Assembly (NCBI GenBank): GCA_002505945.1
Contig: DAWM01000022.1
Location: 19,032-55,701 of the forward strand
DNA: 36,670 bases
Source of the DNA: Candidatus Woesearchaeota archaeon UBA119
Lineage (GTDB): Archaea > Nanobdellota > Nanobdellia > Woesearchaeales > UBA119
Direction of reading: 5' to 3'
Both the position numbers and the translations under genes were made by a program. Below the pieces are notes generated by a model that did not search any database, was not told the origin of the DNA, and was given only the letters and a program-made list of their open reading frames with translations. Below, piece by piece: positions 1 to 36,670 of this stretch. Numbering within the stretch: position 1 is the first letter of the stretch; the number at the start of each line of letters is the position of its first letter.

Positions 1-1105
1 TGGTAAGGATAATCGAGACAATCACAAGGTTTCTGGTCTTGTTCATGTCCGGCCTAGATTGAAGCAATGTTCTTATACCCACTGCAGCAATCATACCAAA
101 GAGCAAAATCATTATCCCTCCAAGAACAGCACTGGGAATTGTCTTTAGAATCGCTCCTAACTTGCCCACAAAAGCCAGAACGATGGCTGTTATCGCAGCA
201 ATCCTCATAATTACAGGATCATAAACCTTAGTCAAAGCCACAGCTCCGGTAACCTCTGAATATGTTGTATTTGGAGGACCACCGAAGAAGCCAGCCATTA
301 TGGTAGCAAGTCCATCTCCCAAGAGAGTTTTATGGATACCTGGATTTTCCACAAAGTTCTTCCCTGTAACTTCACTTATAGTGTATATATCACCGATATG
401 TTCAATAAGAGGAGCTATTGCCACCGGCGCGAAGTAGAGTATTGCTCCCCATTTAAATGTCGGAAAAGTAAAGTTAGGCAAAGAAAGCCATGCGGCTTGA
501 GTAATGGGGGTAAAATCAACTAGTCCCATAAGCAAAGCCACGATATATCCGACAAAGATTCCTCCCAAAACAGGGATCAATTTAAACATCTTCTTGCCAA
601 AAACCACAAGTCCAATTGCAACCGCTAATGATATTATTGCAAGAATCCAATTCTCCTTGGCCATATCTATTCCAGTGGGTGCCAATGCCAAACCGATGCA
701 CATTATCACAGGTCCTATGACAATCGCTGGGAAGTATTTCTCTATTAGCTTAATCCCTTTCCTTCGCACAATCATCGACACTATCACATATATTGCTCCT
801 GCTGCAATCAACCCACCTAATGCTCCTGGCAAACCATATAGCTCAATACCTCCAACAATCGGCGCTATAAACGCAAAACTGCTTCCTAGAAAAACAGGCA
901 CCTTGCTTTTCGTTACCAGATGGAAAATAAGGGTACCACCCCCCGCCGTGAATAACGCTACCGCAGGTTCCAATCCAGTAAGCAAAGGCACAAGCACAGT
1001 CGCGCCAAATGCCACAAAAAGCATCTGAATCCCAAGAATCAGCTTTGCTGTCGTATTAAGGTCTTTAACCTCTTTATCTGCTGCCTTTGCAGCCTTTCCA
1101 AACAT
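1..1105 (-). CDS. uraA: uracil permease, NCS2 family (UraA/PyrP-like); C-terminal end lies beyond the left window edge
   Basis: This gene is absent from the supplied ORF track because it has no in-window stop. My reverse-strand translation from the ATG at 1105-1103 reads MFGKAAKAADKEVKDLNTTAKLILGIQMLFVAFGATVLVPLLTG..VPVFLGSSFAFIAPI..APLIEHIGD..FFGGPPNTTYSEVTGAVALTKVY..GGIMILLFGMIAAVGIRTL and stays open to nt 2. These blocks match the conserved UraA blocks (FAMFGATVLVP, YLGSSFAF, NTTYGENIGV, GIR). GGAGGTG at 1118-1112 sits 6 nt upstream of the ATG. Confidence 0.9.
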   Translation of the reverse strand, partial: MFGKAAKAADKEVKDLNTTAKLILGIQMLFVAFGATVLVPLLTGLEPAVALFTAGGGTLIFHLVTKSKVPVFLGSSFAFIAPIVGGIELYGLPGALGGLIAAGAIYVIVSMIVRRKGIKLIEKYFPAIVIGPVIMCIGLALAPTGIDMAKENWILAIISLAVAIGLVVFGKKMFKLIPVLGGIFVGYIVALLMGLVDFTPITQAAWLSLPNFTFPTFKWGAILYFAPVAIAPLIEHIGDIYTISEVTGKNFVENPGIHKTLLGDGLATIMAGFFGGPPNTTYSEVTGAVALTKVYDPVIMRIAAITAIVLAFVGKLGAILKTIPSAVLGGIMILLFGMIAAVGIRTLLQSRPDMNKTRNLVIVSIILT

Positions 1106-1145
1106 TTTTTACACCTCCATTCATCGCCCTAAGCGATCCTCTGGA

Positions 1146-1772
1146 TTATTTTGTTCCAAATAACCTATCTCCTGCATCTCCCAAACCAGGAAGAATGTAT
1201 CCAATGTCATTAAGTTCTCTGTCTCTAGAAGCCAAATATACATCCACATCAGGATGTTTCTCTTCTAACTTATTAATTCCTTCTGGTGCTCCCACCAAAC
1301 ACAGAGCTTTTATATTCTTGCATCCCGCCTTCTTAAGAATCTCTATTGTCTTTATTATTGTATTGGCAGTAGCAAGCATTGGATCCACAATAAGAGCCAT
1401 TCTGTCTCCAATATCCCTTGAAAGCTTAGAGTAATACTGAATCGCTTCCAAAGTATCATGATCCCTATATAGTCCAACAAAATTTACCTTAGCAGAAGGT
1501 ATCATATTGAGCAGGCCATCAAGCATCCCAACTCCAGCCCTTAATATCGGAACAATTACCAGTTTCCTACCCTTTATTCTTTTCACACTTACTTCTTCGG
1601 CCCATCCCTTTATCTTTTTTTCTTCTAACTCTAAATCCTTTGTCGCCTCATAAGTAAGCAGGGATGCTATCTCACTTGTAATCTCTCTAAACTCCTTAGT
1701 TTTCAGTCTATTGCTTCTCAAAAGGCCAAGCTTATGTTCTATCAAAGGGTGCTTGACCTCAAACACAGTCAT
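1146..1772 (-). CDS. upp: uracil phosphoribosyltransferase
   Basis: Colinear, near full-length resemblance to bacterial Upp: [34 protein letters not shown] (PRPP loop), and the C-terminal [17 protein letters not shown]. The track start at 1787 overlaps the GGAGGTG box (1785-1779). The ATG at 1772-1770 lies 6 nt after that box and restores the canonical M-x-V-x-EVKHPL N-terminus, so I use it as the start. Confidence 0.93.
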
Positions 1773-1980
1773 ATCTCTCACCTCCATTTTTAGAAAAGAC
1801 AGAATAACATGAACCTTTAGGTTGAGGACAAAAATGAATTAGAAAGGGCCACCCTAGAAGCATATCAGAAGAAGTCCAACCCCATAAAAAATACATCTTA
1901 AAAACATATAAGGTCATATTACCCTTTTTATATTTTTATTTTTTCTATATTATACTTTTTTTGTTCTGATTCTTTTTTAT

Positions 1981-2871
1981 CTACATACATCCCGGCAAGA
2001 TTGCCTCAATCAAATCCCCTACAGCCTCTAAAATCCATAGAAACTGTATCTTTATACTGCTATCCTTAAACTCCTTGCATTTCTTCTCCAAGGTCTTCTT
2101 CTCCTCATATACGTCAATTATCTTCCTTGGTTCAGGCTTATAGATTATGATACTCAGATGCTCAATCAATGTGAATAATTGCCTCAGGAAGCTTTTTTGC
2201 TCACTACTTAATCTGCTTTGTTCTTCACCAATTCTCACAAAAAAGTCCGCAAATACGTCACCCAGCTGTTCTAAATCAGTAAGGCTATTGTAATAAAATA
2301 TCTTCTTCTCGGAACTAATCTTCTTTGACTTGTTTAATGTTCTTAAACAGAAAGTAACAAACTTGTTTATAGTCCAATCCCTCTGATCCAATTCTTTCAG
2401 AACCTTGAAATCTTCCCTTTTTATTGCATCTATTCCCTGCTTGATTATATCCTTCATCAACAAATATATCTTGGGAAAGATCCGAGGGAACTCCTCCTCA
2501 TTACTCTCTGAAAGCTCTTTTAAGATAAAACTGCTTCCTTGCTCGTTTGTCAGGACCATCCCTATAAGCTGGTTGCTTATATCTCTAACAATATGGGTTT
2601 GTTCCCTGTTTACATTCTTTAAAATTATCTCTTCATATCCTTTTATATAAGCAGCGAAAGCCAGTTTCCAGCAAGCGCTCCTTCCTCTATTCTTCAAATC
2701 GATCTCTATTGAGCCAACTGGTTTCTTTTTCCCAAGAGAGAAAACTATTTCAGCGTCTTTCTCATTTACAATCAGTTGATCCCCCTTCTTTATCTTGTTT
2801 TCTGAAGTCCATTGTTTCGGGAGAGATACAACCAAAGTATTTTTTCCCAGTTTTAAAACACTTCTTAACAT
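1981..2871 (-). CDS. AbrB/SpoVT-type DNA-binding domain fused to a PhoU-like helical domain (archaeal 'phosphate uptake regulator'-type architecture)
   Basis: The N-terminus LKLGKNTLVVSLPKQWTSENKIKKGDQLIVNEKDAEIVF is a typical swapped-hairpin AbrB/SpoVT motif. The remaining ~230 aa are helical with E/D-x3-D-type PhoU-like repeats. The track start is a TTG at 2892. The ATG at 2871-2869 is preceded by GGGTGG (2882-2877) with a 5-nt spacer, so I prefer it. Confidence 0.55.
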   Translation of the reverse strand: MLRSVLKLGKNTLVVSLPKQWTSENKIKKGDQLIVNEKDAEIVFSLGKKKPVGSIEIDLKNRGRSACWKLAFAAYIKGYEEIILKNVNREQTHIVRDISNQLIGMVLTNEQGSSFILKELSESNEEEFPRIFPKIYLLMKDIIKQGIDAIKREDFKVLKELDQRDWTINKFVTFCLRTLNKSKKISSEKKIFYYNSLTDLEQLGDVFADFFVRIGEEQSRLSSEQKSFLRQLFTLIEHLSIIIYKPEPRKIIDVYEEKKTLEKKCKEFKDSSIKIQFLWILEAVGDLIEAILPGCM

Positions 2872-2980
2872 TTTTCCACCCTTTCTTTTCAAAATAAAAT
2901 ATATATGGCATATACTTTATATCTTTTATATAAGTAGCACATATATTTCCAACAATCTATTTCTTGTTAGGGTGATATCA
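2872..2980. promoter_or_regulatory. divergent promoter region between the AbrB-PhoU and Lrp-family genes
   Basis: A 109-nt stretch, very AT-rich, with several TATA-like boxes on both strands (taaaatatat 2896-2905, tatactttat 2911-2920, ttttatataa 2924-2933). It lies between two divergently oriented regulator genes, each with its own SD box. The exact boxes are not resolved. Confidence 0.4.
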
Positions 2981-3454
2981 ATGCAACTACCTAAAAGAGA
3001 TTTGTTATTGCTGTGCCAGTTGAGGAAAAATTCCAGAGAGCCGCTGACAACAATGAGCAGGGAAACGCGTATCCCCGTATCAACATTGTACGACAGATTA
3101 CGCCATTTTGAAGAGAGTCAGGTAATAAAGAAACATACAAGCATAGTGAACTTTGGTATTTTTGGCTATGAGGTAAGAATCAACATTATGGTAAAGGTGT
3201 CTCCTTCTTTCAGAAAGGAGTTTAAGGTACGCCTTTTAAACCATGAGAATGTGAACAACCTCTACAAAATCAACAATGGCTTTGACTTTCTTATTGAAGG
3301 GGTTTTTAAGTCAGTCCAAGAAGCAGAGAGTTTTATTGATAACATAGAGGAAAACTTTGAATTCAGGAAACTGGAGGTTTATTATGTAACAGAGGAAATT
3401 AAAAGAGAAGGATTTATGGCAAATAAGGAAACTCTTCCAATATTATATAGATAA
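2981..3454 (+). CDS. Lrp/AsnC-family transcriptional regulator (HTH + RAM-like domain)
   Basis: MQLPKRDLLLLCQLRKNSREPLTTMSRETRIPVSTLYDRLRHFEESQVI is the Lrp/AsnC HTH. It is followed by a beta-alpha-beta effector-type domain (YEVRINIMVKV..FDFLIEGVF). The track ORF starts at 2795, but its first 62 codons are F/I/Y-rich promoter DNA. The ATG at 2981 is preceded by GGTGAT (2971-2976). Confidence 0.75.
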   Translation: MQLPKRDLLLLCQLRKNSREPLTTMSRETRIPVSTLYDRLRHFEESQVIKKHTSIVNFGIFGYEVRINIMVKVSPSFRKEFKVRLLNHENVNNLYKINNGFDFLIEGVFKSVQEAESFIDNIEENFEFRKLEVYYVTEEIKREGFMANKETLPILYR

Positions 3455-3463
3455 CTGTTGTCT

Positions 3464-3500
3464 TATTATTTTTGTTCTTAAATTTTTTCGCTTCTTTTTC
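3464..3500 (+). terminator. oligo-T tract downstream of the Lrp-family gene (archaeal-type terminator candidate)
   Basis: Successive T-runs (tcttattatttttgttcttaaattttttcgcttcttttt) directly follow the TAA at 3452-3454. Confidence 0.3.
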
Positions 3501-3547
3501 CAATAAAAGGAGAAATAATATAAATTAGTATTTATTTAAAATAGAAC

Positions 3548-4531
3548 ATGAAGCTTAAACTAAGCATGGTTTTGTGTATCATAATGATGGTTCTTTTTAT
3601 CTCGGCTTGTCAAAAAGATGACGATGATGAAAAACCAGAGATTAAGGAAATTAAAGGTGGCATAGATGTCATCATAGAGGAAGGCTCTCTTCCTGAAGGG
3701 GTTATCCGAAACAAGGTTTTCCCTCTAAGTTTTAAGTTGAGGAATACCGGTAGGTCATCTGCTTCCGGAGTTGTTACTGTAAAAGGAACATCGTCATTTC
3801 TTGAATTCAAAGATACCTTTGGAACCTCAACCACAAAATCTTTCTCCTTCTCAGCTCTACCCGGCAGATCTACTCTCTCTGCCAATCCTCCTGAGAAGGC
3901 GTATGAGCTCACTGTAAGGCCATACTTGGATGATTTAACAGAGTCAAAAACAGTAAACATTGAGTTTATGTTGTGCTATACTTATTCTTTGGTATTTAAG
4001 CAGAGTGTCTGTGTGGATACAAGGCCTAATTTGCCCTCAGGTGATAAGGCTTGCACATATATGTCTCAATCCTTTAAAGGTCAGGGCGCTCCTATAAATG
4101 TGGTTTCTCTTCAACAAAGGACCTATACTGAGGAAGAGGGATATGGGCTTAAAAGGAAAGTAGAATTCATAATTACAATAAGGAATATGATGGAAGGTGC
4201 CCCCATTCCTGTTGAATCCGCTCTTCCTGGACCAAATAATTATTGCCAAGGGGGTAAACTCCCTGAAGGGGTTAATATGGGTTATGTTGAATTTGGAAGC
4301 ATTCGTTTAGGGGATGTAACCATGGGAACCCGTAAACGGGGTGTAGAGTTTGAGTGTTCAGGCATGAAACTAGGACAAAGAAAAGTTCCTTTTGTTAATA
4401 ATGAAGCTCAAATAGTTTGTACTGCTACCTTTGATGAGGATGTACAGCCTTATACTTCTCTACTTGAGGTCCCGCTTTACTTTGGTTATTATTCAGATAT
4501 GGTAGTCCCTATAAAGATTTATAGAAATTAA
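3548..4531 (+). CDS. secreted lipobox protein, 6-Cys family, paralog 1 (function unknown)
   Basis: The signal peptide MKLKLSMVLCIIMMVLFISAC carries a lipobox (I-S-A-C), followed by an acidic linker. CARDB-like strand motifs are present (FKLRNTGRSS, FIITIRNMMEG). It shares landmarks with the next two genes: C-Y-x-Y-x9-C, (S/G)QGAPI, and 6 conserved Cys. A TATA-like aataatataaatt lies ~25-30 nt upstream of the ATG. Confidence 0.8.
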   Translation: MKLKLSMVLCIIMMVLFISACQKDDDDEKPEIKEIKGGIDVIIEEGSLPEGVIRNKVFPLSFKLRNTGRSSASGVVTVKGTSSFLEFKDTFGTSTTKSFSFSALPGRSTLSANPPEKAYELTVRPYLDDLTESKTVNIEFMLCYTYSLVFKQSVCVDTRPNLPSGDKACTYMSQSFKGQGAPINVVSLQQRTYTEEEGYGLKRKVEFIITIRNMMEGAPIPVESALPGPNNYCQGGKLPEGVNMGYVEFGSIRLGDVTMGTRKRGVEFECSGMKLGQRKVPFVNNEAQIVCTATFDEDVQPYTSLLEVPLYFGYYSDMVVPIKIYRN

Positions 4532-4546
4532 ATTACCTTTTTTGAG

Positions 4547-4560
4547 AAAAGTTTTTAAAG
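4547..4560 (+). promoter_or_regulatory. BRE/TATA-like box for lipoprotein paralog 2
   Basis: aaaagtttttaaag, centred ~26 nt upstream of the ATG at 4582 with no SD box between them. This implies a leaderless or near-leaderless mRNA. Confidence 0.4.
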
Positions 4561-4581
4561 TTATTTTCAATAATACTAACT

Positions 4582-5520
4582 ATGAACCTTAAATATAAAC
4601 TGTTTTCAATAGCTCTTGTTTGTATGATTCTTGTTCTTACCGCTTGTCAGCAAGGGGAAGATAAAGACAATGAGGCAAAAGGAACCAAAGGCATAGATAT
4701 CGAAACAAGTATGCTTAATGACAATCTTTACACAACTGAATCCCAAATGGATTTTGGAGTTATTCTGAACATTACTAATAGAGGATATCACAATGTGAAA
4801 CCCTCTGATTTCATCTTAACTTATTCAGGTTTTGATGAGGGCTTAGTCGACCTTTATGATGCTCCTAAAACCTTTTCTAGTTCAAATGATGAGATACTCT
4901 TTGGTGCAGATCCCTTTCATGAGGGAACTACCTACCCGGTATTAGTTTCTGGCAATGTTCATCTGCCATGGGCTTCCCAGGAAACTGATTTTGAGTATCA
5001 TATGAATTTATTCGTCAAATATTGCTATAGATACAAAACCGTGCTTTCTTCAGTGGTATGCATAGACCCCTCTCAAGGATATGACTCCAATGCAGCTTGT
5101 AAGATGAGGAAAGTCCATTTCTCTGGAGGTCAGGGAGCCCCCATAGTGTTTACAGAAGTAATGCCCATTGTTGCCTCTAATAAGGTGGTGTTTCAGGTCT
5201 ATTTAAAGAATGGTGGAGAGGGTCTGGCATTCCCTTCAAAAGGGATTTTTGGGAGTTCTCCTCTTATGAGTTGTGCAGACCTAGAGAGGAATTCTCAGAA
5301 TTTTGCTCAATTAACCGTAGAAGCAACCTTAGGGGGAAAAACTGTTGAATGCACCCCTAATCCTGCCAAGGTAGACTCTGAAGGCACCTATGTTTTATGT
5401 AGTTTTGGTAAACCCGACAAGGAGACTGGTGCATATTCTGCTGTTTTAAACCTTGAAACAGAGTATGTATATGTAGATTCGGCTGATGCTCCTGTGAGTA
5501 TAACTTTCCTCAAAGAATAA
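4582..5520 (+). CDS. secreted lipobox protein, 6-Cys family, paralog 2 (function unknown)
   Basis: MNLKYKLFSIALVCMILVLTAC carries a lipobox (L-T-A-C). Family landmarks are present: LNITNRGYHN, KYCYRYKTVLSSVVCID, SGGQGAPIVF, VYLKNGGEG. There are 6 Cys after the lipobox Cys, in the same order as in paralogs 1 and 3. Confidence 0.8.
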   Translation: MNLKYKLFSIALVCMILVLTACQQGEDKDNEAKGTKGIDIETSMLNDNLYTTESQMDFGVILNITNRGYHNVKPSDFILTYSGFDEGLVDLYDAPKTFSSSNDEILFGADPFHEGTTYPVLVSGNVHLPWASQETDFEYHMNLFVKYCYRYKTVLSSVVCIDPSQGYDSNAACKMRKVHFSGGQGAPIVFTEVMPIVASNKVVFQVYLKNGGEGLAFPSKGIFGSSPLMSCADLERNSQNFAQLTVEATLGGKTVECTPNPAKVDSEGTYVLCSFGKPDKETGAYSAVLNLETEYVYVDSADAPVSITFLKE

Positions 5521-5609
5521 AACTAATATCCTTTTCTGAGGTCAAATGGAAAAATATAAATACTATTATTCAAATAGATTAACTAAATAGAGTGGTTCAG
5601 GTGAATAAG

Positions 5610-6575
5610 ATGAAAAGTTATTACGTTCTTGGTGTTCTGCTGGTTCTATCTTTGCTCTTAACAGGTTGCGATTCTGGTAATGGTAGTGATGAGGACAAAA
5701 TTGAGAGTGGTTTCATTGGGGGAACTAGCGGTCTAGTACTTAGGTGGTATACCCCTGAGCAAGGTTATTTTACCCTCTTGGACAATGGCAATGATGAAAT
5801 ACTCTTAGAACTCCAGGTGGAAAATCTTGGGGAAGCCGATGTGCCCGCAAATAAGGCAACGGTTTCTTTATCTGGAATCTCTTCTAGGGATTTCAACCTC
5901 CAAAAAAATGACCTGACTCAGAAGTTAGAAACTGATTTAAGAGGCATGTTTAAATTAAATGATAAAAAGAGAGATGGGGACCAGACGGTTGTTTCTTTTG
6001 GCCCTATTAAATATATCCCCAAGGTAAGCACCGATATCACTATGCCTGTAATTGCAGAGGTTTGTTATCCTTATAAAACAAGTGCTGAAGCAGTATTATG
6101 TATATCTGAAGATCCAGTAGATTCTGCTGTTTGTGAACCCAACGGAGATAGACCGGTCTATTCGTCCGGCGCTCCTATTCAGATTACAGATTTCACTCAA
6201 GAATCTGCTGGTAAAAATACTTTTATTATTACATTTACTATAAAACATGCGGGAAATGGAGAGATCTTCAAAAGTGGAGAAGGATGTGATTCTCAGGATT
6301 TCTCATCTCAAGGAATTGTGAATGTCAAGGTTGGCAACAAAGAAGATTGGGGATGGAATAGCATAAATGTAAATTGCAATGGTAATCCTGTGGGTGAATA
6401 CTTTACTCAGAGGCTTAGATTCGGAGATGAGAGCACTGTAAGATGCACAGTAGAGGTTACCGATTCTATGGTTGGCGATTATGTAAGAGCATTACCAATA
6501 GAGCTTCAATATGATTACTCCTCAAGCGTATCCACAACCCTTAGAGTCCAATCTTCTTCAGGCTCAGGAGAGTAA
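5610..6575 (+). CDS. secreted lipobox protein, 6-Cys family, paralog 3 (function unknown)
   Basis: MKSYYVLGVLLVLSLLLTGC carries a lipobox (L-T-G-C). Family landmarks are present: LQVENLGEAD, EVCYPYKTSAEAVLCIS, SSGAPIQIT, FTIKHAGNGE. The track start is a GTG at 5592. The ATG at 5610 follows cAGGTGa (5598-5604) by 5 nt and gives a normal n-region. Confidence 0.8.
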   Translation: MKSYYVLGVLLVLSLLLTGCDSGNGSDEDKIESGFIGGTSGLVLRWYTPEQGYFTLLDNGNDEILLELQVENLGEADVPANKATVSLSGISSRDFNLQKNDLTQKLETDLRGMFKLNDKKRDGDQTVVSFGPIKYIPKVSTDITMPVIAEVCYPYKTSAEAVLCISEDPVDSAVCEPNGDRPVYSSGAPIQITDFTQESAGKNTFIITFTIKHAGNGEIFKSGEGCDSQDFSSQGIVNVKVGNKEDWGWNSINVNCNGNPVGEYFTQRLRFGDESTVRCTVEVTDSMVGDYVRALPIELQYDYSSSVSTTLRVQSSSGSGE

Positions 6576-6609
6576 TCTTTTCTGTTTGTTTTTTCCTATT
6601 TTCTTTTTA
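6576..6609 (+). terminator. oligo-T tract after lipoprotein paralog 3
   Basis: tcttttctgtttgttttttcctattttcttttt immediately follows the TAA at 6573-6575, in a convergent intergenic region shared with the RFC gene. Confidence 0.35.
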
Positions 6610-6646
6610 GCCTAATTATAGAAGAATTACTATTTATCGGTTAATT

Positions 6647-7612
6647 TTATGATAACGAGGCTATCTTAGCAAGTAGGGCTTCCAGTTGTATGATTGGATC
6701 CGAACCCTCTATAAGTCTAAACTCTACCTCCCCGCAATAGCGCACTATCTCCAGTTTTTCCTTGTCTTCCAAGCCCTCCATATTAACAATCTCTTTCTGA
6801 ATCTGCTTGATGACATCTATCCCAGAGAGCCCATACTGAAGCATAGTATCAATCAATTTGTCTCTGGCTTTAATGAATTTCTTATCTTTGGCAAGCCTCA
6901 CTATGGTTTTTATCTCCTCGGGCCTTGCCATAGAACCAATAGAATAAACAAGCTTTTCATCAATCTTATCAGACAAGGCACTACAGGCCTGCATGATATT
7001 TTCCAATCTTCTACAGTCCCCTTCAGAAATCTTGAATAAGGCCTCCTTGCCCTCTTTTGTAATCTTCAAATCTTCCTGCTTGGCAATCGTATCTATAATC
7101 TCAAACATCTGCTCCTTCTTGAGCGGCTTAAACCTAAACAGAGCGCATCTTGATTGAATAGGGTCTATAATCATACTAGAATAATTGCATGCCAATATAA
7201 ACCTGCATGTCTTTGTATAATTCTCCATAATCCTCCTTAACGCCTGCTGGGCATCTCTTGTCAATGCATCGCTCTCGTCAAGATAGATTATCTTGAAAGG
7301 AACATCACCTATCGCCCTCGTCCTAGCAAAGTTCTTGACTTTATTCCTTATAACATCTATTCCTCTTTCATCGGAAGCATTGAGTTCCATGAAATTATTA
7401 CGCCAGTTCTCTTCAAACAATTTCCTTGCAACCACCATAGCGAGGGTAGTTTTCCCCACACCAGCAGGTCCAGAAAAGAGGAGATGAGGCATATTCTTCT
7501 TATCAACAAACCCCTTGACCTTATCTACTACATTCTCCTGGCCTTTTATATCAGAGAACCTAGAGGGTCTGTACTTCTCAGTCCATATCTCACTCCTTGC
7601 TACCTCTTTCAT
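6647..7612 (-). CDS. rfcS: replication factor C small subunit (clamp loader AAA+ ATPase)
   Basis: WTEKYRP N-terminus (RFC box II), Walker A GPAGVGKTT, Walker B LDESDALT, SRC motif (IQSRCALFRF). At 321 aa it is colinear with archaeal RfcS. Confidence 0.95.
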   Translation of the reverse strand: MKEVARSEIWTEKYRPSRFSDIKGQENVVDKVKGFVDKKNMPHLLFSGPAGVGKTTLAMVVARKLFEENWRNNFMELNASDERGIDVIRNKVKNFARTRAIGDVPFKIIYLDESDALTRDAQQALRRIMENYTKTCRFILACNYSSMIIDPIQSRCALFRFKPLKKEQMFEIIDTIAKQEDLKITKEGKEALFKISEGDCRRLENIMQACSALSDKIDEKLVYSIGSMARPEEIKTIVRLAKDKKFIKARDKLIDTMLQYGLSGIDVIKQIQKEIVNMEGLEDKEKLEIVRYCGEVEFRLIEGSDPIIQLEALLAKIASLS

Positions 7613-7700
7613 TTTAGAAAACCATGAAGAAATTAATAAATTACCCTCTTAATAATCGGACATGATATAAGGATTATTCTAAGGAATATTCTCTCAAACC

Positions 7701-7964
7701 TTAGATGATATCCTCTTCTGATACCACAATCATGTCACCCACAGCAATAACAGCGTTAAAAGGAATAAGAATATGCCCCTCCTTGTCCTTTTCCAAGTCA
7801 AGTTTTTGAGCATGTGGAGTTGGATTGTTTACTTGGAGATGGATAAGCTCGCCGGATTTAGTCTCAAAAACCAGGTCTCCTACATCGCCAAATCTCCTTC
7901 CCGCCTTGCTGATGATTGTTAATCCAAGAATCTTCTTTGAAAATTTTTTGTCTTCTTCGGCCAT
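7701..7964 (-). CDS. PRC-barrel domain protein
   Basis: ILGLTIISKAGRRFGDVGDLVFETKSGELIHLQV...ILIPFNAVIAVGDMIVV is the typical PRC-barrel pattern. The track start is a GTG at 7973 that lies inside the tAGGTGa SD box. The ATG at 7964-7962 (MAEEDKKF) sits about 5-6 nt after that box. Confidence 0.6.
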   Translation of the reverse strand: MAEEDKKFSKKILGLTIISKAGRRFGDVGDLVFETKSGELIHLQVNNPTPHAQKLDLEKDKEGHILIPFNAVIAVGDMIVVSEEDII

Positions 7965-8024
7965 TTTTTTCACCTAAAACCCCGTATGAACATATATCCT
8001 ACTACATTCTTGTCTGATTTATTT

Positions 8025-8040
8025 AATATTTAAACCTTTT
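8025..8040 (-). promoter_or_regulatory. BRE/TATA-like box for the PRC-barrel gene
   Basis: The reverse strand reads aaaaggtttaaatatt, which matches the window-wide AAAnnTTTAAATA pattern. It lies ~60 nt upstream of the start, leaving a short leader that contains the SD box. Confidence 0.35.
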
Positions 8041-8064
8041 GGAATTTAAACATAGATAGTTGAT

Positions 8065-8268
8065 TTACTCTTTTGTTTTATCATCTATGGATTCGTAATC
8101 CGGACTTGAATATGTCAACCCCTTCATTTCGTTTTCTGGGTTCCGTGGGAAATAACCTTCTCCAGATAAAAAATAAGACATACCTGACCAGGGAATCAGC
8201 TTTTTGCTTTCTTTATAAACCTCGGTTATGCCATTATAGAGCTTTTTAATAACCTTATTAATATCCAT
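8065..8268 (-). CDS. small hypothetical protein (67 aa)
   Basis: An ATG-initiated ORF with a well-placed reverse-strand TATA box (8290-8305) ~26 nt upstream. I recognise no motif in it. Confidence 0.4.
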   Translation of the reverse strand: MDINKVIKKLYNGITEVYKESKKLIPWSGMSYFLSGEGYFPRNPENEMKGLTYSSPDYESIDDKTKE

Positions 8269-8289
8269 ATTCTATAAGGATAAGAAAAA

Positions 8290-8305
8290 TTATTTAAAGA
8301 TTGTT
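8290..8305 (-). promoter_or_regulatory. BRE/TATA-like box for the 67-aa ORF
   Basis: The reverse strand reads aacaatctttaaataa, centred ~26 nt upstream of the ATG at 8268. This geometry implies a leaderless mRNA. Confidence 0.35.
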
Positions 8306-8328
8306 ATTAGCTAAGCCAAAAGTTTTCC

Positions 8329-8342
8329 AAAAGTTTTAAATC
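8329..8342 (+). promoter_or_regulatory. BRE/TATA-like box for the P-type ATPase gene
   Basis: aaaagttttaaatc. The predicted TSS is near 8365, leaving a leader that carries AGAGGTG (8395-8401). Confidence 0.35.
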
Positions 8343-8408
8343 TATTTGTATCTTGAGATTAGTTGGAATGTTAGGATTAGCAAACAACTTTAAAAGAGGT
8401 GCGTCGGA

Positions 8409-11147
8409 TTGGCTGTAAGTTGGGAGGAATTAGCTTTCAAGGAAGCAAAAGAATCTTTGAAAAAGTTGGATTCTTCCCAAAAAGGGCTTAATAATCATGA
8501 GGCAAAGGCTCGTCTGGATAAATTTGGTTACAATGAGCTCTCCCAAGAGAAAAAATTACATCCCCTTAAGATATTCCTTGAGCAGTTTAATAATTTCATA
8601 ATATATGTGCTTTTCTTTGCTGTTGCAGTATCTTTCTTCATTGGAGAGTTTACAGATGCTATAGTAATTTTAATCATCCTTTTTGCTAACGCTTTGTTGG
8701 GTTTTTTTCAGAACTATAGGGCTGAGAAGTCTATTCTTGCTTTAAAGAAATTGACAGCATTGCATTCTACTGTAATAAGAGATGGAGAACAGGTTCGCAT
8801 TCCTGCAAAAGAGGTGGTACCTGGAGATATCTTGGTATTGTCAGAAGGGGATAAGATTCCTGCAGATGCCAAGATAATAACCTCAAATGAACTTGTTTGT
8901 GACGAATCTGTGATAACCGGAGAATCTATTCCTGTTAGAAAAGATAACAAACCCCTGACTAAAAGACTTAAAAAAGAAGGCATTGCCCTTGGAGATGTCA
9001 AAAACTGTCTTTTTAGTGGAACTACAATTGTTAATGGGAATGGTTTAGCTGTAGTTTTTGCAACTGGAAAGGATGCAGAGTTCGGCAAGATAGCAGAAAG
9101 CCTTTCACATGTAAAGCAGGAATCCACTCCTCTTCAGAAGAAATTAGATTCTTTTGGCAGAAAATTGTCTTTCTTGGTTATCATTGTATGCGCTTTAATC
9201 TTCCTTTTAGCCCTTTTTAAGAACCTTGATAATCTGAGCTTTAGTTCTGCTTTGGATAACTTTAAACTCTCAATCAGCCTTGCTGTGGCTGCTGTTCCTG
9301 AGGGTCTTCCAGTAATAATTACTCTGGCTCTTGCAATGGGAGTAAGAAGCCTTTCTAAGAAGAAAGCTCTTGTTAGGGTGCTTCCTTCTGTGGAAACATT
9401 GGGTAGCACCTCGGTAATCTGCACGGACAAAACAGGAACACTCACGAAAAATCAAATGACGGTAAAGAAACTATACCTTGGAGGAAAGGCCTTGAAGGTA
9501 GGAGGAGTTGGATATTCCCCAAAGGGAAAAGTGGAATTTGTTGATTCAAAGAAAAATTCCTCTTCCTTTATAAAAGAGAATTCTCTTTTCTTTGATGTTT
9601 GCCAATTCTGCAATTCAAGCAGCCTTTTTAGGCAGGATGGCAAGTGGTTTGTATCTGGGGATCCTACTGAAGCGAGCTTGTTGGTGCTGAACAAGAAAAT
9701 ATCCTATGTCCCCGATAAAAAAATCAAGAAGATAAAGGAGTTCCCTTTTTCTTCCTCAAGGAAGATGATGAGCGTTATTATCAAGAAAGGCAAGGATTAT
9801 TTTCTTCTTGTAAAAGGAGCCCCTGACTTGATACTCTCGAATTCCAGCCATCTTTTAGAAGCAGGAAAAAGGAAAAAGCTTTCTCATTCCAAGGATACCA
9901 TATCAACCTCTTCTGAACAAGAACTCAGAAAGGTAATAGATGAGTTTGCGCAGCAGGGCTATAGAGTTCTGGGTTTAGGATACAGAAAACTTTCCTCAAA
10001 AGAGATGAAACATATTGAAAAACTGCACGAGGATGACTTAGAAAAGGGTTTTACCTTTCTTGGCTTCGCAGGGATGATAGATCCGATCAGAGAAGAGGTC
10101 CCTCAAGCTATAGAAAACTGCAGAACTGCTGGTATGCGGGTAATAATGATAACAGGGGATTATCCTTTGACAGCTAAAGCAATTGGCGAGCAGATTGGAC
10201 TAGGAAGCCAGGTTGTAGAAGGTTCCCATATAGATCGGGTTTCAGAGAAAAAATTCAAGGAGATTGTGGCTAATACCAATATCTTTGCTAGGGTAGCTCC
10301 CGATCAAAAGATGAAAATCATTCAGCAGTTAAAAGACGATGGTGAGGTAGTTGCTATGACCGGCGATGGAGTTAATGATGCCCCTGCTCTTAAAAGAGCA
10401 GACATCGGGATTGCAATGGGAGAAACAGGAACAGAAGTGGCTAAACAATCAAGCGACATGATTCTTGTTGATAATTCCTTTGTCAATATATCCAATGCTG
10501 TATTTGAAGGGAGACGGATATTTGATAATATTGAGAAGTTTATTAATTATCTTCTTGCCACTAACTTAGCGGAGGTTTTGATAATCCTGGTGGCAGTCTT
10601 CTTTGCCTTTCCTTTCCCATTAATTCCAATACAAATCCTCTGGATAAACTTGATAACAGATGGTTTGCCAGCCATAGCATTAGGAATGGATCCTGCTTCA
10701 AAGGATATAATGAAAAAGAAACCCTATAAAGAAAAAAAAATCTTCTCAAAGGAGATGCTTTTTGCTATTCTTTTGATAGGTATTATTGTAACCTTTGGAG
10801 TGCTTTTGATTTATTTCTCTAACATCTCAAAAGTTTCTTTGGAGATTGCAAGAACCATGGCCTTAACAACATTGGTTTTGCTTGAGATTGTTATACTTGA
10901 TGCGGTGAGGAACAGATTTGGCCAGGGTTTATTCTCCAATCCAACCCTTTTGCTATCTTTGGCAGGGGCTTTTGGAGCTCATTTTCTGATACTTTATACC
11001 CCGCTTTCTCGCTTCTTCCATACAGTACCTCTAACTCTTGGCCAATGGGGTTCAATCCTCTTAGTTGTGATCCCTCTCATCTTAGGCTTTAGATTGCTCA
11101 GTTTTATATTAAGATTCATAAGGGAGAAGCATTCTGAGAGGACTTAA
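8409..11147 (+). CDS. P2-type cation-transporting P-type ATPase (Ca2+-ATPase-like)
   Basis: CTDKTGTLT phosphorylation motif, AAVPEGLPVIITLALA (TM4 PEGLP), KGAPD, MITGDYPLTA, TGDGVNDAPALKRADIG, and about 10 TM helices across 912 aa. The start is a TTG at 8409, 7 nt after AGAGGTG. The N-terminal W-x-x-L...GL-x-x-x-EA-x-x-RL-x-x-(F/Y)G-x-N-x-L block is intact, so the start is close to correct. Confidence 0.93.
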   Translation: MAVSWEELAFKEAKESLKKLDSSQKGLNNHEAKARLDKFGYNELSQEKKLHPLKIFLEQFNNFIIYVLFFAVAVSFFIGEFTDAIVILIILFANALLGFFQNYRAEKSILALKKLTALHSTVIRDGEQVRIPAKEVVPGDILVLSEGDKIPADAKIITSNELVCDESVITGESIPVRKDNKPLTKRLKKEGIALGDVKNCLFSGTTIVNGNGLAVVFATGKDAEFGKIAESLSHVKQESTPLQKKLDSFGRKLSFLVIIVCALIFLLALFKNLDNLSFSSALDNFKLSISLAVAAVPEGLPVIITLALAMGVRSLSKKKALVRVLPSVETLGSTSVICTDKTGTLTKNQMTVKKLYLGGKALKVGGVGYSPKGKVEFVDSKKNSSSFIKENSLFFDVCQFCNSSSLFRQDGKWFVSGDPTEASLLVLNKKISYVPDKKIKKIKEFPFSSSRKMMSVIIKKGKDYFLLVKGAPDLILSNSSHLLEAGKRKKLSHSKDTISTSSEQELRKVIDEFAQQGYRVLGLGYRKLSSKEMKHIEKLHEDDLEKGFTFLGFAGMIDPIREEVPQAIENCRTAGMRVIMITGDYPLTAKAIGEQIGLGSQVVEGSHIDRVSEKKFKEIVANTNIFARVAPDQKMKIIQQLKDDGEVVAMTGDGVNDAPALKRADIGIAMGETGTEVAKQSSDMILVDNSFVNISNAVFEGRRIFDNIEKFINYLLATNLAEVLIILVAVFFAFPFPLIPIQILWINLITDGLPAIALGMDPASKDIMKKKPYKEKKIFSKEMLFAILLIGIIVTFGVLLIYFSNISKVSLEIARTMALTTLVLLEIVILDAVRNRFGQGLFSNPTLLLSLAGAFGAHFLILYTPLSRFFHTVPLTLGQWGSILLVVIPLILGFRLLSFILRFIREKHSERT

Positions 11148-11201
11148 ACAAAGGTAATATCAAGAAATTCTAACTAAAACTTCAATCTCTGTTGAACCCT
11201 T

Positions 11202-11217
11202 CCAAACCTTTAAATAT
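11202..11217 (+). promoter_or_regulatory. BRE/TATA-like box for the ArsR-like gene
   Basis: ccaaacctttaaatat. The TATA centre lies ~27 nt upstream of the ATG at 11239, which favours that ATG (MEKVMM) over 11230 as a leaderless start. Confidence 0.35.
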
Positions 11218-11229
11218 CTATGTGTTTAA

Positions 11230-11862
11230 ATGCAAATCATGGAAAAGGTCATGATGCTTTCCTTGGATGACGATTCCTCTGATCTTACCTCAATCATCAA
11301 CAGCAAAACTGCTAAAAGAATCATTTCTTATCTGGCTGAGAAAGAGGAAGCAACAGAGTCTGATGTAGCTAAAGATTTGGCTCTTCCTATATCAACGGTT
11401 CATTATAACCTTAAAAAGCTGCTTGAGGCGGGTGTTGTAATTTCTGAGAATTATCATTATTCTGATAAGGGTAAGGTAGTAGAGCATTATAAGATTGCCG
11501 AGAGATTGATTTTAATTGTGCCAAGCAAGAAAAAGAAATTCTCTGATTTCATAAAAAACCTTGTTCCAGTCTTCATTTCCTTTGGAGTAATAGCATTAGG
11601 GCTCTTGATTTATAATTTCTTTTTCTCCCAGATGTCTCATGGAGTATTGCAATCAATGAGCAGGGATACCGCTTATAACGCAGAAGCCTTGATGATGGAA
11701 ACAATGGAAGCCGCTCCTGTTGCCGAGGAGGTTGCTGTTTCCTCGGGAATCTCCTTTTGGCAGTATATGCTTATAGGAGCGCTTTTAGAGGTAGTTGTTA
11801 TAACTGTAATCTTTGCCTTCCTTTATTTCTGGAATAAAAGAAAAAGCATATTGAACAAATGA
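11230..11862 (+). CDS. membrane-tethered ArsR-family winged-HTH protein
   Basis: TAKRIISYLAEKEEATESDVAKDLALPISTVHYNLKKLLEAGVV is an ArsR/SmtB-type wHTH. It is followed by two hydrophobic helices (LVPVFISFGVIALGLLIYNFFF and FWQYMLIGALLEVVVITVIFAFLYFW). The true start may be the ATG at 11239. Confidence 0.6.
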   Translation: MQIMEKVMMLSLDDDSSDLTSIINSKTAKRIISYLAEKEEATESDVAKDLALPISTVHYNLKKLLEAGVVISENYHYSDKGKVVEHYKIAERLILIVPSKKKKFSDFIKNLVPVFISFGVIALGLLIYNFFFSQMSHGVLQSMSRDTAYNAEALMMETMEAAPVAEEVAVSSGISFWQYMLIGALLEVVVITVIFAFLYFWNKRKSILNK

Positions 11863-11893
11863 AGATTAATTACTGCTACTCAAAAAGAGTAAC

Positions 11894-11910
11894 ACATTTT
11901 TTTAAAATAT
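11894..11910 (+). promoter_or_regulatory. BRE/TATA-like box for the ABC transporter operon
   Basis: acatttttttaaaatat, with the TATA centre ~26 nt upstream of the ATG at 11931 and no SD box. Confidence 0.35.
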
Positions 11911-11930
11911 TTCTCTATTAGATTCTATGA

Positions 11931-12902
11931 ATGAAAGGAGATGTAATTCTGAAGACAAAGGATTTGAGCATTGAGATAGATGGCTTTCTGATTTTAGACA
12001 AGATTAATCTCGATATATATGAAGGCGAGATGTTAGGTATTATAGGGATGTCTGGAGCAGGTAAAACCACCCTGCTTTCATCTTTAATAGGAGTATTTCC
12101 TCCTTTAAGCGGGGATGTTTATTTTTCCCATAGAACCCCTGATAAAAAAAAGGTTTTTAAGTCGGTAAATGCTCTGAAGCAATACTTCAGGCAGAGAGTC
12201 GGGTTCTCAAGCCAGATTGCATCTTTCTATGATAAGCTTACTGTTGTAGAAAACCTGCAGTTCTTTGCCTCCTTTTATGGCTTAGATAAATATACCTCTG
12301 AAGAAAGGATTAAAATCCTCTTGGATTTGTTTGACCTTTATCTTTTGAAGGATAAACTAGCCGAGGCTCTTTCAGGAGGAATGAGGAAAAGGCTTGACAT
12401 GGCCTGCGCTATGATTAACAATCCAAAAATCCTGCTATTGGATGAGCCAACTGCGAATCTGGATCCTGTTCTTAAGAAACAGATGTGGGCCTTAATCCAA
12501 AAGATAAACGAGAAAGGTACTACTGTAATAATAGCATCTCATCTTGTTTCAGATTTAGAGCAATACTGTGATAGGCTTGTTATACTTTCTGAAGGCAAGT
12601 TTGTGAGAGAAGGCACACCAAGGGAGTTAAGAGGCAGCATCTCTGTAGGAAGTAAAATCCTCTTGGAAACATCCCCAGGTGATTATCCTAAATTAGCCAA
12701 ATTGCTTAAGAAAAAGAAGGTTGTGACAAAGGCTCTTAGCAAGGGAGATCATCTAATATTATACGCGCCAAACGGAGAAAAAGCACTTAATGAATTGATG
12801 TCAGCAGCTCATAAACTCAAGGAGCGAGTAATAAGTGTTGAGATGAACAAGCCCTCTTTGGATGACTTTTTCGCTACAATTGTAGAACAGAACGAACAAT
12901 GA
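11931..12902 (+). CDS. ABC transporter ATP-binding protein (ABC-2/DrrA-like)
   Basis: Walker A GMSGAGKTT, Q-loop SSQ, signature LSGGMRKRL, Walker B ILLLDEPT, H-loop ASH. Confidence 0.9.
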   Translation: MKGDVILKTKDLSIEIDGFLILDKINLDIYEGEMLGIIGMSGAGKTTLLSSLIGVFPPLSGDVYFSHRTPDKKKVFKSVNALKQYFRQRVGFSSQIASFYDKLTVVENLQFFASFYGLDKYTSEERIKILLDLFDLYLLKDKLAEALSGGMRKRLDMACAMINNPKILLLDEPTANLDPVLKKQMWALIQKINEKGTTVIIASHLVSDLEQYCDRLVILSEGKFVREGTPRELRGSISVGSKILLETSPGDYPKLAKLLKKKKVVTKALSKGDHLILYAPNGEKALNELMSAAHKLKERVISVEMNKPSLDDFFATIVEQNEQ

Positions 12903-12917
12903 ACAAATAGGTGTCTA

Positions 12918-14936
12918 ATGTTGAACTTTAGAAGCTTGTTGGAGGTTGTAAAGAAGGAGTTGAAGGTATTGATTAGGTCAAAGTCTTCTTCGTTGATAGT
13001 AATCCTTGGTCCTCTTCTAATAATCTTCATGGTTGGTTTGGCTTTTGATACGAGCGGCTATCACAACATAAAACTTGCGGTATATTCAGAGGAGTATTCA
13101 GATTTGGCAGAATCCTATATCTCGAAGCTCTCAAGTAATGCTTACCGAGTTTTTAAGGTTTCTTCAGAGGAAGAATGCATATCTCTTGTCAAGGCAGGAA
13201 CACATCACGCATGTATTGTCTTCTCTCCTAACCTAAGGATAGGCAATCAGACCAAGTCCCAGATTAACATACATATTGATAACTCTAAGTTAAATATAGC
13301 ATGGCTGATTAAGGATACCATATTCCAAAGAATCTCTAATCGCTCTCAGGAAATCTCTCAATCCCTTTCCCAAATCCTTTTAGATACCTTTGATGAGATA
13401 AATGATGAGCTCTCAATACGAAAGAAATCTGTAATCTCTCTGACAACTAAAAATGACGAGCTTATCACAGATGCTAATGACATTATAAGTGCAGGGCAGG
13501 GAATAAAGGTAGATATAGATGAATCCAAGTTTAAAACATCTGAGTTCTCTTCCTCAATCTCTTCTGCTTCTAGCATATTTTCCCAATATAAGAATGAGAT
13601 GGAAGACTCAGTGTCTTCTGTAGTCTCATCAATAAATGCCATTCAGAGCGAGGCAGAGGATTTGAATATAAATGATACTCTAAAGCAAAGTCTATATAAT
13701 GCAATCTCCTCTGCCAAAACCCAGGCATCTAACATCTCTCATCAGGATACTTATGAATCAGCCCAGTCAAAGCTATCCGCTTTATCTTCTTATGTCGATG
13801 CAATTAAAACTGAATTAACCAGTTTAAAAACCGAGATATCAGATATGACTGAATCAAAGAATGAACTCCTTTCTCAAGCCCAGGGTATGAAACAGAAGCT
13901 AGTGGATCAGCTTGGTAAGATAATGGAGATTCAACAAGGAATAAACACGATAGAGCAGAAAATTGCTAATCTTGAGGTTAAGGATTCGGATGTTATATCA
14001 GAACCGATAGAAACTAAAGTCTCTCCTGTTGTGGTAAAAGAGAGCCATTTATCTTTCCTATTCCCAAATCTCTTAGTATTAATAGTGATGTTTGTCAGCC
14101 TTTTAATATCATCTACTTTGGTTCAGATGGAAAGAAGCTCTAAAGCTCATTTCAGGAACCTTATTACCCCCTCTAATAATCTGTTCTTTACATTTGGAAG
14201 TTTCCTTGTAACCCTTTTGGTTGTACTGATTCAGATTATAATAGTGTTGGGCATAACTGATTTGGTTTTCCAAACTGCCATATTCTCAAACTTCCATTAT
14301 ATCATGCTGATTTCTCTTGTATCCTCATCGCTTTTCATTCTCCTAGGCATAATCATAGCAGGTATCTTCAACAGCGAAGAAACAAGCTTAATGGCTACAT
14401 TAGCAGTTGGCCTGGTCTTGTTATTGGTTTCAGGCACAATCCTGCCTCTTGAGACTATGCCTTCTAATGTCAAAGCGGTTACCGAATTAAGTCCTTTTGT
14501 GCTTAGTTATGATATGTATCGGGATATGATATTGTTCAAATCTACCTTCTCTACCATCTCTTCAGAAATGGGCTATATGGTGCTTTATGTTTTGGTATTG
14601 GCCTCTTTGATTTTCATAATGCAGAACCTCTTTGACAAACTAAGCCTTAAATTGCATTTAAGGGCCCATGTTCCTTTCAAGGTTGCTGGAAAAGAGATTT
14701 CTGGAAAGAAAACCATGAAAAGCGTGTTTGTAAAAGAGACCAAACAGATGGAATATCTTAGAGAGTTAATACATGATTGCAAGAAGATACTTTCTAAGAA
14801 GAATCTTGGGCAACCAGATGTAGATAAGGTAAAGAAGATCTATGTAAAACTGCTTAATATCTATGATTCTTTACCTATTTCAGAAAGAAAGCGGGTGTTC
14901 CCGGAAATTGATAAGATATACAAAAAGATAAGCTAG
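12918..14936 (+). CDS. ABC-2 family permease with a large YhgE/Pip-like coiled-coil ectodomain
   Basis: N-terminal TM helix (SSLIVILGPLLIIFMVGLAF), then a ~330-aa S/E/K/I-rich heptad-like extracytoplasmic region, then 5 C-terminal TM helices typical of ABC-2 permeases, and a ~95-aa basic cytoplasmic tail. tAGGTG lies 4 nt before the ATG, and the gene starts 15 nt after the ATPase gene ends. Confidence 0.65.
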   Translation: MLNFRSLLEVVKKELKVLIRSKSSSLIVILGPLLIIFMVGLAFDTSGYHNIKLAVYSEEYSDLAESYISKLSSNAYRVFKVSSEEECISLVKAGTHHACIVFSPNLRIGNQTKSQINIHIDNSKLNIAWLIKDTIFQRISNRSQEISQSLSQILLDTFDEINDELSIRKKSVISLTTKNDELITDANDIISAGQGIKVDIDESKFKTSEFSSSISSASSIFSQYKNEMEDSVSSVVSSINAIQSEAEDLNINDTLKQSLYNAISSAKTQASNISHQDTYESAQSKLSALSSYVDAIKTELTSLKTEISDMTESKNELLSQAQGMKQKLVDQLGKIMEIQQGINTIEQKIANLEVKDSDVISEPIETKVSPVVVKESHLSFLFPNLLVLIVMFVSLLISSTLVQMERSSKAHFRNLITPSNNLFFTFGSFLVTLLVVLIQIIIVLGITDLVFQTAIFSNFHYIMLISLVSSSLFILLGIIIAGIFNSEETSLMATLAVGLVLLLVSGTILPLETMPSNVKAVTELSPFVLSYDMYRDMILFKSTFSTISSEMGYMVLYVLVLASLIFIMQNLFDKLSLKLHLRAHVPFKVAGKEISGKKTMKSVFVKETKQMEYLRELIHDCKKILSKKNLGQPDVDKVKKIYVKLLNIYDSLPISERKRVFPEIDKIYKKIS

Positions 14937-15074
14937 ATAAACTAATCAGGACTCTAGTTCTTAATCTTGCTGGCTTCTTCTTTATGCACAAAGATTCACA
15001 ATATTGGCATGGGGTTTAACACCCAGCGCTTCAGGGCGATTTTTATGATTCCATTCCAAGGAAAAAGCACTTTG

Positions 15075-15090
15075 GAAAAGCTTTATAAAC
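15075..15090 (+). promoter_or_regulatory. BRE/TATA-like box for the aRF1 gene
   Basis: gaaaagctttataaac, with the TATA centre ~28 nt upstream of the ATG at 15113 and no SD box. This geometry implies a leaderless mRNA. Confidence 0.4.
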
Positions 15091-15112
15091 CCAGTCTTGG
15101 TTCCTAAGGAAT

Positions 15113-16219
15113 ATGGAATTATCCGCAGCCCAGAAAAGGAAATTGAAGAGATTCGTTGAAGAGCTTGACCAATATAAAGGCAGGCATACCGAACTTGTCA
15201 GTGTTTATATCCCTCAAGGATACGATATGAACAAGATAATCAATCACCTTTTGGATGAGCAAGGCACTGCTACGAATATTAAGTCTAAGCAGACCCAAAA
15301 GAATGTTATAGCTTCTCTTGAAAGGATGATACAGCATTTAAGGCTGTTCAAGAAAACTCCGCAGAATGGATTGGCGGTCTTTGCAGGCAATGTTGCCGAG
15401 AGAGAAGGTCAGTTAGATGTTCAGGTCTGGAGTATTGAACCGCCTATCCCTCTTAATTTCCGCATATACCGATGTGATAAGGACTTTGTTTTAGACCCAT
15501 TAAAAAAGATGTTGGAGTCAGATGACCTCTTTGGCTTGGTTGTATTAGACAAAAGGGAAGCCAATATAGCTTTATTGAAGGGTAAGAGGATAATTCCGCT
15601 TGCTAAGACAACATCTAATGTTCCAGGGAAGACTAGGGCTGGAGGCCAGTCAGCTCCTAGATTCCAAAGGCTTAGAGAAGGAGCCACTAAGGATTTCTTT
15701 AAGAAAATTGCTGAGTATGTTAAGGAATCATTCCAGGATAGAGATCTTAATGGGATGATTATTGGAGGTCCAGGTCATACAAAGAATGAATTCGTTGATG
15801 GCAACTTCATCCCAGAGGCCTTGAAAAACAAGATTATTGCGGTAAAGGATTTGAGCTATACCGGAGAATATGGGCTCCAGGAGCTATTGGATAAAAGCGA
15901 AGATGTTCTTGCAGAAGAACAAGTATCTAAGGAAAAGAAATTGATGAAAGGCTTCTTTGAGACCTTGGCAAAAGAGCCGGGAAAGGTTGCCTATGGCAGG
16001 GATGAAGTATTTCAACTTCTAGAGAGAGGAGCAGTGGAAAAACTCCTTTTGTCTGATGAGTTAGATGATGAAACAATTGAGGAGTTTGAAAAGAAGGCAG
16101 AGGAATTCTCCAGCGAGGTTGAAGTTGTATCAACCGAGACTAATGAGGGAGTGCAATTGACAAACCTTGGCAAAGTCGCTGCCTTCTTGCGATATAGTAT
16201 AGATGCCGACCAATTATAA
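15113..16219 (+). CDS. prf1: peptide chain release factor aRF1
   Basis: NIKS stop-codon recognition motif (TATNIKSKQ), YxCxxxF motif (YRCDKDF), and GGQ (RAGGQSAPRF). At 368 aa it is colinear with archaeal/eukaryotic class-I RF. Confidence 0.95.
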   Translation: MELSAAQKRKLKRFVEELDQYKGRHTELVSVYIPQGYDMNKIINHLLDEQGTATNIKSKQTQKNVIASLERMIQHLRLFKKTPQNGLAVFAGNVAEREGQLDVQVWSIEPPIPLNFRIYRCDKDFVLDPLKKMLESDDLFGLVVLDKREANIALLKGKRIIPLAKTTSNVPGKTRAGGQSAPRFQRLREGATKDFFKKIAEYVKESFQDRDLNGMIIGGPGHTKNEFVDGNFIPEALKNKIIAVKDLSYTGEYGLQELLDKSEDVLAEEQVSKEKKLMKGFFETLAKEPGKVAYGRDEVFQLLERGAVEKLLLSDELDDETIEEFEKKAEEFSSEVEVVSTETNEGVQLTNLGKVAAFLRYSIDADQL

Positions 16220-16244
16220 TCTTCTTTAAGATGATTTATTTAAA

Positions 16245-16922
16245 ATGAGAGATATGATTAATATAGAAAAAGAAGAATTCCAGGAAAAACTCAAGAGTGC
16301 AGCAAAGGAATTAGGACTTTCTCTTAATAAATATCAATTTTCTTTAATCTATTCAAGAAGAATGAAGGGCTATAACACCAAGATTGTGTTGCATCGTTTC
16401 CATAAGAGAATTGAGTTTAGGTTCGGTTATAAATGGAAGGAGGTAGGGTGGGAGATTCAAAAAGGGGCTGTTCAGGCTCTCCTATGCAGATTGTTTAAGA
16501 AAAATAAGAAGACAATGTCAATCTCCCTCCTGGATTCATTTCTGAGCAATGTCCATTCTTCCTACCTTGTACAAGAGGACTTTGAAGATGACATCTTGAG
16601 GGAGAGTTTTGAGAGGGTTAATGGGAAATTCTTTAATTCCTCTCAAGGGATATCTAGGGTTAGATTTGGCAAGCCTTCAAAAACCACTCTTGGCAGGTAT
16701 GATTTTGACTCTGATGAGATTGTTATCTCATCCATTTTCAAAAAAGCCCCCTGTGAATTGCTGGATTATGTTATGTATCATGAATTGCTTCATAAGAAAC
16801 ATGGATATGGTTCCTCCCTTAAAAGGCAGTATCATACCCCTTCTTTCAAGCAAGAAGAACAGAAATTTCCTGATTACAAAGGAGTAGAAAAAAGACTTCA
16901 AGCCTTTATTTCACATAACTAG
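16245..16922 (+). CDS. DUF45/YgjP- or SprT-like zinc metallohydrolase
   Basis: C-terminal TLGRYDFDSDEIVISSIF..APCELLDYVMYHELLHKKHG carries an HExxH motif in the arrangement typical of DUF45 (M48-related) proteins. The gene starts 25 nt downstream of aRF1. Confidence 0.55.
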   Translation: MRDMINIEKEEFQEKLKSAAKELGLSLNKYQFSLIYSRRMKGYNTKIVLHRFHKRIEFRFGYKWKEVGWEIQKGAVQALLCRLFKKNKKTMSISLLDSFLSNVHSSYLVQEDFEDDILRESFERVNGKFFNSSQGISRVRFGKPSKTTLGRYDFDSDEIVISSIFKKAPCELLDYVMYHELLHKKHGYGSSLKRQYHTPSFKQEEQKFPDYKGVEKRLQAFISHN

Positions 16923-16944
16923 TTTCGAGTACAATCTAAATGCT

Positions 16945-18381
16945 TTATATAAGGTTAAGTTCTCCGAGCATCTGCAAAGCCTGCATATCATCAATAATCT
17001 TATCCGCTTTAAGTTGATTGATTAAACTCCCTGCCTGCTTAACATTAATCTGTTTCTGCTTTATCAGCCTATCTATCGCCCAGGTTACCATCCTTTGATT
17101 AGGATTATCCTTGTAATTCTCTTTTAATGCCTCTGCAATCAATTGAAGGTTTGTTTTGCCTTTCAAACTTTCTATATATATCTGTTTTTCCAATCTTTCT
17201 ATAGGATTATCATTGTTCTTTTTCTTTTCTGTTGCTTCTTTTTTATCCTTCTTCTTTTCTTCAAGAATATCAGAGATATCTAGCCACTCCTCCTTCTTTT
17301 CAATGTACTTGTCTAAATCAAGATGCTTGAATTCCTCTTTATCTCTTTCTTCTTTTGGCTTAACGGCCGATTTCTCAAACTCGGTGAATGGTTCCAAGTT
17401 GATCCTTGGTTTTATATTGCTTGGATTCGTTGATCTCCGAGGCTTACTTGCTGTGGTAAACCGGTGCTTATCTCTGTTCTGGGAGCCCTCGCTTGGAAAA
17501 GGGAACCGCAGATTTAAGTCCGGCTGGATATTAGATGTTTGCTCTTCTGAATTCTTCCTTTTCTTGAGCAAACTTATTAGGATTATTATGGCAGTTAAAT
17601 TCAATCCTATGGAAAACGTGAGAACGATTATTAAAGGCAGATTCTTATTAATGAATTCCATAGCTTGAGGAAACGACAGGGTTGACCTTTCCTTATTATC
17701 ATCCTGATTCTCTTCATTATTCTCAGGCTTATCAACCCCCAAATAATATGTTATTCTCTTTGTTTCTTTCCCATCGTATTCATTATAGCATTCTACAATG
17801 AAACTTGTTTTTCCCTTTTTCTGCGAAATCTCCATAACTTGAATCCTGTGGTTAGTGTCGTTAAGATTCTGCATAGTGAATGTCCCTTCCTCCGCTTTGA
17901 TATTGCAGATAGACTTTTTCGTAGTCCTTACATTGATATAGTCAGATAATGCGATAGAATCCAAATCTGAAGGAGACACATGAGTTATAAGAAAAGGGAT
18001 GTTCCCTTGTGCGTCTTCTTCCTCTTTGTTCTCCTCGGTAGAATTGTCCTCAAAAGATATATTAATCTCGAAGGCCTTAAAGTCTTCCTGGTTTTCTAAT
18101 CCATCACACCAGCCATTTATGACTTGGTTTACTGGTTCAACCTGATATTCAAAGACTTTGTTTTCGGAGTCAACTGCAGACAAAGTTTTTATTTCTCCAT
18201 TTTCTATATAACACTTAGCTGGGGTATCCGTTTCTATAATAAGTATATCTTGGTCATCTTCTTGCGTCAGATTTACATTTGTGGTAAGAGAGTATGCAAT
18301 AGGCAAAACAAGCAAAACAACACCTAATACAAGAATCCATCTTAACTTTGAGCAGAGTTCCGGATTTTTGACCCAAACCAC
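16945..18381 (-). CDS. orphan single-pass membrane protein with a duplicated Cys-containing ectodomain and a K/E-rich cytoplasmic tail
   Basis: N-terminal hydrophobic segment (LRWILVLGVVLLVLPIAYS). Two similar ~110-aa extracytoplasmic segments follow (..TPAKCYIENGE.. and ..KKSICNIKAEEG.., each with a second Cys). Then comes a TM helix (LPLIIVLTFSIGLNLTAIIILISLL), a basic/acidic low-complexity tail, and a helical C-terminal domain. The GTG start at 18381 is uncertain. Confidence 0.6.
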   Translation of the reverse strand: MVWVKNPELCSKLRWILVLGVVLLVLPIAYSLTTNVNLTQEDDQDILIIETDTPAKCYIENGEIKTLSAVDSENKVFEYQVEPVNQVINGWCDGLENQEDFKAFEINISFEDNSTEENKEEEDAQGNIPFLITHVSPSDLDSIALSDYINVRTTKKSICNIKAEEGTFTMQNLNDTNHRIQVMEISQKKGKTSFIVECYNEYDGKETKRITYYLGVDKPENNEENQDDNKERSTLSFPQAMEFINKNLPLIIVLTFSIGLNLTAIIILISLLKKRKNSEEQTSNIQPDLNLRFPFPSEGSQNRDKHRFTTASKPRRSTNPSNIKPRINLEPFTEFEKSAVKPKEERDKEEFKHLDLDKYIEKKEEWLDISDILEEKKKDKKEATEKKKNNDNPIERLEKQIYIESLKGKTNLQLIAEALKENYKDNPNQRMVTWAIDRLIKQKQINVKQAGSLINQLKADKIIDDMQALQMLGELNLI

Positions 18382-18476
18382 CTCTTCTTTTCTATTTTTA
18401 AACTTCTTATAATATATATTTTTTCATTTTAATAATGCCTTCAAGCTGTTTTTTAGGCCTTTTTTCTTCAATTTAA

Positions 18477-18493
18477 GAAAAACTTATTAAGAA
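18477..18493 (+). promoter_or_regulatory. TATA-like box for lgt
   Basis: gaaaaacttattaagaa, centred ~27 nt upstream of the ATG at 18513, with no SD box. Confidence 0.3.
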
Positions 18494-18512
18494 AACCTCC
18501 TAAAGGCATATT

Positions 18513-19331
18513 ATGCTGACATATGAACCACATCCTGTTTTATTCTCCCTCTTTGGATTTGAAATAAGGTATTATGGACTCTTTTACCTGATTGGCTTCT
18601 TAGTTGTGTTTTTTATGTATAATCGCCTGTCTAAGAGATTAAAAGGCTTAAATCATTCAAGAGACAAAGCCTTTGAGATGCTTTTTTGGGGCTTGGTGGG
18701 GGGAATATTCTTTGCCCGCCTCTTTTATGTTTTCTTTTATGACTTCTCCTATTACTCAACTCATATTCTTGAATCCTTCTTAATCTGGAAAGGTGGATTA
18801 TCATTTCATGGTGGGCTGGTTGGTGCTGTGTTTTTTACATATCTTTTCTGTAAGCATAACTCTATCGATTTTCTTGAGGTTGCAGATATTGTGGTAATCC
18901 CTGCTGCTTTGGCACTTGCCTTAGGAAGACTAGGTAATTTTCTCAATGGGGAATTATATGGCAGAGTAACAAATGTGCCCTGGGCTGTCCGTTTCACGAC
19001 TGATCCTCTATTAAAACCAAGACATCCTTCTCAGATATATGAATCTTTCAAGAATGTTTTAATTTTCCTTATCCTTTATCTGTTCTTCAGGCTTAAGTAT
19101 ATAAGAATGAAAGTAAGGGAAAGAAGAGGCTTAATCTTAATATACTTTATTTTTCTTTATGGCCTGTTTCGCTTCTTTGTAGAGTTCTTTAGAGCTCCTG
19201 ATCCGCAATTGGGTTTACTCTGGCTTGGTTTATCAATGGGTCAGTGGTTTTCTTTGTTTATGGTTATTTCAGCATTCTTGCTCTACTTCTTTAAGAGATA
19301 CAAGCAAAACTCTGCTCGGATAACCAATTGA
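18513..19331 (+). CDS. lgt: prolipoprotein diacylglyceryl transferase (bacterial-type Lgt)
   Basis: All the Lgt signature blocks I know from E. coli Lgt are present and colinear: YGLFYLIGF, GGLSFHGGLVG (HGGL motif), LGRLGNFLNGELYGR (E. coli GRLGNFINGELWGR), and PRHPSQIYES (E. coli RHPSQLYE). The protein is a 7-TM-like polytopic protein of 272 aa. Confidence 0.9.
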   Translation: MLTYEPHPVLFSLFGFEIRYYGLFYLIGFLVVFFMYNRLSKRLKGLNHSRDKAFEMLFWGLVGGIFFARLFYVFFYDFSYYSTHILESFLIWKGGLSFHGGLVGAVFFTYLFCKHNSIDFLEVADIVVIPAALALALGRLGNFLNGELYGRVTNVPWAVRFTTDPLLKPRHPSQIYESFKNVLIFLILYLFFRLKYIRMKVRERRGLILIYFIFLYGLFRFFVEFFRAPDPQLGLLWLGLSMGQWFSLFMVISAFLLYFFKRYKQNSARITN

Positions 19332-19536
19332 TGTTGAGTTTCATTTTTTGATACTCGTTTTTGCTATTCCTTAATCGCAAAAAATCGTAATTTTTTAATA
19401 GTAGTAATTGTTTGTATCTTTAGAATCAGAGAAAAAGTCAATCCTTTTCGTTTGTTCTTTTTGTTTTGGAAGGGTTTGAAATTTATCTGCGAGGTAAATC
19501 TTATATGAAAAAAATAAAAAAGAAGGTGGTTTTAAC

Positions 19537-20358
19537 ATGATTGTGAATGAAGAATTTTTAGGAAAGCTGAGAAATTACTTTTCTTTAAACCTTTACGAGG
19601 TGAAGATATGGACTGCCTTGCTCTCAAGAGGGACTGCAACTGCAGGGGAGCTTTCAGATATAGCTAATGTTCCTCGTTCAAGAAGCTATGATGTCCTGGA
19701 GAGCCTTGAAAAGAAGGGTTTTGTCATCATGAAGTTTGGCAAACCAATAAAGTACTATGCGGTTCCTCCAGAGGAGGTTATCTCCAGAGTAAAGAAAAAC
19801 CTTCGTAAGGAAACAGAGAAGCAAATTAAGAAGATAGAGAATGCTGCATCTGGCGAAATCCTAAAGGAACTCAACATGCTTCATTCTCAGGGGGTTGAGC
19901 TGGTTGAACCCCCCGAGAGAAGTGGAAGCCTCAAAGGAAGACATAACCTCTATAATCATTTTGAGTTCTTAATGAAAGGAGCAGAAAGGACTGTTACAAT
20001 TGTTTCAACTGCTCAAGAGCTTATAAGGATTTCTGAGAGCATAAAAGAGGTATTGGAATCTGTTGCCAAAAGAGGGGTAAAGATTAGGATTGCCACCTCT
20101 CTAGGTAAGTCTGTTCAAAAGGCTGTGAATAACCTTAAGGGGATTGCCGAAATCAGAGAGATGAAGGGAATCATGGCCAGATTTATCGTTATTGATGGTA
20201 GGGAATTGACCTTTATGCTACACAACGATGAGGATGTACATCCTTCCTTTGATGTGGGAATATGGGTCAATACAGAATTCTTCGCTTCAGCCTTGGAGAA
20301 TCTGTTTGAACTGGCTTGGAGGGAGATGAAACCTCTGAAAGTAAAAGCTGAGAAGTAG
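19537..20358 (+). CDS. TrmB-family transcriptional regulator
   Basis: N-terminal LNLYEVKIWTALLSRGTATAGELSDIANVPRSRSYDVLESLEKKGFV (TrmB wHTH), then a coiled-coil linker and a C-terminal TrmB-type domain. AAGGTGG lies 8-9 nt upstream of the ATG. Confidence 0.8.
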   Translation: MIVNEEFLGKLRNYFSLNLYEVKIWTALLSRGTATAGELSDIANVPRSRSYDVLESLEKKGFVIMKFGKPIKYYAVPPEEVISRVKKNLRKETEKQIKKIENAASGEILKELNMLHSQGVELVEPPERSGSLKGRHNLYNHFEFLMKGAERTVTIVSTAQELIRISESIKEVLESVAKRGVKIRIATSLGKSVQKAVNNLKGIAEIREMKGIMARFIVIDGRELTFMLHNDEDVHPSFDVGIWVNTEFFASALENLFELAWREMKPLKVKAEK

Positions 20359-20530
20359 TTATCTTCTCTAACTTTTTTCTTCTATTTTATTTATCTTTAT
20401 TTACCCTCCTGAAAAATCTAAAGTTTTATATATATTATATTGACTTCTCAAATAAATTTGATTGTTGTTGTCCTTTTTTGTTGTAGGTCTTTTATAGAAA
20501 AACTATAAAAATGATTACTGGGGACACATA

Positions 20531-20545
20531 CTAAATTTTATAAAC
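20531..20545 (+). promoter_or_regulatory. BRE/TATA-like box for aglB
   Basis: ctaaattttataaac. The predicted TSS (~20565-20570) lies downstream of the track ATG at 20550 and upstream of GGGGTGA (20572-20578) and the ATG at 20583. Confidence 0.35.
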
Positions 20546-20582
20546 TGGCATGCTTAGAGTCTTCATTTATTGGGGTGAACAT

Positions 20583-23471
20583 ATGAGCGAAGAAACATCA
20601 AAGCAGAGAAAGAAACAAGATGATACAAAGGTTGTAATCAACATCCTCCTTTTTGTTGTCCCCCTTTTAATATGCTTATTTTTAAGGGTTACTCCATACT
20701 ATATTCCAATTGCAGACCAATGGGCTCATCAAACAGTATATAATTCTTTGCAGGCCCAGGTTTATTCCCGGCTTCAATCCTCTTATCCTGGCTTAGGACC
20801 ACAAGAACTGCAGGATGTTGTTAAGGAGGAAGTAAACAAAGTTATTCAAGAACAAGGAGCAGAGTTGGCACAGGCCGAGCAACAGACTGCTGAAGCATTT
20901 AGGAATAGGCTCAGAAATGATAACGGTACAACCTATCTCTTGGCGATTGATCCTTACTATTATCTAAGAAATGCTCAAAACATATTGGAGCATGGATATG
21001 AAGCAGATATTAAGACTGAGAGAGGTTATATTGATACTCATATCTTTGGAGGACTGCCTATCTCAGCAAGAAATGCTGCTCCTGACAAGATCCAGAATAT
21101 TCTTCCTTGGATTGAGGCATACCTTTTTAGAATTCTTAATTTCTTAGGTTTTAATATAGATTTGATGGCTGTTGCTTTCTTCACTCCAGTTATTCTTGGT
21201 TTATTAACGGTTATCATTGCTTTTTTTGTGGGAAAGGATATCTCAAAGAGCAATATTGGTGGATTCTTCGTTGCTCTTTATGTGGCAATCCACCCTTTCC
21301 TTCTTTCAAGATCCTTAGGCGGATTTGCCGATACCGATATTTTCAATGCTTTATTTCCATTGGCTTTGATTTTCTTCTTTTTCAAGCTTCTTGAATCAAC
21401 ATCACTTAAGAAAAAGCTTTTGCATTCTGCTCTTTTTGGGCTGGTGCTGGCAATATATACCAAAGCATGGGGGGGCTGGTGGTATACGTTTGATTTGATT
21501 CTTTTGTCAATTGTGATTTATGCAGTATACCGGATTTTCTTCTCCTTTATTCTCTTCAAAAAACATTCGAGAAGAACCCTCGGTTCAAATGTTCCGGGAA
21601 AGCTTTCCTCGGACTTAATCTCAATCGGACTGCTCTTGCTTTTCTCATGTATATTTGTTTCTTTATTTATTGGGTTTAATTCCTTCATCAATTCTCCTTT
21701 AGCAGCTTTAAGGGGAACAGAGCTTAAAGCTGTTTCCAAGGGCACTATCTGGCCAAATGTCTTTACAACTGTTGCTGAACTTAATCCTGGTGATTTTGGC
21801 AGCATTGTGCAGAATAACGGAGGCTGGTTAGCTGTATTGGTTGCTTTCTCTGGGATTGCATTGTTGTTGAAGAGGAAAGGAAGCATCATCGGTCCAAAGA
21901 TGGCCCAGTTCTTCTTGGTTCTCTTTTGGACATTAGCAACCATTTATACTGTTTATTCAGGGGTGAGGTTCAACCTGTTGATAGTGCCTGCCTTTGCATT
22001 GGCTTGGGGGATTGCTTCTGCAGTAATCATAAATCAAGGTTCTTTATGGGTTAAGAAATTAATAGATATCCCTGAGAAGACTGCCAAAGTTGTATTATTT
22101 GCTCTTCTGCTTTTGATTTTAGTGTTGCCGCAATCTACTGCTGGCGGAGACACCCAGAGTGGAATGTTACCTAATGCAATCAATACTGCAAGAGGTCATA
22201 CCCCTCAGATGGCAGATGCTTGGTTTGAAACCTTAACTAAAATCAAAGAGGAAAGCGAAGAAGATGCGATAATCAATTCATGGTGGGATTTTGGTCATTG
22301 GTTTAAGGCAATTGCAGACCGCCCTGTTACATTAGATGGTGGAATTCAGAATAATCCACAGGCTCACTGGCTGGGTAAACTCATGCTTACTAATGATGAG
22401 AGACTTTCTGTAGGGATACTAAGGATGCTTGATTGTGGTGCAACCTTAGCTTATGATACAATATACAACTTAACTAATGATGATCTGGAAGCCATTGATA
22501 CCTTATATAAAATCCTAGAGATGGACAGAGATGAGGCAAACTCTTTCCTGGAAGAGAAATTCGGTAAAGAAGATGCTTTAAGAGTTCTTAATTATAGCCA
22601 TTGCAACCCTCCTGAAAACTACTTTATAGCTTCAGAGGACATGGTAAGCAAGTCAGGCGTGTGGGCTCACTTTGGCTCATGGAATTTTACCAAGGCCAAG
22701 ATGTTTTATGAAGTCAAATCAAGGAAGATTGATGAGGCAAGGGAATTTCTGAAAGATAGATTTAATTTTAGTGAGGTAGATGCTGCAAATTATGTTACAG
22801 AGATAAGATCTGTTGAAAATGCAGATTACTGGGTAGCTCCTTGGCCAAGCTATGTTACTTCTGACTTCACTTTATGTCAGAAAATAAATGATTCTTGGGT
22901 AAGATGCATGAAATCCTTTAGTTCCAATCAGGGTGTAGTCTTAAATATAAATGTTGATGATATGCGGGCTTATGCAATGGTTAATCAAAACACTCAGCTG
23001 GAAGTGAGAAAGTTTGTTTTCAGCAAGGATGATGAGGTTTATGTAAGGAACAAGCCTGATTCTGGATTCAACTATGGAGTGGTCTTAAAGGAAGAAGGAG
23101 GACAATACAGTTTTGTCTTGTCTGACACTCAGTTGGCTGACAGCATGTTTACTCGATTATTCTTTTTAGATGGTGCAGGAACCAATTACTTTAACCTCTT
23201 TTCACACAAGACTGATATGTTTGGCAACGATATTTATGTATGGAAGGTTGATTGGAATCCGAATGAAATAAAGGATAACTTTCATATTGTTGAAGAAGAC
23301 GAAGCTGTTGGGTTGATAGATAATCAAGAGAGTACAGAACAAGAAGAAGAAACTGAGGTAGGAGGAGAAGAAGACCAGACCGAGAAAGAGGAAGTAGAGG
23401 ATATTGAAAACATTTCTTCCATAATTAATTCAACCGAGCAAATGAATCTAAGCCTGGAAAATGGCAGCTGA
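20583..23471 (+). CDS. aglB: archaeal oligosaccharyltransferase AglB (STT3 family)
   Basis: WWDFGHW (the WWDYG catalytic motif), an EL1 LAIDPYYYLR block (compare the STT3 DPYFNYR block), a 13-TM-like N-terminal half, and a soluble C-terminal half. The start is moved to MSEETSKQ (ATG at 20583) on SD and promoter geometry. Confidence 0.9.
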   Translation: MSEETSKQRKKQDDTKVVINILLFVVPLLICLFLRVTPYYIPIADQWAHQTVYNSLQAQVYSRLQSSYPGLGPQELQDVVKEEVNKVIQEQGAELAQAEQQTAEAFRNRLRNDNGTTYLLAIDPYYYLRNAQNILEHGYEADIKTERGYIDTHIFGGLPISARNAAPDKIQNILPWIEAYLFRILNFLGFNIDLMAVAFFTPVILGLLTVIIAFFVGKDISKSNIGGFFVALYVAIHPFLLSRSLGGFADTDIFNALFPLALIFFFFKLLESTSLKKKLLHSALFGLVLAIYTKAWGGWWYTFDLILLSIVIYAVYRIFFSFILFKKHSRRTLGSNVPGKLSSDLISIGLLLLFSCIFVSLFIGFNSFINSPLAALRGTELKAVSKGTIWPNVFTTVAELNPGDFGSIVQNNGGWLAVLVAFSGIALLLKRKGSIIGPKMAQFFLVLFWTLATIYTVYSGVRFNLLIVPAFALAWGIASAVIINQGSLWVKKLIDIPEKTAKVVLFALLLLILVLPQSTAGGDTQSGMLPNAINTARGHTPQMADAWFETLTKIKEESEEDAIINSWWDFGHWFKAIADRPVTLDGGIQNNPQAHWLGKLMLTNDERLSVGILRMLDCGATLAYDTIYNLTNDDLEAIDTLYKILEMDRDEANSFLEEKFGKEDALRVLNYSHCNPPENYFIASEDMVSKSGVWAHFGSWNFTKAKMFYEVKSRKIDEAREFLKDRFNFSEVDAANYVTEIRSVENADYWVAPWPSYVTSDFTLCQKINDSWVRCMKSFSSNQGVVLNINVDDMRAYAMVNQNTQLEVRKFVFSKDDEVYVRNKPDSGFNYGVVLKEEGGQYSFVLSDTQLADSMFTRLFFLDGAGTNYFNLFSHKTDMFGNDIYVWKVDWNPNEIKDNFHIVEEDEAVGLIDNQESTEQEEETEVGGEEDQTEKEEVEDIENISSIINSTEQMNLSLENGS

Positions 23472-24135
23472 AAATCAAGATTTTTTTGTGGTGCTTCCTG
23501 CCTATAATGAGGAAGGAGCAATAGAAAAAACACTTAAGGATGTTCTTAAGTATTCTAAGCCAGAAAATGTAATTGTAGTAGATGATGGCTCACAGGATGA
23601 AACATTTAAGGAAGCTAGAAGATGCAATGTGAGAGTTCTGAGGCATGTGGTTAATTTAGGCAAAGGCGCAGCTTTAAAGACCGGCTGTGATTATGCTATT
23701 AAGAGACATGCCAATAAGATAGTTTTGATGGATAGCGATGGCCAGCATGACCCATCCTATATCCCAAAATTTGTTTCTTTGTTGGATAAGTATGATGTTG
23801 TTCTTGGAGCAAGAAAAAGAACTAAGGACATGCCTCACACAGCTAAATTCGGTAATCTCTTCTTTGATGTCTTTGTAAAGTTCTTTCTTGGTAAAGAGAT
23901 AATAGATACTCAAGGGGGTTTTCGTGCTTTCAGGGCTGAGAAATATCCTTTGTTGAAATGGAAGTCTTCGGATTACACAGTTGAGACAGAGATGCTTGTT
24001 CACATAGTCGAGCAGAATCTTAGCTATACTCAAATCCCAATAAAAACAATATACACTGACAACTATAAAGGTACTACTGTGCTTGATGGATTTAAGATAG
24101 TTTTTAATATATTGAAGTTCAGGTTATTTGGTTAG
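23461..24135 (+). CDS. GT2 glycosyltransferase, dolichyl-phosphate hexose synthase-like (DPM1/AglD/AglJ-type)
   Basis: FFVVLPAYNEEGAIEKTL, VVDDGSQDET, LGKGAALKTG, and LMDSDGQHDP (DxD). The ATG overlaps the aglB 3' end by 11 nt. Confidence 0.85.
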   Translation: MAAENQDFFVVLPAYNEEGAIEKTLKDVLKYSKPENVIVVDDGSQDETFKEARRCNVRVLRHVVNLGKGAALKTGCDYAIKRHANKIVLMDSDGQHDPSYIPKFVSLLDKYDVVLGARKRTKDMPHTAKFGNLFFDVFVKFFLGKEIIDTQGGFRAFRAEKYPLLKWKSSDYTVETEMLVHIVEQNLSYTQIPIKTIYTDNYKGTTVLDGFKIVFNILKFRLFG

Positions 24136-24168
24136 TATGCTTATTAAGAAGAAAGAGGTGCAGATAAG

Positions 24169-24552
24169 ATGATTGGAATTCAGATATTTGCGGTGTTCTT
24201 TTCTTTGTTTATGGCTTATATAGCTTATATTAATTTCAGGAAAAAGATAATCTCTGGTTTGGCTTTTGTTTTGTGGGAAGCATTGTGGGTTGGCTTCATA
24301 GTAGTGGTTTTGTTCCCTTCTATTATGGATCCTATCCTTGAAGTGTTGCATTTCTATAGGCTTTTTGATATGCTTACAGTAGCTGCTTTTGCCTTTCTTG
24401 TCGTATTTTCCTTTTATAATTTCATTCTGGCTTCCCGAAACAACAAGAAAATAGAAAAGCTTGTAAGAAGAATAGCAATAGGAGGAGAGCAAGACCCCAG
24501 CAGCTCTTCTACAAGGGAAAAAGATAAAAAGGCTAGTAAGAAAAAAAATTAA
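24169..24552 (+). CDS. small polytopic membrane protein (DUF2304-like GT2 partner)
   Basis: Three to four TM helices (IQIFAVFFSLFMAYIAYINF, LAFVLWEALWVGFIVVVLF, LFDMLTVAAFAFLVVFSFYNFIL) and a basic tail. AGAGGTG lies 8 nt before the ATG. This size, topology and position after a GT2 gene are what I recall for DUF2304. The family call is from memory only. Confidence 0.5.
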   Translation: MIGIQIFAVFFSLFMAYIAYINFRKKIISGLAFVLWEALWVGFIVVVLFPSIMDPILEVLHFYRLFDMLTVAAFAFLVVFSFYNFILASRNNKKIEKLVRRIAIGGEQDPSSSSTREKDKKASKKKN

Positions 24553-25535
24553 CTCCTATCAATATAGTTTACTCTCCATAAATCGCACGTTCTACATAGT
24601 TTATGGCTGTTATGGTTTTTTCTGAAATCCTTAAATTTCTTGCTGTCCCATATCTCTTTAAGGTTCTTGTCCTTTAGGTTGTCCATCTTTAAAGCAGGGA
24701 GAAGGCAGCAGGGAGTAACATCGCCTTCCACATTTACATATGCGTAGTTGAAAAGCCTTAAACATCTCTTGCCGAACATACCCAGAGTATGCTTTGCCAA
24801 TGGGTAGGCAGTTCTTACAAAGCCCTTTCCAACCCCGTATTGAATCATATCCGCCTGCAGCCCAATCTTGTCTGCGTGAGAAAATATTTTCTTGACCATC
24901 TCCTTTTCTTCCTTTAAGGAAGGCCTAGGCATACCTGGAGAGAATTCCTGCAATACCCTGGAAAGATTTAATCGTTCTGCGCCAACGCTTTTGGCAAAAT
25001 CACATATTGCTATTAGGTTGGAAACAGGTTTTTCTAAGATGGATTGGATTACGATAGCAGGCCTCTTATTCATCTTGGACAAAGCCCTTATGTTATCAAG
25101 TGTTTTCTTATTCATATGACCCCATTCATTCTCCTCATCAACAGAGTCTACAGAAAAAGTAATGCTGTCAATCCCTGCTTTAACAAGGTCATCCCTCATC
25201 TTCTGATTCAACAACAAGCCATTCGTGGTAAGCCTTACCTTTTTGTTCTTGAACTTACCAAATCGGACCATCTCAGCTAAATCCTTATGGGTTGTAGGCT
25301 CACCCCAACCGGTTAAGATAATCTCTTTTACTCCCCCCAGCTTATTAACAATCTTCTTGAATAAAGAAAGATGCATCTCTTTGTATTTGACAGGAAGCTT
25401 CTTCCTCGGGCACATCTTGCAGTCTAGGTTGCAAAGGTTAGTAATCTCCAGCTGAACTGTTTCAGGGACCTTCGGCTGAATACAAAAGATTCTGCCAATA
25501 TATTCCTTGAAAGGATTCATGTTTATATCAACCAT
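24549..25535 (-). CDS. radical SAM enzyme with a C-terminal SPASM/twitch-like cysteine domain
   Basis: CNLDCKMC (C35-x3-C39-x2-C42), TGWGEPT (GGE SAM-binding motif), and a TIM-barrel-length core. The C-terminus carries C-x12-G-x4-C-C ... C-x2-C (CLRLFNYAYVNVEGDVTPCC...CRTC), matching the first half plus the CxxC of the SPASM consensus. The ATG overlaps the upstream GT2 stop by 13 nt. Confidence 0.85.
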   Translation of the reverse strand: MVDINMNPFKEYIGRIFCIQPKVPETVQLEITNLCNLDCKMCPRKKLPVKYKEMHLSLFKKIVNKLGGVKEIILTGWGEPTTHKDLAEMVRFGKFKNKKVRLTTNGLLLNQKMRDDLVKAGIDSITFSVDSVDEENEWGHMNKKTLDNIRALSKMNKRPAIVIQSILEKPVSNLIAICDFAKSVGAERLNLSRVLQEFSPGMPRPSLKEEKEMVKKIFSHADKIGLQADMIQYGVGKGFVRTAYPLAKHTLGMFGKRCLRLFNYAYVNVEGDVTPCCLLPALKMDNLKDKNLKEIWDSKKFKDFRKNHNSHKLCRTCDLWRVNYIDRS

Positions 25536-26545
25536 TTAATTATTTTCCAATGGAGGTTAAGTAACGGGCTGAGAAACCAATCAATGCCCTTGCTCTTAAT
25601 CATCTCAAACTTCAAGTGACCTACAAAGTTCTTCATGAACTCTTTGTCCTCAATTCTTCTTTCCTTCTGTATCTTCCTTCTTTGCTCTTTAATCTCTTTC
25701 TTGTACTTTTTAAACTCTGAGTAACTCTTAAGCTTCTTAGGCAGCCATCCAGAAACCAGAGCAAAATAAAGCGTGGCGAGCTCTATTAAAAGGGAAGCAG
25801 GGGCAATCAGCCATAATGTCTTGTTAGAATAATACTTCTTAATCAAGAACCTTCTATGGAATTCTAAATCATAGAACTTGTCAGGATTCCTCTTGAAATC
25901 ATATTTGTGGTAGGCGATTGCATTCGGATTGAAAAGAAGCTTGTAGCCATATATCCTTATTCTGAAGCACAAATCAACATCCGAGTGATACATAGGAATG
26001 TTCTCATCAAAGAGCCCCACTTCATCCAGGATGCTCCTTTTTATCATGCAGATGCCACCGAAATCAGTCTCCTCAACCTTCAGTTTCTTGTCTTTTTCAT
26101 TCAAATGTTTGGGCCATCCGAAACCCATATAATTGAATATCCCCCCAGCATAGTTGATATGCTTTGGCTTATTATAGAAGAGTAGTTTAGCAGAGCAGGC
26201 CGCTGCTTTCCTCTTTTCAAGTAGCTCATACATGTTTTTTATGCAGTCCTTATCAATCTTCATATCATCGTTGAAGAATGCTATATACTTGGCTTTTGAA
26301 GCCCTTATACCAACATTTACTGCAGGCCCAAACCCAATGTTCTTTTTGGTGTTTATTATCCGAAGCTTACTGTATCTCTTTTTTGGAAATCTCTCCTTCA
26401 TAAACTCCTCAGAGCCGTCTGTTGAGCCATTTATTATCAGGATTACTTCCGTATCCTCAAAGGACTGTTCTAGAAGAGAAGAAATACATTCCTCAAGATA
26501 CTGCTTTCCGTTCCAAGAAACCACAATCGCTGAAACCTTAGCCAT
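25523..26545 (-). CDS. GT2 glycosyltransferase with a C-terminal membrane segment
   Basis: VSAIVVSWNGKQYLEECISSL, INGSTDGS, NIGFGPAVNVG, and FFNDDMKID (DxD-like). A TM helix is near the C-terminus (LWLIAPASLLIELATLYFALVSGWL). A TATA-like gtattttaaaaag lies ~50 nt upstream on the reverse strand. Confidence 0.85.
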   Translation of the reverse strand: MAKVSAIVVSWNGKQYLEECISSLLEQSFEDTEVILIINGSTDGSEEFMKERFPKKRYSKLRIINTKKNIGFGPAVNVGIRASKAKYIAFFNDDMKIDKDCIKNMYELLEKRKAAACSAKLLFYNKPKHINYAGGIFNYMGFGWPKHLNEKDKKLKVEETDFGGICMIKRSILDEVGLFDENIPMYHSDVDLCFRIRIYGYKLLFNPNAIAYHKYDFKRNPDKFYDLEFHRRFLIKKYYSNKTLWLIAPASLLIELATLYFALVSGWLPKKLKSYSEFKKYKKEIKEQRRKIQKERRIEDKEFMKNFVGHLKFEMIKSKGIDWFLSPLLNLHWKIIKWLI

Positions 26546-26653
26546 TATTTTGCTGGTTTTCTAAATGTTTTTAATCTTTTCGCTTTTTAAAATACTCCTT
26601 ATGCACAGAAATTCACTTGTTAAAGTTAGTGTGGCATTCAAAATAGATTTTTA

Positions 26654-26920
26654 TCATATCAAGCCAATGTTCTCCATAGGCACGCAGCAGAATAAGTCTC
26701 CGCAGCCCATACCTTTGTATGCTTTTCCCTGCTCGGAATCGCATTCCTCTCTTGTCTCAACACACTTACCTTTGTACTGATTTTTGCAAGGATTCTCCAC
26801 CTCATTTATAATGTTCTCTCTGAATACCTGGAATAAAAGGTATATCACGGTAATCAAAACAACAATAATCAAAACCCATTCAACTGCATTAAACATAAAG
26901 CTTGATTTCTTGTTTTTCAT
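26654..26920 (-). CDS. small Cys-rich membrane-anchored or pilin-like protein, paralog B (88 aa)
   Basis: MKNKKSS + hydrophobic helix (AVEWVLIIVVLITVIYLLF), then PCKNQYKGKCVETREECDSEQGKAYKGMGCGDLFCC (C-x7-C-x6-C-x12-C-x4-CC). GAGGAG lies 8 nt upstream of the ATG, and the gene starts 14 nt after paralog A. Confidence 0.65.
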   Translation of the reverse strand: MKNKKSSFMFNAVEWVLIIVVLITVIYLLFQVFRENIINEVENPCKNQYKGKCVETREECDSEQGKAYKGMGCGDLFCCVPMENIGLI

Positions 26921-26934
26921 TTTATAATCTCCTC

Positions 26935-27195
26935 TTATTTTTTAACCATGCTGGAGGCGTTGAAACAGCAAAACTTATCACAGCCCATCCCCCTTCTAGT
27001 AATCATACCTTTTCCTGCACATTCATCTTCTCTTTCAACGCATTTTCCTCCATTATAGTTGTTACATTCAATATCAAACCTGTCGCTTCCTTGGTTGAAA
27101 AGATTGATTGCGATAAGCACAACTACAACAAGCGCGATCACGGCTAAAACCCATCCCACTCCGGATTGTATTATCTGTGATTTCTTATTTTTCAT
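26935..27195 (-). CDS. small Cys-rich membrane-anchored or pilin-like protein, paralog A (86 aa from the ATG at 27195)
   Basis: MKNKKSQ + hydrophobic helix (GVGWVLAVIALVVVVLIAINLF), then ECNNYNGGKCVEREDECAGKGMITRRGMGCDKFCC (C-x7-C-x6-C-x12-C-x3-CC). The track start is 27219. I prefer the ATG at 27195 because it reproduces the MKNKKS N-terminus of paralog B and overlaps the giant-ORF stop (AACAATGAAAAATAA), suggesting translational coupling. The start remains uncertain. Confidence 0.6.
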   Translation of the reverse strand: MKNKKSQIIQSGVGWVLAVIALVVVVLIAINLFNQGSDRFDIECNNYNGGKCVEREDECAGKGMITRRGMGCDKFCCFNASSMVKK

Positions 27196-30100
27196 TGTTG
27201 AAAAGTTCATAGTCTGCATTTTTTAAATAAGTTATATCTCCCACATAGCTCTCTAACATAGCATTTAGTTTATCTTCAACAACATCTTTGGTAGAAGCAA
27301 CCATAAACAATACACTCTCTCCACCATATTGGATCTTTTTCATATAAAAATTCTTAAAAGACCAGGCAATAAGTCCATAAGCAGGTATTGTATCCTTGTT
27401 GCCACAGAAACCATTTTGGATTGTTTCACTGAATTCCATCTCATCCTGTTTAATTGATATTGGAATTTCGCATTTCCCCTGGAACTCTTCTTTAAATTCG
27501 GCAATCCCCTCTAGACAGAAACCTTCAGATTGGTAGAAATTAATGCAAGGTGAAATCACTGGGTTTTCAACAGGTTCCGAAATAAAGATTAAGTATGTCT
27601 TGTCGTTATTTTCCGTGAATAAAGGATACTCATTCTCCTCCACAAAAAGGGTTATATCTCCAGTTCTCTCAAGTTTAATTTTAGTTTCCTTTACATTTAC
27701 ATTCTTCAACATCTCTTGAAACTTTAAATTAACCATTTTATTCTTGTTGAGGTCTTGTTTTAGTCGCATGTCAAATATGTTGAGCATTAGACGAGTTTGT
27801 AAACTATTCCAATTTGTTATAACCCAAGTATAAGGAGCAATTATAATCTGTCCTGTTTCTTTTACCAGCTCCCCTGCCTCATCTACAAATGCCTTAAATG
27901 TATTGATATCCCTTTTTCTGAAATCCATCGTGAGTACTCTCTTTCCTACCTCGTCCTTGGAAACTTTGAATAATACATTACCATCATCGTCAATGTTCAG
28001 GATTTGTTCTGATGCTTTTACTCCCTGGACGAGCTCTATAATATAGGTTTTCTCTAAGAACTCCAAAACTATCTCTTCTGTTCCAAAATCAATTTCCCGC
28101 CTCTCGCCCTCAATATCCTCAATAACTATTTTATTTATTGTATACTTAGTAGGTGTTTTTTCTTCTTGATTCCTCAGATATAACCCTAAAGCCCATCCAG
28201 GATCATCAATAGGATTCGTATATTCAAGACTTTTTATAGCATTGAAGACCTGTTCTGTCTTAAGTATTTCGCCTCCGCCGTTTGCGAGGATGTCTTTTAT
28301 CTTTGATATAACATCTCCAACTGCCATGCACTTAGGCTCATCAATATTTGCAAACCAAGGGATATCGCAGCTGCCCTCCATTGAGTGAGTAGTCTCGCTT
28401 ACAAAGAGAGAGTCTGGGTCGTACTCATAACATTCATTATCCTTGTCATAATAATACTTTGAAAACTTCAACTTTGTTTCTCCTGAGAACACAGCCTCCC
28501 TATTGCCGTCCGCTAGCTTTATCTTTGACTCTAATTTATCTGAGAATTGTGTGAAATATTTATCGTTGGATTCCAATTCAAAAATTTCTTCTCCATTTCT
28601 GATGATAAGTTGTTCATCCGAGGGGATAGGGAATTTTACCAATGTGAAATTATATGTATCTTCATCTTCTATGTAATTTATACATTCATTATCATTGATT
28701 CTTTTATTAATATCAGAAAGCGTTTCAGAGCAACCCTCATAAGCAAGCTCATTATTTCCTTTCAAATCAAAATGTTCTTTAATTCCGTCGTGCCCGCCTT
28801 CGCCTTTTTCTAATACAGTTAGAATTACATCCTCATCGCCTTGAGAACAATTCCTCACAAGAACCAGCAAGCTCCCTGTTTCACTAACCTCCCCATCTAA
28901 TATATTTACAATATTGTCTGATGTTTGGAGTTCATACAGATTCTCTCCTGAAGAATACATAAGTCCCCCTCCTTGAGAGACAACCCTAAAGCTTCCCTTT
29001 GGAAATGCTTCGGATGCATAACCTACAAACGCTTTGATGTTTTTATCGTTAAAAAACTTATCAAGTGCGTCAAGTACTGCAGTGTCAATTTCCTTTTGAA
29101 TCTCCTTACTGCATTCCTCAAGTTCCTTATTTGTTTCAATTGTTAACCCATTATATTCATCCTTCTTGAACTCAATCTCTTGGTCATTATTATAAACTCC
29201 ACCAATAGCCCAATCTTCTTTAATATAACATTCGCTTGCAGAGTTCAAGTTATGGTTTCTTATAACTGTTGGTATGTTACCTGTAAGCACAACTTCTCCT
29301 TCAACATTAATTCCTGTGCTTCCCCTTGCTAACTCATAAATCTCTCCGTTAAGATAATATCTCAATACTGCCTTTTTGTTTAAGAATACAATCTTAAGCT
29401 GCCCTAACTGCCCTCTTTCATCGAACAAGTTTTCATGTCCTGAGAAATATTGTGATTTGATGCTATTCAAATCAAGGATAATTCGTGTAGCATAATTTTC
29501 GTTATTGTTTTCAGCATCTTTTATATCAGTAATAAGTTGAGCGAAACTATCCTTCAGTTCTTGATTTATAGTTCCTACTTGATCAAACTCCATTATCAGT
29601 TTGTTTCCTTCTATCTTTAGGACAACATACCCTGAAGCAGGTATAGAAGCAATAGGATTTTGTCCATTGTTAAATTCAATGTTATACATGCTTTCTTTCA
29701 GGTCTATTCTTACCTGTTGCTGCGTATCTGTTTTTCTTCTTAGGAAAATTTTGTCGGAAGTGGGATAATCTATTATAACAGAATTGATTTCTTCAGAGCT
29801 AATGTAAAGCTCTTGGTTTATCTCTTCTCCGCCAACGAACTTAACTCCAAACTCCAGTTTATTATTTGGATATGCGGATTCAAAGTAATCCACTGCCTTA
29901 AAAAATTTCTGAATACCCATGGTTATTTCTCCCCCATTATCCAAAAGACTTTTTATCTTGCTTATTGCATCTCCTACCTCAGAACACTTTGGTTTTATAG
30001 GTGAAAGAGAAGCATCATCAGCGGTATAACATGTGTTTCCTACCATGTCTAAGGATGTTGGAGTTATATAAATGTTAGAATTGCCTTGAGCATAGCATCC

Positions 30101-33100
30101 TTCTTGTTGGAAATATTTTGAGAAAAGCAAGACGTTTCCAGATGAAAGAATACTAGACTCTTCCCCTTGAGTTACCCAAGGAGTCCTCATCTTCTTGGAA
30201 TATTGCGGATAAAATCTATAATCAGAATCAACCACGAATTGTTCATTTCCTTCCATAAGGGAAATGCTTTCTCCATTTTCTCTACCTGGCCATTTAACTA
30301 TGGTGTAATCGGAATTCCAAAGATTATCTTCAACACAGCTTATTCTGGCATTAATAGCATCCAGCGTAGGAGAACACTTTTCGTGGTAATAGATTGGCGT
30401 ATATTCTGTGGTTATAATGGAATCTATGTGGTTCTTTAGTTTAGTGTATTCATCTTCATTTGCATCTATCAAATCAACTATTACCTCTCCGTGTTGATTT
30501 TGATAGGAGCACTCCCTTAAAAATAAGAGGAAGTATTCGCCTGCCGGTTTTTCAATAATTCTCACATTATTATTGAAGTCTTTCAAGATAATTGTTTCCT
30601 GTCCCGTTATCCCATAGTTGAAGTCGCCATATCTTATTGAGAATCCTTTCATACTGTAATCAAAGTTAATAGTAAACTTAGGAGTATCATCATCTATTTT
30701 AATAATTAAGGCTTTCCAATTATTATTGAAGAACTCGGAGATAGATTCTCCAAGCTCCTCGGTTTTATCTTCTCCTCCAATCTTCTCACAATTATCCATA
30801 TGGCTTTCGATTACCCAGAATGGTTTTTCCCTTTTGATCCTAGAGTTATCATAGCTTATAATCTTCCATTTCTGAAGCTTGTCATAGCACTCTATATCCG
30901 TTCCATCTGATTTCTTCTCTGTTCTTGTTTCAAAATTGGATATGATTATGTTGTTGTTCTTACTCAAAACATAATTTTTTTCAGATGCTAAATCCAGTCC
31001 AACTTTCATTATATGGGTTGTACCAGAGGACAAGTCCACCATGTTGTTTTTAAATGTGATAGTAAGATGCCCAAGATTCCCATTAAAGTAAACTTCATTA
31101 ACCTTGTCGTGATCAATGATTATGCTCATAACGTCATCAGAGTAATCTGATAGCTTTCCATTTAAATCGTTTACAAAACTGCTGAAAGAATTCCTTATTT
31201 CATAAAACTCAGACTCCTCTCCCATAAAGTTCATCGTAATGGTGTCTCCTTCTCGTTTTAGGACCATTTTCTCTGAATTAGCGAAGTCTCCAATGCTTGC
31301 AGGGTTTGTTATTTGGATTCGATAAAAAGTATTTGTTGAGGATAAATAGAAGATGGTTTCTTCATCGCCAAGTTCTATTACCTTCCTTTCATACTCGCCA
31401 TTCTCTTTTTGATATATTATTCTTACATGCTTTATGCCTGATGTTTTAACTCCGGGGTTTGTTTGTGCACCGCCGTCATTTCCTTTAAAGAACACAGAAA
31501 ACTTCGGTTGGTCTTCATCTTCAGCTTTGTTGTATTCAATATTGTCTATGGCTTCGAAGAAATCGTTTGTATTTATCTCAGCCGATCCTCCATTCTCAAT
31601 TATATCTTTTATCGTAGTTATTGTTTCGCTTCCTTCAGGTTCTTTTTCATCCCAATACTCGCAAGCAGACCCGCTAGTTGCTCTCAAATCAGTGATATAG
31701 AGATAATTATCATTGCCCTTTAACACTCCACCTGTTTCATCAATATATCCCTTTGACATCTTAATTCTCTTGTTTCCTTCAATAGACAGTTCTAATAAGG
31801 AATAGTAACTTTCAGAATCTTGTGCTTTCATGATTATTTTGCCAATAGGTTTTTCTAGTTTGTCGCTGTATTGAGGGAAATATCTGTTGGCAGAAGTCAG
31901 TTTGAACTCATTCCAATAAGGCTGGATACTTAGTTTTTCTGTTTTCTCAAACTCAAGGTTTATTAAGGCATAATCTTTTTCTCTGTTTAATAGGTCATTG
32001 GCGCAGGTTATCCCTTTATTAATATTTGTCAAGCTCTCAGAGCAGCGTTCATATTGTACCACTCCATCCCCACTATCAAAATACTTTCTGAGCTTTGAAT
32101 TCTCTGCCTTATCAGAAGCAACCACATCCAGAATAACATTATTGCTGTCATATGAGCAGTTTCTGACAAGCTTGAGTATTCCTCCTTTTTGCATATATCC
32201 TTCCTTTATATTGACATTCTGCCCCGGTGTCTCAATATCAAACTTATCTCCTTCCTTGCTTAAATAAATTAGAGATTCACCGCTTTTCTCAAAAACACCG
32301 CCTAAATAACCATCTTCATTGAAAAATATGCCTGCCTTTCTATTCTTATCAGCAAAGAAATTATCAATTTCGCCAATAAAGGATTCAACATCTTGTTCTT
32401 TAACGAGTCCACTGCATTCAGGCAGGGAGTATTTATCAATCTGAATTCCATAAAGTGTTGTCGTTGTCTTTTTGTCATTAATGTCCTCAAGTCCTGTGTC
32501 TGTAACCTGTCCGCCTCCTAATTTCCAATTGATGGGAGTATAGCAGTATTTGGAGTTCTTTTCTGAAAGGTCAAAGTTTCCTATAATCAATGGATTGTTT
32601 GTAAGGGTGCGAGTTTCATCGGCATGTATGTAGTAAGAATCCCTACTGGCAATCACACCGCCACTGTTAAGATATTGGTATTTGAGAGTTGCCTTCTGAT
32701 TAGAAAATTCAATCATCAGCGTTTCATCTTCAAACAATCCTTTGTCTTCTTTAAAGTACTCGTTTGCGATATTATCGAGTGTAAGTGAGAAGAATGTCGG
32801 CTCGTCTTCATGGCTGTAAGCGAGGTTGTTAAGTTTAGTTGTAAAATCCTTAAATCCTTGCTTTAGTCTTTCTTCATTTATTACCTGCTCTTCTTTCCCT
32901 TTCTCGAATCGAATTTCAAACCTCCAAAAAATTCTTTCTTCTGCCTTCTTCTTTATATGCACCTTGGATGATGGGACGATGCCTGTGCTGATCTCGTCTT
33001 CTCCATAAATCTCAATTTTCAGAGTGTTAAGAAAATTAGCTTTTTCACCGTTTTCTAACACATATTCTTCAGTGTCTCCTGCTATATTAGGATAAAAGAT

Positions 33101-36100
33101 AATTGGTTCTAAATAAAGCCGATAACTTTTTTCTTCGCCGTTAGAGTAACCTACATCCAAGACATGAGACCAAGGCTTTTTTATGAAATTGAGAGCTTTA
33201 AAGAAATACTCTGCGCGCTCAATTGTCGCTTCATTAACAAAATTGTCGTGCGCTAAAACCGTCTTAATCTTTTTAATCGCAAGCCCAACCTCATCGCATT
33301 TTGGTTTTATGGGTGAAAGGGAAGCATCATCAGGGGTATAACATGTGTCTCCTACCATATTTATCTCGGTTGAACCCACAAAAATAAGATCCTCATCTTT
33401 CTTGTAACAATAGTATTCTGTGGAGTAATTATATTTTGTAAAGAGCAGTTCCTTTTCTTCAGTCCCTGAGAAAAGATTGTCTGCATTTCCCTTTATTTCT
33501 AATGGTCTGCTAAACTCTTTGGAATATTGCGGATAATACCTATCATCAGAATTGACTACAAATTGTTTATTCCCTTTCATGAGAGAAACGCTTTCTCCCT
33601 CTTTTTTACTAGGCCATTTAACTATGGTGTAATCTTCAGCGCCTAAATATTCATCAACACAGTCTATTCTTGTGTTTATGTTGGATATAGTATCTAAACA
33701 GGTTTCATGATAAAAGACCTGGTTGGCCCTTCCTTCGCTTTCCCTTATAGAAATAATCTTGTCGTTTAGGCTGTTATACTCCTTATTCCCTTCTGCTTTT
33801 CCAACAAAATCAACAACTACGCTCTCTTTTGGATAGGAGCAGTTCCTAAGAAAAATAAGGAATCCTCTCTTTCCTGCTCCTTTAAGAATGATATCCTTTA
33901 CTCCGTTGGTCTCAATTGTTTCTCCTTTTAATAAGAACGTATCAGGATTATTCCCATTATCAAATGTTGTGAGTTCTAATCCAGGAGTTTCTTCTGTGAG
34001 GTTAATAACCAGTACTTTCCAATTGTCTTCTGCGAAAAAGGACTCTACCTTATTCACAATCTCATCAATCATTGTCTCTTTTTGAACCTCAGTACAGCTC
34101 TTTATATTAGTTGGACCAGAATGGATTGCGGTTGCCCTTGGTTTATTTGCCCCATCCATTACCCAGTTTCCTTTATTTGTTTTCCTATAGCACCTTTTGT
34201 TATCATCGTCATCGTTCTCAATCATATAATTGCGCAGAAGAGTATGATAATTAAAATCAAAACCATTAGCTAGCTTCTCTCCATAATTACTCTGAGCTAT
34301 GAAATTAGTGCCTGTTGAATATTCCTTGCTATAAAAAAGCAGCTTAGCTTCCTTTTCCAGGAATTTGATTCTATATTCCTCAAGATTACCAAAGAAGTAG
34401 TTGTCAACTACCTCATTATAGTTCAGCGTGATGTTCATGGCTTCACCGGAATCTTCATTTTCCTCGATTGTACTGTTTAGAGCTTCTATGAAATTATAAA
34501 AGCCATCAATGTATTCACATTCAGCGATTGAGATTGATTTGATCGTTTTCACGGCATCTTCTCTGTTCTGATATTTATCTTCCGTAATGACTCTCCAGCT
34601 ATCTATCATCTCATTACAGGGTTTGTTATGGGTTAAGGAAATGATGTAGTTTCTTAGCCCGAAAATCTCTTTTAAGTTATATTCTGAAGTGGATTCTACA
34701 CCAATCTTTTTTAGATAAATCTTATTCTCTTCTCCTTTAAGTGTAATTTTACCGTTGGCTACAAAGATATTAAAGATATTTAATATTCCTTTAAAGCATT
34801 CCTTATTTATCAGGTTATAATTGAGCACAATATCCATTGGTTTATCATTATTAACTTCATTTTCAATCTTGCTTTTTAATCCATTTACAAACTCGTCAAA
34901 GTAAACCTTTGCAATATCCCAAGCAGTTTCCTCTCCCTTAAAATTTATTACGAGCACGGGCTCTTCATTAATCTGTTTTAGTTCTAATGCAACTTTATTA
35001 GAATAAAGGATATCGATGGGGTCTCTATTTGTGATCTCTATCCCTTTGTAATCTTCTATTAAGAACCTAATTATTGTTCTTTGCGTAGGTTCAACAATCC
35101 TTGCTATCACTTCGGTTTCCCCTGAATTAAGAGGGTCTACATTTTCCTCGTTGAGTATGGCCACTTTTTTTATTGGGTATGGTGTTGATTCTTCAGAAGT
35201 GATGAACTTAGCCACAAGTTCAGAGTCCTTTCCATCATATTCTAAGGTTTCAAGCGCATTAAGGAATTCATCAGTGTTAATAACTCGTCTGCCTTTTCCT
35301 TCCAAGGCTTCCTTGATTAGAGGTATTGCATTCCCGACATCCTCGCATTTCTTATTATAGATAGAACTTAGTTCTCCTTTGAAAGAATTGCAACTGCCTT
35401 CAAGACTTTCTTCAGTTTTACTAAGGTATATATTGGAATCATCCTTTTGATAGCATTCTTCAACATCTTTAAGATAGTATCTTGAGAATTTTATTTTTTC
35501 GTTTTTTCCTGCCTCAATGAACCCCTTATCTCCATTTATTTTTATATCTTCATCCATTTGCATTTGCTTGCTGAATTGAGGATAATATCTCAAAGAAGAG
35601 GTTAGATTAAAGTGTTTTTGTTCCTCATTAATCCTCGCTTTCTCATCTTCCCCAATTCCAAACTTAACTATAATATAATCGTTATCCTCTAATTCTATTT
35701 TTTCATTCACACAATCAATGTATTCGTTCAATTTCTCCAAGCTACCGGAGCACATCTCTTTGTGGAATACATTAGGCGCAGCGTTTTTTGCTTCTCTTAT
35801 ATCTTCTAATTTTGTTTTTAGATTATTGAATTCAGCTTCATCTTCATCCTCCCCGATGAAGTCAACTATTGCTGCTCCTGAGGGTTTTGAGCAGTTTCTC
35901 AGCAGCACCAAATAGCTTTGTCCTTTAGGTCTCTCTATAATACCCGACTCAGAACTATCTTTTAATACCAAGCTTTCCTGATTGATCTCAACATTAATTT
36001 CCTTACTCATAATATAATTACCTAATGTTGTGAACTCCAAATCAGGGGCATTCTTATCCAAAAATATAACCAAAGCCTTCGTTTTCTTATTGTTAAAGAA

Positions 36101-36670
36101 TTCATTCATTTCTGTCTCTATTTCTTCAATATTTGCTTCAGTTACCATATCCACACATTTGTGAAGACTTCTCTCCACAGCATCAGAGATTGCTTCTTTA
36201 TTAGGGCTACTATCATATGCTACAACCCATTTGTCTGTTACTTTTCTATAACAAGACCCATATGTTGCGCTTTTTTCTACAAGATAGTTCTTAAGTACTG
36301 AATTGCAATTAAAAAGATATGGTTCTTCTGTTCTATCAGCAATTAGCAGGATTGAAACACCTATCTCTTCTGATAACACAACCTTATCATTTTCTTTATT
36401 TACCAATTCTGCTTTGCCACTTGAAAACTTTATTTCATACCTATCAAGGTTTCCATAGAAATATTCTTGTTTAATCTTATTATAGTTTAGTTTTATTTGT
36501 TTTCCAGGAGCATTTGCTTTATCTTTGTTGATTCTGGTTATCTCTTCTTTCAGGTCGTCTATGAATCTTTCAAATCCTTTTTTAGCGTAGTACTCAGGAA
36601 TCTTCAGGCAGTCTTGGTGCGGCTCGCATTGAACATCTTCTTGCGCTCCCTCAAATCTAGAACACATGTA
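27185..36670 (-). CDS. giant modular Cys-bearing protein (at least 3,160 aa; N-terminus outside the window), putative secreted or surface protein of unknown family
   Basis: Uninterrupted reading frame from the right window edge to the TAA at 27187-27185. The first in-frame ATG is only 3 nt from the edge, so the ORF is 5'-truncated. It has a strongly periodic ~550-aa module structure with conserved motifs and Cys positions (see repeat features). There is no TM helix in the visible part. Confidence 0.85.
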   Translation of the reverse strand, partial: YMCSRFEGAQEDVQCEPHQDCLKIPEYYAKKGFERFIDDLKEEITRINKDKANAPGKQIKLNYNKIKQEYFYGNLDRYEIKFSSGKAELVNKENDKVVLSEEIGVSILLIADRTEEPYLFNCNSVLKNYLVEKSATYGSCYRKVTDKWVVAYDSSPNKEAISDAVERSLHKCVDMVTEANIEEIETEMNEFFNNKKTKALVIFLDKNAPDLEFTTLGNYIMSKEINVEINQESLVLKDSSESGIIERPKGQSYLVLLRNCSKPSGAAIVDFIGEDEDEAEFNNLKTKLEDIREAKNAAPNVFHKEMCSGSLEKLNEYIDCVNEKIELEDNDYIIVKFGIGEDEKARINEEQKHFNLTSSLRYYPQFSKQMQMDEDIKINGDKGFIEAGKNEKIKFSRYYLKDVEECYQKDDSNIYLSKTEESLEGSCNSFKGELSSIYNKKCEDVGNAIPLIKEALEGKGRRVINTDEFLNALETLEYDGKDSELVAKFITSEESTPYPIKKVAILNEENVDPLNSGETEVIARIVEPTQRTIIRFLIEDYKGIEITNRDPIDILYSNKVALELKQINEEPVLVINFKGEETAWDIAKVYFDEFVNGLKSKIENEVNNDKPMDIVLNYNLINKECFKGILNIFNIFVANGKITLKGEENKIYLKKIGVESTSEYNLKEIFGLRNYIISLTHNKPCNEMIDSWRVITEDKYQNREDAVKTIKSISIAECEYIDGFYNFIEALNSTIEENEDSGEAMNITLNYNEVVDNYFFGNLEEYRIKFLEKEAKLLFYSKEYSTGTNFIAQSNYGEKLANGFDFNYHTLLRNYMIENDDDDNKRCYRKTNKGNWVMDGANKPRATAIHSGPTNIKSCTEVQKETMIDEIVNKVESFFAEDNWKVLVINLTEETPGLELTTFDNGNNPDTFLLKGETIETNGVKDIILKGAGKRGFLIFLRNCSYPKESVVVDFVGKAEGNKEYNSLNDKIISIRESEGRANQVFYHETCLDTISNINTRIDCVDEYLGAEDYTIVKWPSKKEGESVSLMKGNKQFVVNSDDRYYPQYSKEFSRPLEIKGNADNLFSGTEEKELLFTKYNYSTEYYCYKKDEDLIFVGSTEINMVGDTCYTPDDASLSPIKPKCDEVGLAIKKIKTVLAHDNFVNEATIERAEYFFKALNFIKKPWSHVLDVGYSNGEEKSYRLYLEPIIFYPNIAGDTEEYVLENGEKANFLNTLKIEIYGEDEISTGIVPSSKVHIKKKAEERIFWRFEIRFEKGKEEQVINEERLKQGFKDFTTKLNNLAYSHEDEPTFFSLTLDNIANEYFKEDKGLFEDETLMIEFSNQKATLKYQYLNSGGVIASRDSYYIHADETRTLTNNPLIIGNFDLSEKNSKYCYTPINWKLGGGQVTDTGLEDINDKKTTTTLYGIQIDKYSLPECSGLVKEQDVESFIGEIDNFFADKNRKAGIFFNEDGYLGGVFEKSGESLIYLSKEGDKFDIETPGQNVNIKEGYMQKGGILKLVRNCSYDSNNVILDVVASDKAENSKLRKYFDSGDGVVQYERCSESLTNINKGITCANDLLNREKDYALINLEFEKTEKLSIQPYWNEFKLTSANRYFPQYSDKLEKPIGKIIMKAQDSESYYSLLELSIEGNKRIKMSKGYIDETGGVLKGNDNYLYITDLRATSGSACEYWDEKEPEGSETITTIKDIIENGGSAEINTNDFFEAIDNIEYNKAEDEDQPKFSVFFKGNDGGAQTNPGVKTSGIKHVRIIYQKENGEYERKVIELGDEETIFYLSSTNTFYRIQITNPASIGDFANSEKMVLKREGDTITMNFMGEESEFYEIRNSFSSFVNDLNGKLSDYSDDVMSIIIDHDKVNEVYFNGNLGHLTITFKNNMVDLSSGTTHIMKVGLDLASEKNYVLSKNNNIIISNFETRTEKKSDGTDIECYDKLQKWKIISYDNSRIKREKPFWVIESHMDNCEKIGGEDKTEELGESISEFFNNNWKALIIKIDDDTPKFTINFDYSMKGFSIRYGDFNYGITGQETIILKDFNNNVRIIEKPAGEYFLLFLRECSYQNQHGEVIVDLIDANEDEYTKLKNHIDSIITTEYTPIYYHEKCSPTLDAINARISCVEDNLWNSDYTIVKWPGRENGESISLMEGNEQFVVDSDYRFYPQYSKKMRTPWVTQGEESSILSSGNVLLFSKYFQQEGCYAQGNSNIYITPTSLDMVGNTCYTADDASLSPIKPKCSEVGDAISKIKSLLDNGGEITMGIQKFFKAVDYFESAYPNNKLEFGVKFVGGEEINQELYISSEEINSVIIDYPTSDKIFLRRKTDTQQQVRIDLKESMYNIEFNNGQNPIASIPASGYVVLKIEGNKLIMEFDQVGTINQELKDSFAQLITDIKDAENNNENYATRIILDLNSIKSQYFSGHENLFDERGQLGQLKIVFLNKKAVLRYYLNGEIYELARGSTGINVEGEVVLTGNIPTVIRNHNLNSASECYIKEDWAIGGVYNNDQEIEFKKDEYNGLTIETNKELEECSKEIQKEIDTAVLDALDKFFNDKNIKAFVGYASEAFPKGSFRVVSQGGGLMYSSGENLYELQTSDNIVNILDGEVSETGSLLVLVRNCSQGDEDVILTVLEKGEGGHDGIKEHFDLKGNNELAYEGCSETLSDINKRINDNECINYIEDEDTYNFTLVKFPIPSDEQLIIRNGEEIFELESNDKYFTQFSDKLESKIKLADGNREAVFSGETKLKFSKYYYDKDNECYEYDPDSLFVSETTHSMEGSCDIPWFANIDEPKCMAVGDVISKIKDILANGGGEILKTEQVFNAIKSLEYTNPIDDPGWALGLYLRNQEEKTPTKYTINKIVIEDIEGERREIDFGTEEIVLEFLEKTYIIELVQGVKASEQILNIDDDGNVLFKVSKDEVGKRVLTMDFRKRDINTFKAFVDEAGELVKETGQIIIAPYTWVITNWNSLQTRLMLNIFDMRLKQDLNKNKMVNLKFQEMLKNVNVKETKIKLERTGDITLFVEENEYPLFTENNDKTYLIFISEPVENPVISPCINFYQSEGFCLEGIAEFKEEFQGKCEIPISIKQDEMEFSETIQNGFCGNKDTIPAYGLIAWSFKNFYMKKIQYGGESVLFMVASTKDVVEDKLNAMLESYVGDITYLKNADYELFNNEK
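27188..27889 (-). repeat. giant-ORF C-terminal 234-aa region (aa 2927-3160), possibly a degenerate partial module
   Basis: It begins with a module-start-like FVDEAGELVKE..MVNLKFQEM and then diverges. It contains 5 Cys (SPCINFYQSEGFC..GKC..GFCGN), no TM helix and no anchor motif that I recognise. Confidence 0.4.
27890..29536 (-). repeat. giant-ORF module 5 (aa 2378-2926, subtype B)
   Basis: LITDI..ILDLNSIKSQYFSG, SECYIKEDWAIGG, LEECSK..LDKFFNDKN, LVRNCS (aa 2605), YEGCSETLSDINKRI, KYFTQFSDKLESKI, GSCDIPW..PKCMAVGDVISKIK, LTMDFRKRD. Confidence 0.7.
29537..31177 (-). repeat. giant-ORF module 4 (aa 1831-2377, subtype A, closest to module 2)
   Basis: FVNDL..IIDHDKVNEVYFNGNL, IECYDKLQKW, FLRECS (aa 2051), YHEKCSPT..ISC, DYTIVKWPGRENGESISLMEGNEQFVV..RFYPQYSK, VGNTCYTADDASLSPIKPKCSEVGDAISKIK. 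Confidence 0.7.
31178..32845 (-). repeat. giant-ORF module 3 (aa 1275-1830, subtype B)
   Basis: FTTKL..TLDNIANEYF, KYCYTPINWKLGGG, LPECSG..IDNFFADKN, LVRNCS (aa 1502), YERCSESLTNINKGITC, RYFPQYSDKLEKPI, ITMNFMGEE. It has only 6 of the 8 module Cys. Confidence 0.7.
32846..34492 (-). repeat. giant-ORF module 2 (aa 726-1274, subtype A)
   Basis: FIEAL..TLNYNEVVDNYFFGNL, KRCYRKTNKGNW, FLRNCS (aa 941), YHETCLDT..IDC, DYTIVKWPSKKEGESVSLMKGNKQFVV..RYYPQYSK, VGDTCYTPDDASLSPIKPKCDEVGLAIKKIK. Confidence 0.7.
34493..34891 (-). repeat. giant-ORF truncated module (aa 593-725; first ~130 aa of a module only)
   Basis: FVNGL..VLNYNLINKECFKGIL..LRNYIISLTHNKPCNEMIDSW reproduces the module N-terminus. It then joins directly to the start of module 2 (FIEAL at aa 726). 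Confidence 0.6.
34892..36565 (-). repeat. giant-ORF module 1 (aa 35-592, subtype A)
   Basis: Landmarks: FIDDL..KLNYNKIKQEYFYGNL, GSCYRKVTDKW, LLRNCS (aa 257), HKEMCSGSL..IDC, RYYPQFSK, GSCNS..KKCEDVGNAIPLIK, LVINFKGEE. Confidence 0.7.

Follow-up and report, generated by a model that had tools for sequence, protein, structure and literature searches.

Bacterial lipoproteins that depend on Lgt and LspA carry a signal peptide with a lipobox ([LVI][ASTVI][GAS]C) and a short flexible tether after the lipidated Cys, and are found with genes for both enzymes; the normal substrate of Lgt is ester-linked phosphatidylglycerol. Few uncultured archaea are as widespread as Woesearchaeota and their relatives, and to our knowledge almost nothing is known of their cell surface or of how they encounter partners. 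According to a 2025 study, no archaeal homologues of Lgt or Lsp had been identified so far, and lipoproteins are predicted to be prevalent in DPANN (PMC12462473). Large SLT proteins of Woesearchaeota and Pacearchaeota have been proposed to bind bacterial walls; the report of these proteins mentions only "mostly unknown" lineage-specific families and does not describe the family treated here (PMC8204110). We analysed a stretch of 36,670 nucleotides from a Woesearchaeota genome (the window), which carries three consecutive lipobox genes, A, B and C. The reading that we favour, with a probability of roughly 0.6, is that their products, members of an undescribed family, are anchored by lipid, stabilised by disulfides and assembled as subunits of a hetero-oligomeric complex in the envelope of Woesearchaeota-type DPANN archaea.

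The three open reading frames lie on the plus strand, as originally predicted: A at 3548..4531 (327 aa), B at 4582..5520 (312 aa) and C at 5610..6575 (321 aa from the ATG at 5610, MKSYY...). For C, this ATG appears to be a better start than the upstream GTG at 5592, because a Shine-Dalgarno-like GGTGA (5600-5604, plus strand) lies 5 nt before it and because it matches the orthologue of locus L001. Each gene had been credited with its own TATA-like box, and sequence matches on the plus strand, which we read as putative promoters, agree with this. The box of A (ATATAAAT, 3518..3525) is centred about 26 nt before the ATG, which hints at leaderless transcription from a promoter of its own. That of B (TTTTTAAA, 4552..4559) lies about 26 nt before its ATG, and that of C (ATATAAAT, 5554..5561) about 52 nt before the gene, which would therefore have a short leader with a Shine-Dalgarno sequence. 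An oligo-T run (4538-4543, plus strand) directly follows the stop codon of A, and a terminator-like hairpin with a T-run, a match from a consensus scan only (6565..6594, plus strand), overlaps the stop codon of C and ends the array. Directly upstream of A is the Lrp/AsnC-family regulator noted at the outset (2984..3454, plus strand; PF01037, 2.2e-7). The genome-wide paralogue count proposed earlier gave exactly three copies of the family.

Pairwise BLASTP connects A with B (2e-8), B with C (4e-7) and A with C (2e-3), and by this measure the three are real paralogues, at a pairwise identity of 20-25% in alignment. The ordered landmarks that the original prediction had seen proved colinear as well as significant: N-x-G, C-Y-x-Y, GAP(I/V), G-x-G, Y-x-Y and the predicted six Cys beyond the lipobox Cys (residues 143, 155, 169, 233, 270 and 291 in A; 148, 160, 173, 231, 257 and 273 in B; 152, 164, 175, 226, 256 and 279 in C). 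All seven Cys are kept in 187 of 203 family members. Two details needed correction. The spacing given as C-Y-x-Y-x9-C is actually C-Y-x-Y-x8-C, although it is identical across A, B and C as claimed, and the second (N/H)-x-G motif described for all three is degenerate in A (RNMMEG). Across the family alignment the N-x-G motifs are 100% and 94% conserved. Cys 2 and Cys 5 have been lost jointly in 10 of the 203 members and singly in 2, and from this co-loss only we infer a disulfide between them (C148-C231 in B). None of the invariant residues (Cys, Gly, Asn, Tyr, Pro and Thr) is of catalytic type, which points to a structural protein. When the profiles of domains 1 and 2 were compared by hhalign, only the terminal Y-x-Y strands aligned, without significance (1.7% probability), which lends no support to an internal duplication of the two domains.

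Modelling, which had been called for along with the claim of a two-beta-sandwich build, bore that claim out. The AlphaFold2 model of C (pLDDT 91, pTM 0.84) consists of two tandem all-beta (beta-sandwich) domains, the build also assigned to A, and the model of B (ma96917c508d3, pLDDT 78) is all-beta. The family could not be named at the outset and the searches leave it so: no fitting family was found in Pfam or NCBIfam for A, B, C or 10 distant representatives, and profile searches of the PDB (7- and 42-sequence profiles) gave no family and nothing below E 0.03, the top matches being signal-peptide noise. An outcome that would have counted against the original prediction, a match to a characterised family such as a solute-binding protein, did not occur. 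The noise-level matches to solute-binding lipoproteins were confined to signal peptides (MntC, E 0.054; 6all, residues 1-47), and a periplasmic solute-binding lipoprotein was discarded as a candidate because the model is all-beta, not an alpha/beta two-lobe structure. Foldseek against the PDB (two models) and BFVD returned generic tandem beta-sandwich or Ig-like matches only, at TM scores of about 0.2. The best of them, Vibrio RbmA, integrin alpha calf/thigh domains and transglutaminase C-terminal barrels, also have two consecutive beta-sandwich domains; however, with a TM score of about 0.2 and about 10% identity this is a likeness of fold class only, with no sign of common descent or shared function.

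Another resemblance is to CARDB (PF07705)/DUF11-type domains, which have in common with the family an all-beta sandwich and the V/L-x-(L/I)-x-N-x-G strand motif. CARDB matched 5 of 42 members, with a best E of 8e-4 and all below the Pfam cut-off; C of the window scored 14.6 bits (E 0.04) against a gathering threshold of 22.7 bits. Hence the CARDB-like character first claimed for the strand motif holds as a faint likeness, but no member reaches the Pfam gathering score. Weak PDB profile matches (E ~0.7) were to 2kl6 and 3idu, which we take to be CARDB-type domains. Members of the family differ from CARDB in a constant two-domain architecture, in six conserved Cys and in a long C-Y-x-Y-x-T strand that is missing from CARDB. 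A DUF11 protein was among the viral fold matches (Foldseek, BFVD).

In A, B and C alike, the signal peptide runs from a basic n-region through a hydrophobic h-region to a lipobox whose last residue is Cys (MKLKLSMVLCIIMMVLFISA before the Cys in A). The predicted combination of lipoprotein signal and acidic linker is found in each: the lipobox reads ISAC in A, LTAC in B and LTGC in C, its Cys being residue 21, 22 and 20, and Asp or Glu account for 8, 6 and 5 of the first 20 mature residues, respectively. The lipobox Cys column is 98.5% conserved among the 203 family members, the tether has a median length of 15 residues (interquartile range 14-17), and LPAM_1 (PF08139) matches 4 of 42 members. 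A full-length bacterial-type prolipoprotein diacylglyceryl transferase, Lgt, is encoded in the window itself (18513..19331, plus strand; PF01790, E 2.6e-72 to 9.2e-73) with its HGG, GRLGNFLNGELYG and RHPSQIYE motifs intact, and LspA is encoded elsewhere in the genome (contig G000:C77; PF01252, 1.1e-25) with intact catalytic motifs. The window's Lgt is presumed to be the enzyme that lipidates A, B and C. In a phylum-wide sample, Lgt and LspA were each present in 265 of 301 genomes, and both are missing from lineages that lack the A/B/C family. Among genomes of the sister orders, 53 have both the family and Lgt and 23 have neither, with 2 having the family without Lgt and 5 the reverse, a co-distribution that involves few independent lineages and is not statistical proof.

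By these features the three proteins resemble the bacterial Lgt/LspA-dependent lipoproteins, from which they differ in their archaeal host and in mature domains that belong to no bacterial family. A bacterial-style lipid anchor probably attaches them to the membrane. The lipoproteins of Haloferax volcanii matured by AliA and AliB are likewise archaeal surface proteins with a lipobox (PMC12462473); however, A, B and C carry Sec-type instead of Tat-type signals, and their mature domains are unrelated. Maturation by a true Lgt and LspA, and not by AliA/AliB, is likely from the genes at hand. The trio offers ready substrates with which to test whether the bacterial-type Lgt and LspA encoded throughout this class make archaeal lipoproteins.

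The original prediction left the array as either ancient or fast-evolving. Copy number, tree and dN/dS decide in favour of the first and rule out a fast-evolving array. The family is present in 147 of the 151 genomes of the window's order, with a modal copy number of 3 and almost always in the order A-B-C, and three copies are found in nearly all of the 143 genera sampled; sister orders have two, one well conserved and one divergent. In the tree, C of the window falls inside a C clade (support 99/93) and A and B inside an A+B clade (97/95). The C clade is the best-supported set of orthologues, with the better-conserved copy of the sister orders as its sister group. Values of dN/dS were 0.12-0.28 in comparison with a near-identical strain and, for B, about 0.13 among members of the genus; a near-identical strain is present in JGI sample 3300043116. 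Judged by these comparisons, the trio is an ancient, fixed, order-wide set of position-specific orthologue clades under purifying selection. One alternative holds that A, B and C are independent, redundant or diversifying binding proteins or adhesins, free to diverge as copies. The low pairwise identity would suit it, as would the duplicated C that makes a fourth copy in one sister genus and the pace of A and B in the window's lineage, where they sit on long branches and have a dN 1.7-2.9 times that of neighbouring genes. However, a near-constant copy number of three, fixed order, position-specific clades, dN/dS well below 1 and the conservation of all seven Cys, along with the structural motifs, in 187 of 203 members largely refute this alternative, and we consider it very improbable. 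The role of A and B in the window's lineage may nevertheless have drifted. Public data contain 2,590 clusters of the family when grouped at 50% identity, and all named relatives that were found carry the label "hypothetical protein". Few envelope components are retained, as this one is, by almost all Woesearchaeota and their relatives, and the family therefore offers a handle for antibodies, cryo-ET labelling, structure determination and proteomics.

S-layer proteins of archaea, which are typically heavily N-glycosylated, often contain Ig-like beta-sandwich domains (Haloferax, Nitrosopumilus, Methanosarcina). A, B and C might accordingly be thought of as protomers of an S-layer or lattice-type coat, anchored by an N-terminal lipid in place of a transmembrane helix. 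A near-universal family with a fixed stoichiometry in the order and a consensus-like TATA box at each gene would be in keeping with such a coat. Its N-glycosylation sites would not: the 203 members contain 47 N-x-S/T sequons where 501 +/- 20 are expected, an approximately tenfold depletion with none at all in 167 members, despite the presence of AglB in the window. Other open reading frames of the same genome with an N-terminal hydrophobic segment are enriched in sequons (365 vs. 238 +/- 13 expected), and the avoidance of sequons amid such envelope proteins is an unusual mark of a surface under constraint. Sequon avoidance would also suit the tightly packed interfaces of a lattice; however, the proteins are small (about 300 aa) and would sit very close to the membrane, and in relatives the conserved coupling of their translation to that of P2, a polytopic membrane protein, fits a discrete complex better. 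We regard the coat as distinctly unlikely.

The hetero-oligomeric complex that we favour would be built as follows. Each protein would be exported by Sec, lipidated at the lipobox Cys by the bacterial-type Lgt and then relieved of its signal peptide by LspA. The mature proteins would be held on the outer face of the membrane by a tether of about 15 residues, each folded as two tandem CARDB-like beta-sandwich domains with three putative disulfides. The three paralogues are probably not interchangeable, and a glycan-free, hetero-oligomeric surface complex of fixed stoichiometry is its most likely form. In most relatives this complex would be encoded together with two membrane proteins, P1 and P2, probably for a joint function, whereas in the window's lineage the trio appears to have moved away from P1/P2, gained its own promoters and come to lie behind the Lrp regulator.

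The P1 and P2 genes lie directly upstream of the lipoprotein genes in 16 of 22 loci sampled, and at these loci the gap between P2 and A is -30 to +2 nt, an overlap or near abutment. From this gene order, P1-P2-A-B-C is a five-gene module with the trio as its tail in most relatives. The lipoprotein genes are separated from P1/P2 in the window's genome and at four other loci of the 22; upstream of A in the window are instead the Lrp gene and a PhoU/AbrB-like gene. The placement of Lrp directly before A is kept only within the window's GTDB family (L001, L049-L051 and L054 alike). Co-function with P1/P2 is therefore argued from synteny in relatives, since the trio is not adjacent to them here. 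The window's genome has a P1 homologue on another contig (G000:C79, 3.8e-49); its P2 equivalent is recognised by position and architecture only, with an hhalign probability of 22% over a partly masked sequence. Profiles of P1 and P2 gave no family in the PDB.

A host-contact apparatus is the alternative that this module brings up: A, B and C, with or without P1/P2, would be the membrane-proximal part of a device with which these small, symbiont-type archaea would dock onto bacterial cell walls and sometimes cut them. Of 14 P2 proteins scanned, 3 have a wall-hydrolase domain: those of L026 and L030 an SLT lytic transglycosylase, that of L027 a Peptidase_M23 domain; the other 11, the candidate from the window's own genome included, have no such domain. 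The SLT proteins proposed as bacterial-wall binders come from the same lineages and may overlap with the SLT-bearing P2 family, but they are partner proteins and not homologues of A, B or C (PMC8204110). An arrangement of Ig-like domains in tandem is typical of adhesion proteins, and the pilin-like genes seen by eye after P1-like and P2-like genes in the window's genome would also fit an apparatus of this kind. However, the 15-residue tether would keep the lipoproteins no more than a few nanometres from the membrane of their own cell, a poor geometry for reaching another one; host-range determinants would not be expected to show strong purifying selection and a constant copy number, and there is no known host. 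Such an apparatus is in our judgement doubtful. A wider version of the favoured reading, which we put forward only tentatively, makes the trio the lipid-anchored core of an undescribed machine, nearly universal in Woesearchaeota-type archaea, in which P1 and P2 join two or three lipoproteins. Its assembly would depend on a true bacterial-type Lgt/LspA pathway at work in an archaeal membrane, and it would contact partner cells and in some lineages cut bacterial peptidoglycan. If this were true, an archaeal Lgt would have its first natural substrates in A, B and C, and a large uncultured clade a candidate symbiosis apparatus in the machine.

A class III (pilin-type) signal in P1 was considered but is not claimed, since the KKGQ motif that P1 contains is set apart from the hydrophobic stretch by polar residues. 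The ectodomain of P2 bears a weak likeness to domain 2 of the lipoproteins (38% probability), which serves as a lead only. The open reading frames that look pilin-like by eye in the window's own genome have N-terminal basic and hydrophobic segments and follow the P1-like and P2-like genes.

The three lipobox genes A (3548-4531), B (4582-5520) and C (5592/5610-6575) lie on the same strand between an Lrp/AsnC regulator gene (2984-3454, + strand) directly before A, where the original prediction had placed it, and a convergent RFC gene. For C, the ATG at 5610 is a better start than 5592, since MKSYY... matches the orthologue in L001, a locus from a Woesearchaeota relative, and is preceded by GGTGA. 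The window carries the archaeal markers RFC small subunit, aRF1, AglB/STT3 and a TrmB regulator, and NCBI lists a syntenic relative as Candidatus Woesearchaeota. Judged by sequence, A, B and C are true paralogues (BLASTP E-values of 2e-8, 4e-7 and 2e-3 among them), and exactly these three copies of the family occur in the genome (1.04 Mb, 86.5% complete), which supplies the genome-wide count. Alignment bore out the colinear order of their shared landmarks; the sole error in the earlier description of the trio was the spacing C-Y-x-Y-x9-C, which is actually C-Y-x-Y-x8-C.

At the N-terminus of each protein a basic n-region leads into a hydrophobic helix, which is followed by a lipobox (ISAC, LTAC and LTGC, respectively) and, after the lipobox Cys, an acidic stretch. 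That these are lipoprotein-type signals was upheld by a genome-wide regex scan, in which A, B and C were the three largest of 12 lipobox-like ORFs among 1,193, by matches to Pfam LPAM_1 in 4 of 42 family members, and by retention of the lipobox Cys column in 98.5% of 203 members. The presumed lipidation enzymes are also encoded. The window itself holds the gene for a full-length, bacterial-type Lgt (18513-19331, + strand; PF01790, 2.6e-72) with the motifs HGG, GRLGNFLNGELYG and RHPSQIYE, and LspA is found on a separate contig (G000:C77:2280-2675, - strand; PF01252, 1.1e-25) with the aspartate motifs ITDF and FNVAD. Among 14 named control genomes, the same Pfam searches were positive in 10, every one a bacterium. 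An archaeal genome with full-length bacterial-type Lgt and LspA, catalytic motifs included, contrasts with a 2025 paper on archaeal lipoproteins, according to which Lgt/Lsp homologues have not been identified in archaea to date (PMC12462473).

Across a sample of the phylum, Lgt was present in 265 of 301 genomes, as was LspA (265/301), and lineages without these enzymes (families f137, f141, f144, f148, f149 and others in our numbering) are largely those without the lipoprotein family. When presence lists were compared, 53 genomes of the sister orders had both the family and Lgt, 23 had neither, 2 had the family only and 5 had Lgt only. This co-distribution is suggestive rather than proof, because few independent lineages are involved. 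In the window's order the corresponding counts were 204, 0, 11 and 3; LspA is present in all but one of the Lgt-negative genomes there, so the Lgt gaps look like assembly gaps.

The family comprises 2,590 clusters at 50% identity, nearly all of 295-345 aa, and every named relative is a 'hypothetical protein'. It occurs in 147 of 151 genomes and 139 of 143 genera of the window's order, almost always in three copies, and the lipoprotein genes were adjacent and in unchanged order in 20 fetched neighbourhoods. Profiles found one or two copies in the sister orders. The third gene, C, groups in a supported clade (99/93), with the well-conserved copy from other orders as the sister of that clade (96/92); A and B form another clade (97/95). 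In the sister orders the well-conserved copy is immediately preceded by a second lipobox paralogue, which is more divergent. Selection on the trio is purifying: relative to a near-identical strain (L053), A shows zero amino-acid changes, B has a dN/dS of 0.28 and C one of 0.12, and within the genus the value for B is approximately 0.13. A and B do sit on long branches, and their non-synonymous rate is 1.7-2.9 times that of the flanking Lrp and PhoU/AbrB-like genes. Of the proposal that the array is ancient or fast-evolving, the first part agrees with the order-wide set of three, but fast evolution overall does not fit dN/dS values of 0.12-0.28. A variable adhesin array is essentially excluded by the three fixed copies and purifying selection.

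The expected two-beta-sandwich build was reproduced in an AlphaFold2 model of C (pLDDT 91, pTM 0.84; 42-sequence alignment), which predicts two all-beta domains behind a signal helix and a linker; a B model made earlier is consistent with it. The family still cannot be named, as anticipated: sequence-profile searches of the PDB gave no match, CARDB matched below threshold only, and Foldseek against PDB and BFVD returned generic tandem Ig-like matches alone (TM ~0.2, ~10% identity), among them integrin calf/thigh, complement MG, transglutaminase barrels, RbmA, the VesC C-terminus and DUF11. Invariant positions are occupied by Cys, Gly, Asn, Tyr, Pro and Thr, and there is no hint of a catalytic or ligand site. 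Six Cys besides the anchor Cys, as originally described, are each kept in 92-100% of members. Joint loss of Cys 2 and Cys 5 in 10 members, against loss of just one in 2, suggests that these two pair.

At 16 of the 22 loci, the lipoprotein genes are immediately preceded on the same strand by two genes, P1 and P2, and the whole block is bounded by pelota and RFC. P1 (~400 aa) has an anchor at its N-terminus and a beta-rich ectodomain; P2 (430-920 aa) combines transmembrane segments with an ectodomain that contains Cys. Neither P1 nor P2 matched a family in Pfam or the PDB. P2 runs into the first lipoprotein gene or stops just short of it (-30 to +2 nt), suggesting translational coupling. The reading we favor, with a probability of roughly 60%, is a hetero-oligomeric envelope complex in which A, B and C are subunits that carry a lipid anchor, are stabilised by disulfides and cannot stand in for one another; in most relatives P1 and P2 would be components or working partners of this complex. 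Lipoprotein domain 1, domain 2 and the P2 ectodomain each end in a long Y-x-Y strand, and a distant common origin of the module ectodomains is possible (hhalign probability of 38% for lipoprotein against P2 ectodomain; 1.7%, not significant, for domain 1 against domain 2, where the terminal strands alone align).

It is plausible that such a complex touches bacterial walls: the literature proposes wall binding for large SLT proteins of Woesearchaeota and Pacearchaeota (PMC8204110), and a peptidoglycan hydrolase domain forms the final part of 3 of 14 P2 proteins, namely SLT in L026 (5807-8242; 5e-9) and L030 (10625-12817, - strand; 1e-11), and Peptidase_M23 in L027 (4358-7114; 1.4e-7), all three being loci of relatives. 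However, most P2 proteins lack this tip, and the lipoprotein tether is short. The peptidoglycan-cutting tip of P2 appears exchangeable. From anchor Cys to first conserved Gly the tether has a median of 15 residues (interquartile range 14-17), and its length is tightly constrained. N-glycosylation sequons are nearly absent from the family (47 observed vs. 501 ± 20 expected by shuffling, n = 203), with none at all in 167 of the 203 members, and P1 and P2 are depleted approximately 2.5-fold. An AglB gene sits in the window, and sequons are enriched in the genome's other ORFs that have a hydrophobic segment at the N-terminus (365 vs. 238 ± 13). Together, sequon scarcity and the short, constrained tether speak for a membrane-proximal protein with most of its surface taken up by fixed protein contacts. 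A classical S-layer formed by A, B and C is less likely, given this depletion and how small the proteins are. Depletion of N-x-S/T sequons is also seen in a giant ORF (27185-36670, - strand; more than 3,160 aa), with 10 found vs. 29 ± 5 by shuffling.

Throughout the window's GTDB family (L001, L049-L052 and L054) the trio no longer adjoins P1/P2; a PhoU/AbrB-like gene and Lrp precede it instead. The PhoU/AbrB(MazE-like)-domain gene (1981-2892, - strand) is arranged divergently with Lrp/AsnC, and this pair, kept beside the trio across the GTDB family, could be its lineage-specific regulator. In the window each lipoprotein gene has a sequence match to its own TATA-like box, in keeping with the original prediction, with oligo-T runs just after the stop codons of A and C. 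In L001 (GCA_030156615.1) a His_Phos_1 histidine phosphatase gene (9064-9666) lies between the B and C orthologues, so the array tolerates interruption in this GTDB family. A sister genus of the same GTDB family (L049, G322:C5:1654-6846; L051/L052, genome G280) has four copies through tandem duplication of C, and ~3.4 kb of unmatched sequence between Lrp and A. A P1 homologue (3.8e-49) was found on another contig of the window's own genome, in a minus-strand cluster (G000:C79, L048 2991-10807); parts of that contig are masked with N. After P1 come a 525-aa membrane protein, termed P2-like from its position alone, and a 238-aa Cys-rich protein; four further ORFs (160, 172, 319 and 685 aa) have N-termini that look pilin-like by eye. 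This cluster may be a surface-filament locus that has occupied the P1/P2 neighbourhood since the trio moved off.

Follow-up and report, generated by a model that had tools for sequence, protein, structure and literature searches.

The locus and its gene product

The window, meaning the whole 36,670-nt stretch of DNA analysed from Candidatus Woesearchaeota archaeon UBA119, contains at 18513–19331 on the plus strand an open reading frame of 272 aa (lgt), which begins with ATG and encodes a prolipoprotein (diacyl)glyceryl transferase with seven transmembrane helices. Its product matched Pfam PF01790 over model positions 1–239 of 240 (E = 2.6e-72; 243.5 bits against a cut-off of 24.9) and the NCBIfam equivalog TIGR00544 with 189.7 bits (cut-off 118.9). 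The three sequence blocks named in the original prediction of a canonical Lgt (HGGL, GRLGNFxNGELxG and RHPSQxYE) were all found: FHGGLVG, which includes H99; GRLGNFLNGELYG at residues 138–150, which corresponds to the Lgt signature G-R-L-G-N-F-x-N-G-E-L-x-G at the end of TM4; and RHPSQIYE at 170–177. R139, N142, F143, N145, E147 and G150 were invariant in archaeal and mixed alignments, and most catalytic positions were likewise invariant in alignments of 18 archaeal and of 39 archaeal and bacterial homologues.

The sole relative of solved structure was E. coli Lgt (5AZB and 5AZC; E = 1.9e-41 for 5AZB by sequence). Residues were mapped from E. coli to the window Lgt through a HMMER alignment to 5AZB, which paired Y26 with Y21, G27 with G22, H103 with H99, G142 with G138, R143 with R139, G145 with G141, N146 with N142, E151 with E147, G154 with G150, Y235 with Y216, R239 with R220, E243 with E224 and R246 with R227. 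Every residue found indispensable in E. coli by mutagenesis, the source for the roles of these residues (Mao et al., PMC4728403), had an identical counterpart, and no catalytic residue was lost. An AlphaFold2 model of the window Lgt (pLDDT 94.2, pTM 0.89) produced one significant match when compared with the PDB by Foldseek; this was again 5AZB (E = 8.8e-15, TM 0.76/0.73). Given the profile matches, the conserved catalytic residues and a confident model resembling 5AZB only, membership of the Lgt family is as certain as sequence analysis allows, and enzymatic activity is predicted on the same grounds.

Besides family, signature and essential residues, the window Lgt shares with its E. coli relative the seven-helix fold (TM 0.76), a partner LspA and a lipobox substrate. 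It differs in having ~31% identity to 5AZB when the two are aligned structurally by Foldseek, a shorter periplasmic head region, in which the segment from NGELYG to RHPSQ is ~20 residues shorter, and no equivalent of Y259. The hosts also differ, since the window Lgt belongs to an archaeon apparently unable to make its own membrane lipids and lacking Lnt.

The genes around lgt were archaeal, as had been claimed. They include the small subunit of RFC (6647–7612, minus strand), aRF1 (15113–16219), STT3/AglB (20550–23471) and a TrmB-family regulator (19537–20358, plus strand; Pfam TrmB, E = 7.5e-20), the last being a conserved downstream neighbour. Immediately 5' of lgt, at 18477–18512 on the same strand, the sequence itself reads as an A-rich stretch with a TATA-like TTATTAA at 18484–18490. 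By eye, this box lies ~26 nt upstream of the ATG, and the region is possibly an archaeal promoter for a leaderless mRNA.

Integrity of the archaeal context

The window belongs to a 63-kb contig of a 1.04-Mb metagenome-assembled genome (MAG) that is 86.5% complete with 0.17% contamination. The fragmentation of the MAG into 86 contigs, and the presence of several wrong public labels within the clade, would favour the view that lgt is a bacterial gene placed in an archaeal genome by faulty assembly or binning, or else a very recent transfer peculiar to it. This was contradicted by the position of lgt, which lies mid-contig with archaeal genes on either side, and by gene order: an independent assembly of the same genus showed the identical order of 12 genes around lgt, and the order lgt-trmB-aglB was retained in two genomes of the same family and in another of the same genus. 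Lgt was also present in complete genomes consisting of a single contig, such as G020, G029 and G059. Among the best 120 database matches of the window Lgt, all named proteins were archaeal.

Base composition gave the same result. G-C content was flat along the window; the values for lgt were 36.9% overall and 37.1% at third codon positions, compared with 37.9 ± 3.3 and 37.8 ± 5.5 respectively for the genes of the genome. Synonymous codon usage placed lgt at the 10th percentile among genes of similar length, within the normal range, and the gene is native by these measures. Synteny, complete genomes and composition therefore led to the rejection both of chimerism or contamination, which the original prediction had named among its possible refutations, and of recent transfer; the probability of either is negligible. 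Since lgt is compositionally native and syntenic, any transfer would have to be ancient. Comparison with the copy of another genome in the genus produced a pN of 0.15 while pS was saturated at 0.76, which indicates that the predicted coding sequence is under purifying selection.

The relatives identified by sequence carry the labels Candidatus Woesearchaeota or Nanoarchaeota. Some public labels in the clade are wrong, for instance 'uncultured Methanosarcinales' on contigs that resemble Woesearchaeota.

Predicted lipobox substrates and partner enzymes

Three lipobox proteins had been reported 12 kb from lgt, and their ORFs proved to be real. They are predicted lipoproteins encoded on the plus strand: the first (3548–4531) has a signal peptide ending in the lipobox LFISA/C, no Pfam match, and is a candidate substrate for Lgt and LspA; the second (4582–5520; LVLTA/C) is its distant paralogue, and the third (5592–6575; LLLTG/C) is a distant paralogue of the second, with ~25% identity among them. 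A scan of the whole genome identified 13–14 ORFs, these paralogues included, whose signal peptide has [LVI][ASTVI][GAS]C at its end. As a control, the pattern was rerun with position +1 occupied in turn by the remaining 19 residues; Cys was found ~10-fold above its 1.3% frequency, compared with 0–2-fold for other residues.

The original prediction had suggested that a bacterial pathway of Lgt, LspA and perhaps Lnt was acquired. This was borne out for LspA, encoded by a single copy in the genome (contig C77 of the source genome G000, 2265–2750, minus strand; 161 aa; PF01252, E = 1.4e-25), which aligned with LspA from S. aureus and P. aeruginosa and contained both catalytic Asp motifs (ITDF and FNVADS). 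The short contig concerned also encodes a class II aminoacyl-tRNA synthetase. Lnt was the part that failed, since TIGR00546 produced nothing above its cut-off in the source genome or in 40 relatives.

A homologue of Lit was present (G000, contig C23, 4102–4716, minus strand), matching PF07314 with 57.8 bits where the cut-off is 24. Of the 41 Woesearchaeales, 26 had a Lit above the Pfam cut-off, the source genome among them, and in the other 15 it was below the cut-off or lacking; among 14 control genomes, the profile matched in Lactococcus only. Alignment with B. cereus Lit (7B0O) placed H76 and the His within FGLFHTVLFSDGSWIFP against His85 and His153, and showed that Asp88, the near-invariant Phe157 and Trp162 of 7B0O were also retained. 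The roles of these residues have been described, as has the reaction, in which the amino group of the cysteine attacks the carbonyl of the sn-2 ester (PMC8275575). In the source genome and its genus, the match was confined to PF07314 positions 70–176 (the C-terminal 60% of the model), and in relatives from other families it spanned positions 2–176.

These three enzyme families are those of the firmicute Lgt-LspA-Lit pathway, which produces lyso-form lipoproteins in Enterococcus, Bacillus cereus and Lactococcus (7B0O, PMC8275575). The resemblance extends to the absence of Lnt, a cell with a single membrane, and the conservation of the His dyad, Asp88, Phe157 and Trp162 of Lit in the source genome. 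There are also differences: the partial match of this Lit to its Pfam model; Lgt sequences that score nearer to Gracilicutes than to Firmicutes; and a function that is here predicted for an archaeal membrane. In the favoured explanation, a precursor whose signal peptide terminates in [LVI][ASTVI][GAS]C would be exported by Sec, after which Lgt would take a phosphoglycerol lipid and transfer its glyceryl-lipid moiety to the lipobox cysteine thiol. LspA would next cleave the signal peptide before the lipidated cysteine, and the Lit homologue probably shifts the sn-2 acyl chain to the new N-terminus, giving a lyso-form lipoprotein. With no Lnt step, this would be a three-enzyme pathway of the monoderm-bacterial type.

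Distribution of Lgt and LspA, and alternation with AliA

Distribution was assessed in 41 Woesearchaeales from about 37 families and in an even sample of 201 genomes from the phylum, representing 144 of 157 genera. Lgt was found in 38/41 genomes of the order and 184/201 of the phylum; LspA was also found in 184/201. The two occurred together in 177 genomes and were both absent from 10, with seven containing Lgt alone and seven LspA alone, a highly significant association (Fisher p = 1.3e-8). Lgt contained no internal stop codons in the positive genomes, several of which were single contigs. The gene is therefore routine in this lineage rather than peculiar to one contig, and its annotation stands. 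Among 30 named archaea spanning the phyla, which were gathered through a 16S signature, only the three Woesearchaeota had Lgt; it was not found in the named Micrarchaeota, Aenigmatarchaeota, Nanohalarchaeota, Halobacteria, Methanosarcinales, Methanomicrobiales, Archaeoglobi, Thermoplasmatota, Bathyarchaeia, Nitrososphaeria, Thorarchaeota or Sulfolobales. It is proposed that Lgt, LspA and Lit form the standard predicted route for lipoproteins in Woesearchaeales and in the orders related to them within the class.

AliA and AliB are the first lipidation enzymes identified in archaea (Nat Commun 2025, PMC12462473). According to that study, lipoproteins are abundant in DPANN, where the distribution of AliA has gaps, and some genomes rich in lipoproteins have neither AliA nor AliB. 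HVO_2859, which is AliA in Haloferax, carries a DUF63 family annotation (PMC9426492), and AliA was sought here with Pfam DUF63 (PF01889; arCOG02177/02178). The profile matched in M. jannaschii, H. volcanii and M. acetivorans, used as positive controls. In the phylum sample, DUF63 was confined to four of the 201 genomes, all among the ten with neither Lgt nor LspA, and it was absent from the source genome and from all 191 sampled genomes with Lgt or LspA. The remaining six (family codes f77 and f81) had none of the three. Among the 30 named archaea, DUF63 was present in all three Micrarchaeota, the Nanohalarchaeote, the methanogens, Archaeoglobaceae and two Thermoplasmata, and in two copies in each of three haloarchaea, as expected for AliA plus AliB; it was absent from the three Woesearchaeota.

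The complementary distribution of Lgt and AliA suggests that they act as functional alternatives. Both would perform the same job: in Haloferax volcanii, AliA/AliB attach a lipid to the cysteine in the lipobox of proteins that are secreted (PMC12462473). The two differ in having no detectable sequence homology, in the lipid that AliA is thought to attach, which is of archaeol type, and in the partner, no signal peptidase II being known to work with AliA. The simplest reading of the complementarity, both within the phylum and across the named archaea, is that AliA was supplanted by the bacterial enzymes in an ancestor common to Woesearchaeales and related orders, which would provide a clean case of one lipidation system replaced by another.

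The principal new finding is this alternation. NCBI and JGI already name such proteins prolipoprotein diacylglyceryl transferase (e.g., MBW2977187.1 and MFC1728106.1), so the annotation as such adds nothing; what is new is the alternation with AliA, the co-occurrence of Lgt and LspA across the phylum, the broader phylogeny and the argument about lipids presented below. A full-text search of the literature found Woesearchaeota or DPANN linked to Lgt or signal peptidase II only in the AliA study, both versions of which state that homologues of Lgt and Lsp are not known in archaea (PMC12462473), so the original prediction had described the published view correctly. Neither Lgt nor LspA is mentioned in the principal survey of bacterial systems among DPANN (PMC8204110). 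A single gene of this kind is ordinary biochemistry; its value lies in its distribution and implications. A diverse archaeal lineage with Lgt, LspA and often Lit, alternating with AliA, answers for this group the question that the AliA study leaves open, namely how lipoprotein-rich archaea with neither AliA nor AliB achieve lipidation, and offers a handle on the membrane lipids of uncultivated Woesearchaeota and on whether their partners are bacteria.

Phylogenetic position and origin of archaeal Lgt

The window Lgt had 37–45% identity to Lgt from Pseudomonadota, Nitrospirota, Desulfobacterota and Acidobacteriota, and 43–50% to other Woesearchaeota. A profile of archaeal Lgt scored the same four bacterial phyla at 210–290 bits, and Firmicutes, Chloroflexota, Cyanobacteriota and Spirochaetota at 87–190 bits. 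In a first tree, 53 archaeal sequences were set against 70 sequences, mostly from Gracilicutes, and the archaea formed one clan (98 SH-aLRT). A broader, unrooted tree added Firmicutes, Chloroflexota, Cyanobacteriota, Spirochaetota and Actinomycetota, with CPR/Patescibacteria left out. This contained a Gracilicutes clan (100/96) and a Terrabacteria clan (100/99), each without any archaeal sequence, and placed the archaeal sequences in the middle, between them. In the bootstrap trees, archaeal Lgt never formed one clan, and a subgroup of three sequences (L095, L118 and L119) adjoined the long Terrabacteria stem, which may be a case of long-branch attraction; AU tests did not reject archaeal monophyly (p = 0.47 and 0.115).

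A phylogeny had been expected to place Lgt either within a bacterial clade or in a deep archaeal one, and it supports neither outright: on these trees, archaeal Lgt falls within none of the modern bacterial phyla sampled, and it forms no stable clan. No bacterial donor phylum was identified, since archaeal sequences lie outside both supported bacterial clans. It is concluded that Lgt would have entered the lineage long ago, or from a group outside the sample, CPR being one example. Transfer from bacteria to archaea would be the most economical direction, given that Lgt is universal among bacteria but is found in one archaeal class only, among neighbours with AliA. The pathway as a whole would likewise have come from bacteria in the distant past and replaced AliA (DUF63).

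The exclusion of archaeal sequences from both bacterial clans (100/96 and 100/99), and hence from the sampled bacterial phyla, could also be expected if Lgt were ancestral to archaea and bacteria and kept in this lineage only, with AliA being a radically rearranged derivative elsewhere; a derivation of AliA from the Lgt family has in fact been suggested (PMC12462473). Yet such a history would require many independent losses, given that Lgt occurs in one archaeal class only and that sister DPANN phyla and Euryarchaeota have AliA, and the same history would be required of LspA and Lit. Identities to Gracilicutes (37–45%) are near those within Woesearchaeota (43–50%), which is unusually high for a split between domains, and Woesearchaeota are known to have taken in many other bacterial systems (PMC8204110). 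Common ancestry is thus quite improbable beside transfer from bacteria.

The donor lipid

The original prediction had asked which lipid an archaeal Lgt would transfer, and the genomes offer a partial answer, in the form of a hint towards an ester-type lipid. GGGP synthase catalyses the committed step to archaeal ether lipids. No credible match to it was found in the 41 Woesearchaeales, although all four archaeal controls matched. CDP-alcohol phosphatidyltransferase was absent from the source genome and its family, and present in 20/41 genomes of the order. Motif scans of the source genome using regular expressions, which are a weak test, found no PlsY, PlsC, CdsA, GpsA, CFA synthase or CDP-alcohol phosphatidyltransferase. 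Because the genome is 86.5% complete, absences from it alone are soft and those that apply to its whole family are firmer. Without GGGP synthase or head-group transferases, the organism would have to take its lipids from elsewhere, which agrees with published views of this DPANN cluster and with the uptake of host lipids by DPANN (PMC7414124).

The Lit homologue bears on the nature of these lipids. If its active site is as intact as it appears, the group attached by Lgt should be an ester-linked diacylglyceryl, since the attack by Lit is impossible on an ether-linked isoprenoid chain. That Lgt attaches such a group, i.e. that the donor is phosphatidylglycerol (PG) of bacterial type, is given roughly even odds. 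On other grounds, Woesearchaeia have been proposed to use or modify lipids of bacterial partners (PMC11868695, PMC8204110). The fuller proposition is that Woesearchaeales and sister orders run Lgt-LspA-Lit on ester-linked bacterial PG scavenged from bacterial partners, AliA having been displaced once it no longer suited the lipids at hand; it is advanced tentatively, being rather more likely to be wrong than right. If true, it would mean that the membranes of Woesearchaeales cross the 'lipid divide', and it would account for a puzzle in the literature, namely DPANN genomes with many lipoproteins yet neither AliA nor AliB.

Alternatively, Lgt may be functional but retuned, so that it moves a diphytanyl (or digeranylgeranyl) glyceryl group from archaetidylglycerol of an archaeal host, as is supposed for the lipoproteins of haloarchaea, in which case the Lit homologue would do something else or nothing. 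The organism is, after all, an archaeon, and cultivated DPANN, according to 10.1101/2023.02.24.529834, all have archaeal hosts, from which lipids can be taken up (PMC7414124); the CDP-alcohol phosphatidyltransferases in 20/41 relatives could make archaetidylglycerol, and the residues that bind phosphate and glycerol, R143 and R239 in E. coli numbering, would suit either lipid. Against this must be set the retention in 26/41 genomes of a Lit with an intact dyad, the reaction of which cannot occur on an ether chain, along with the loss of AliA, which handles archaeal lipids elsewhere, the absence of GGGP synthase throughout the order, and the opposite glycerol stereochemistry of archaeal lipids. 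A retuned Lgt is therefore considered less likely than not. Returning to scavenged, ester-linked phosphatidylglycerol of bacterial type, this would most likely be the donor, since the organism seems to make neither archaeal ether lipids nor phosphoglycerol head groups of its own and Lit needs an ester bond. The overall account, which combines a working Lgt, LspA and Lit, an ancient bacterial origin replacing AliA, and scavenged bacterial-type PG, is held to be probable. Lit in particular leads to a chemical prediction, which can be tested by mass spectrometry.

Two points tell against this account. If archaeol membranes were present, Lgt would have to use archaetidylglycerol. Relatives with CDP-alcohol phosphatidyltransferases may make phosphoglycerol lipids of their own.

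Divergence of lgt within the genus

The gene lgt (18513–19331, plus strand) was 74% and 62% identical to its same-genus homologues L022 and L008, respectively, while its neighbours aRF1 and TrmB retained 92–93% identity; within the genus, lgt thus diverges faster than the genes around it. Transcribed divergently from lgt is an orphan membrane protein gene (16945–18381, minus strand) with no Pfam match. When two congeneric genomes were compared, its product shared just 49% identity, against 72–93% for the neighbouring genes; it evolves very fast.

Distribution and duplication or exchange of Lgt in the phylum

Some genomes in the phylum produced between three and six Lgt matches each (G219, G062, G089, G209 and G018). 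In genome G037, the Lgt model was matched in three pieces by a single ORF of 366 aa, which suggests that this sequence carries insertions. In the Lgt tree, members of family f80 were split between two separate places, and duplication or exchange of Lgt within the phylum therefore occurs. In the phylum sample, six genomes from this class, all small and close to complete, lacked Lgt, LspA and DUF63/AliA alike: two from family f77 (G053 and G168) and four from f81 (G066, G112, G133 and G211).

Several public sequences carried doubtful labels. Lgt of the Woesearchaeota type was present in public MAGs from binchicken assemblies named 'uncultured Methanosarcinales archaeon' (L022, L024, L028 and L030); given this, and the collinearity of the L022 contig with the window, these labels look wrong. 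Contigs labelled Streptomycetaceae (L060/L367), Arachnia (L277) and Eggerthellaceae (L072) carried Lgt genes that grouped with Betaproteobacteria or Desulfobacterota in trees, and mis-binning or wrong labelling is likely to lie behind these odd positions.

Neighbour of the Lit gene, a possible Lnt relative and a possible role in lipid supply

Two genes from the Lit homologue on contig C23 of the source genome was a queuine/archaeosine tRNA-ribosyltransferase family gene (1728–2903, plus strand), identified by a strong match to PF01702 (E = 8e-125); bacterial queuosine genes have been reported in DPANN (Castelle et al. 2021). An ORF of 430 aa in one relative, genome G033 (C1:41040–42107), covered most of the Lnt model and scored 62 bits, below the cut-off of 132.9; it is possibly a divergent CN-hydrolase membrane protein. 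Outside the window, contig C64 of the source genome encodes a cysteine-rich, membrane-anchored protein with two HKD motifs (149–1147, plus strand; Pfam PLDc_2, E = 2.9e-30), which is an outward-facing phospholipase D or cardiolipin-synthase-like enzyme. Such an enzyme could cut or exchange the head groups of scavenged phospholipids, and phosphatidylglycerol for Lgt could be one product.

Follow-up and report, generated by a model that had tools for sequence, protein, structure and literature searches.

In type IV pilins, the best-conserved part of the protein is the hydrophobic helix. Among archaeal type IV pilins and class III proteins (DUF361/Class_IIIsignal), the Epd pilins of Methanococcus maripaludis have a short basic leader that ends in a small residue after K or R, often followed by Q. 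EppA-type prepilin cleavage of Methanococcus Epd pilins takes place at K-G|Q and R-A|Q (PMC4371748; PMC2910488), and serine at position -1 is not canonical among published archaeal prepilin sites (PMC4371748). Several bacterial systems combine minor and major pilins with a large tip adhesin in one operon (FimU-PilVWX-PilY1, the T2SS GspGHIJK proteins, and the Com pili), and modular pilins are known from Streptococcus sanguinis, as in PilB (PMC8179133).

Small six-Cys domains are known from other proteins. The beta-defensin fold is found in vertebrate beta-defensins, crotamine, tick carboxypeptidase inhibitor domains, and helianthamide. Its cysteine pattern is C-x(4-8)-C-x(3-5)-C-x(9-13)-C-x(4-7)-CC, and its disulfides connect C1-C5, C2-C4, and C3-C6. 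A cationic surface is typical of the fold but is not shared by all its members. The fold is not known outside animals. The two mini-proteins described here appear, from their sequences, to be of the type IV pilin-like kind, and they would be unusual for it in having a tiny six-Cys, defensin-patterned head and an association with giant proteins in DPANN archaea.

The window, by which we mean the whole stretch of 36,670 nucleotides analysed from Candidatus Woesearchaeota archaeon UBA119, has ~37% G+C and encodes the RFC small subunit, aRF1, TrmB regulators, and the AglB/STT3 oligosaccharyltransferase. Every gene of interest lies on the minus strand (Table 1). The GT2 and radical SAM/SPASM genes (24549..26545) are members of an AglB N-glycosylation cluster. 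The giant ORF runs out of the window, and a TAC codon, with no stop, precedes its first ATG.

Table 1. Features of the mini locus and its immediate neighbours, with positions in the window.
Feature	Position	Strand	Basis
mini1 (86 aa, MKNKKSQ...)	26935..27195	(-)	translated ORF, stop codon counted in
mini2 (88-aa paralogue of mini1, MKNKKSS...)	26654..26920	(-)	translated ORF, stop codon counted in
mini1 residues 5-36, hydrophobic H-domain GWVLAVIALVVVVLIAINLF after the K-N-K-K-S leader	27088..27183	(-)	predicted single long helix, AF2
mini1 six-Cys head, residues 44-77, C-x7-C-x6-C-x12-C-x3-CC	26965..27066	(-)	alignment, AF2, head profile
mini2 six-Cys head, residues 45-79, C-x7-C-x6-C-x12-C-x4-CC	26684..26788	(-)	sequence and alignment
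Overlap of giant stop and mini1 start, 11 nt, ATGAAAAATAA	27185..27195	(-)	read from sequence
mini1-mini2 spacer, 14 nt, GAGGAGATTATAAA, with Shine-Dalgarno-like GAGGAG before the mini2 ATG	26921..26934	(-)	read from sequence
Giant ORF, >3160 aa, N-terminus beyond the window	27185..36670	(-)	translation, internal repeats
GT2 glycosyltransferase (context only)	25523-26545	(-)	Pfam, NCBIfam
Radical SAM/SPASM gene (context only)	24549-25535	(-)	Pfam, NCBIfam

A preliminary description of this DNA had claimed two paralogous mini ORFs with a particular cysteine spacing, and the translations and a BLASTP comparison (E=1e-17, 38% identity) agree with it in coordinates and spacing alike. Common to mini1 and mini2 are MKNKKS, a W-V-L-containing hydrophobic helix, GKCVE, and GMGC. 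The overlap of the mini1 ATG with the giant stop and the GAGGAG-led start of mini2 after 14 nt, both claimed earlier, can be read directly in the sequence. The mini1 ORF could be extended upstream to 27219 or 27210, whereas no upstream ATG exists for its orthologue in the syntenic locus L009, so MKNKKS is likely the start of mini1. The 11-nt overlap of the giant/mini1 type recurs in L009 (ATGAAGAATAA), where AAGGTGATTTT, with an SD-like GGTGA, precedes the mini2 ATG. At a further locus, L018, the large ORF and the mini overlap by 4 nt. Mini1 and mini2 are real, paralogous genes tightly coupled to the giant gene.

The mini locus is present on eight other public contigs at 99-100% identity, and the identical mini1 protein is encoded on seven public contigs. 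Across both mini ORFs, strain variants show six different synonymous changes; the single non-synonymous one, S37N, falls in the linker. Strain SNPs in the mini2 head are all synonymous. The 108-nt non-coding spacer to the GT2 gene has at least eight strain changes. By our own arithmetic, at least six synonymous changes among seven would have a probability of ~0.001 if about one-quarter of random changes were synonymous, and both minis are therefore real coding genes. They are under purifying selection.

Word-indexed protein searches with each mini returned matches solely from the same organism. When 1.84 billion representatives were scanned in full by HMMER, a two-sequence profile recovered 15 proteins of 75-92 aa with the same architecture (representatives at 50% identity), and a 17-sequence profile extended the family to at least 264 clusters at 90% identity (E<=1e-3; 75-127 aa), none with a Pfam domain. 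Family clusters with a named source come mostly from Woesearchaeota or Pacearchaeota genomes. A profile search of genome contigs with a closer alignment matched two genomes, and a metagenome scan with the family added no further new members. Even at E up to 10, neither Pfam nor NCBIfam models gave a meaningful match to the minis, to distant members, or to their neighbours; weak lines to TadE, Flp1_like, PilX_N, and DUF948 in these scans were dismissed as reflecting helix composition only. The statement that no described family has this architecture holds for the Pfam and NCBIfam models, and no description of the family was found in the searchable literature. Judged by these profile searches, the minis are members of an undescribed family with a wide distribution in DPANN archaea (Woesearchaeota and Pacearchaeota).

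The six Cys are invariant in all 48 aligned family members, and a glycine ahead of Cys2 is almost as constant. Spacing across the family ranges over C-x6-7-C-x3-7-C-x9-20-C-x3-10-CC. The N-termini of the main branch are strikingly alike, reading M(N)KK[A/G/S]QG[I/L]S[M/L]N[V/T]IIIAAIAL[L/I]VLV[I/V]L. The window minis form a rarer, diverged branch, and their helices depart from the main-branch consensus QGISMNVIIIAAIALLVLVIL. In L009, the mini1 orthologue (P0003) is 61-62% identical to mini1, and the mini2 orthologue (L009:10268-10531) begins MNNKRASF. Retention of the small ORFs and of their Cys pattern in homologous loci had been named beforehand as a check, and synteny and the invariant Cys are both found.

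The N-terminal part of the minis resembles that of archaeal type IV pilins. The leader is short and basic and closes with K/R and a small residue, after which Q is common, as at the EppA site K-G|Q of M. maripaludis Epd (PMC4371748, PMC2910488), and a hydrophobic helix of ~20-30 residues follows directly after the putative site. Every member with the motif has G, A, or S directly after the K/R pair, and the next residue is mostly Q. Serine shares an alignment column with A and G (P0033, P0041), and the S after K-K in the window mini2 is A in its L009 orthologue. The helix of mini1 is modelled by AF2 with a pLDDT of 88-95 in its core. As in the pilins, it is the best-conserved part of the protein, with a mean top-residue frequency of 0.63 versus 0.31 in the head (Cys excluded). 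Other proteins of the same loci carry signal peptidase I-type signals, and lipoproteins of the window have lipoboxes; K-K-G/A/S plus a long helix therefore makes a distinct class. The minis also resemble archaeal pilins in being small, tandem paralogues within clusters of such proteins.

The minis also differ from described archaeal pilins. They lack the QxSxE motif and, at E up to 10, match none of the curated N-terminal models for class III signals, archaeal pilins, or archaellins (Class_IIIsignal, Pilin_N, NCBIfam). An N-terminal profile searched against the PDB gave one notable match, the archaellin N-terminus 5tfy, at a non-significant E=0.25. With K-K-S, the window minis have serine at -1, where G or A is canonical, and S is frequent at this position in their subfamily; they also lack an acidic residue at +5. 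The head has only ~40 residues with three presumed disulfides. Genes for a FlaI/PilB-type ATPase, a FlaJ/PilC-type platform protein, or an A24 peptidase were found within ~10 kb at none of the loci examined. The prepilin-like reading first proposed for these proteins draws strong support by context from [KR][KR]G neighbours, from G/A/S after K-K, and from the conserved helix, but it finds no curated model match and no assembly genes nearby. We give about even odds to what seems the best explanation, that the minis work like pilin-type subunits; class III membership is not established.

The giant protein of the window consists, by its internal repeats, of about five diverged modules of 550-690 aa each, plus a unique C-terminal region. 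Its L009 orthologue (498-10011, with a 100-N scaffold gap inside) begins with a predicted N-terminal hydrophobic helix, MEFQKSTLLGLILVVVAVILVVAAASPSY. The large protein of L014 and L022 has 915-922 aa and contains a single module of the type found in the giant of the window (BLASTP E=1e-21), and these one-module relatives start MKPIIAELIIVLIVVAAL and MRKMKTILAELIIVLIAVAAL, respectively. The giant had been described as having no anchor of its own; that impression arose because the window cuts off its N-terminus. As judged from the L009 orthologue, the giant has its own N-terminal hydrophobic helix, and the minis would thus not be needed as its anchor.

Genomes with related loci are labelled Candidatus Woesearchaeota. 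L009, L010, and L011, together with the lineage of L014, L015, L016, and L022, keep, in this order, a large protein, two minis, GT2, radical SAM/SPASM, DUF2304, a further GT2, AglB, TrmB, and Lgt. Upstream of the module protein in L014 and L022 are proteins of 277, 298, 186, and 403-416 aa and a Cys-free mini of 53-60 aa. These upstream proteins start with KKG or RKG and a hydrophobic helix, the exception being the 186-aa protein (MNRTFGVLIVVII...). A 52-aa mini before the L009 giant is a homologue of the Cys-free mini. In L018, the mini pair lies between an unrelated large ORF and GT2.

More distant members occur in long same-strand clusters behind giants in L023 (8808 and 1209 aa), L025 (2060 and 1114 aa), and L027 (1469 and 1525 aa). 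Almost all of the 10-18 proteins that follow begin with [KR][KR]-G/A and a hydrophobic helix, and 2-4 of the cluster proteins are tandem Cys-rich minis. The L023 and L025 clusters end in peptidoglycan hydrolases (Amidase_3, M23, SLT, 3D) with the same type of N-terminus. Several cluster proteins of the three loci are homologous to the upstream proteins of L014 (E 1e-5 to 1.8e-17). Since the same cluster type and homologous proteins are found in these distant loci, the locus in the window represents one version of a Woesearchaeal gene-cluster type that is conserved. By gene order and predicted N-termini, the mini family is tied to conserved clusters that encode pilin-like proteins and giant putative surface proteins, joined in some lineages by peptidoglycan hydrolases.

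Such an arrangement is like that of the bacterial pilin operons with a tip adhesin, as the L023, L025, and L027 clusters encode a giant, then four mid-sized pilin-like proteins, then at least one very small conserved protein. The hydrolases of L023 and L025, with their pilin-like N-terminal helix, are likewise comparable to the modular pilins, among them S. sanguinis PilB (PMC8179133). The loci differ from both in having no sequence similarity to them and no assembly genes, and the analogy is drawn from gene sizes and N-termini only.

In phmmer searches, the large proteins beside the minis in L018, L019, L023, and L025 had no similarity to the window's giant, and those of L027 are likewise unrelated to it. 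Co-occurrence of giant modules with minis, which had been put forward as a check, was found in the closest lineages but not in these five loci. A fixed family-wide partnership of module giant and mini was accordingly rejected.

The minis could instead be unprocessed single-pass membrane proteins (N-in, C-out) whose disulfide-bonded ectodomains serve the giant as docking, anchoring, or chaperone-like partners and which form no filament. A basic N-terminus, one long helix, and a small head would suit such proteins, and so would the tight coupling to the upstream large gene that is kept in L009 and L018; the unmatched pilin models and the lack of assembly genes nearby point the same way. However, the giant orthologue has a hydrophobic helix of its own, and a strict G/A/S after K-K together with a highly conserved helix would be unexpected in a simple anchor. 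Distant members, moreover, sit in pilin-like arrays several kb from giants that are unrelated to the one in the window. We consider this explanation, the main alternative, possible but unlikely.

The head raises a separate question. A profile of 29 heads searched against all PDB sequences gave 13 matches at E<=10, and nine of the top ten are beta-defensin-fold chains. They include tick carboxypeptidase inhibitor (2k2z, 8.6e-4; others at 0.041 and 0.058), gallinacin-11 (6qeu, 2.7e-3; also 0.19), crotamine (1h5o, 0.035), gallin, helianthamide, and defensin-BvL. Single heads gave Pfam hits to Myotoxins (2e-4), Inhibitor_I68 (0.003), and Defensin_beta (0.015), each in one or two of the 29 members. 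All of these sequence matches are marginal and cysteine-driven. The heads are like beta-defensin-fold proteins in having six Cys at similar spacings with a terminal CC, a G-G-x-C motif ahead of Cys2, and a predicted short helix plus three strands in the AF2 models (pLDDT 77 for the full protein and 74 for the head alone). The window minis, at 7/6/12/3-4/0, lie slightly outside the beta-defensin spacing range at the second and last spacers. The likeness of the cysteine spacing to the beta-defensin/crotamine type was absent from the preliminary description.

Differences from the beta-defensin fold are also evident. The minis are archaeal and combine their head with a pilin-like helix. With a mean net charge of -2.7 (-2 or lower in 34 of 48, +2 or higher in only one of 48), the heads are acidic, and the E-values of the matches are marginal. 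Foldseek against the PDB returned no match with E<1 for either the full or the head-only model. We regard the likeness to beta-defensins and crotamine as real at the level of the sequence pattern, and convergence with beta-defensins is more likely than homology.

These matches bear on a further explanation, in which the heads would be effectors of a defensin-like kind, tethered to the surface or released, that act on a host cell as antimicrobial or host-directed toxins or as inhibitors of proteases in the manner of the tick carboxypeptidase inhibitor, the helix being only an export signal. The PDB and Pfam hits and the peptidoglycan hydrolases in distant clusters speak for such a role. Against it are the absence of a structural match, the marginal nature of the sequence hits, and the conservation of the helix over the head. 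Defensin-like antimicrobial action in particular is unlikely because the heads are acidic, unlike cationic defensins and crotamine. Overall, an effector function appears improbable.

The nearby radical SAM/SPASM enzyme had also been suggested to act on the minis, which would then be RiPP-like precursor peptides. The enzyme gene is two genes downstream and is kept in L009, L014, and L022, and six Cys within ~45 residues recall SCIFF/ranthipeptide precursors, from which the minis differ in their export helix and in having no conserved maturase adjacency. A GT2 gene intervenes, and the enzyme, which falls below the cut-off of every NCBIfam peptide-maturase model, belongs to an AglB/GT2/DUF2304 glycosylation block. 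The radical SAM neighbour is limited to a narrow subfamily and is absent beside distant family members, and the export or anchor helix would place the Cys head outside while the enzyme is cytoplasmic. The suggestion is therefore very hard to sustain. Weaker still is the earlier proposal of immunity proteins for a C-terminal toxin domain of the giant (polymorphic-toxin logic), barely credible although the minis lie directly 3' of a giant whose C-terminal region is unique: searches of the giant, C-terminus included, showed no toxin domain, that region is conserved in L009 (53% identity over 950 aa) rather than variable, the family occurs without the window's giant in many loci, and the Cys-rich head is predicted to be extracellular.

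The reading that we prefer, with a probability of about 0.5, takes the minis to be very small subunits of the type IV pilin-like kind, or partners, in a surface apparatus of the giant protein. The preproteins would enter the membrane with the head facing outward and the N-terminus left in the cytoplasm, and a prepilin-type peptidase would probably cut the basic leader after the small residue (K-K-S). The mini helices would then pack with other pilin-like helices encoded at the locus, and possibly also with the N-terminal helix of the giant, to give a short filament, a pseudopilus, or a membrane-proximal stalk. Such a structure would carry the giant adhesin-like protein and expose the compact, disulfide-bonded heads. 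The start/stop overlap and the SD-led mini2 would ensure co-production with the giant. Glycosylation of the assembly is suggested by the AglB/GT2 cluster next door, which may carry it out, and by the N-x-S sequons that some C-terminal tails contain (FNASS in mini1). Leader processing, assembly, disulfide bonding, and partnership with the giant are steps that we infer, and extracellular disulfides are assumed for an organism that is probably anaerobic.

A broader proposal can be made for the whole family. Across DPANN archaea, the minis would be the smallest known type IV pilins, with beta-defensin-like three-disulfide heads of ~40 residues, the first such fold outside animals. They would polymerise into a surface filament, or cap it, and this filament, with giant adhesins and pilin-fused peptidoglycan hydrolases, would be the host-attachment or attack apparatus of Woesearchaeota-type episymbionts. 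In this full form, the proposal is doubtful. If the heads do have a true beta-defensin-like fold, it would represent either a striking convergence or an unexpectedly deep origin.

To our knowledge, little has been established about host attachment and exploitation by uncultured Woesearchaeota and Pacearchaeota. A previously unannotated family that is abundant in both, numbering at least 264 clusters at 90% identity, is now defined, and its members are small, expressible targets for work on leader cleavage, filament formation, and the disulfide fold.

Directly 5' of the giant gene or its module-bearing relative in L009, L014 and L022, three related loci with conserved gene order around the pair of six-Cys mini-proteins, lies a conserved Cys-free mini-protein that begins with K-G or KKG and a helix and ends in FRFGR or FRFSS. 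Thus, the large gene has mini pilin-like genes on either side. The giant ORF contains roughly five modules that have diverged from one another, each 550-690 aa long, and its L009 orthologue has a hydrophobic helix at the N-terminus. A single-module relative of 915-922 aa takes the giant's position in L014 and L022, so module number differs between lineages, from 1 to about 5. The L009/L021 contig (CAZOKS010000007.1) and that of the family member P0013 carry a DPANN-type locus and are publicly labelled as "uncultured Methanosarcinales archaeon" and "Nitrospiraceae bacterium", names that look like mis-binning or mis-labelling.

N-x-S/T sequons occur shortly after the CC pair in several members of the six-Cys family (mini1, its L009 orthologue P0003, and P0012), and the mini pair of the window neighbors an N-glycosylation cluster. 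A radical SAM/SPASM protein is conserved within this block. It scored under the cut-off for all NCBIfam maturase models, the best match being the tungsten-cofactor oxidoreductase maturase (134 bits vs. a cut-off of 380).

Features of the window and related loci
Feature	Location	Strand	Remarks
Paralogous lipobox proteins, ~320 aa each	window 3548-4531, 4582-5520, 5592-6575	+	lipobox signals
478-aa protein	window 16945-18381	-	no family match found
Lgt prolipoprotein diacylglyceryl transferase	window 18513-19331	+	PF01790, E=2.6e-72
AglB/GT2/DUF2304 N-glycosylation cluster	window 20550-26545		neighbors the mini pair
Radical SAM/SPASM protein	window 24549-25535	-	within glycosylation block
mini1 tail FNASS	window 26944-26952		N-x-S/T sequon
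Giant ORF	window 27185-36670	-	cut by window end; orthologue L009 498-10011
Cys-free mini-protein, 52-60 aa	L009 333-491; L014 6717-6899; L022 3561-3722		outside window; phmmer E=3.8e-14
Peptidoglycan hydrolases	L023 16446-20243; L025 14532-17453		Amidase_3, Peptidase_M23, SLT, 3D domain

Three paralogous window proteins bear bacterial-type lipobox signals (LFISAC, LVLTAC, LLLTGC), and this archaeal genome has an Lgt gene as well. Both L009 and L014, which share synteny with the window, retain Lgt. The 478-aa protein encoded beside Lgt in the window has a signal-like helix at its N-terminus and a long C-terminal tail rich in K and E, together with an acidic ectodomain and a single transmembrane helix. 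In L009, too, the orthologue of this protein adjoins Lgt.

In the distant Woesearchaeota clusters L023 and L025, the peptidoglycan hydrolases start with [KR][KR]G/A and a hydrophobic helix, as do the pilin-like proteins. This suggests that they are "modular pilin"-type enzymes aimed at bacterial cell walls.

Follow-up and report, generated by a model that had tools for sequence, protein, structure and literature searches.

A giant protein of repeated ~550-residue modules in a Woesearchaeota archaeon: a candidate surface adhesin or spacer

Adhesins of the RTX/Bap type are among the giant repetitive adhesins of bacteria. Giant surface proteins have also been described in DPANN archaea, among them the nanohaloarchaeal 'SPEARE' proteins, which are membrane-anchored and can be as long as the 9,409 aa of SVXNc_0300 (PMC10266531). 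Large adhesins are likewise known from archaeal pilus loci (PMC4858521), and rule-based criteria have been set out for the class III signals of Archaea (PMC4371748). Here we describe a giant gene in a 36,670-nt stretch of DNA (the window) from a Woesearchaeota (DPANN) archaeon; among eRF1 sequences, the nearest are without exception from Woesearchaeota or Nanoarchaeota metagenome-assembled genomes (MAGs), in keeping with the small-genome archaeon proposed in the initial annotation. We consider it probable that its product is an extracellular adhesin or spacer, either anchored or associated with a pilus, that forms a fibre specific to this lineage, and the best reading is of a new protein family in a type of system already known.

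The reading frame continues without interruption for 3,161 codons to a single terminal stop (Table 1). The frame stays open as far as the edge of the window, so that the 5' truncation noted initially stands, but the truncation is not small: the first residue in the window aligns with residue 746 of the orthologue at locus L017, leaving ~745 residues upstream of the edge, and the product called from a Logan contig, at 3,708 aa, is still truncated. Because the L017 orthologue supplies the missing N-terminus (an anchor and one more module), we estimate a full length of ~3,900 aa, corresponding to an acidic protein of ~440 kDa with a pI of about 4.7. An assembly artefact or a decaying pseudogene might be suspected, since the gene leaves the window and the L017 orthologue is interrupted in its MAG, though by a 100-N scaffold gap only. 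This suspicion is effectively refuted. The same gene is present, collinear and at 88-99 % identity, in six independent Logan assemblies made from six sequencing runs, with only 8 gap positions over the 3,161 aa and neither stops nor frameshifts across 9.5-10 kb, and we therefore conclude that it is not an artefact of assembly. Collapse of repeats, a concern raised at the outset, is implausible because the gene's internal DNA repeats reach no more than 79 % identity, over stretches of 170 nt at most. The dN/dS of 0.39 overall (0.1-0.5 throughout) indicates coding sequence under constraint, and GC and GC3 are near those of the other window genes, toward the bottom of the range.

Table 1. Features of the giant gene and its surroundings, with positions in the window
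Feature	Position	Strand	Basis or remark
Giant ORF	27185..36670	(-)	Translation and ORF list; stop at 27185-27187, 5' end beyond window edge
aa 1-34, tail of degenerate ~150-aa spacer/partial module preceding m1	36569..36670	(-)	Alignment with L001 and L017 upstream extensions
Module m1, aa 35-592, full, 8 Cys	34895..36568	(-)	HMM envelope, 686 bits
Short partial module, aa 593-725	34496..34894	(-)	HMM, 33 bits; E = 1e-17 with 13-module profile
Module m3, aa 726-1274, full, 8 Cys	32849..34495	(-)	HMM
Module m4, aa 1275-1830, full, 6 Cys (C6 and C8 both missing)	31181..32848	(-)	HMM
Allelic recombination junction, m4/m5 boundary	31170..31211	(-)	Window versus L001-L003 alleles
Module m5, aa 1831-2377, full, 8 Cys	29540..31180	(-)	HMM
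Module m6, aa 2378-2928, full, 8 Cys	27887..29539	(-)	HMM; modelled with AlphaFold2
C-terminal domain, aa 2929-3161, 4 Cys	27188..27886	(-)	HMM, hhalign
94-aa ORF	26935..27219	(-)	Overlaps end of giant gene by 35 nt; same position in L015 and L017
88-aa ORF, paralogue of 94-aa ORF	26654..26920	(-)	Leader MKNKKS↓S, H-domain, 6-Cys mini-domain
GT2 glycosyltransferase, co-directional with giant gene	25523..26545	(-)	Syntenic in L015 and L017
Radical SAM/SPASM protein, co-directional with giant gene	24549..25535	(-)	
DUF2304 protein, convergent	24169-24552	(+)	N-glycosylation genes
GT2, dolichyl-phosphate-sugar synthase/AglJ type, convergent	23461-24135	(+)	N-glycosylation genes
AglB/STT3, convergent with giant gene	20550-23471	(+)	N-glycosylation genes

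Within the window the protein comprises five full modules of ~550 aa and one partial copy of ~131-133 aa. When tiles of 200 aa were compared with the whole by self-BLAST, off-diagonal matches appeared at shifts of ~550, 690, 1105, 1240, 1660, 1790 and 2345 aa, with identities of 21-47 % and E-values down to 1e-48. The HMM envelopes of the full modules are those of Table 1, that of the partial copy covers aa 593-723 (profile positions 1-133), and all agree to within 1-2 residues with the module boundaries first drawn by hand. The copies are 21-35 % identical to one another, and their alignment contains the landmark motifs listed initially, namely CY..W, R-N-C-S, E.CS..L..IN.RI.C, RYYPQ(F/Y)SK, G.(S/T)C...KC..VG..I.KIK and F.G.EE. 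A division of the modules into two subtypes is weakly supported, with identities of 27-33 % within the groups and 21-26 % between them. The spacer before m1 matches the module profile weakly, and its tail contains three cysteines (MCSRF..QCEPHQDC). The last 233 aa, taken in the initial annotation for a terminal partial copy, show no detectable relation to the module (E = 0.06 by HMM and a probability of 0.1 % by hhalign) and form a separate domain, which shares 50 % identity with the corresponding domain of the L017 orthologue. From N- to C-terminus the architecture is a short hydrophobic helix, which lies beyond the window and is known from two orthologues, then about six full and two partial modules and a distinct C-terminal domain.

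The module had initially been called unassignable to any known family, and so it proved: Pfam gave nothing above the cut-off, sequence and profile searches of the PDB gave no match, and 1.84 billion representative proteins, searched with a profile, yielded only two relatives, P0001 and P0002. The AlphaFold2 model of m6 (mean pLDDT 71, pTM 0.54) suggests a mixed alpha/beta module of roughly four sub-domains, for which Foldseek found low-TM matches alone (TM at most 0.13). The sole recurrent match is the DNA sliding-clamp fold (DnaN/PCNA), at E-values of 4.7e-4 in the PDB and 2e-6 in BFVD, with three consecutive helix-on-antiparallel-sheet sub-domains aligning over about 430-470 columns. However, the alignments have TM-scores of 0.06-0.13, an rmsd above 18 A, probabilities no higher than 0.72 and 7-13 % sequence identity, and there is neither a ring architecture nor a sequence signal. 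We regard this as a topological likeness at most, with no evidence for homology or DNA binding.

Eight cysteine columns are conserved per module, as had been reported, six of them being occupied in m4. Cysteines C1-C4 are invariant in 13/13 modules, while C5-C8 are never lost singly but always in two pairings, C5 with C7 and C6 with C8: C6 and C8 are jointly missing in the m4 orthologues, C5 and C7 in the extra L017 module (L17_m0), and all four in P0002. Since disulfide partners would be expected to disappear in this pairwise manner, C5/C7 and C6/C8 are probably bonded, and as many as four disulfides are likely to stabilise each module; paired metal ligands would also fit the pattern.

Both relatives found by the profile search are positional orthologues from related Woesearchaeota. 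Downstream gene order is identical in the three loci (window, L015 and L017): two small ORFs, GT2, radical SAM/SPASM, DUF2304, GT2, AglB, TrmB and Lgt. P0002 is complete at 915 aa and consists of a leader, one module and a 264-aa tail; its TM-like leader, MKPIIAELIIVLIVVAALSVIIL, has a KD19 hydropathy of 3.2. The L017 orthologue begins with MEFQKSTLLGLILVVVAVILVVAAAS, followed by the extra module m0, and has its m3 and m4 fused, so that module number varies. Each of these two complete N-termini thus carries a hydrophobic anchor of ~20 residues directly before the first module. Together with the paired cysteine losses, these anchors agree with the extracytoplasmic, disulfide-bonded protein suggested initially; export of the window protein is extrapolated from two orthologues, which share 44 % and about 23 % identity with it, and the charges on either side of the helix give no clear verdict. 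A cytoplasmic protein whose conserved cysteines bind metals, with a function unrelated to the cell surface, would account for the paired losses as paired ligands and for the lack of any TM-like segment in the window portion (maximum KD19 hydropathy 1.26), and the best Foldseek matches are nominally DNA clamps. We consider it very improbable given the position of the orthologue anchors, flanking operon genes that all encode exported or membrane proteins, the poor geometry of the clamp matches, and a protein with no CxxC-type or His-rich metal-binding motifs and only 0.8 % His.

The surface-biogenesis neighbourhood noted initially is borne out in full, with two GT2s, radical SAM/SPASM, DUF2304, AglB/STT3, TrmB and Lgt all found; what went unremarked is the pilin-like nature of the two small downstream ORFs. 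The 94-aa product has a class III-like leader (KKS↓QIIQSGVGW..., the arrow marking the putative cleavage site), an H-domain and a 6-Cys mini-domain. Leaders of the K/R-[G/A/S]↓Q type followed by an H-domain are found in the flanking genes and satisfy the published class III rules (PMC4371748); in L015, leaders of the form KKG↓, RKG↓, KKA↓ or KRG↓ occur in an unbroken row of seven or eight co-directional genes. The giant protein might then itself be a pilin of sorts, its N-terminus a true class III signal cleaved before the H-domain by a PibD/EppA-type prepilin peptidase, and the protein lying within or capping a type IV pilus-like filament of the small 6-Cys proteins, in parallel with modular pilins and Sulfolobus bindosome subunits. 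Just ahead of its H-domain, the L017 N-terminus (MEFQK-S↓TLLGLILVVV) carries Ser at -1 and a charged residue at -2, and the small ORFs of that genome use the same K-S↓ site; the run of leaders in L015, the use of the class III pathway by large non-pilin proteins such as bindosome subunits (PMC4371748) and the large adhesins of archaeal type IV pilus (T4P) loci (PMC4858521) point the same way. However, the P0002 leader has K-P before its H-domain, the Pro at -1 breaking the G/A/S rule, and the giant N-termini are closer to a class of 186-aa and 75-aa neighbour proteins, with the motif 'TM + R-E/Q-x3-[ST]-[ILF]-[FL]-G', than to the KKG↓Q class. Pilin profiles matched neither the small ORFs nor the giant N-termini, and the 36.7-kb window and the 18.5-kb locus L015 contain no prepilin peptidase, PilB/PilC homologue, assembly ATPase or platform gene. 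This possibility, which we rate as rather unlikely, would sharpen the adhesin or spacer reading and does not exclude it.

The giant gene evolves much faster than its neighbours: relative to L017 the protein is 44-53 % identical and neighbouring proteins 74-93 %, and relative to L015 the modules are 21-25 % identical and neighbours 63-77 %. It is also an allelic mosaic, the window differing from the L001-L003 alleles by 12.6 % of nucleotides upstream of the m4/m5 junction and by 0.7 % downstream. Sequons are depleted (z about -4), as they are in the orthologues; the control motif [ST]xN gives z = -2.5, so that the depletion is partly specific, and it fits a protein exposed to AglB. S-layer proteins of Archaea are typically N-glycosylated. 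A structural component of the envelope, giving it shape as an S-layer-like tether, sheath or spacer and not acting as a specific adhesin, would share all the evidence for export and disulfides, and the gene adjoins N-glycosylation and lipoprotein biogenesis genes in a position kept in three genomes. Yet a range from one to at least six modules among close relatives and divergence two to three times faster than that of neighbours would be unexpected in an essential structural protein, sequons are depleted, and Pfam gives no S-layer family match; we hold such a component to be improbable. The pilin-like operon, rapid divergence and allelic recombination make an adhesin or host-interaction role more plausible.

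Under the adhesin or spacer reading, the N-terminal helix would target the protein to Sec and then either serve as a membrane anchor or, as a class III signal, be cleaved so that the protein joins a pilus-like assembly. The strung modules could project the distal end tens of nanometres off the cell, and co-transcription with the two small pilin-like 6-Cys proteins may be expected; the most likely role would be that of an adhesin or spacer contacting a host cell or surface. Such a protein probably arose by tandem amplification of a single-module ancestor, a state still present in the 915-aa orthologue, and it seems to go on diversifying through module gain or loss and recombination at module boundaries.

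Like the SPEARE proteins, the protein described here is a single, very large acidic protein of a small-genome DPANN archaeon, with an N-terminal export or anchor segment and an ectodomain presumed to serve host contact, organism-specific and variable among relatives. Unlike it, SPEARE proteins are mosaics of Ig-like/fibronectin-like, coiled-coil and VirB4/TraG-like ATPase domains (PMC10266531), and their genes adjoin that of a VirB4-like ATPase; here one unannotated 550-aa module, with no Pfam domain, is repeated in a near-homogeneous array, the gene lies in a pilin-like, N-glycosylation context with no ATPase neighbour, and the profile search across 1.84 billion representative proteins detected no sequence relationship between the two.

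With the class III proteins and adhesins of archaeal T4P loci, including bindosome subunits (PMC4371748, PMC4858521), the locus shares a large, presumably extracellular protein encoded among several small genes, the [K/R]-[G/A/S]↓ plus H-domain form of the neighbours' leaders, and one giant orthologue N-terminus that obeys the rule. It differs in that the protein matches no pilin or adhesin families such as DUF2341/PilY-type and exceeds typical pilins about 8-20-fold in size, the single-module orthologue has a leader that violates the rule at position -1, and the genes nearby include no assembly ATPase, platform protein or peptidase.

As in the Dockerin-type giant proteins of Omnitrophota (bioRxiv 10.1101/2023.11.21.568195) and other giant bacterial repeat adhesins, length is governed by tandem repeats, breaks in assemblies often fall within or close to the gene, and a role in attachment is inferred for ultrasmall or host-dependent cells. 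While the bacterial repeats are ~90-110 aa long, with known folds (Ig-like, dockerin/EF-hand, thrombospondin type 3) that are often Ca-stabilised, the archaeal unit is ~550 aa, of predicted mixed alpha/beta structure and probably disulfide-stabilised, in copies that have diverged to 21-35 % identity.

Translation of the giant gene yields 3,161 residues closed by a single terminal stop, with the frame open to the window edge, as the initial annotation had read it. This portion of the protein (pI 4.69, 49 Cys) is acidic and rich in E, I, K and N, and hydropathy analysis over all 3,161 residues found no TM-like segment. Self-BLAST with overlapping tiles gave regular off-diagonal matches of 21-47% identity, with E down to 1e-48, and an HMM made from the five full copies placed the module boundaries, including those of one short copy. 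The repeat architecture of the initial annotation, its landmark motifs and the eight conserved Cys columns per module (C1-C8) were all recovered in this way or in the module alignments. Its reading of the protein's end as a partial module copy did not survive: the last 233 residues match the module only at E = 0.06 by HMM and with a probability of 0.1% by hhalign, and they constitute a domain of their own, with four Cys and 50% identity to an orthologue's C-terminus. No sub-repeats are detectable within the module at the sequence level. We also considered and rejected a strictly conserved R-N-C-S glycosylation sequon; since Glu or Asp takes the place of Asn in two modules, the conserved element is R-x-C-S.

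Coordinates of the giant gene, its modules and associated features (nucleotides of the window unless marked aa, residues of the window portion of the giant protein, or L015, a contig of a related genome)
Feature	Position	Strand	Description	Boundaries from
Giant gene	27185-36670	-	5' end beyond window edge	translation
m1	aa 35-592		full	HMM
Short copy	aa 593-723		profile positions 1-133 only	HMM
m3	aa 726-1274		full	HMM
m4	aa 1275-1830		full	HMM
m5	aa 1831-2377		full	HMM
m6	aa 2378-2928		full	HMM
Small ORFs	26654-27219	-	94 aa and 88 aa	
Radical SAM/SPASM gene	24549-25535	-		
478-aa ORF	16945-18381	-	N-terminal hydrophobic segment, no family match	
Lgt homologue	18513-19331		PF01790, 243 bits	
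lp1	3548-4531	+	lipobox ISAC	
lp2	4582-5520	+	lipobox LTAC	
lp3	5592-6575	+	lipobox LTGC	
Six consecutive genes upstream of P0002	L015, 2967-6951	+	38, 277, 298, 186, 403 and 60 aa	

The giant gene is not an assembly artefact. An exact-match look-up with the overlapping 94-aa downstream ORF retrieved six Logan contigs, each from a different sequencing run, which agree on the gene. Three of these contigs (L001-L003) each carry 9.2-10 kb of it, fully collinear with the window copy at 88% protein identity with 8 gap positions, and a fourth (L004) is 99.4% identical to the window copy over 1,349 aa; on one Logan contig the called product reaches 3,708 aa and is still truncated. The closest DNA repeats within the gene are only 76-79% identical over 110-170 nt, so repeat collapse is not expected. 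Overall dN/dS is 0.39, with values of 0.1-0.5 in every 300-codon block, and base composition (GC 0.355, GC3 0.337) is near, but slightly under, that of four compared genes (GC 0.368-0.415, GC3 0.361-0.420).

Relatives of the module are few. The module profile, run exhaustively with HMMER against 1.84 billion representatives, has two matches: P0001 at 557 bits, and P0002 at 134 bits with E = 8e-34. A word-indexed search of 5.8 billion proteins, with the whole protein and with the module alignment, gave no match although the relatives are present there, which we attribute to its candidate filter. Relatives were likewise absent from genome contigs scanned with module 1 and from viral contigs, and metagenome contigs matched neither the most upstream 600 aa of L001 nor an exact 33-nt word from the window edge. 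With two relatives from the profile search and no further copies from the contig scans, the module family is, as judged from sequence, restricted to a very narrow clade.

Both relatives lie upstream of one and the same string of genes, comprising the two small ORFs, a GT2, the radical SAM/SPASM gene, DUF2304, a second GT2, AglB, TrmB and Lgt, and are positional orthologues of the giant gene. P0002 (contigs L015 and L016) is complete at 915 aa, with an N-terminal hydrophobic helix (MKPIIAELIIVLIVVAALSVIIL, hydropathy measure KD19 = 3.2), a single module spanning residues 61-651, and a tail of 264 aa. P0001 corresponds to the 3' part of an orthologue with several modules, found in the MAG GCA_964580745.1 (contig L017), where frame 2 is open from nt 1664 to 8195, a 100-N scaffold gap occupies 8196-8295, and another frame runs from the gap to the stop. 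Because the gap lies inside the gene, the latter appears fragmented, and the public gene calls missed the open frame of about 6.5 kb and annotated a fragment of only 951 aa. The L017 protein begins with MEFQKSTLLGLILVVVAVILVVAAASPSYRQSMLSFLGF, after which come an extra module (m0) and some 150 aa of degenerate spacer. Residue 1 of the window portion aligns with residue 746 of this orthologue; the window protein therefore lacks about 745 N-terminal residues and should have a full length of about 3,900 aa. A single module in L017 stands in place of m3 and m4 of the window protein, and together with the one-module protein of L015 this means that module number varies among relatives from one to six or seven.

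The initial annotation had been unable to assign the module to any known family, and further searching has left it so. No Pfam family reaches its cut-off on the 3,161 residues (the best, an unrelated phage family, scores 22.1 bits against a cut-off of 25), PDB searches by phmmer and with the module profile gave no match (E >= 0.19), and neither sequence profiles nor structure comparison matched the repeat unit significantly to Ig-like, cadherin, PKD, beta-helix, dockerin or S-layer families. An AlphaFold2 model of m6 built from seven sequences is of medium confidence (mean pLDDT 71, pTM 0.54; residues 1-435 mostly 70-93) and depicts a mixed alpha/beta structure of about four 'helix plus antiparallel sheet' sub-domains. 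In Foldseek searches of PDB and BFVD it matched mainly DnaN/PCNA-type clamps, with E to 2e-6; the TM-scores (TMq) of 0.06-0.13 and rmsd of 18-25 A led us to reject homology to beta-clamps, and no match of this pLDDT-71 model in either database had a TM-score above 0.13. A clamp fold calls for superposable domains, each of two beta-alpha-beta-beta-beta motifs, in a ring at a good TM-score; the model has no ring architecture, and with TM-scores this low we read the resemblance as a loose likeness of topology rather than a family assignment. A confident match to a well-characterised domain, the outcome that would count against novelty, was sought and not obtained, within the bounds of a medium-confidence model and of the PDB and BFVD structure searches. 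Gelsolin and other Foldseek matches (E >= 0.065) obtained with a first model, built from 5 paralogues at pLDDT 43.5, are meaningless.

Several features are consistent with an extracytoplasmic, disulfide-bonded protein. The two orthologues that are complete at the N-terminus both start with a roughly 20-residue hydrophobic helix, after which comes a common motif, R-(E/Q)-x3-(S/T)-(I/L/F)-(F/L)-G, that also occurs in a smaller neighbouring protein. None of the 13 modules lacks any of C1-C4, and C5-C8 are lost in pairs only: C6 and C8 are jointly absent from all three m4 orthologues, C5 and C7 from m0 of L017, and all four from P0002. Such even numbers and paired losses are the sequence property sought in a disulfide-bonded extracellular module, and would follow from disulfide bonds between C5 and C7 and between C6 and C8, the pairing that we predict. 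The window protein also has 10 N-x-S/T sequons against 30 ± 5 expected (z about -4, roughly 3-fold depleted), four of them being the conserved R-N-C-S motif, and depletion recurs in L001 and L017 (z -2.7 to -4.3). Selection against stray glycosylation would leave this mark on a protein that passes AglB; a D-x-S/T control was neutral, and since the [ST]-x-N control was also low (z = -2.5), we give the argument little weight.

Archaeal class III signals carry G, A or S at -1 and a charged residue at -2, with the cleavage site before the H-domain, and Gln at +1 is typical of EppA substrates (PMC4371748). Both small ORFs conform to this rule, on a purely rule-based reading (charged -2, G/A/S at -1, H-domain of about 20 residues), with leaders KKS↓QIIQSGVGWVLAVIALVVVV and KKS↓SFMFNAVEWVLIIVVL, where the arrow marks the putative site; their orthologues have KKA↓Q, KRG↓Q and KKS↓Q. 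More broadly, the small ORFs, their orthologues and four or five more genes upstream of P0002 on L015 share a short basic stretch ending in K/R-[G/A/S], usually followed by Gln and then an H-domain of about 20 residues (for example KKS↓QI, KKA↓QI, KRG↓QS, KKG↓QL, RKG↓QA, KKG↓SS and KKG↓VL). The N-terminus of the L017 giant orthologue formally fits (MEFQ-K-S↓TLLGLILVVV), and the leader of P0002 does not (M-K-P↓IIAEL); the giant protein may be either a cleaved 'mega-pilin' or a signal-anchored protein. Profile matches of the small ORFs stay below threshold (TadE, E = 0.14; a pilin-like conjugal transfer protein, E = 0.0015), no pilin or archaellin family was found at the giant orthologues' N-termini in Pfam and NCBIfam scans at E up to 5, and the Pfam-annotated genes of the 36.7-kb window, L015 and L017 include no prepilin peptidase, PilB/FlaI ATPase or PilC/FlaJ platform protein. 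With no pilin profile significant and these assembly genes all missing from the available DNA, the reading of the small ORFs and their neighbours as pilins is a motif-based one throughout. At the C-terminus the two small ORFs share a conserved mini-domain with six Cys, C-x(7-8)-C-x6-C-x(11-12)-GMGC-x(3-4)-CC, and a search with the 94-aa ORF returned only the ORF itself.

The small ORFs form two paralogue subfamilies kept in all three genomes, and lie two genes upstream of the radical SAM/SPASM gene. This enzyme might modify them, in the manner of a SPASM maturase with Cys-rich peptide substrates; its assignment as a named peptide maturase was dropped, no subfamily reaching its cut-off. Further pilin-like candidates occur among the six genes upstream of P0002, all of which encode an N-terminal hydrophobic segment. 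Four have a KKG↓ or RKG↓ class III-like leader, three have 6-8 Cys, and none has a Pfam match; the 403-aa and 60-aa genes have L017 orthologues at 27% and 46% identity, and in the window strain the equivalent stretch falls outside the window.

Compared with L017, the giant protein and its modules are 44-53% identical, the small ORFs 52-62% and the other neighbours 74-93%; the corresponding values for L015 are 21-25%, 41-43% and 63-77%. By these identities the giant protein is evolving at a much higher rate than the proteins encoded around it. Identity is 21-35% between paralogous modules and 52-53% (L017) or 78-83% (L001) between orthologous ones, and because orthologues are the closer, module amplification predates the split of the window and L017 lineages. 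The window allele and those of L001-L003 form a mosaic, with 687 differences (12.6%) over gene nt 1-5460, 28 (0.7%) over nt 5461-9486, beyond which the small ORFs are 100% identical. Dense mismatches cease at nt 5501 and the m4/m5 boundary is at nt 5490, which points to exchange of the N-terminal module block between strains by homologous recombination.

The window also encodes eRF1, an RFC small subunit, AglB/STT3, TrmB, a P-type ATPase, an ABC-2 transporter and Lgt; tRNA and Rfam scans of it found nothing. Among GTDB species representatives the nearest eRF1 proteins are 92% and 80% identical, then 67% or less, and all are from Woesearchaeota/Nanoarchaeota MAGs, which makes the organism a DPANN archaeon of Woesearchaeota type. 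A literature search for the SRA and JGI accessions gave no result. The 94-aa ORF (35-nt overlap), the 88-aa ORF, a GT2 and the radical SAM/SPASM gene follow the giant gene downstream in the same direction, and DUF2304, a dolichyl-phosphate-sugar-synthase-like GT2 and AglB converge from the other side.

Three tandem, distantly paralogous genes of the window (lp1-lp3) have bacterial-type lipoboxes, with 7-8 Cys per product and no Pfam or NCBIfam match; identity is 25-27% for lp1-lp2 and lp2-lp3, and lp1 and lp3 give no BLASTP match to each other. Alongside the Lgt homologue, they suggest a bacterial-style lipoprotein pathway in a DPANN archaeon. Their sequons number 0, 1 and 1 against 1.9-3.0 expected, and the window's cytoplasmic proteins show no depletion; the low counts in the lipoproteins and the giant protein may mean that exported proteins avoid sequons in an AglB-encoding organism. 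The 478-aa ORF is another predicted exported protein of variable length; in L017 its positional counterpart has 474 aa, and on JGI contigs from the same population the counterparts have 371-374 aa. Several MAGs among L018, L020-L022 and other 'binchicken' records are titled 'uncultured Methanosarcinales archaeon', and their eRF1 groups with Woesearchaeota/Nanoarchaeota MAGs; one of them is the genome with the closest orthologue (92% eRF1 identity). These titles look like placeholder taxonomy.

The best-supported reading is that the giant protein is an N-terminally anchored or pilus-associated extracellular fibre, serving as an adhesin or spacer in contact with a host or surface. Such a fibre would have arisen as a disulfide-stabilised module was amplified in tandem, and module gain and loss and allelic recombination would diversify it. 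A bolder and, in our estimate, improbable version is that the locus specifies an undescribed DPANN attachment appendage, a 'mega-pilin' on a mini-pilin filament. Here the giant protein would be cleaved by a prepilin peptidase and its H-domain would dock onto a filament of the two conserved 6-Cys mini-pilins, with the neighbouring radical SAM/SPASM enzyme as their possible cross-linker. The reach of the appendage would depend on the number of modules (1 to at least 6), and host specificity would shift as modules recombine like cassettes at their boundaries. Were this true, the 550-aa module would represent a new extracellular fold class.

To our knowledge, the mechanisms of host recognition and attachment in DPANN archaea are largely unknown, and we found no Woesearchaeota member in culture in the literature that we consulted. 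Read as an anchored or pilus-associated fibre, the locus offers a testable host-attachment candidate, a large and probably surface-exposed protein of an otherwise unannotated family, with a path from one to many modules, disulfide pairs predicted from co-variation, exchange of allelic cassettes at a module boundary, and conserved pilin-like partner genes. The module enlarges the known set of building blocks of microbial surface fibres, with a significance bounded by the very narrow clade and by a function that is a predicted one.

In DPANN and CPR genomics, giant orphan surface proteins are a theme that has already found acceptance, which also limits the significance. Giant surface proteins occur in nanohaloarchaea (PMC10266531), fast-evolving surface proteins in Nanoarchaeota (PMC6142677) and giant adhesin-like proteins in Omnitrophota (bioRxiv 10.1101/2023.11.21.568195), and archaeal pilus systems include large adhesins and oversized class III substrates (PMC4858521; PMC4371748). 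SPEARE-type proteins combine Ig-like or adhesion domains with a VirB4/TraG-like ATPase domain and have an adjacent gene for a VirB4-like ATPase (PMC10266531). In contrast, the giant protein described here has no Pfam domain above cut-off, and its neighbours are small pilin-like ORFs, a GT2 and a radical SAM gene. What is new is the unannotated 550-aa module as a building block, together with this specific operon.
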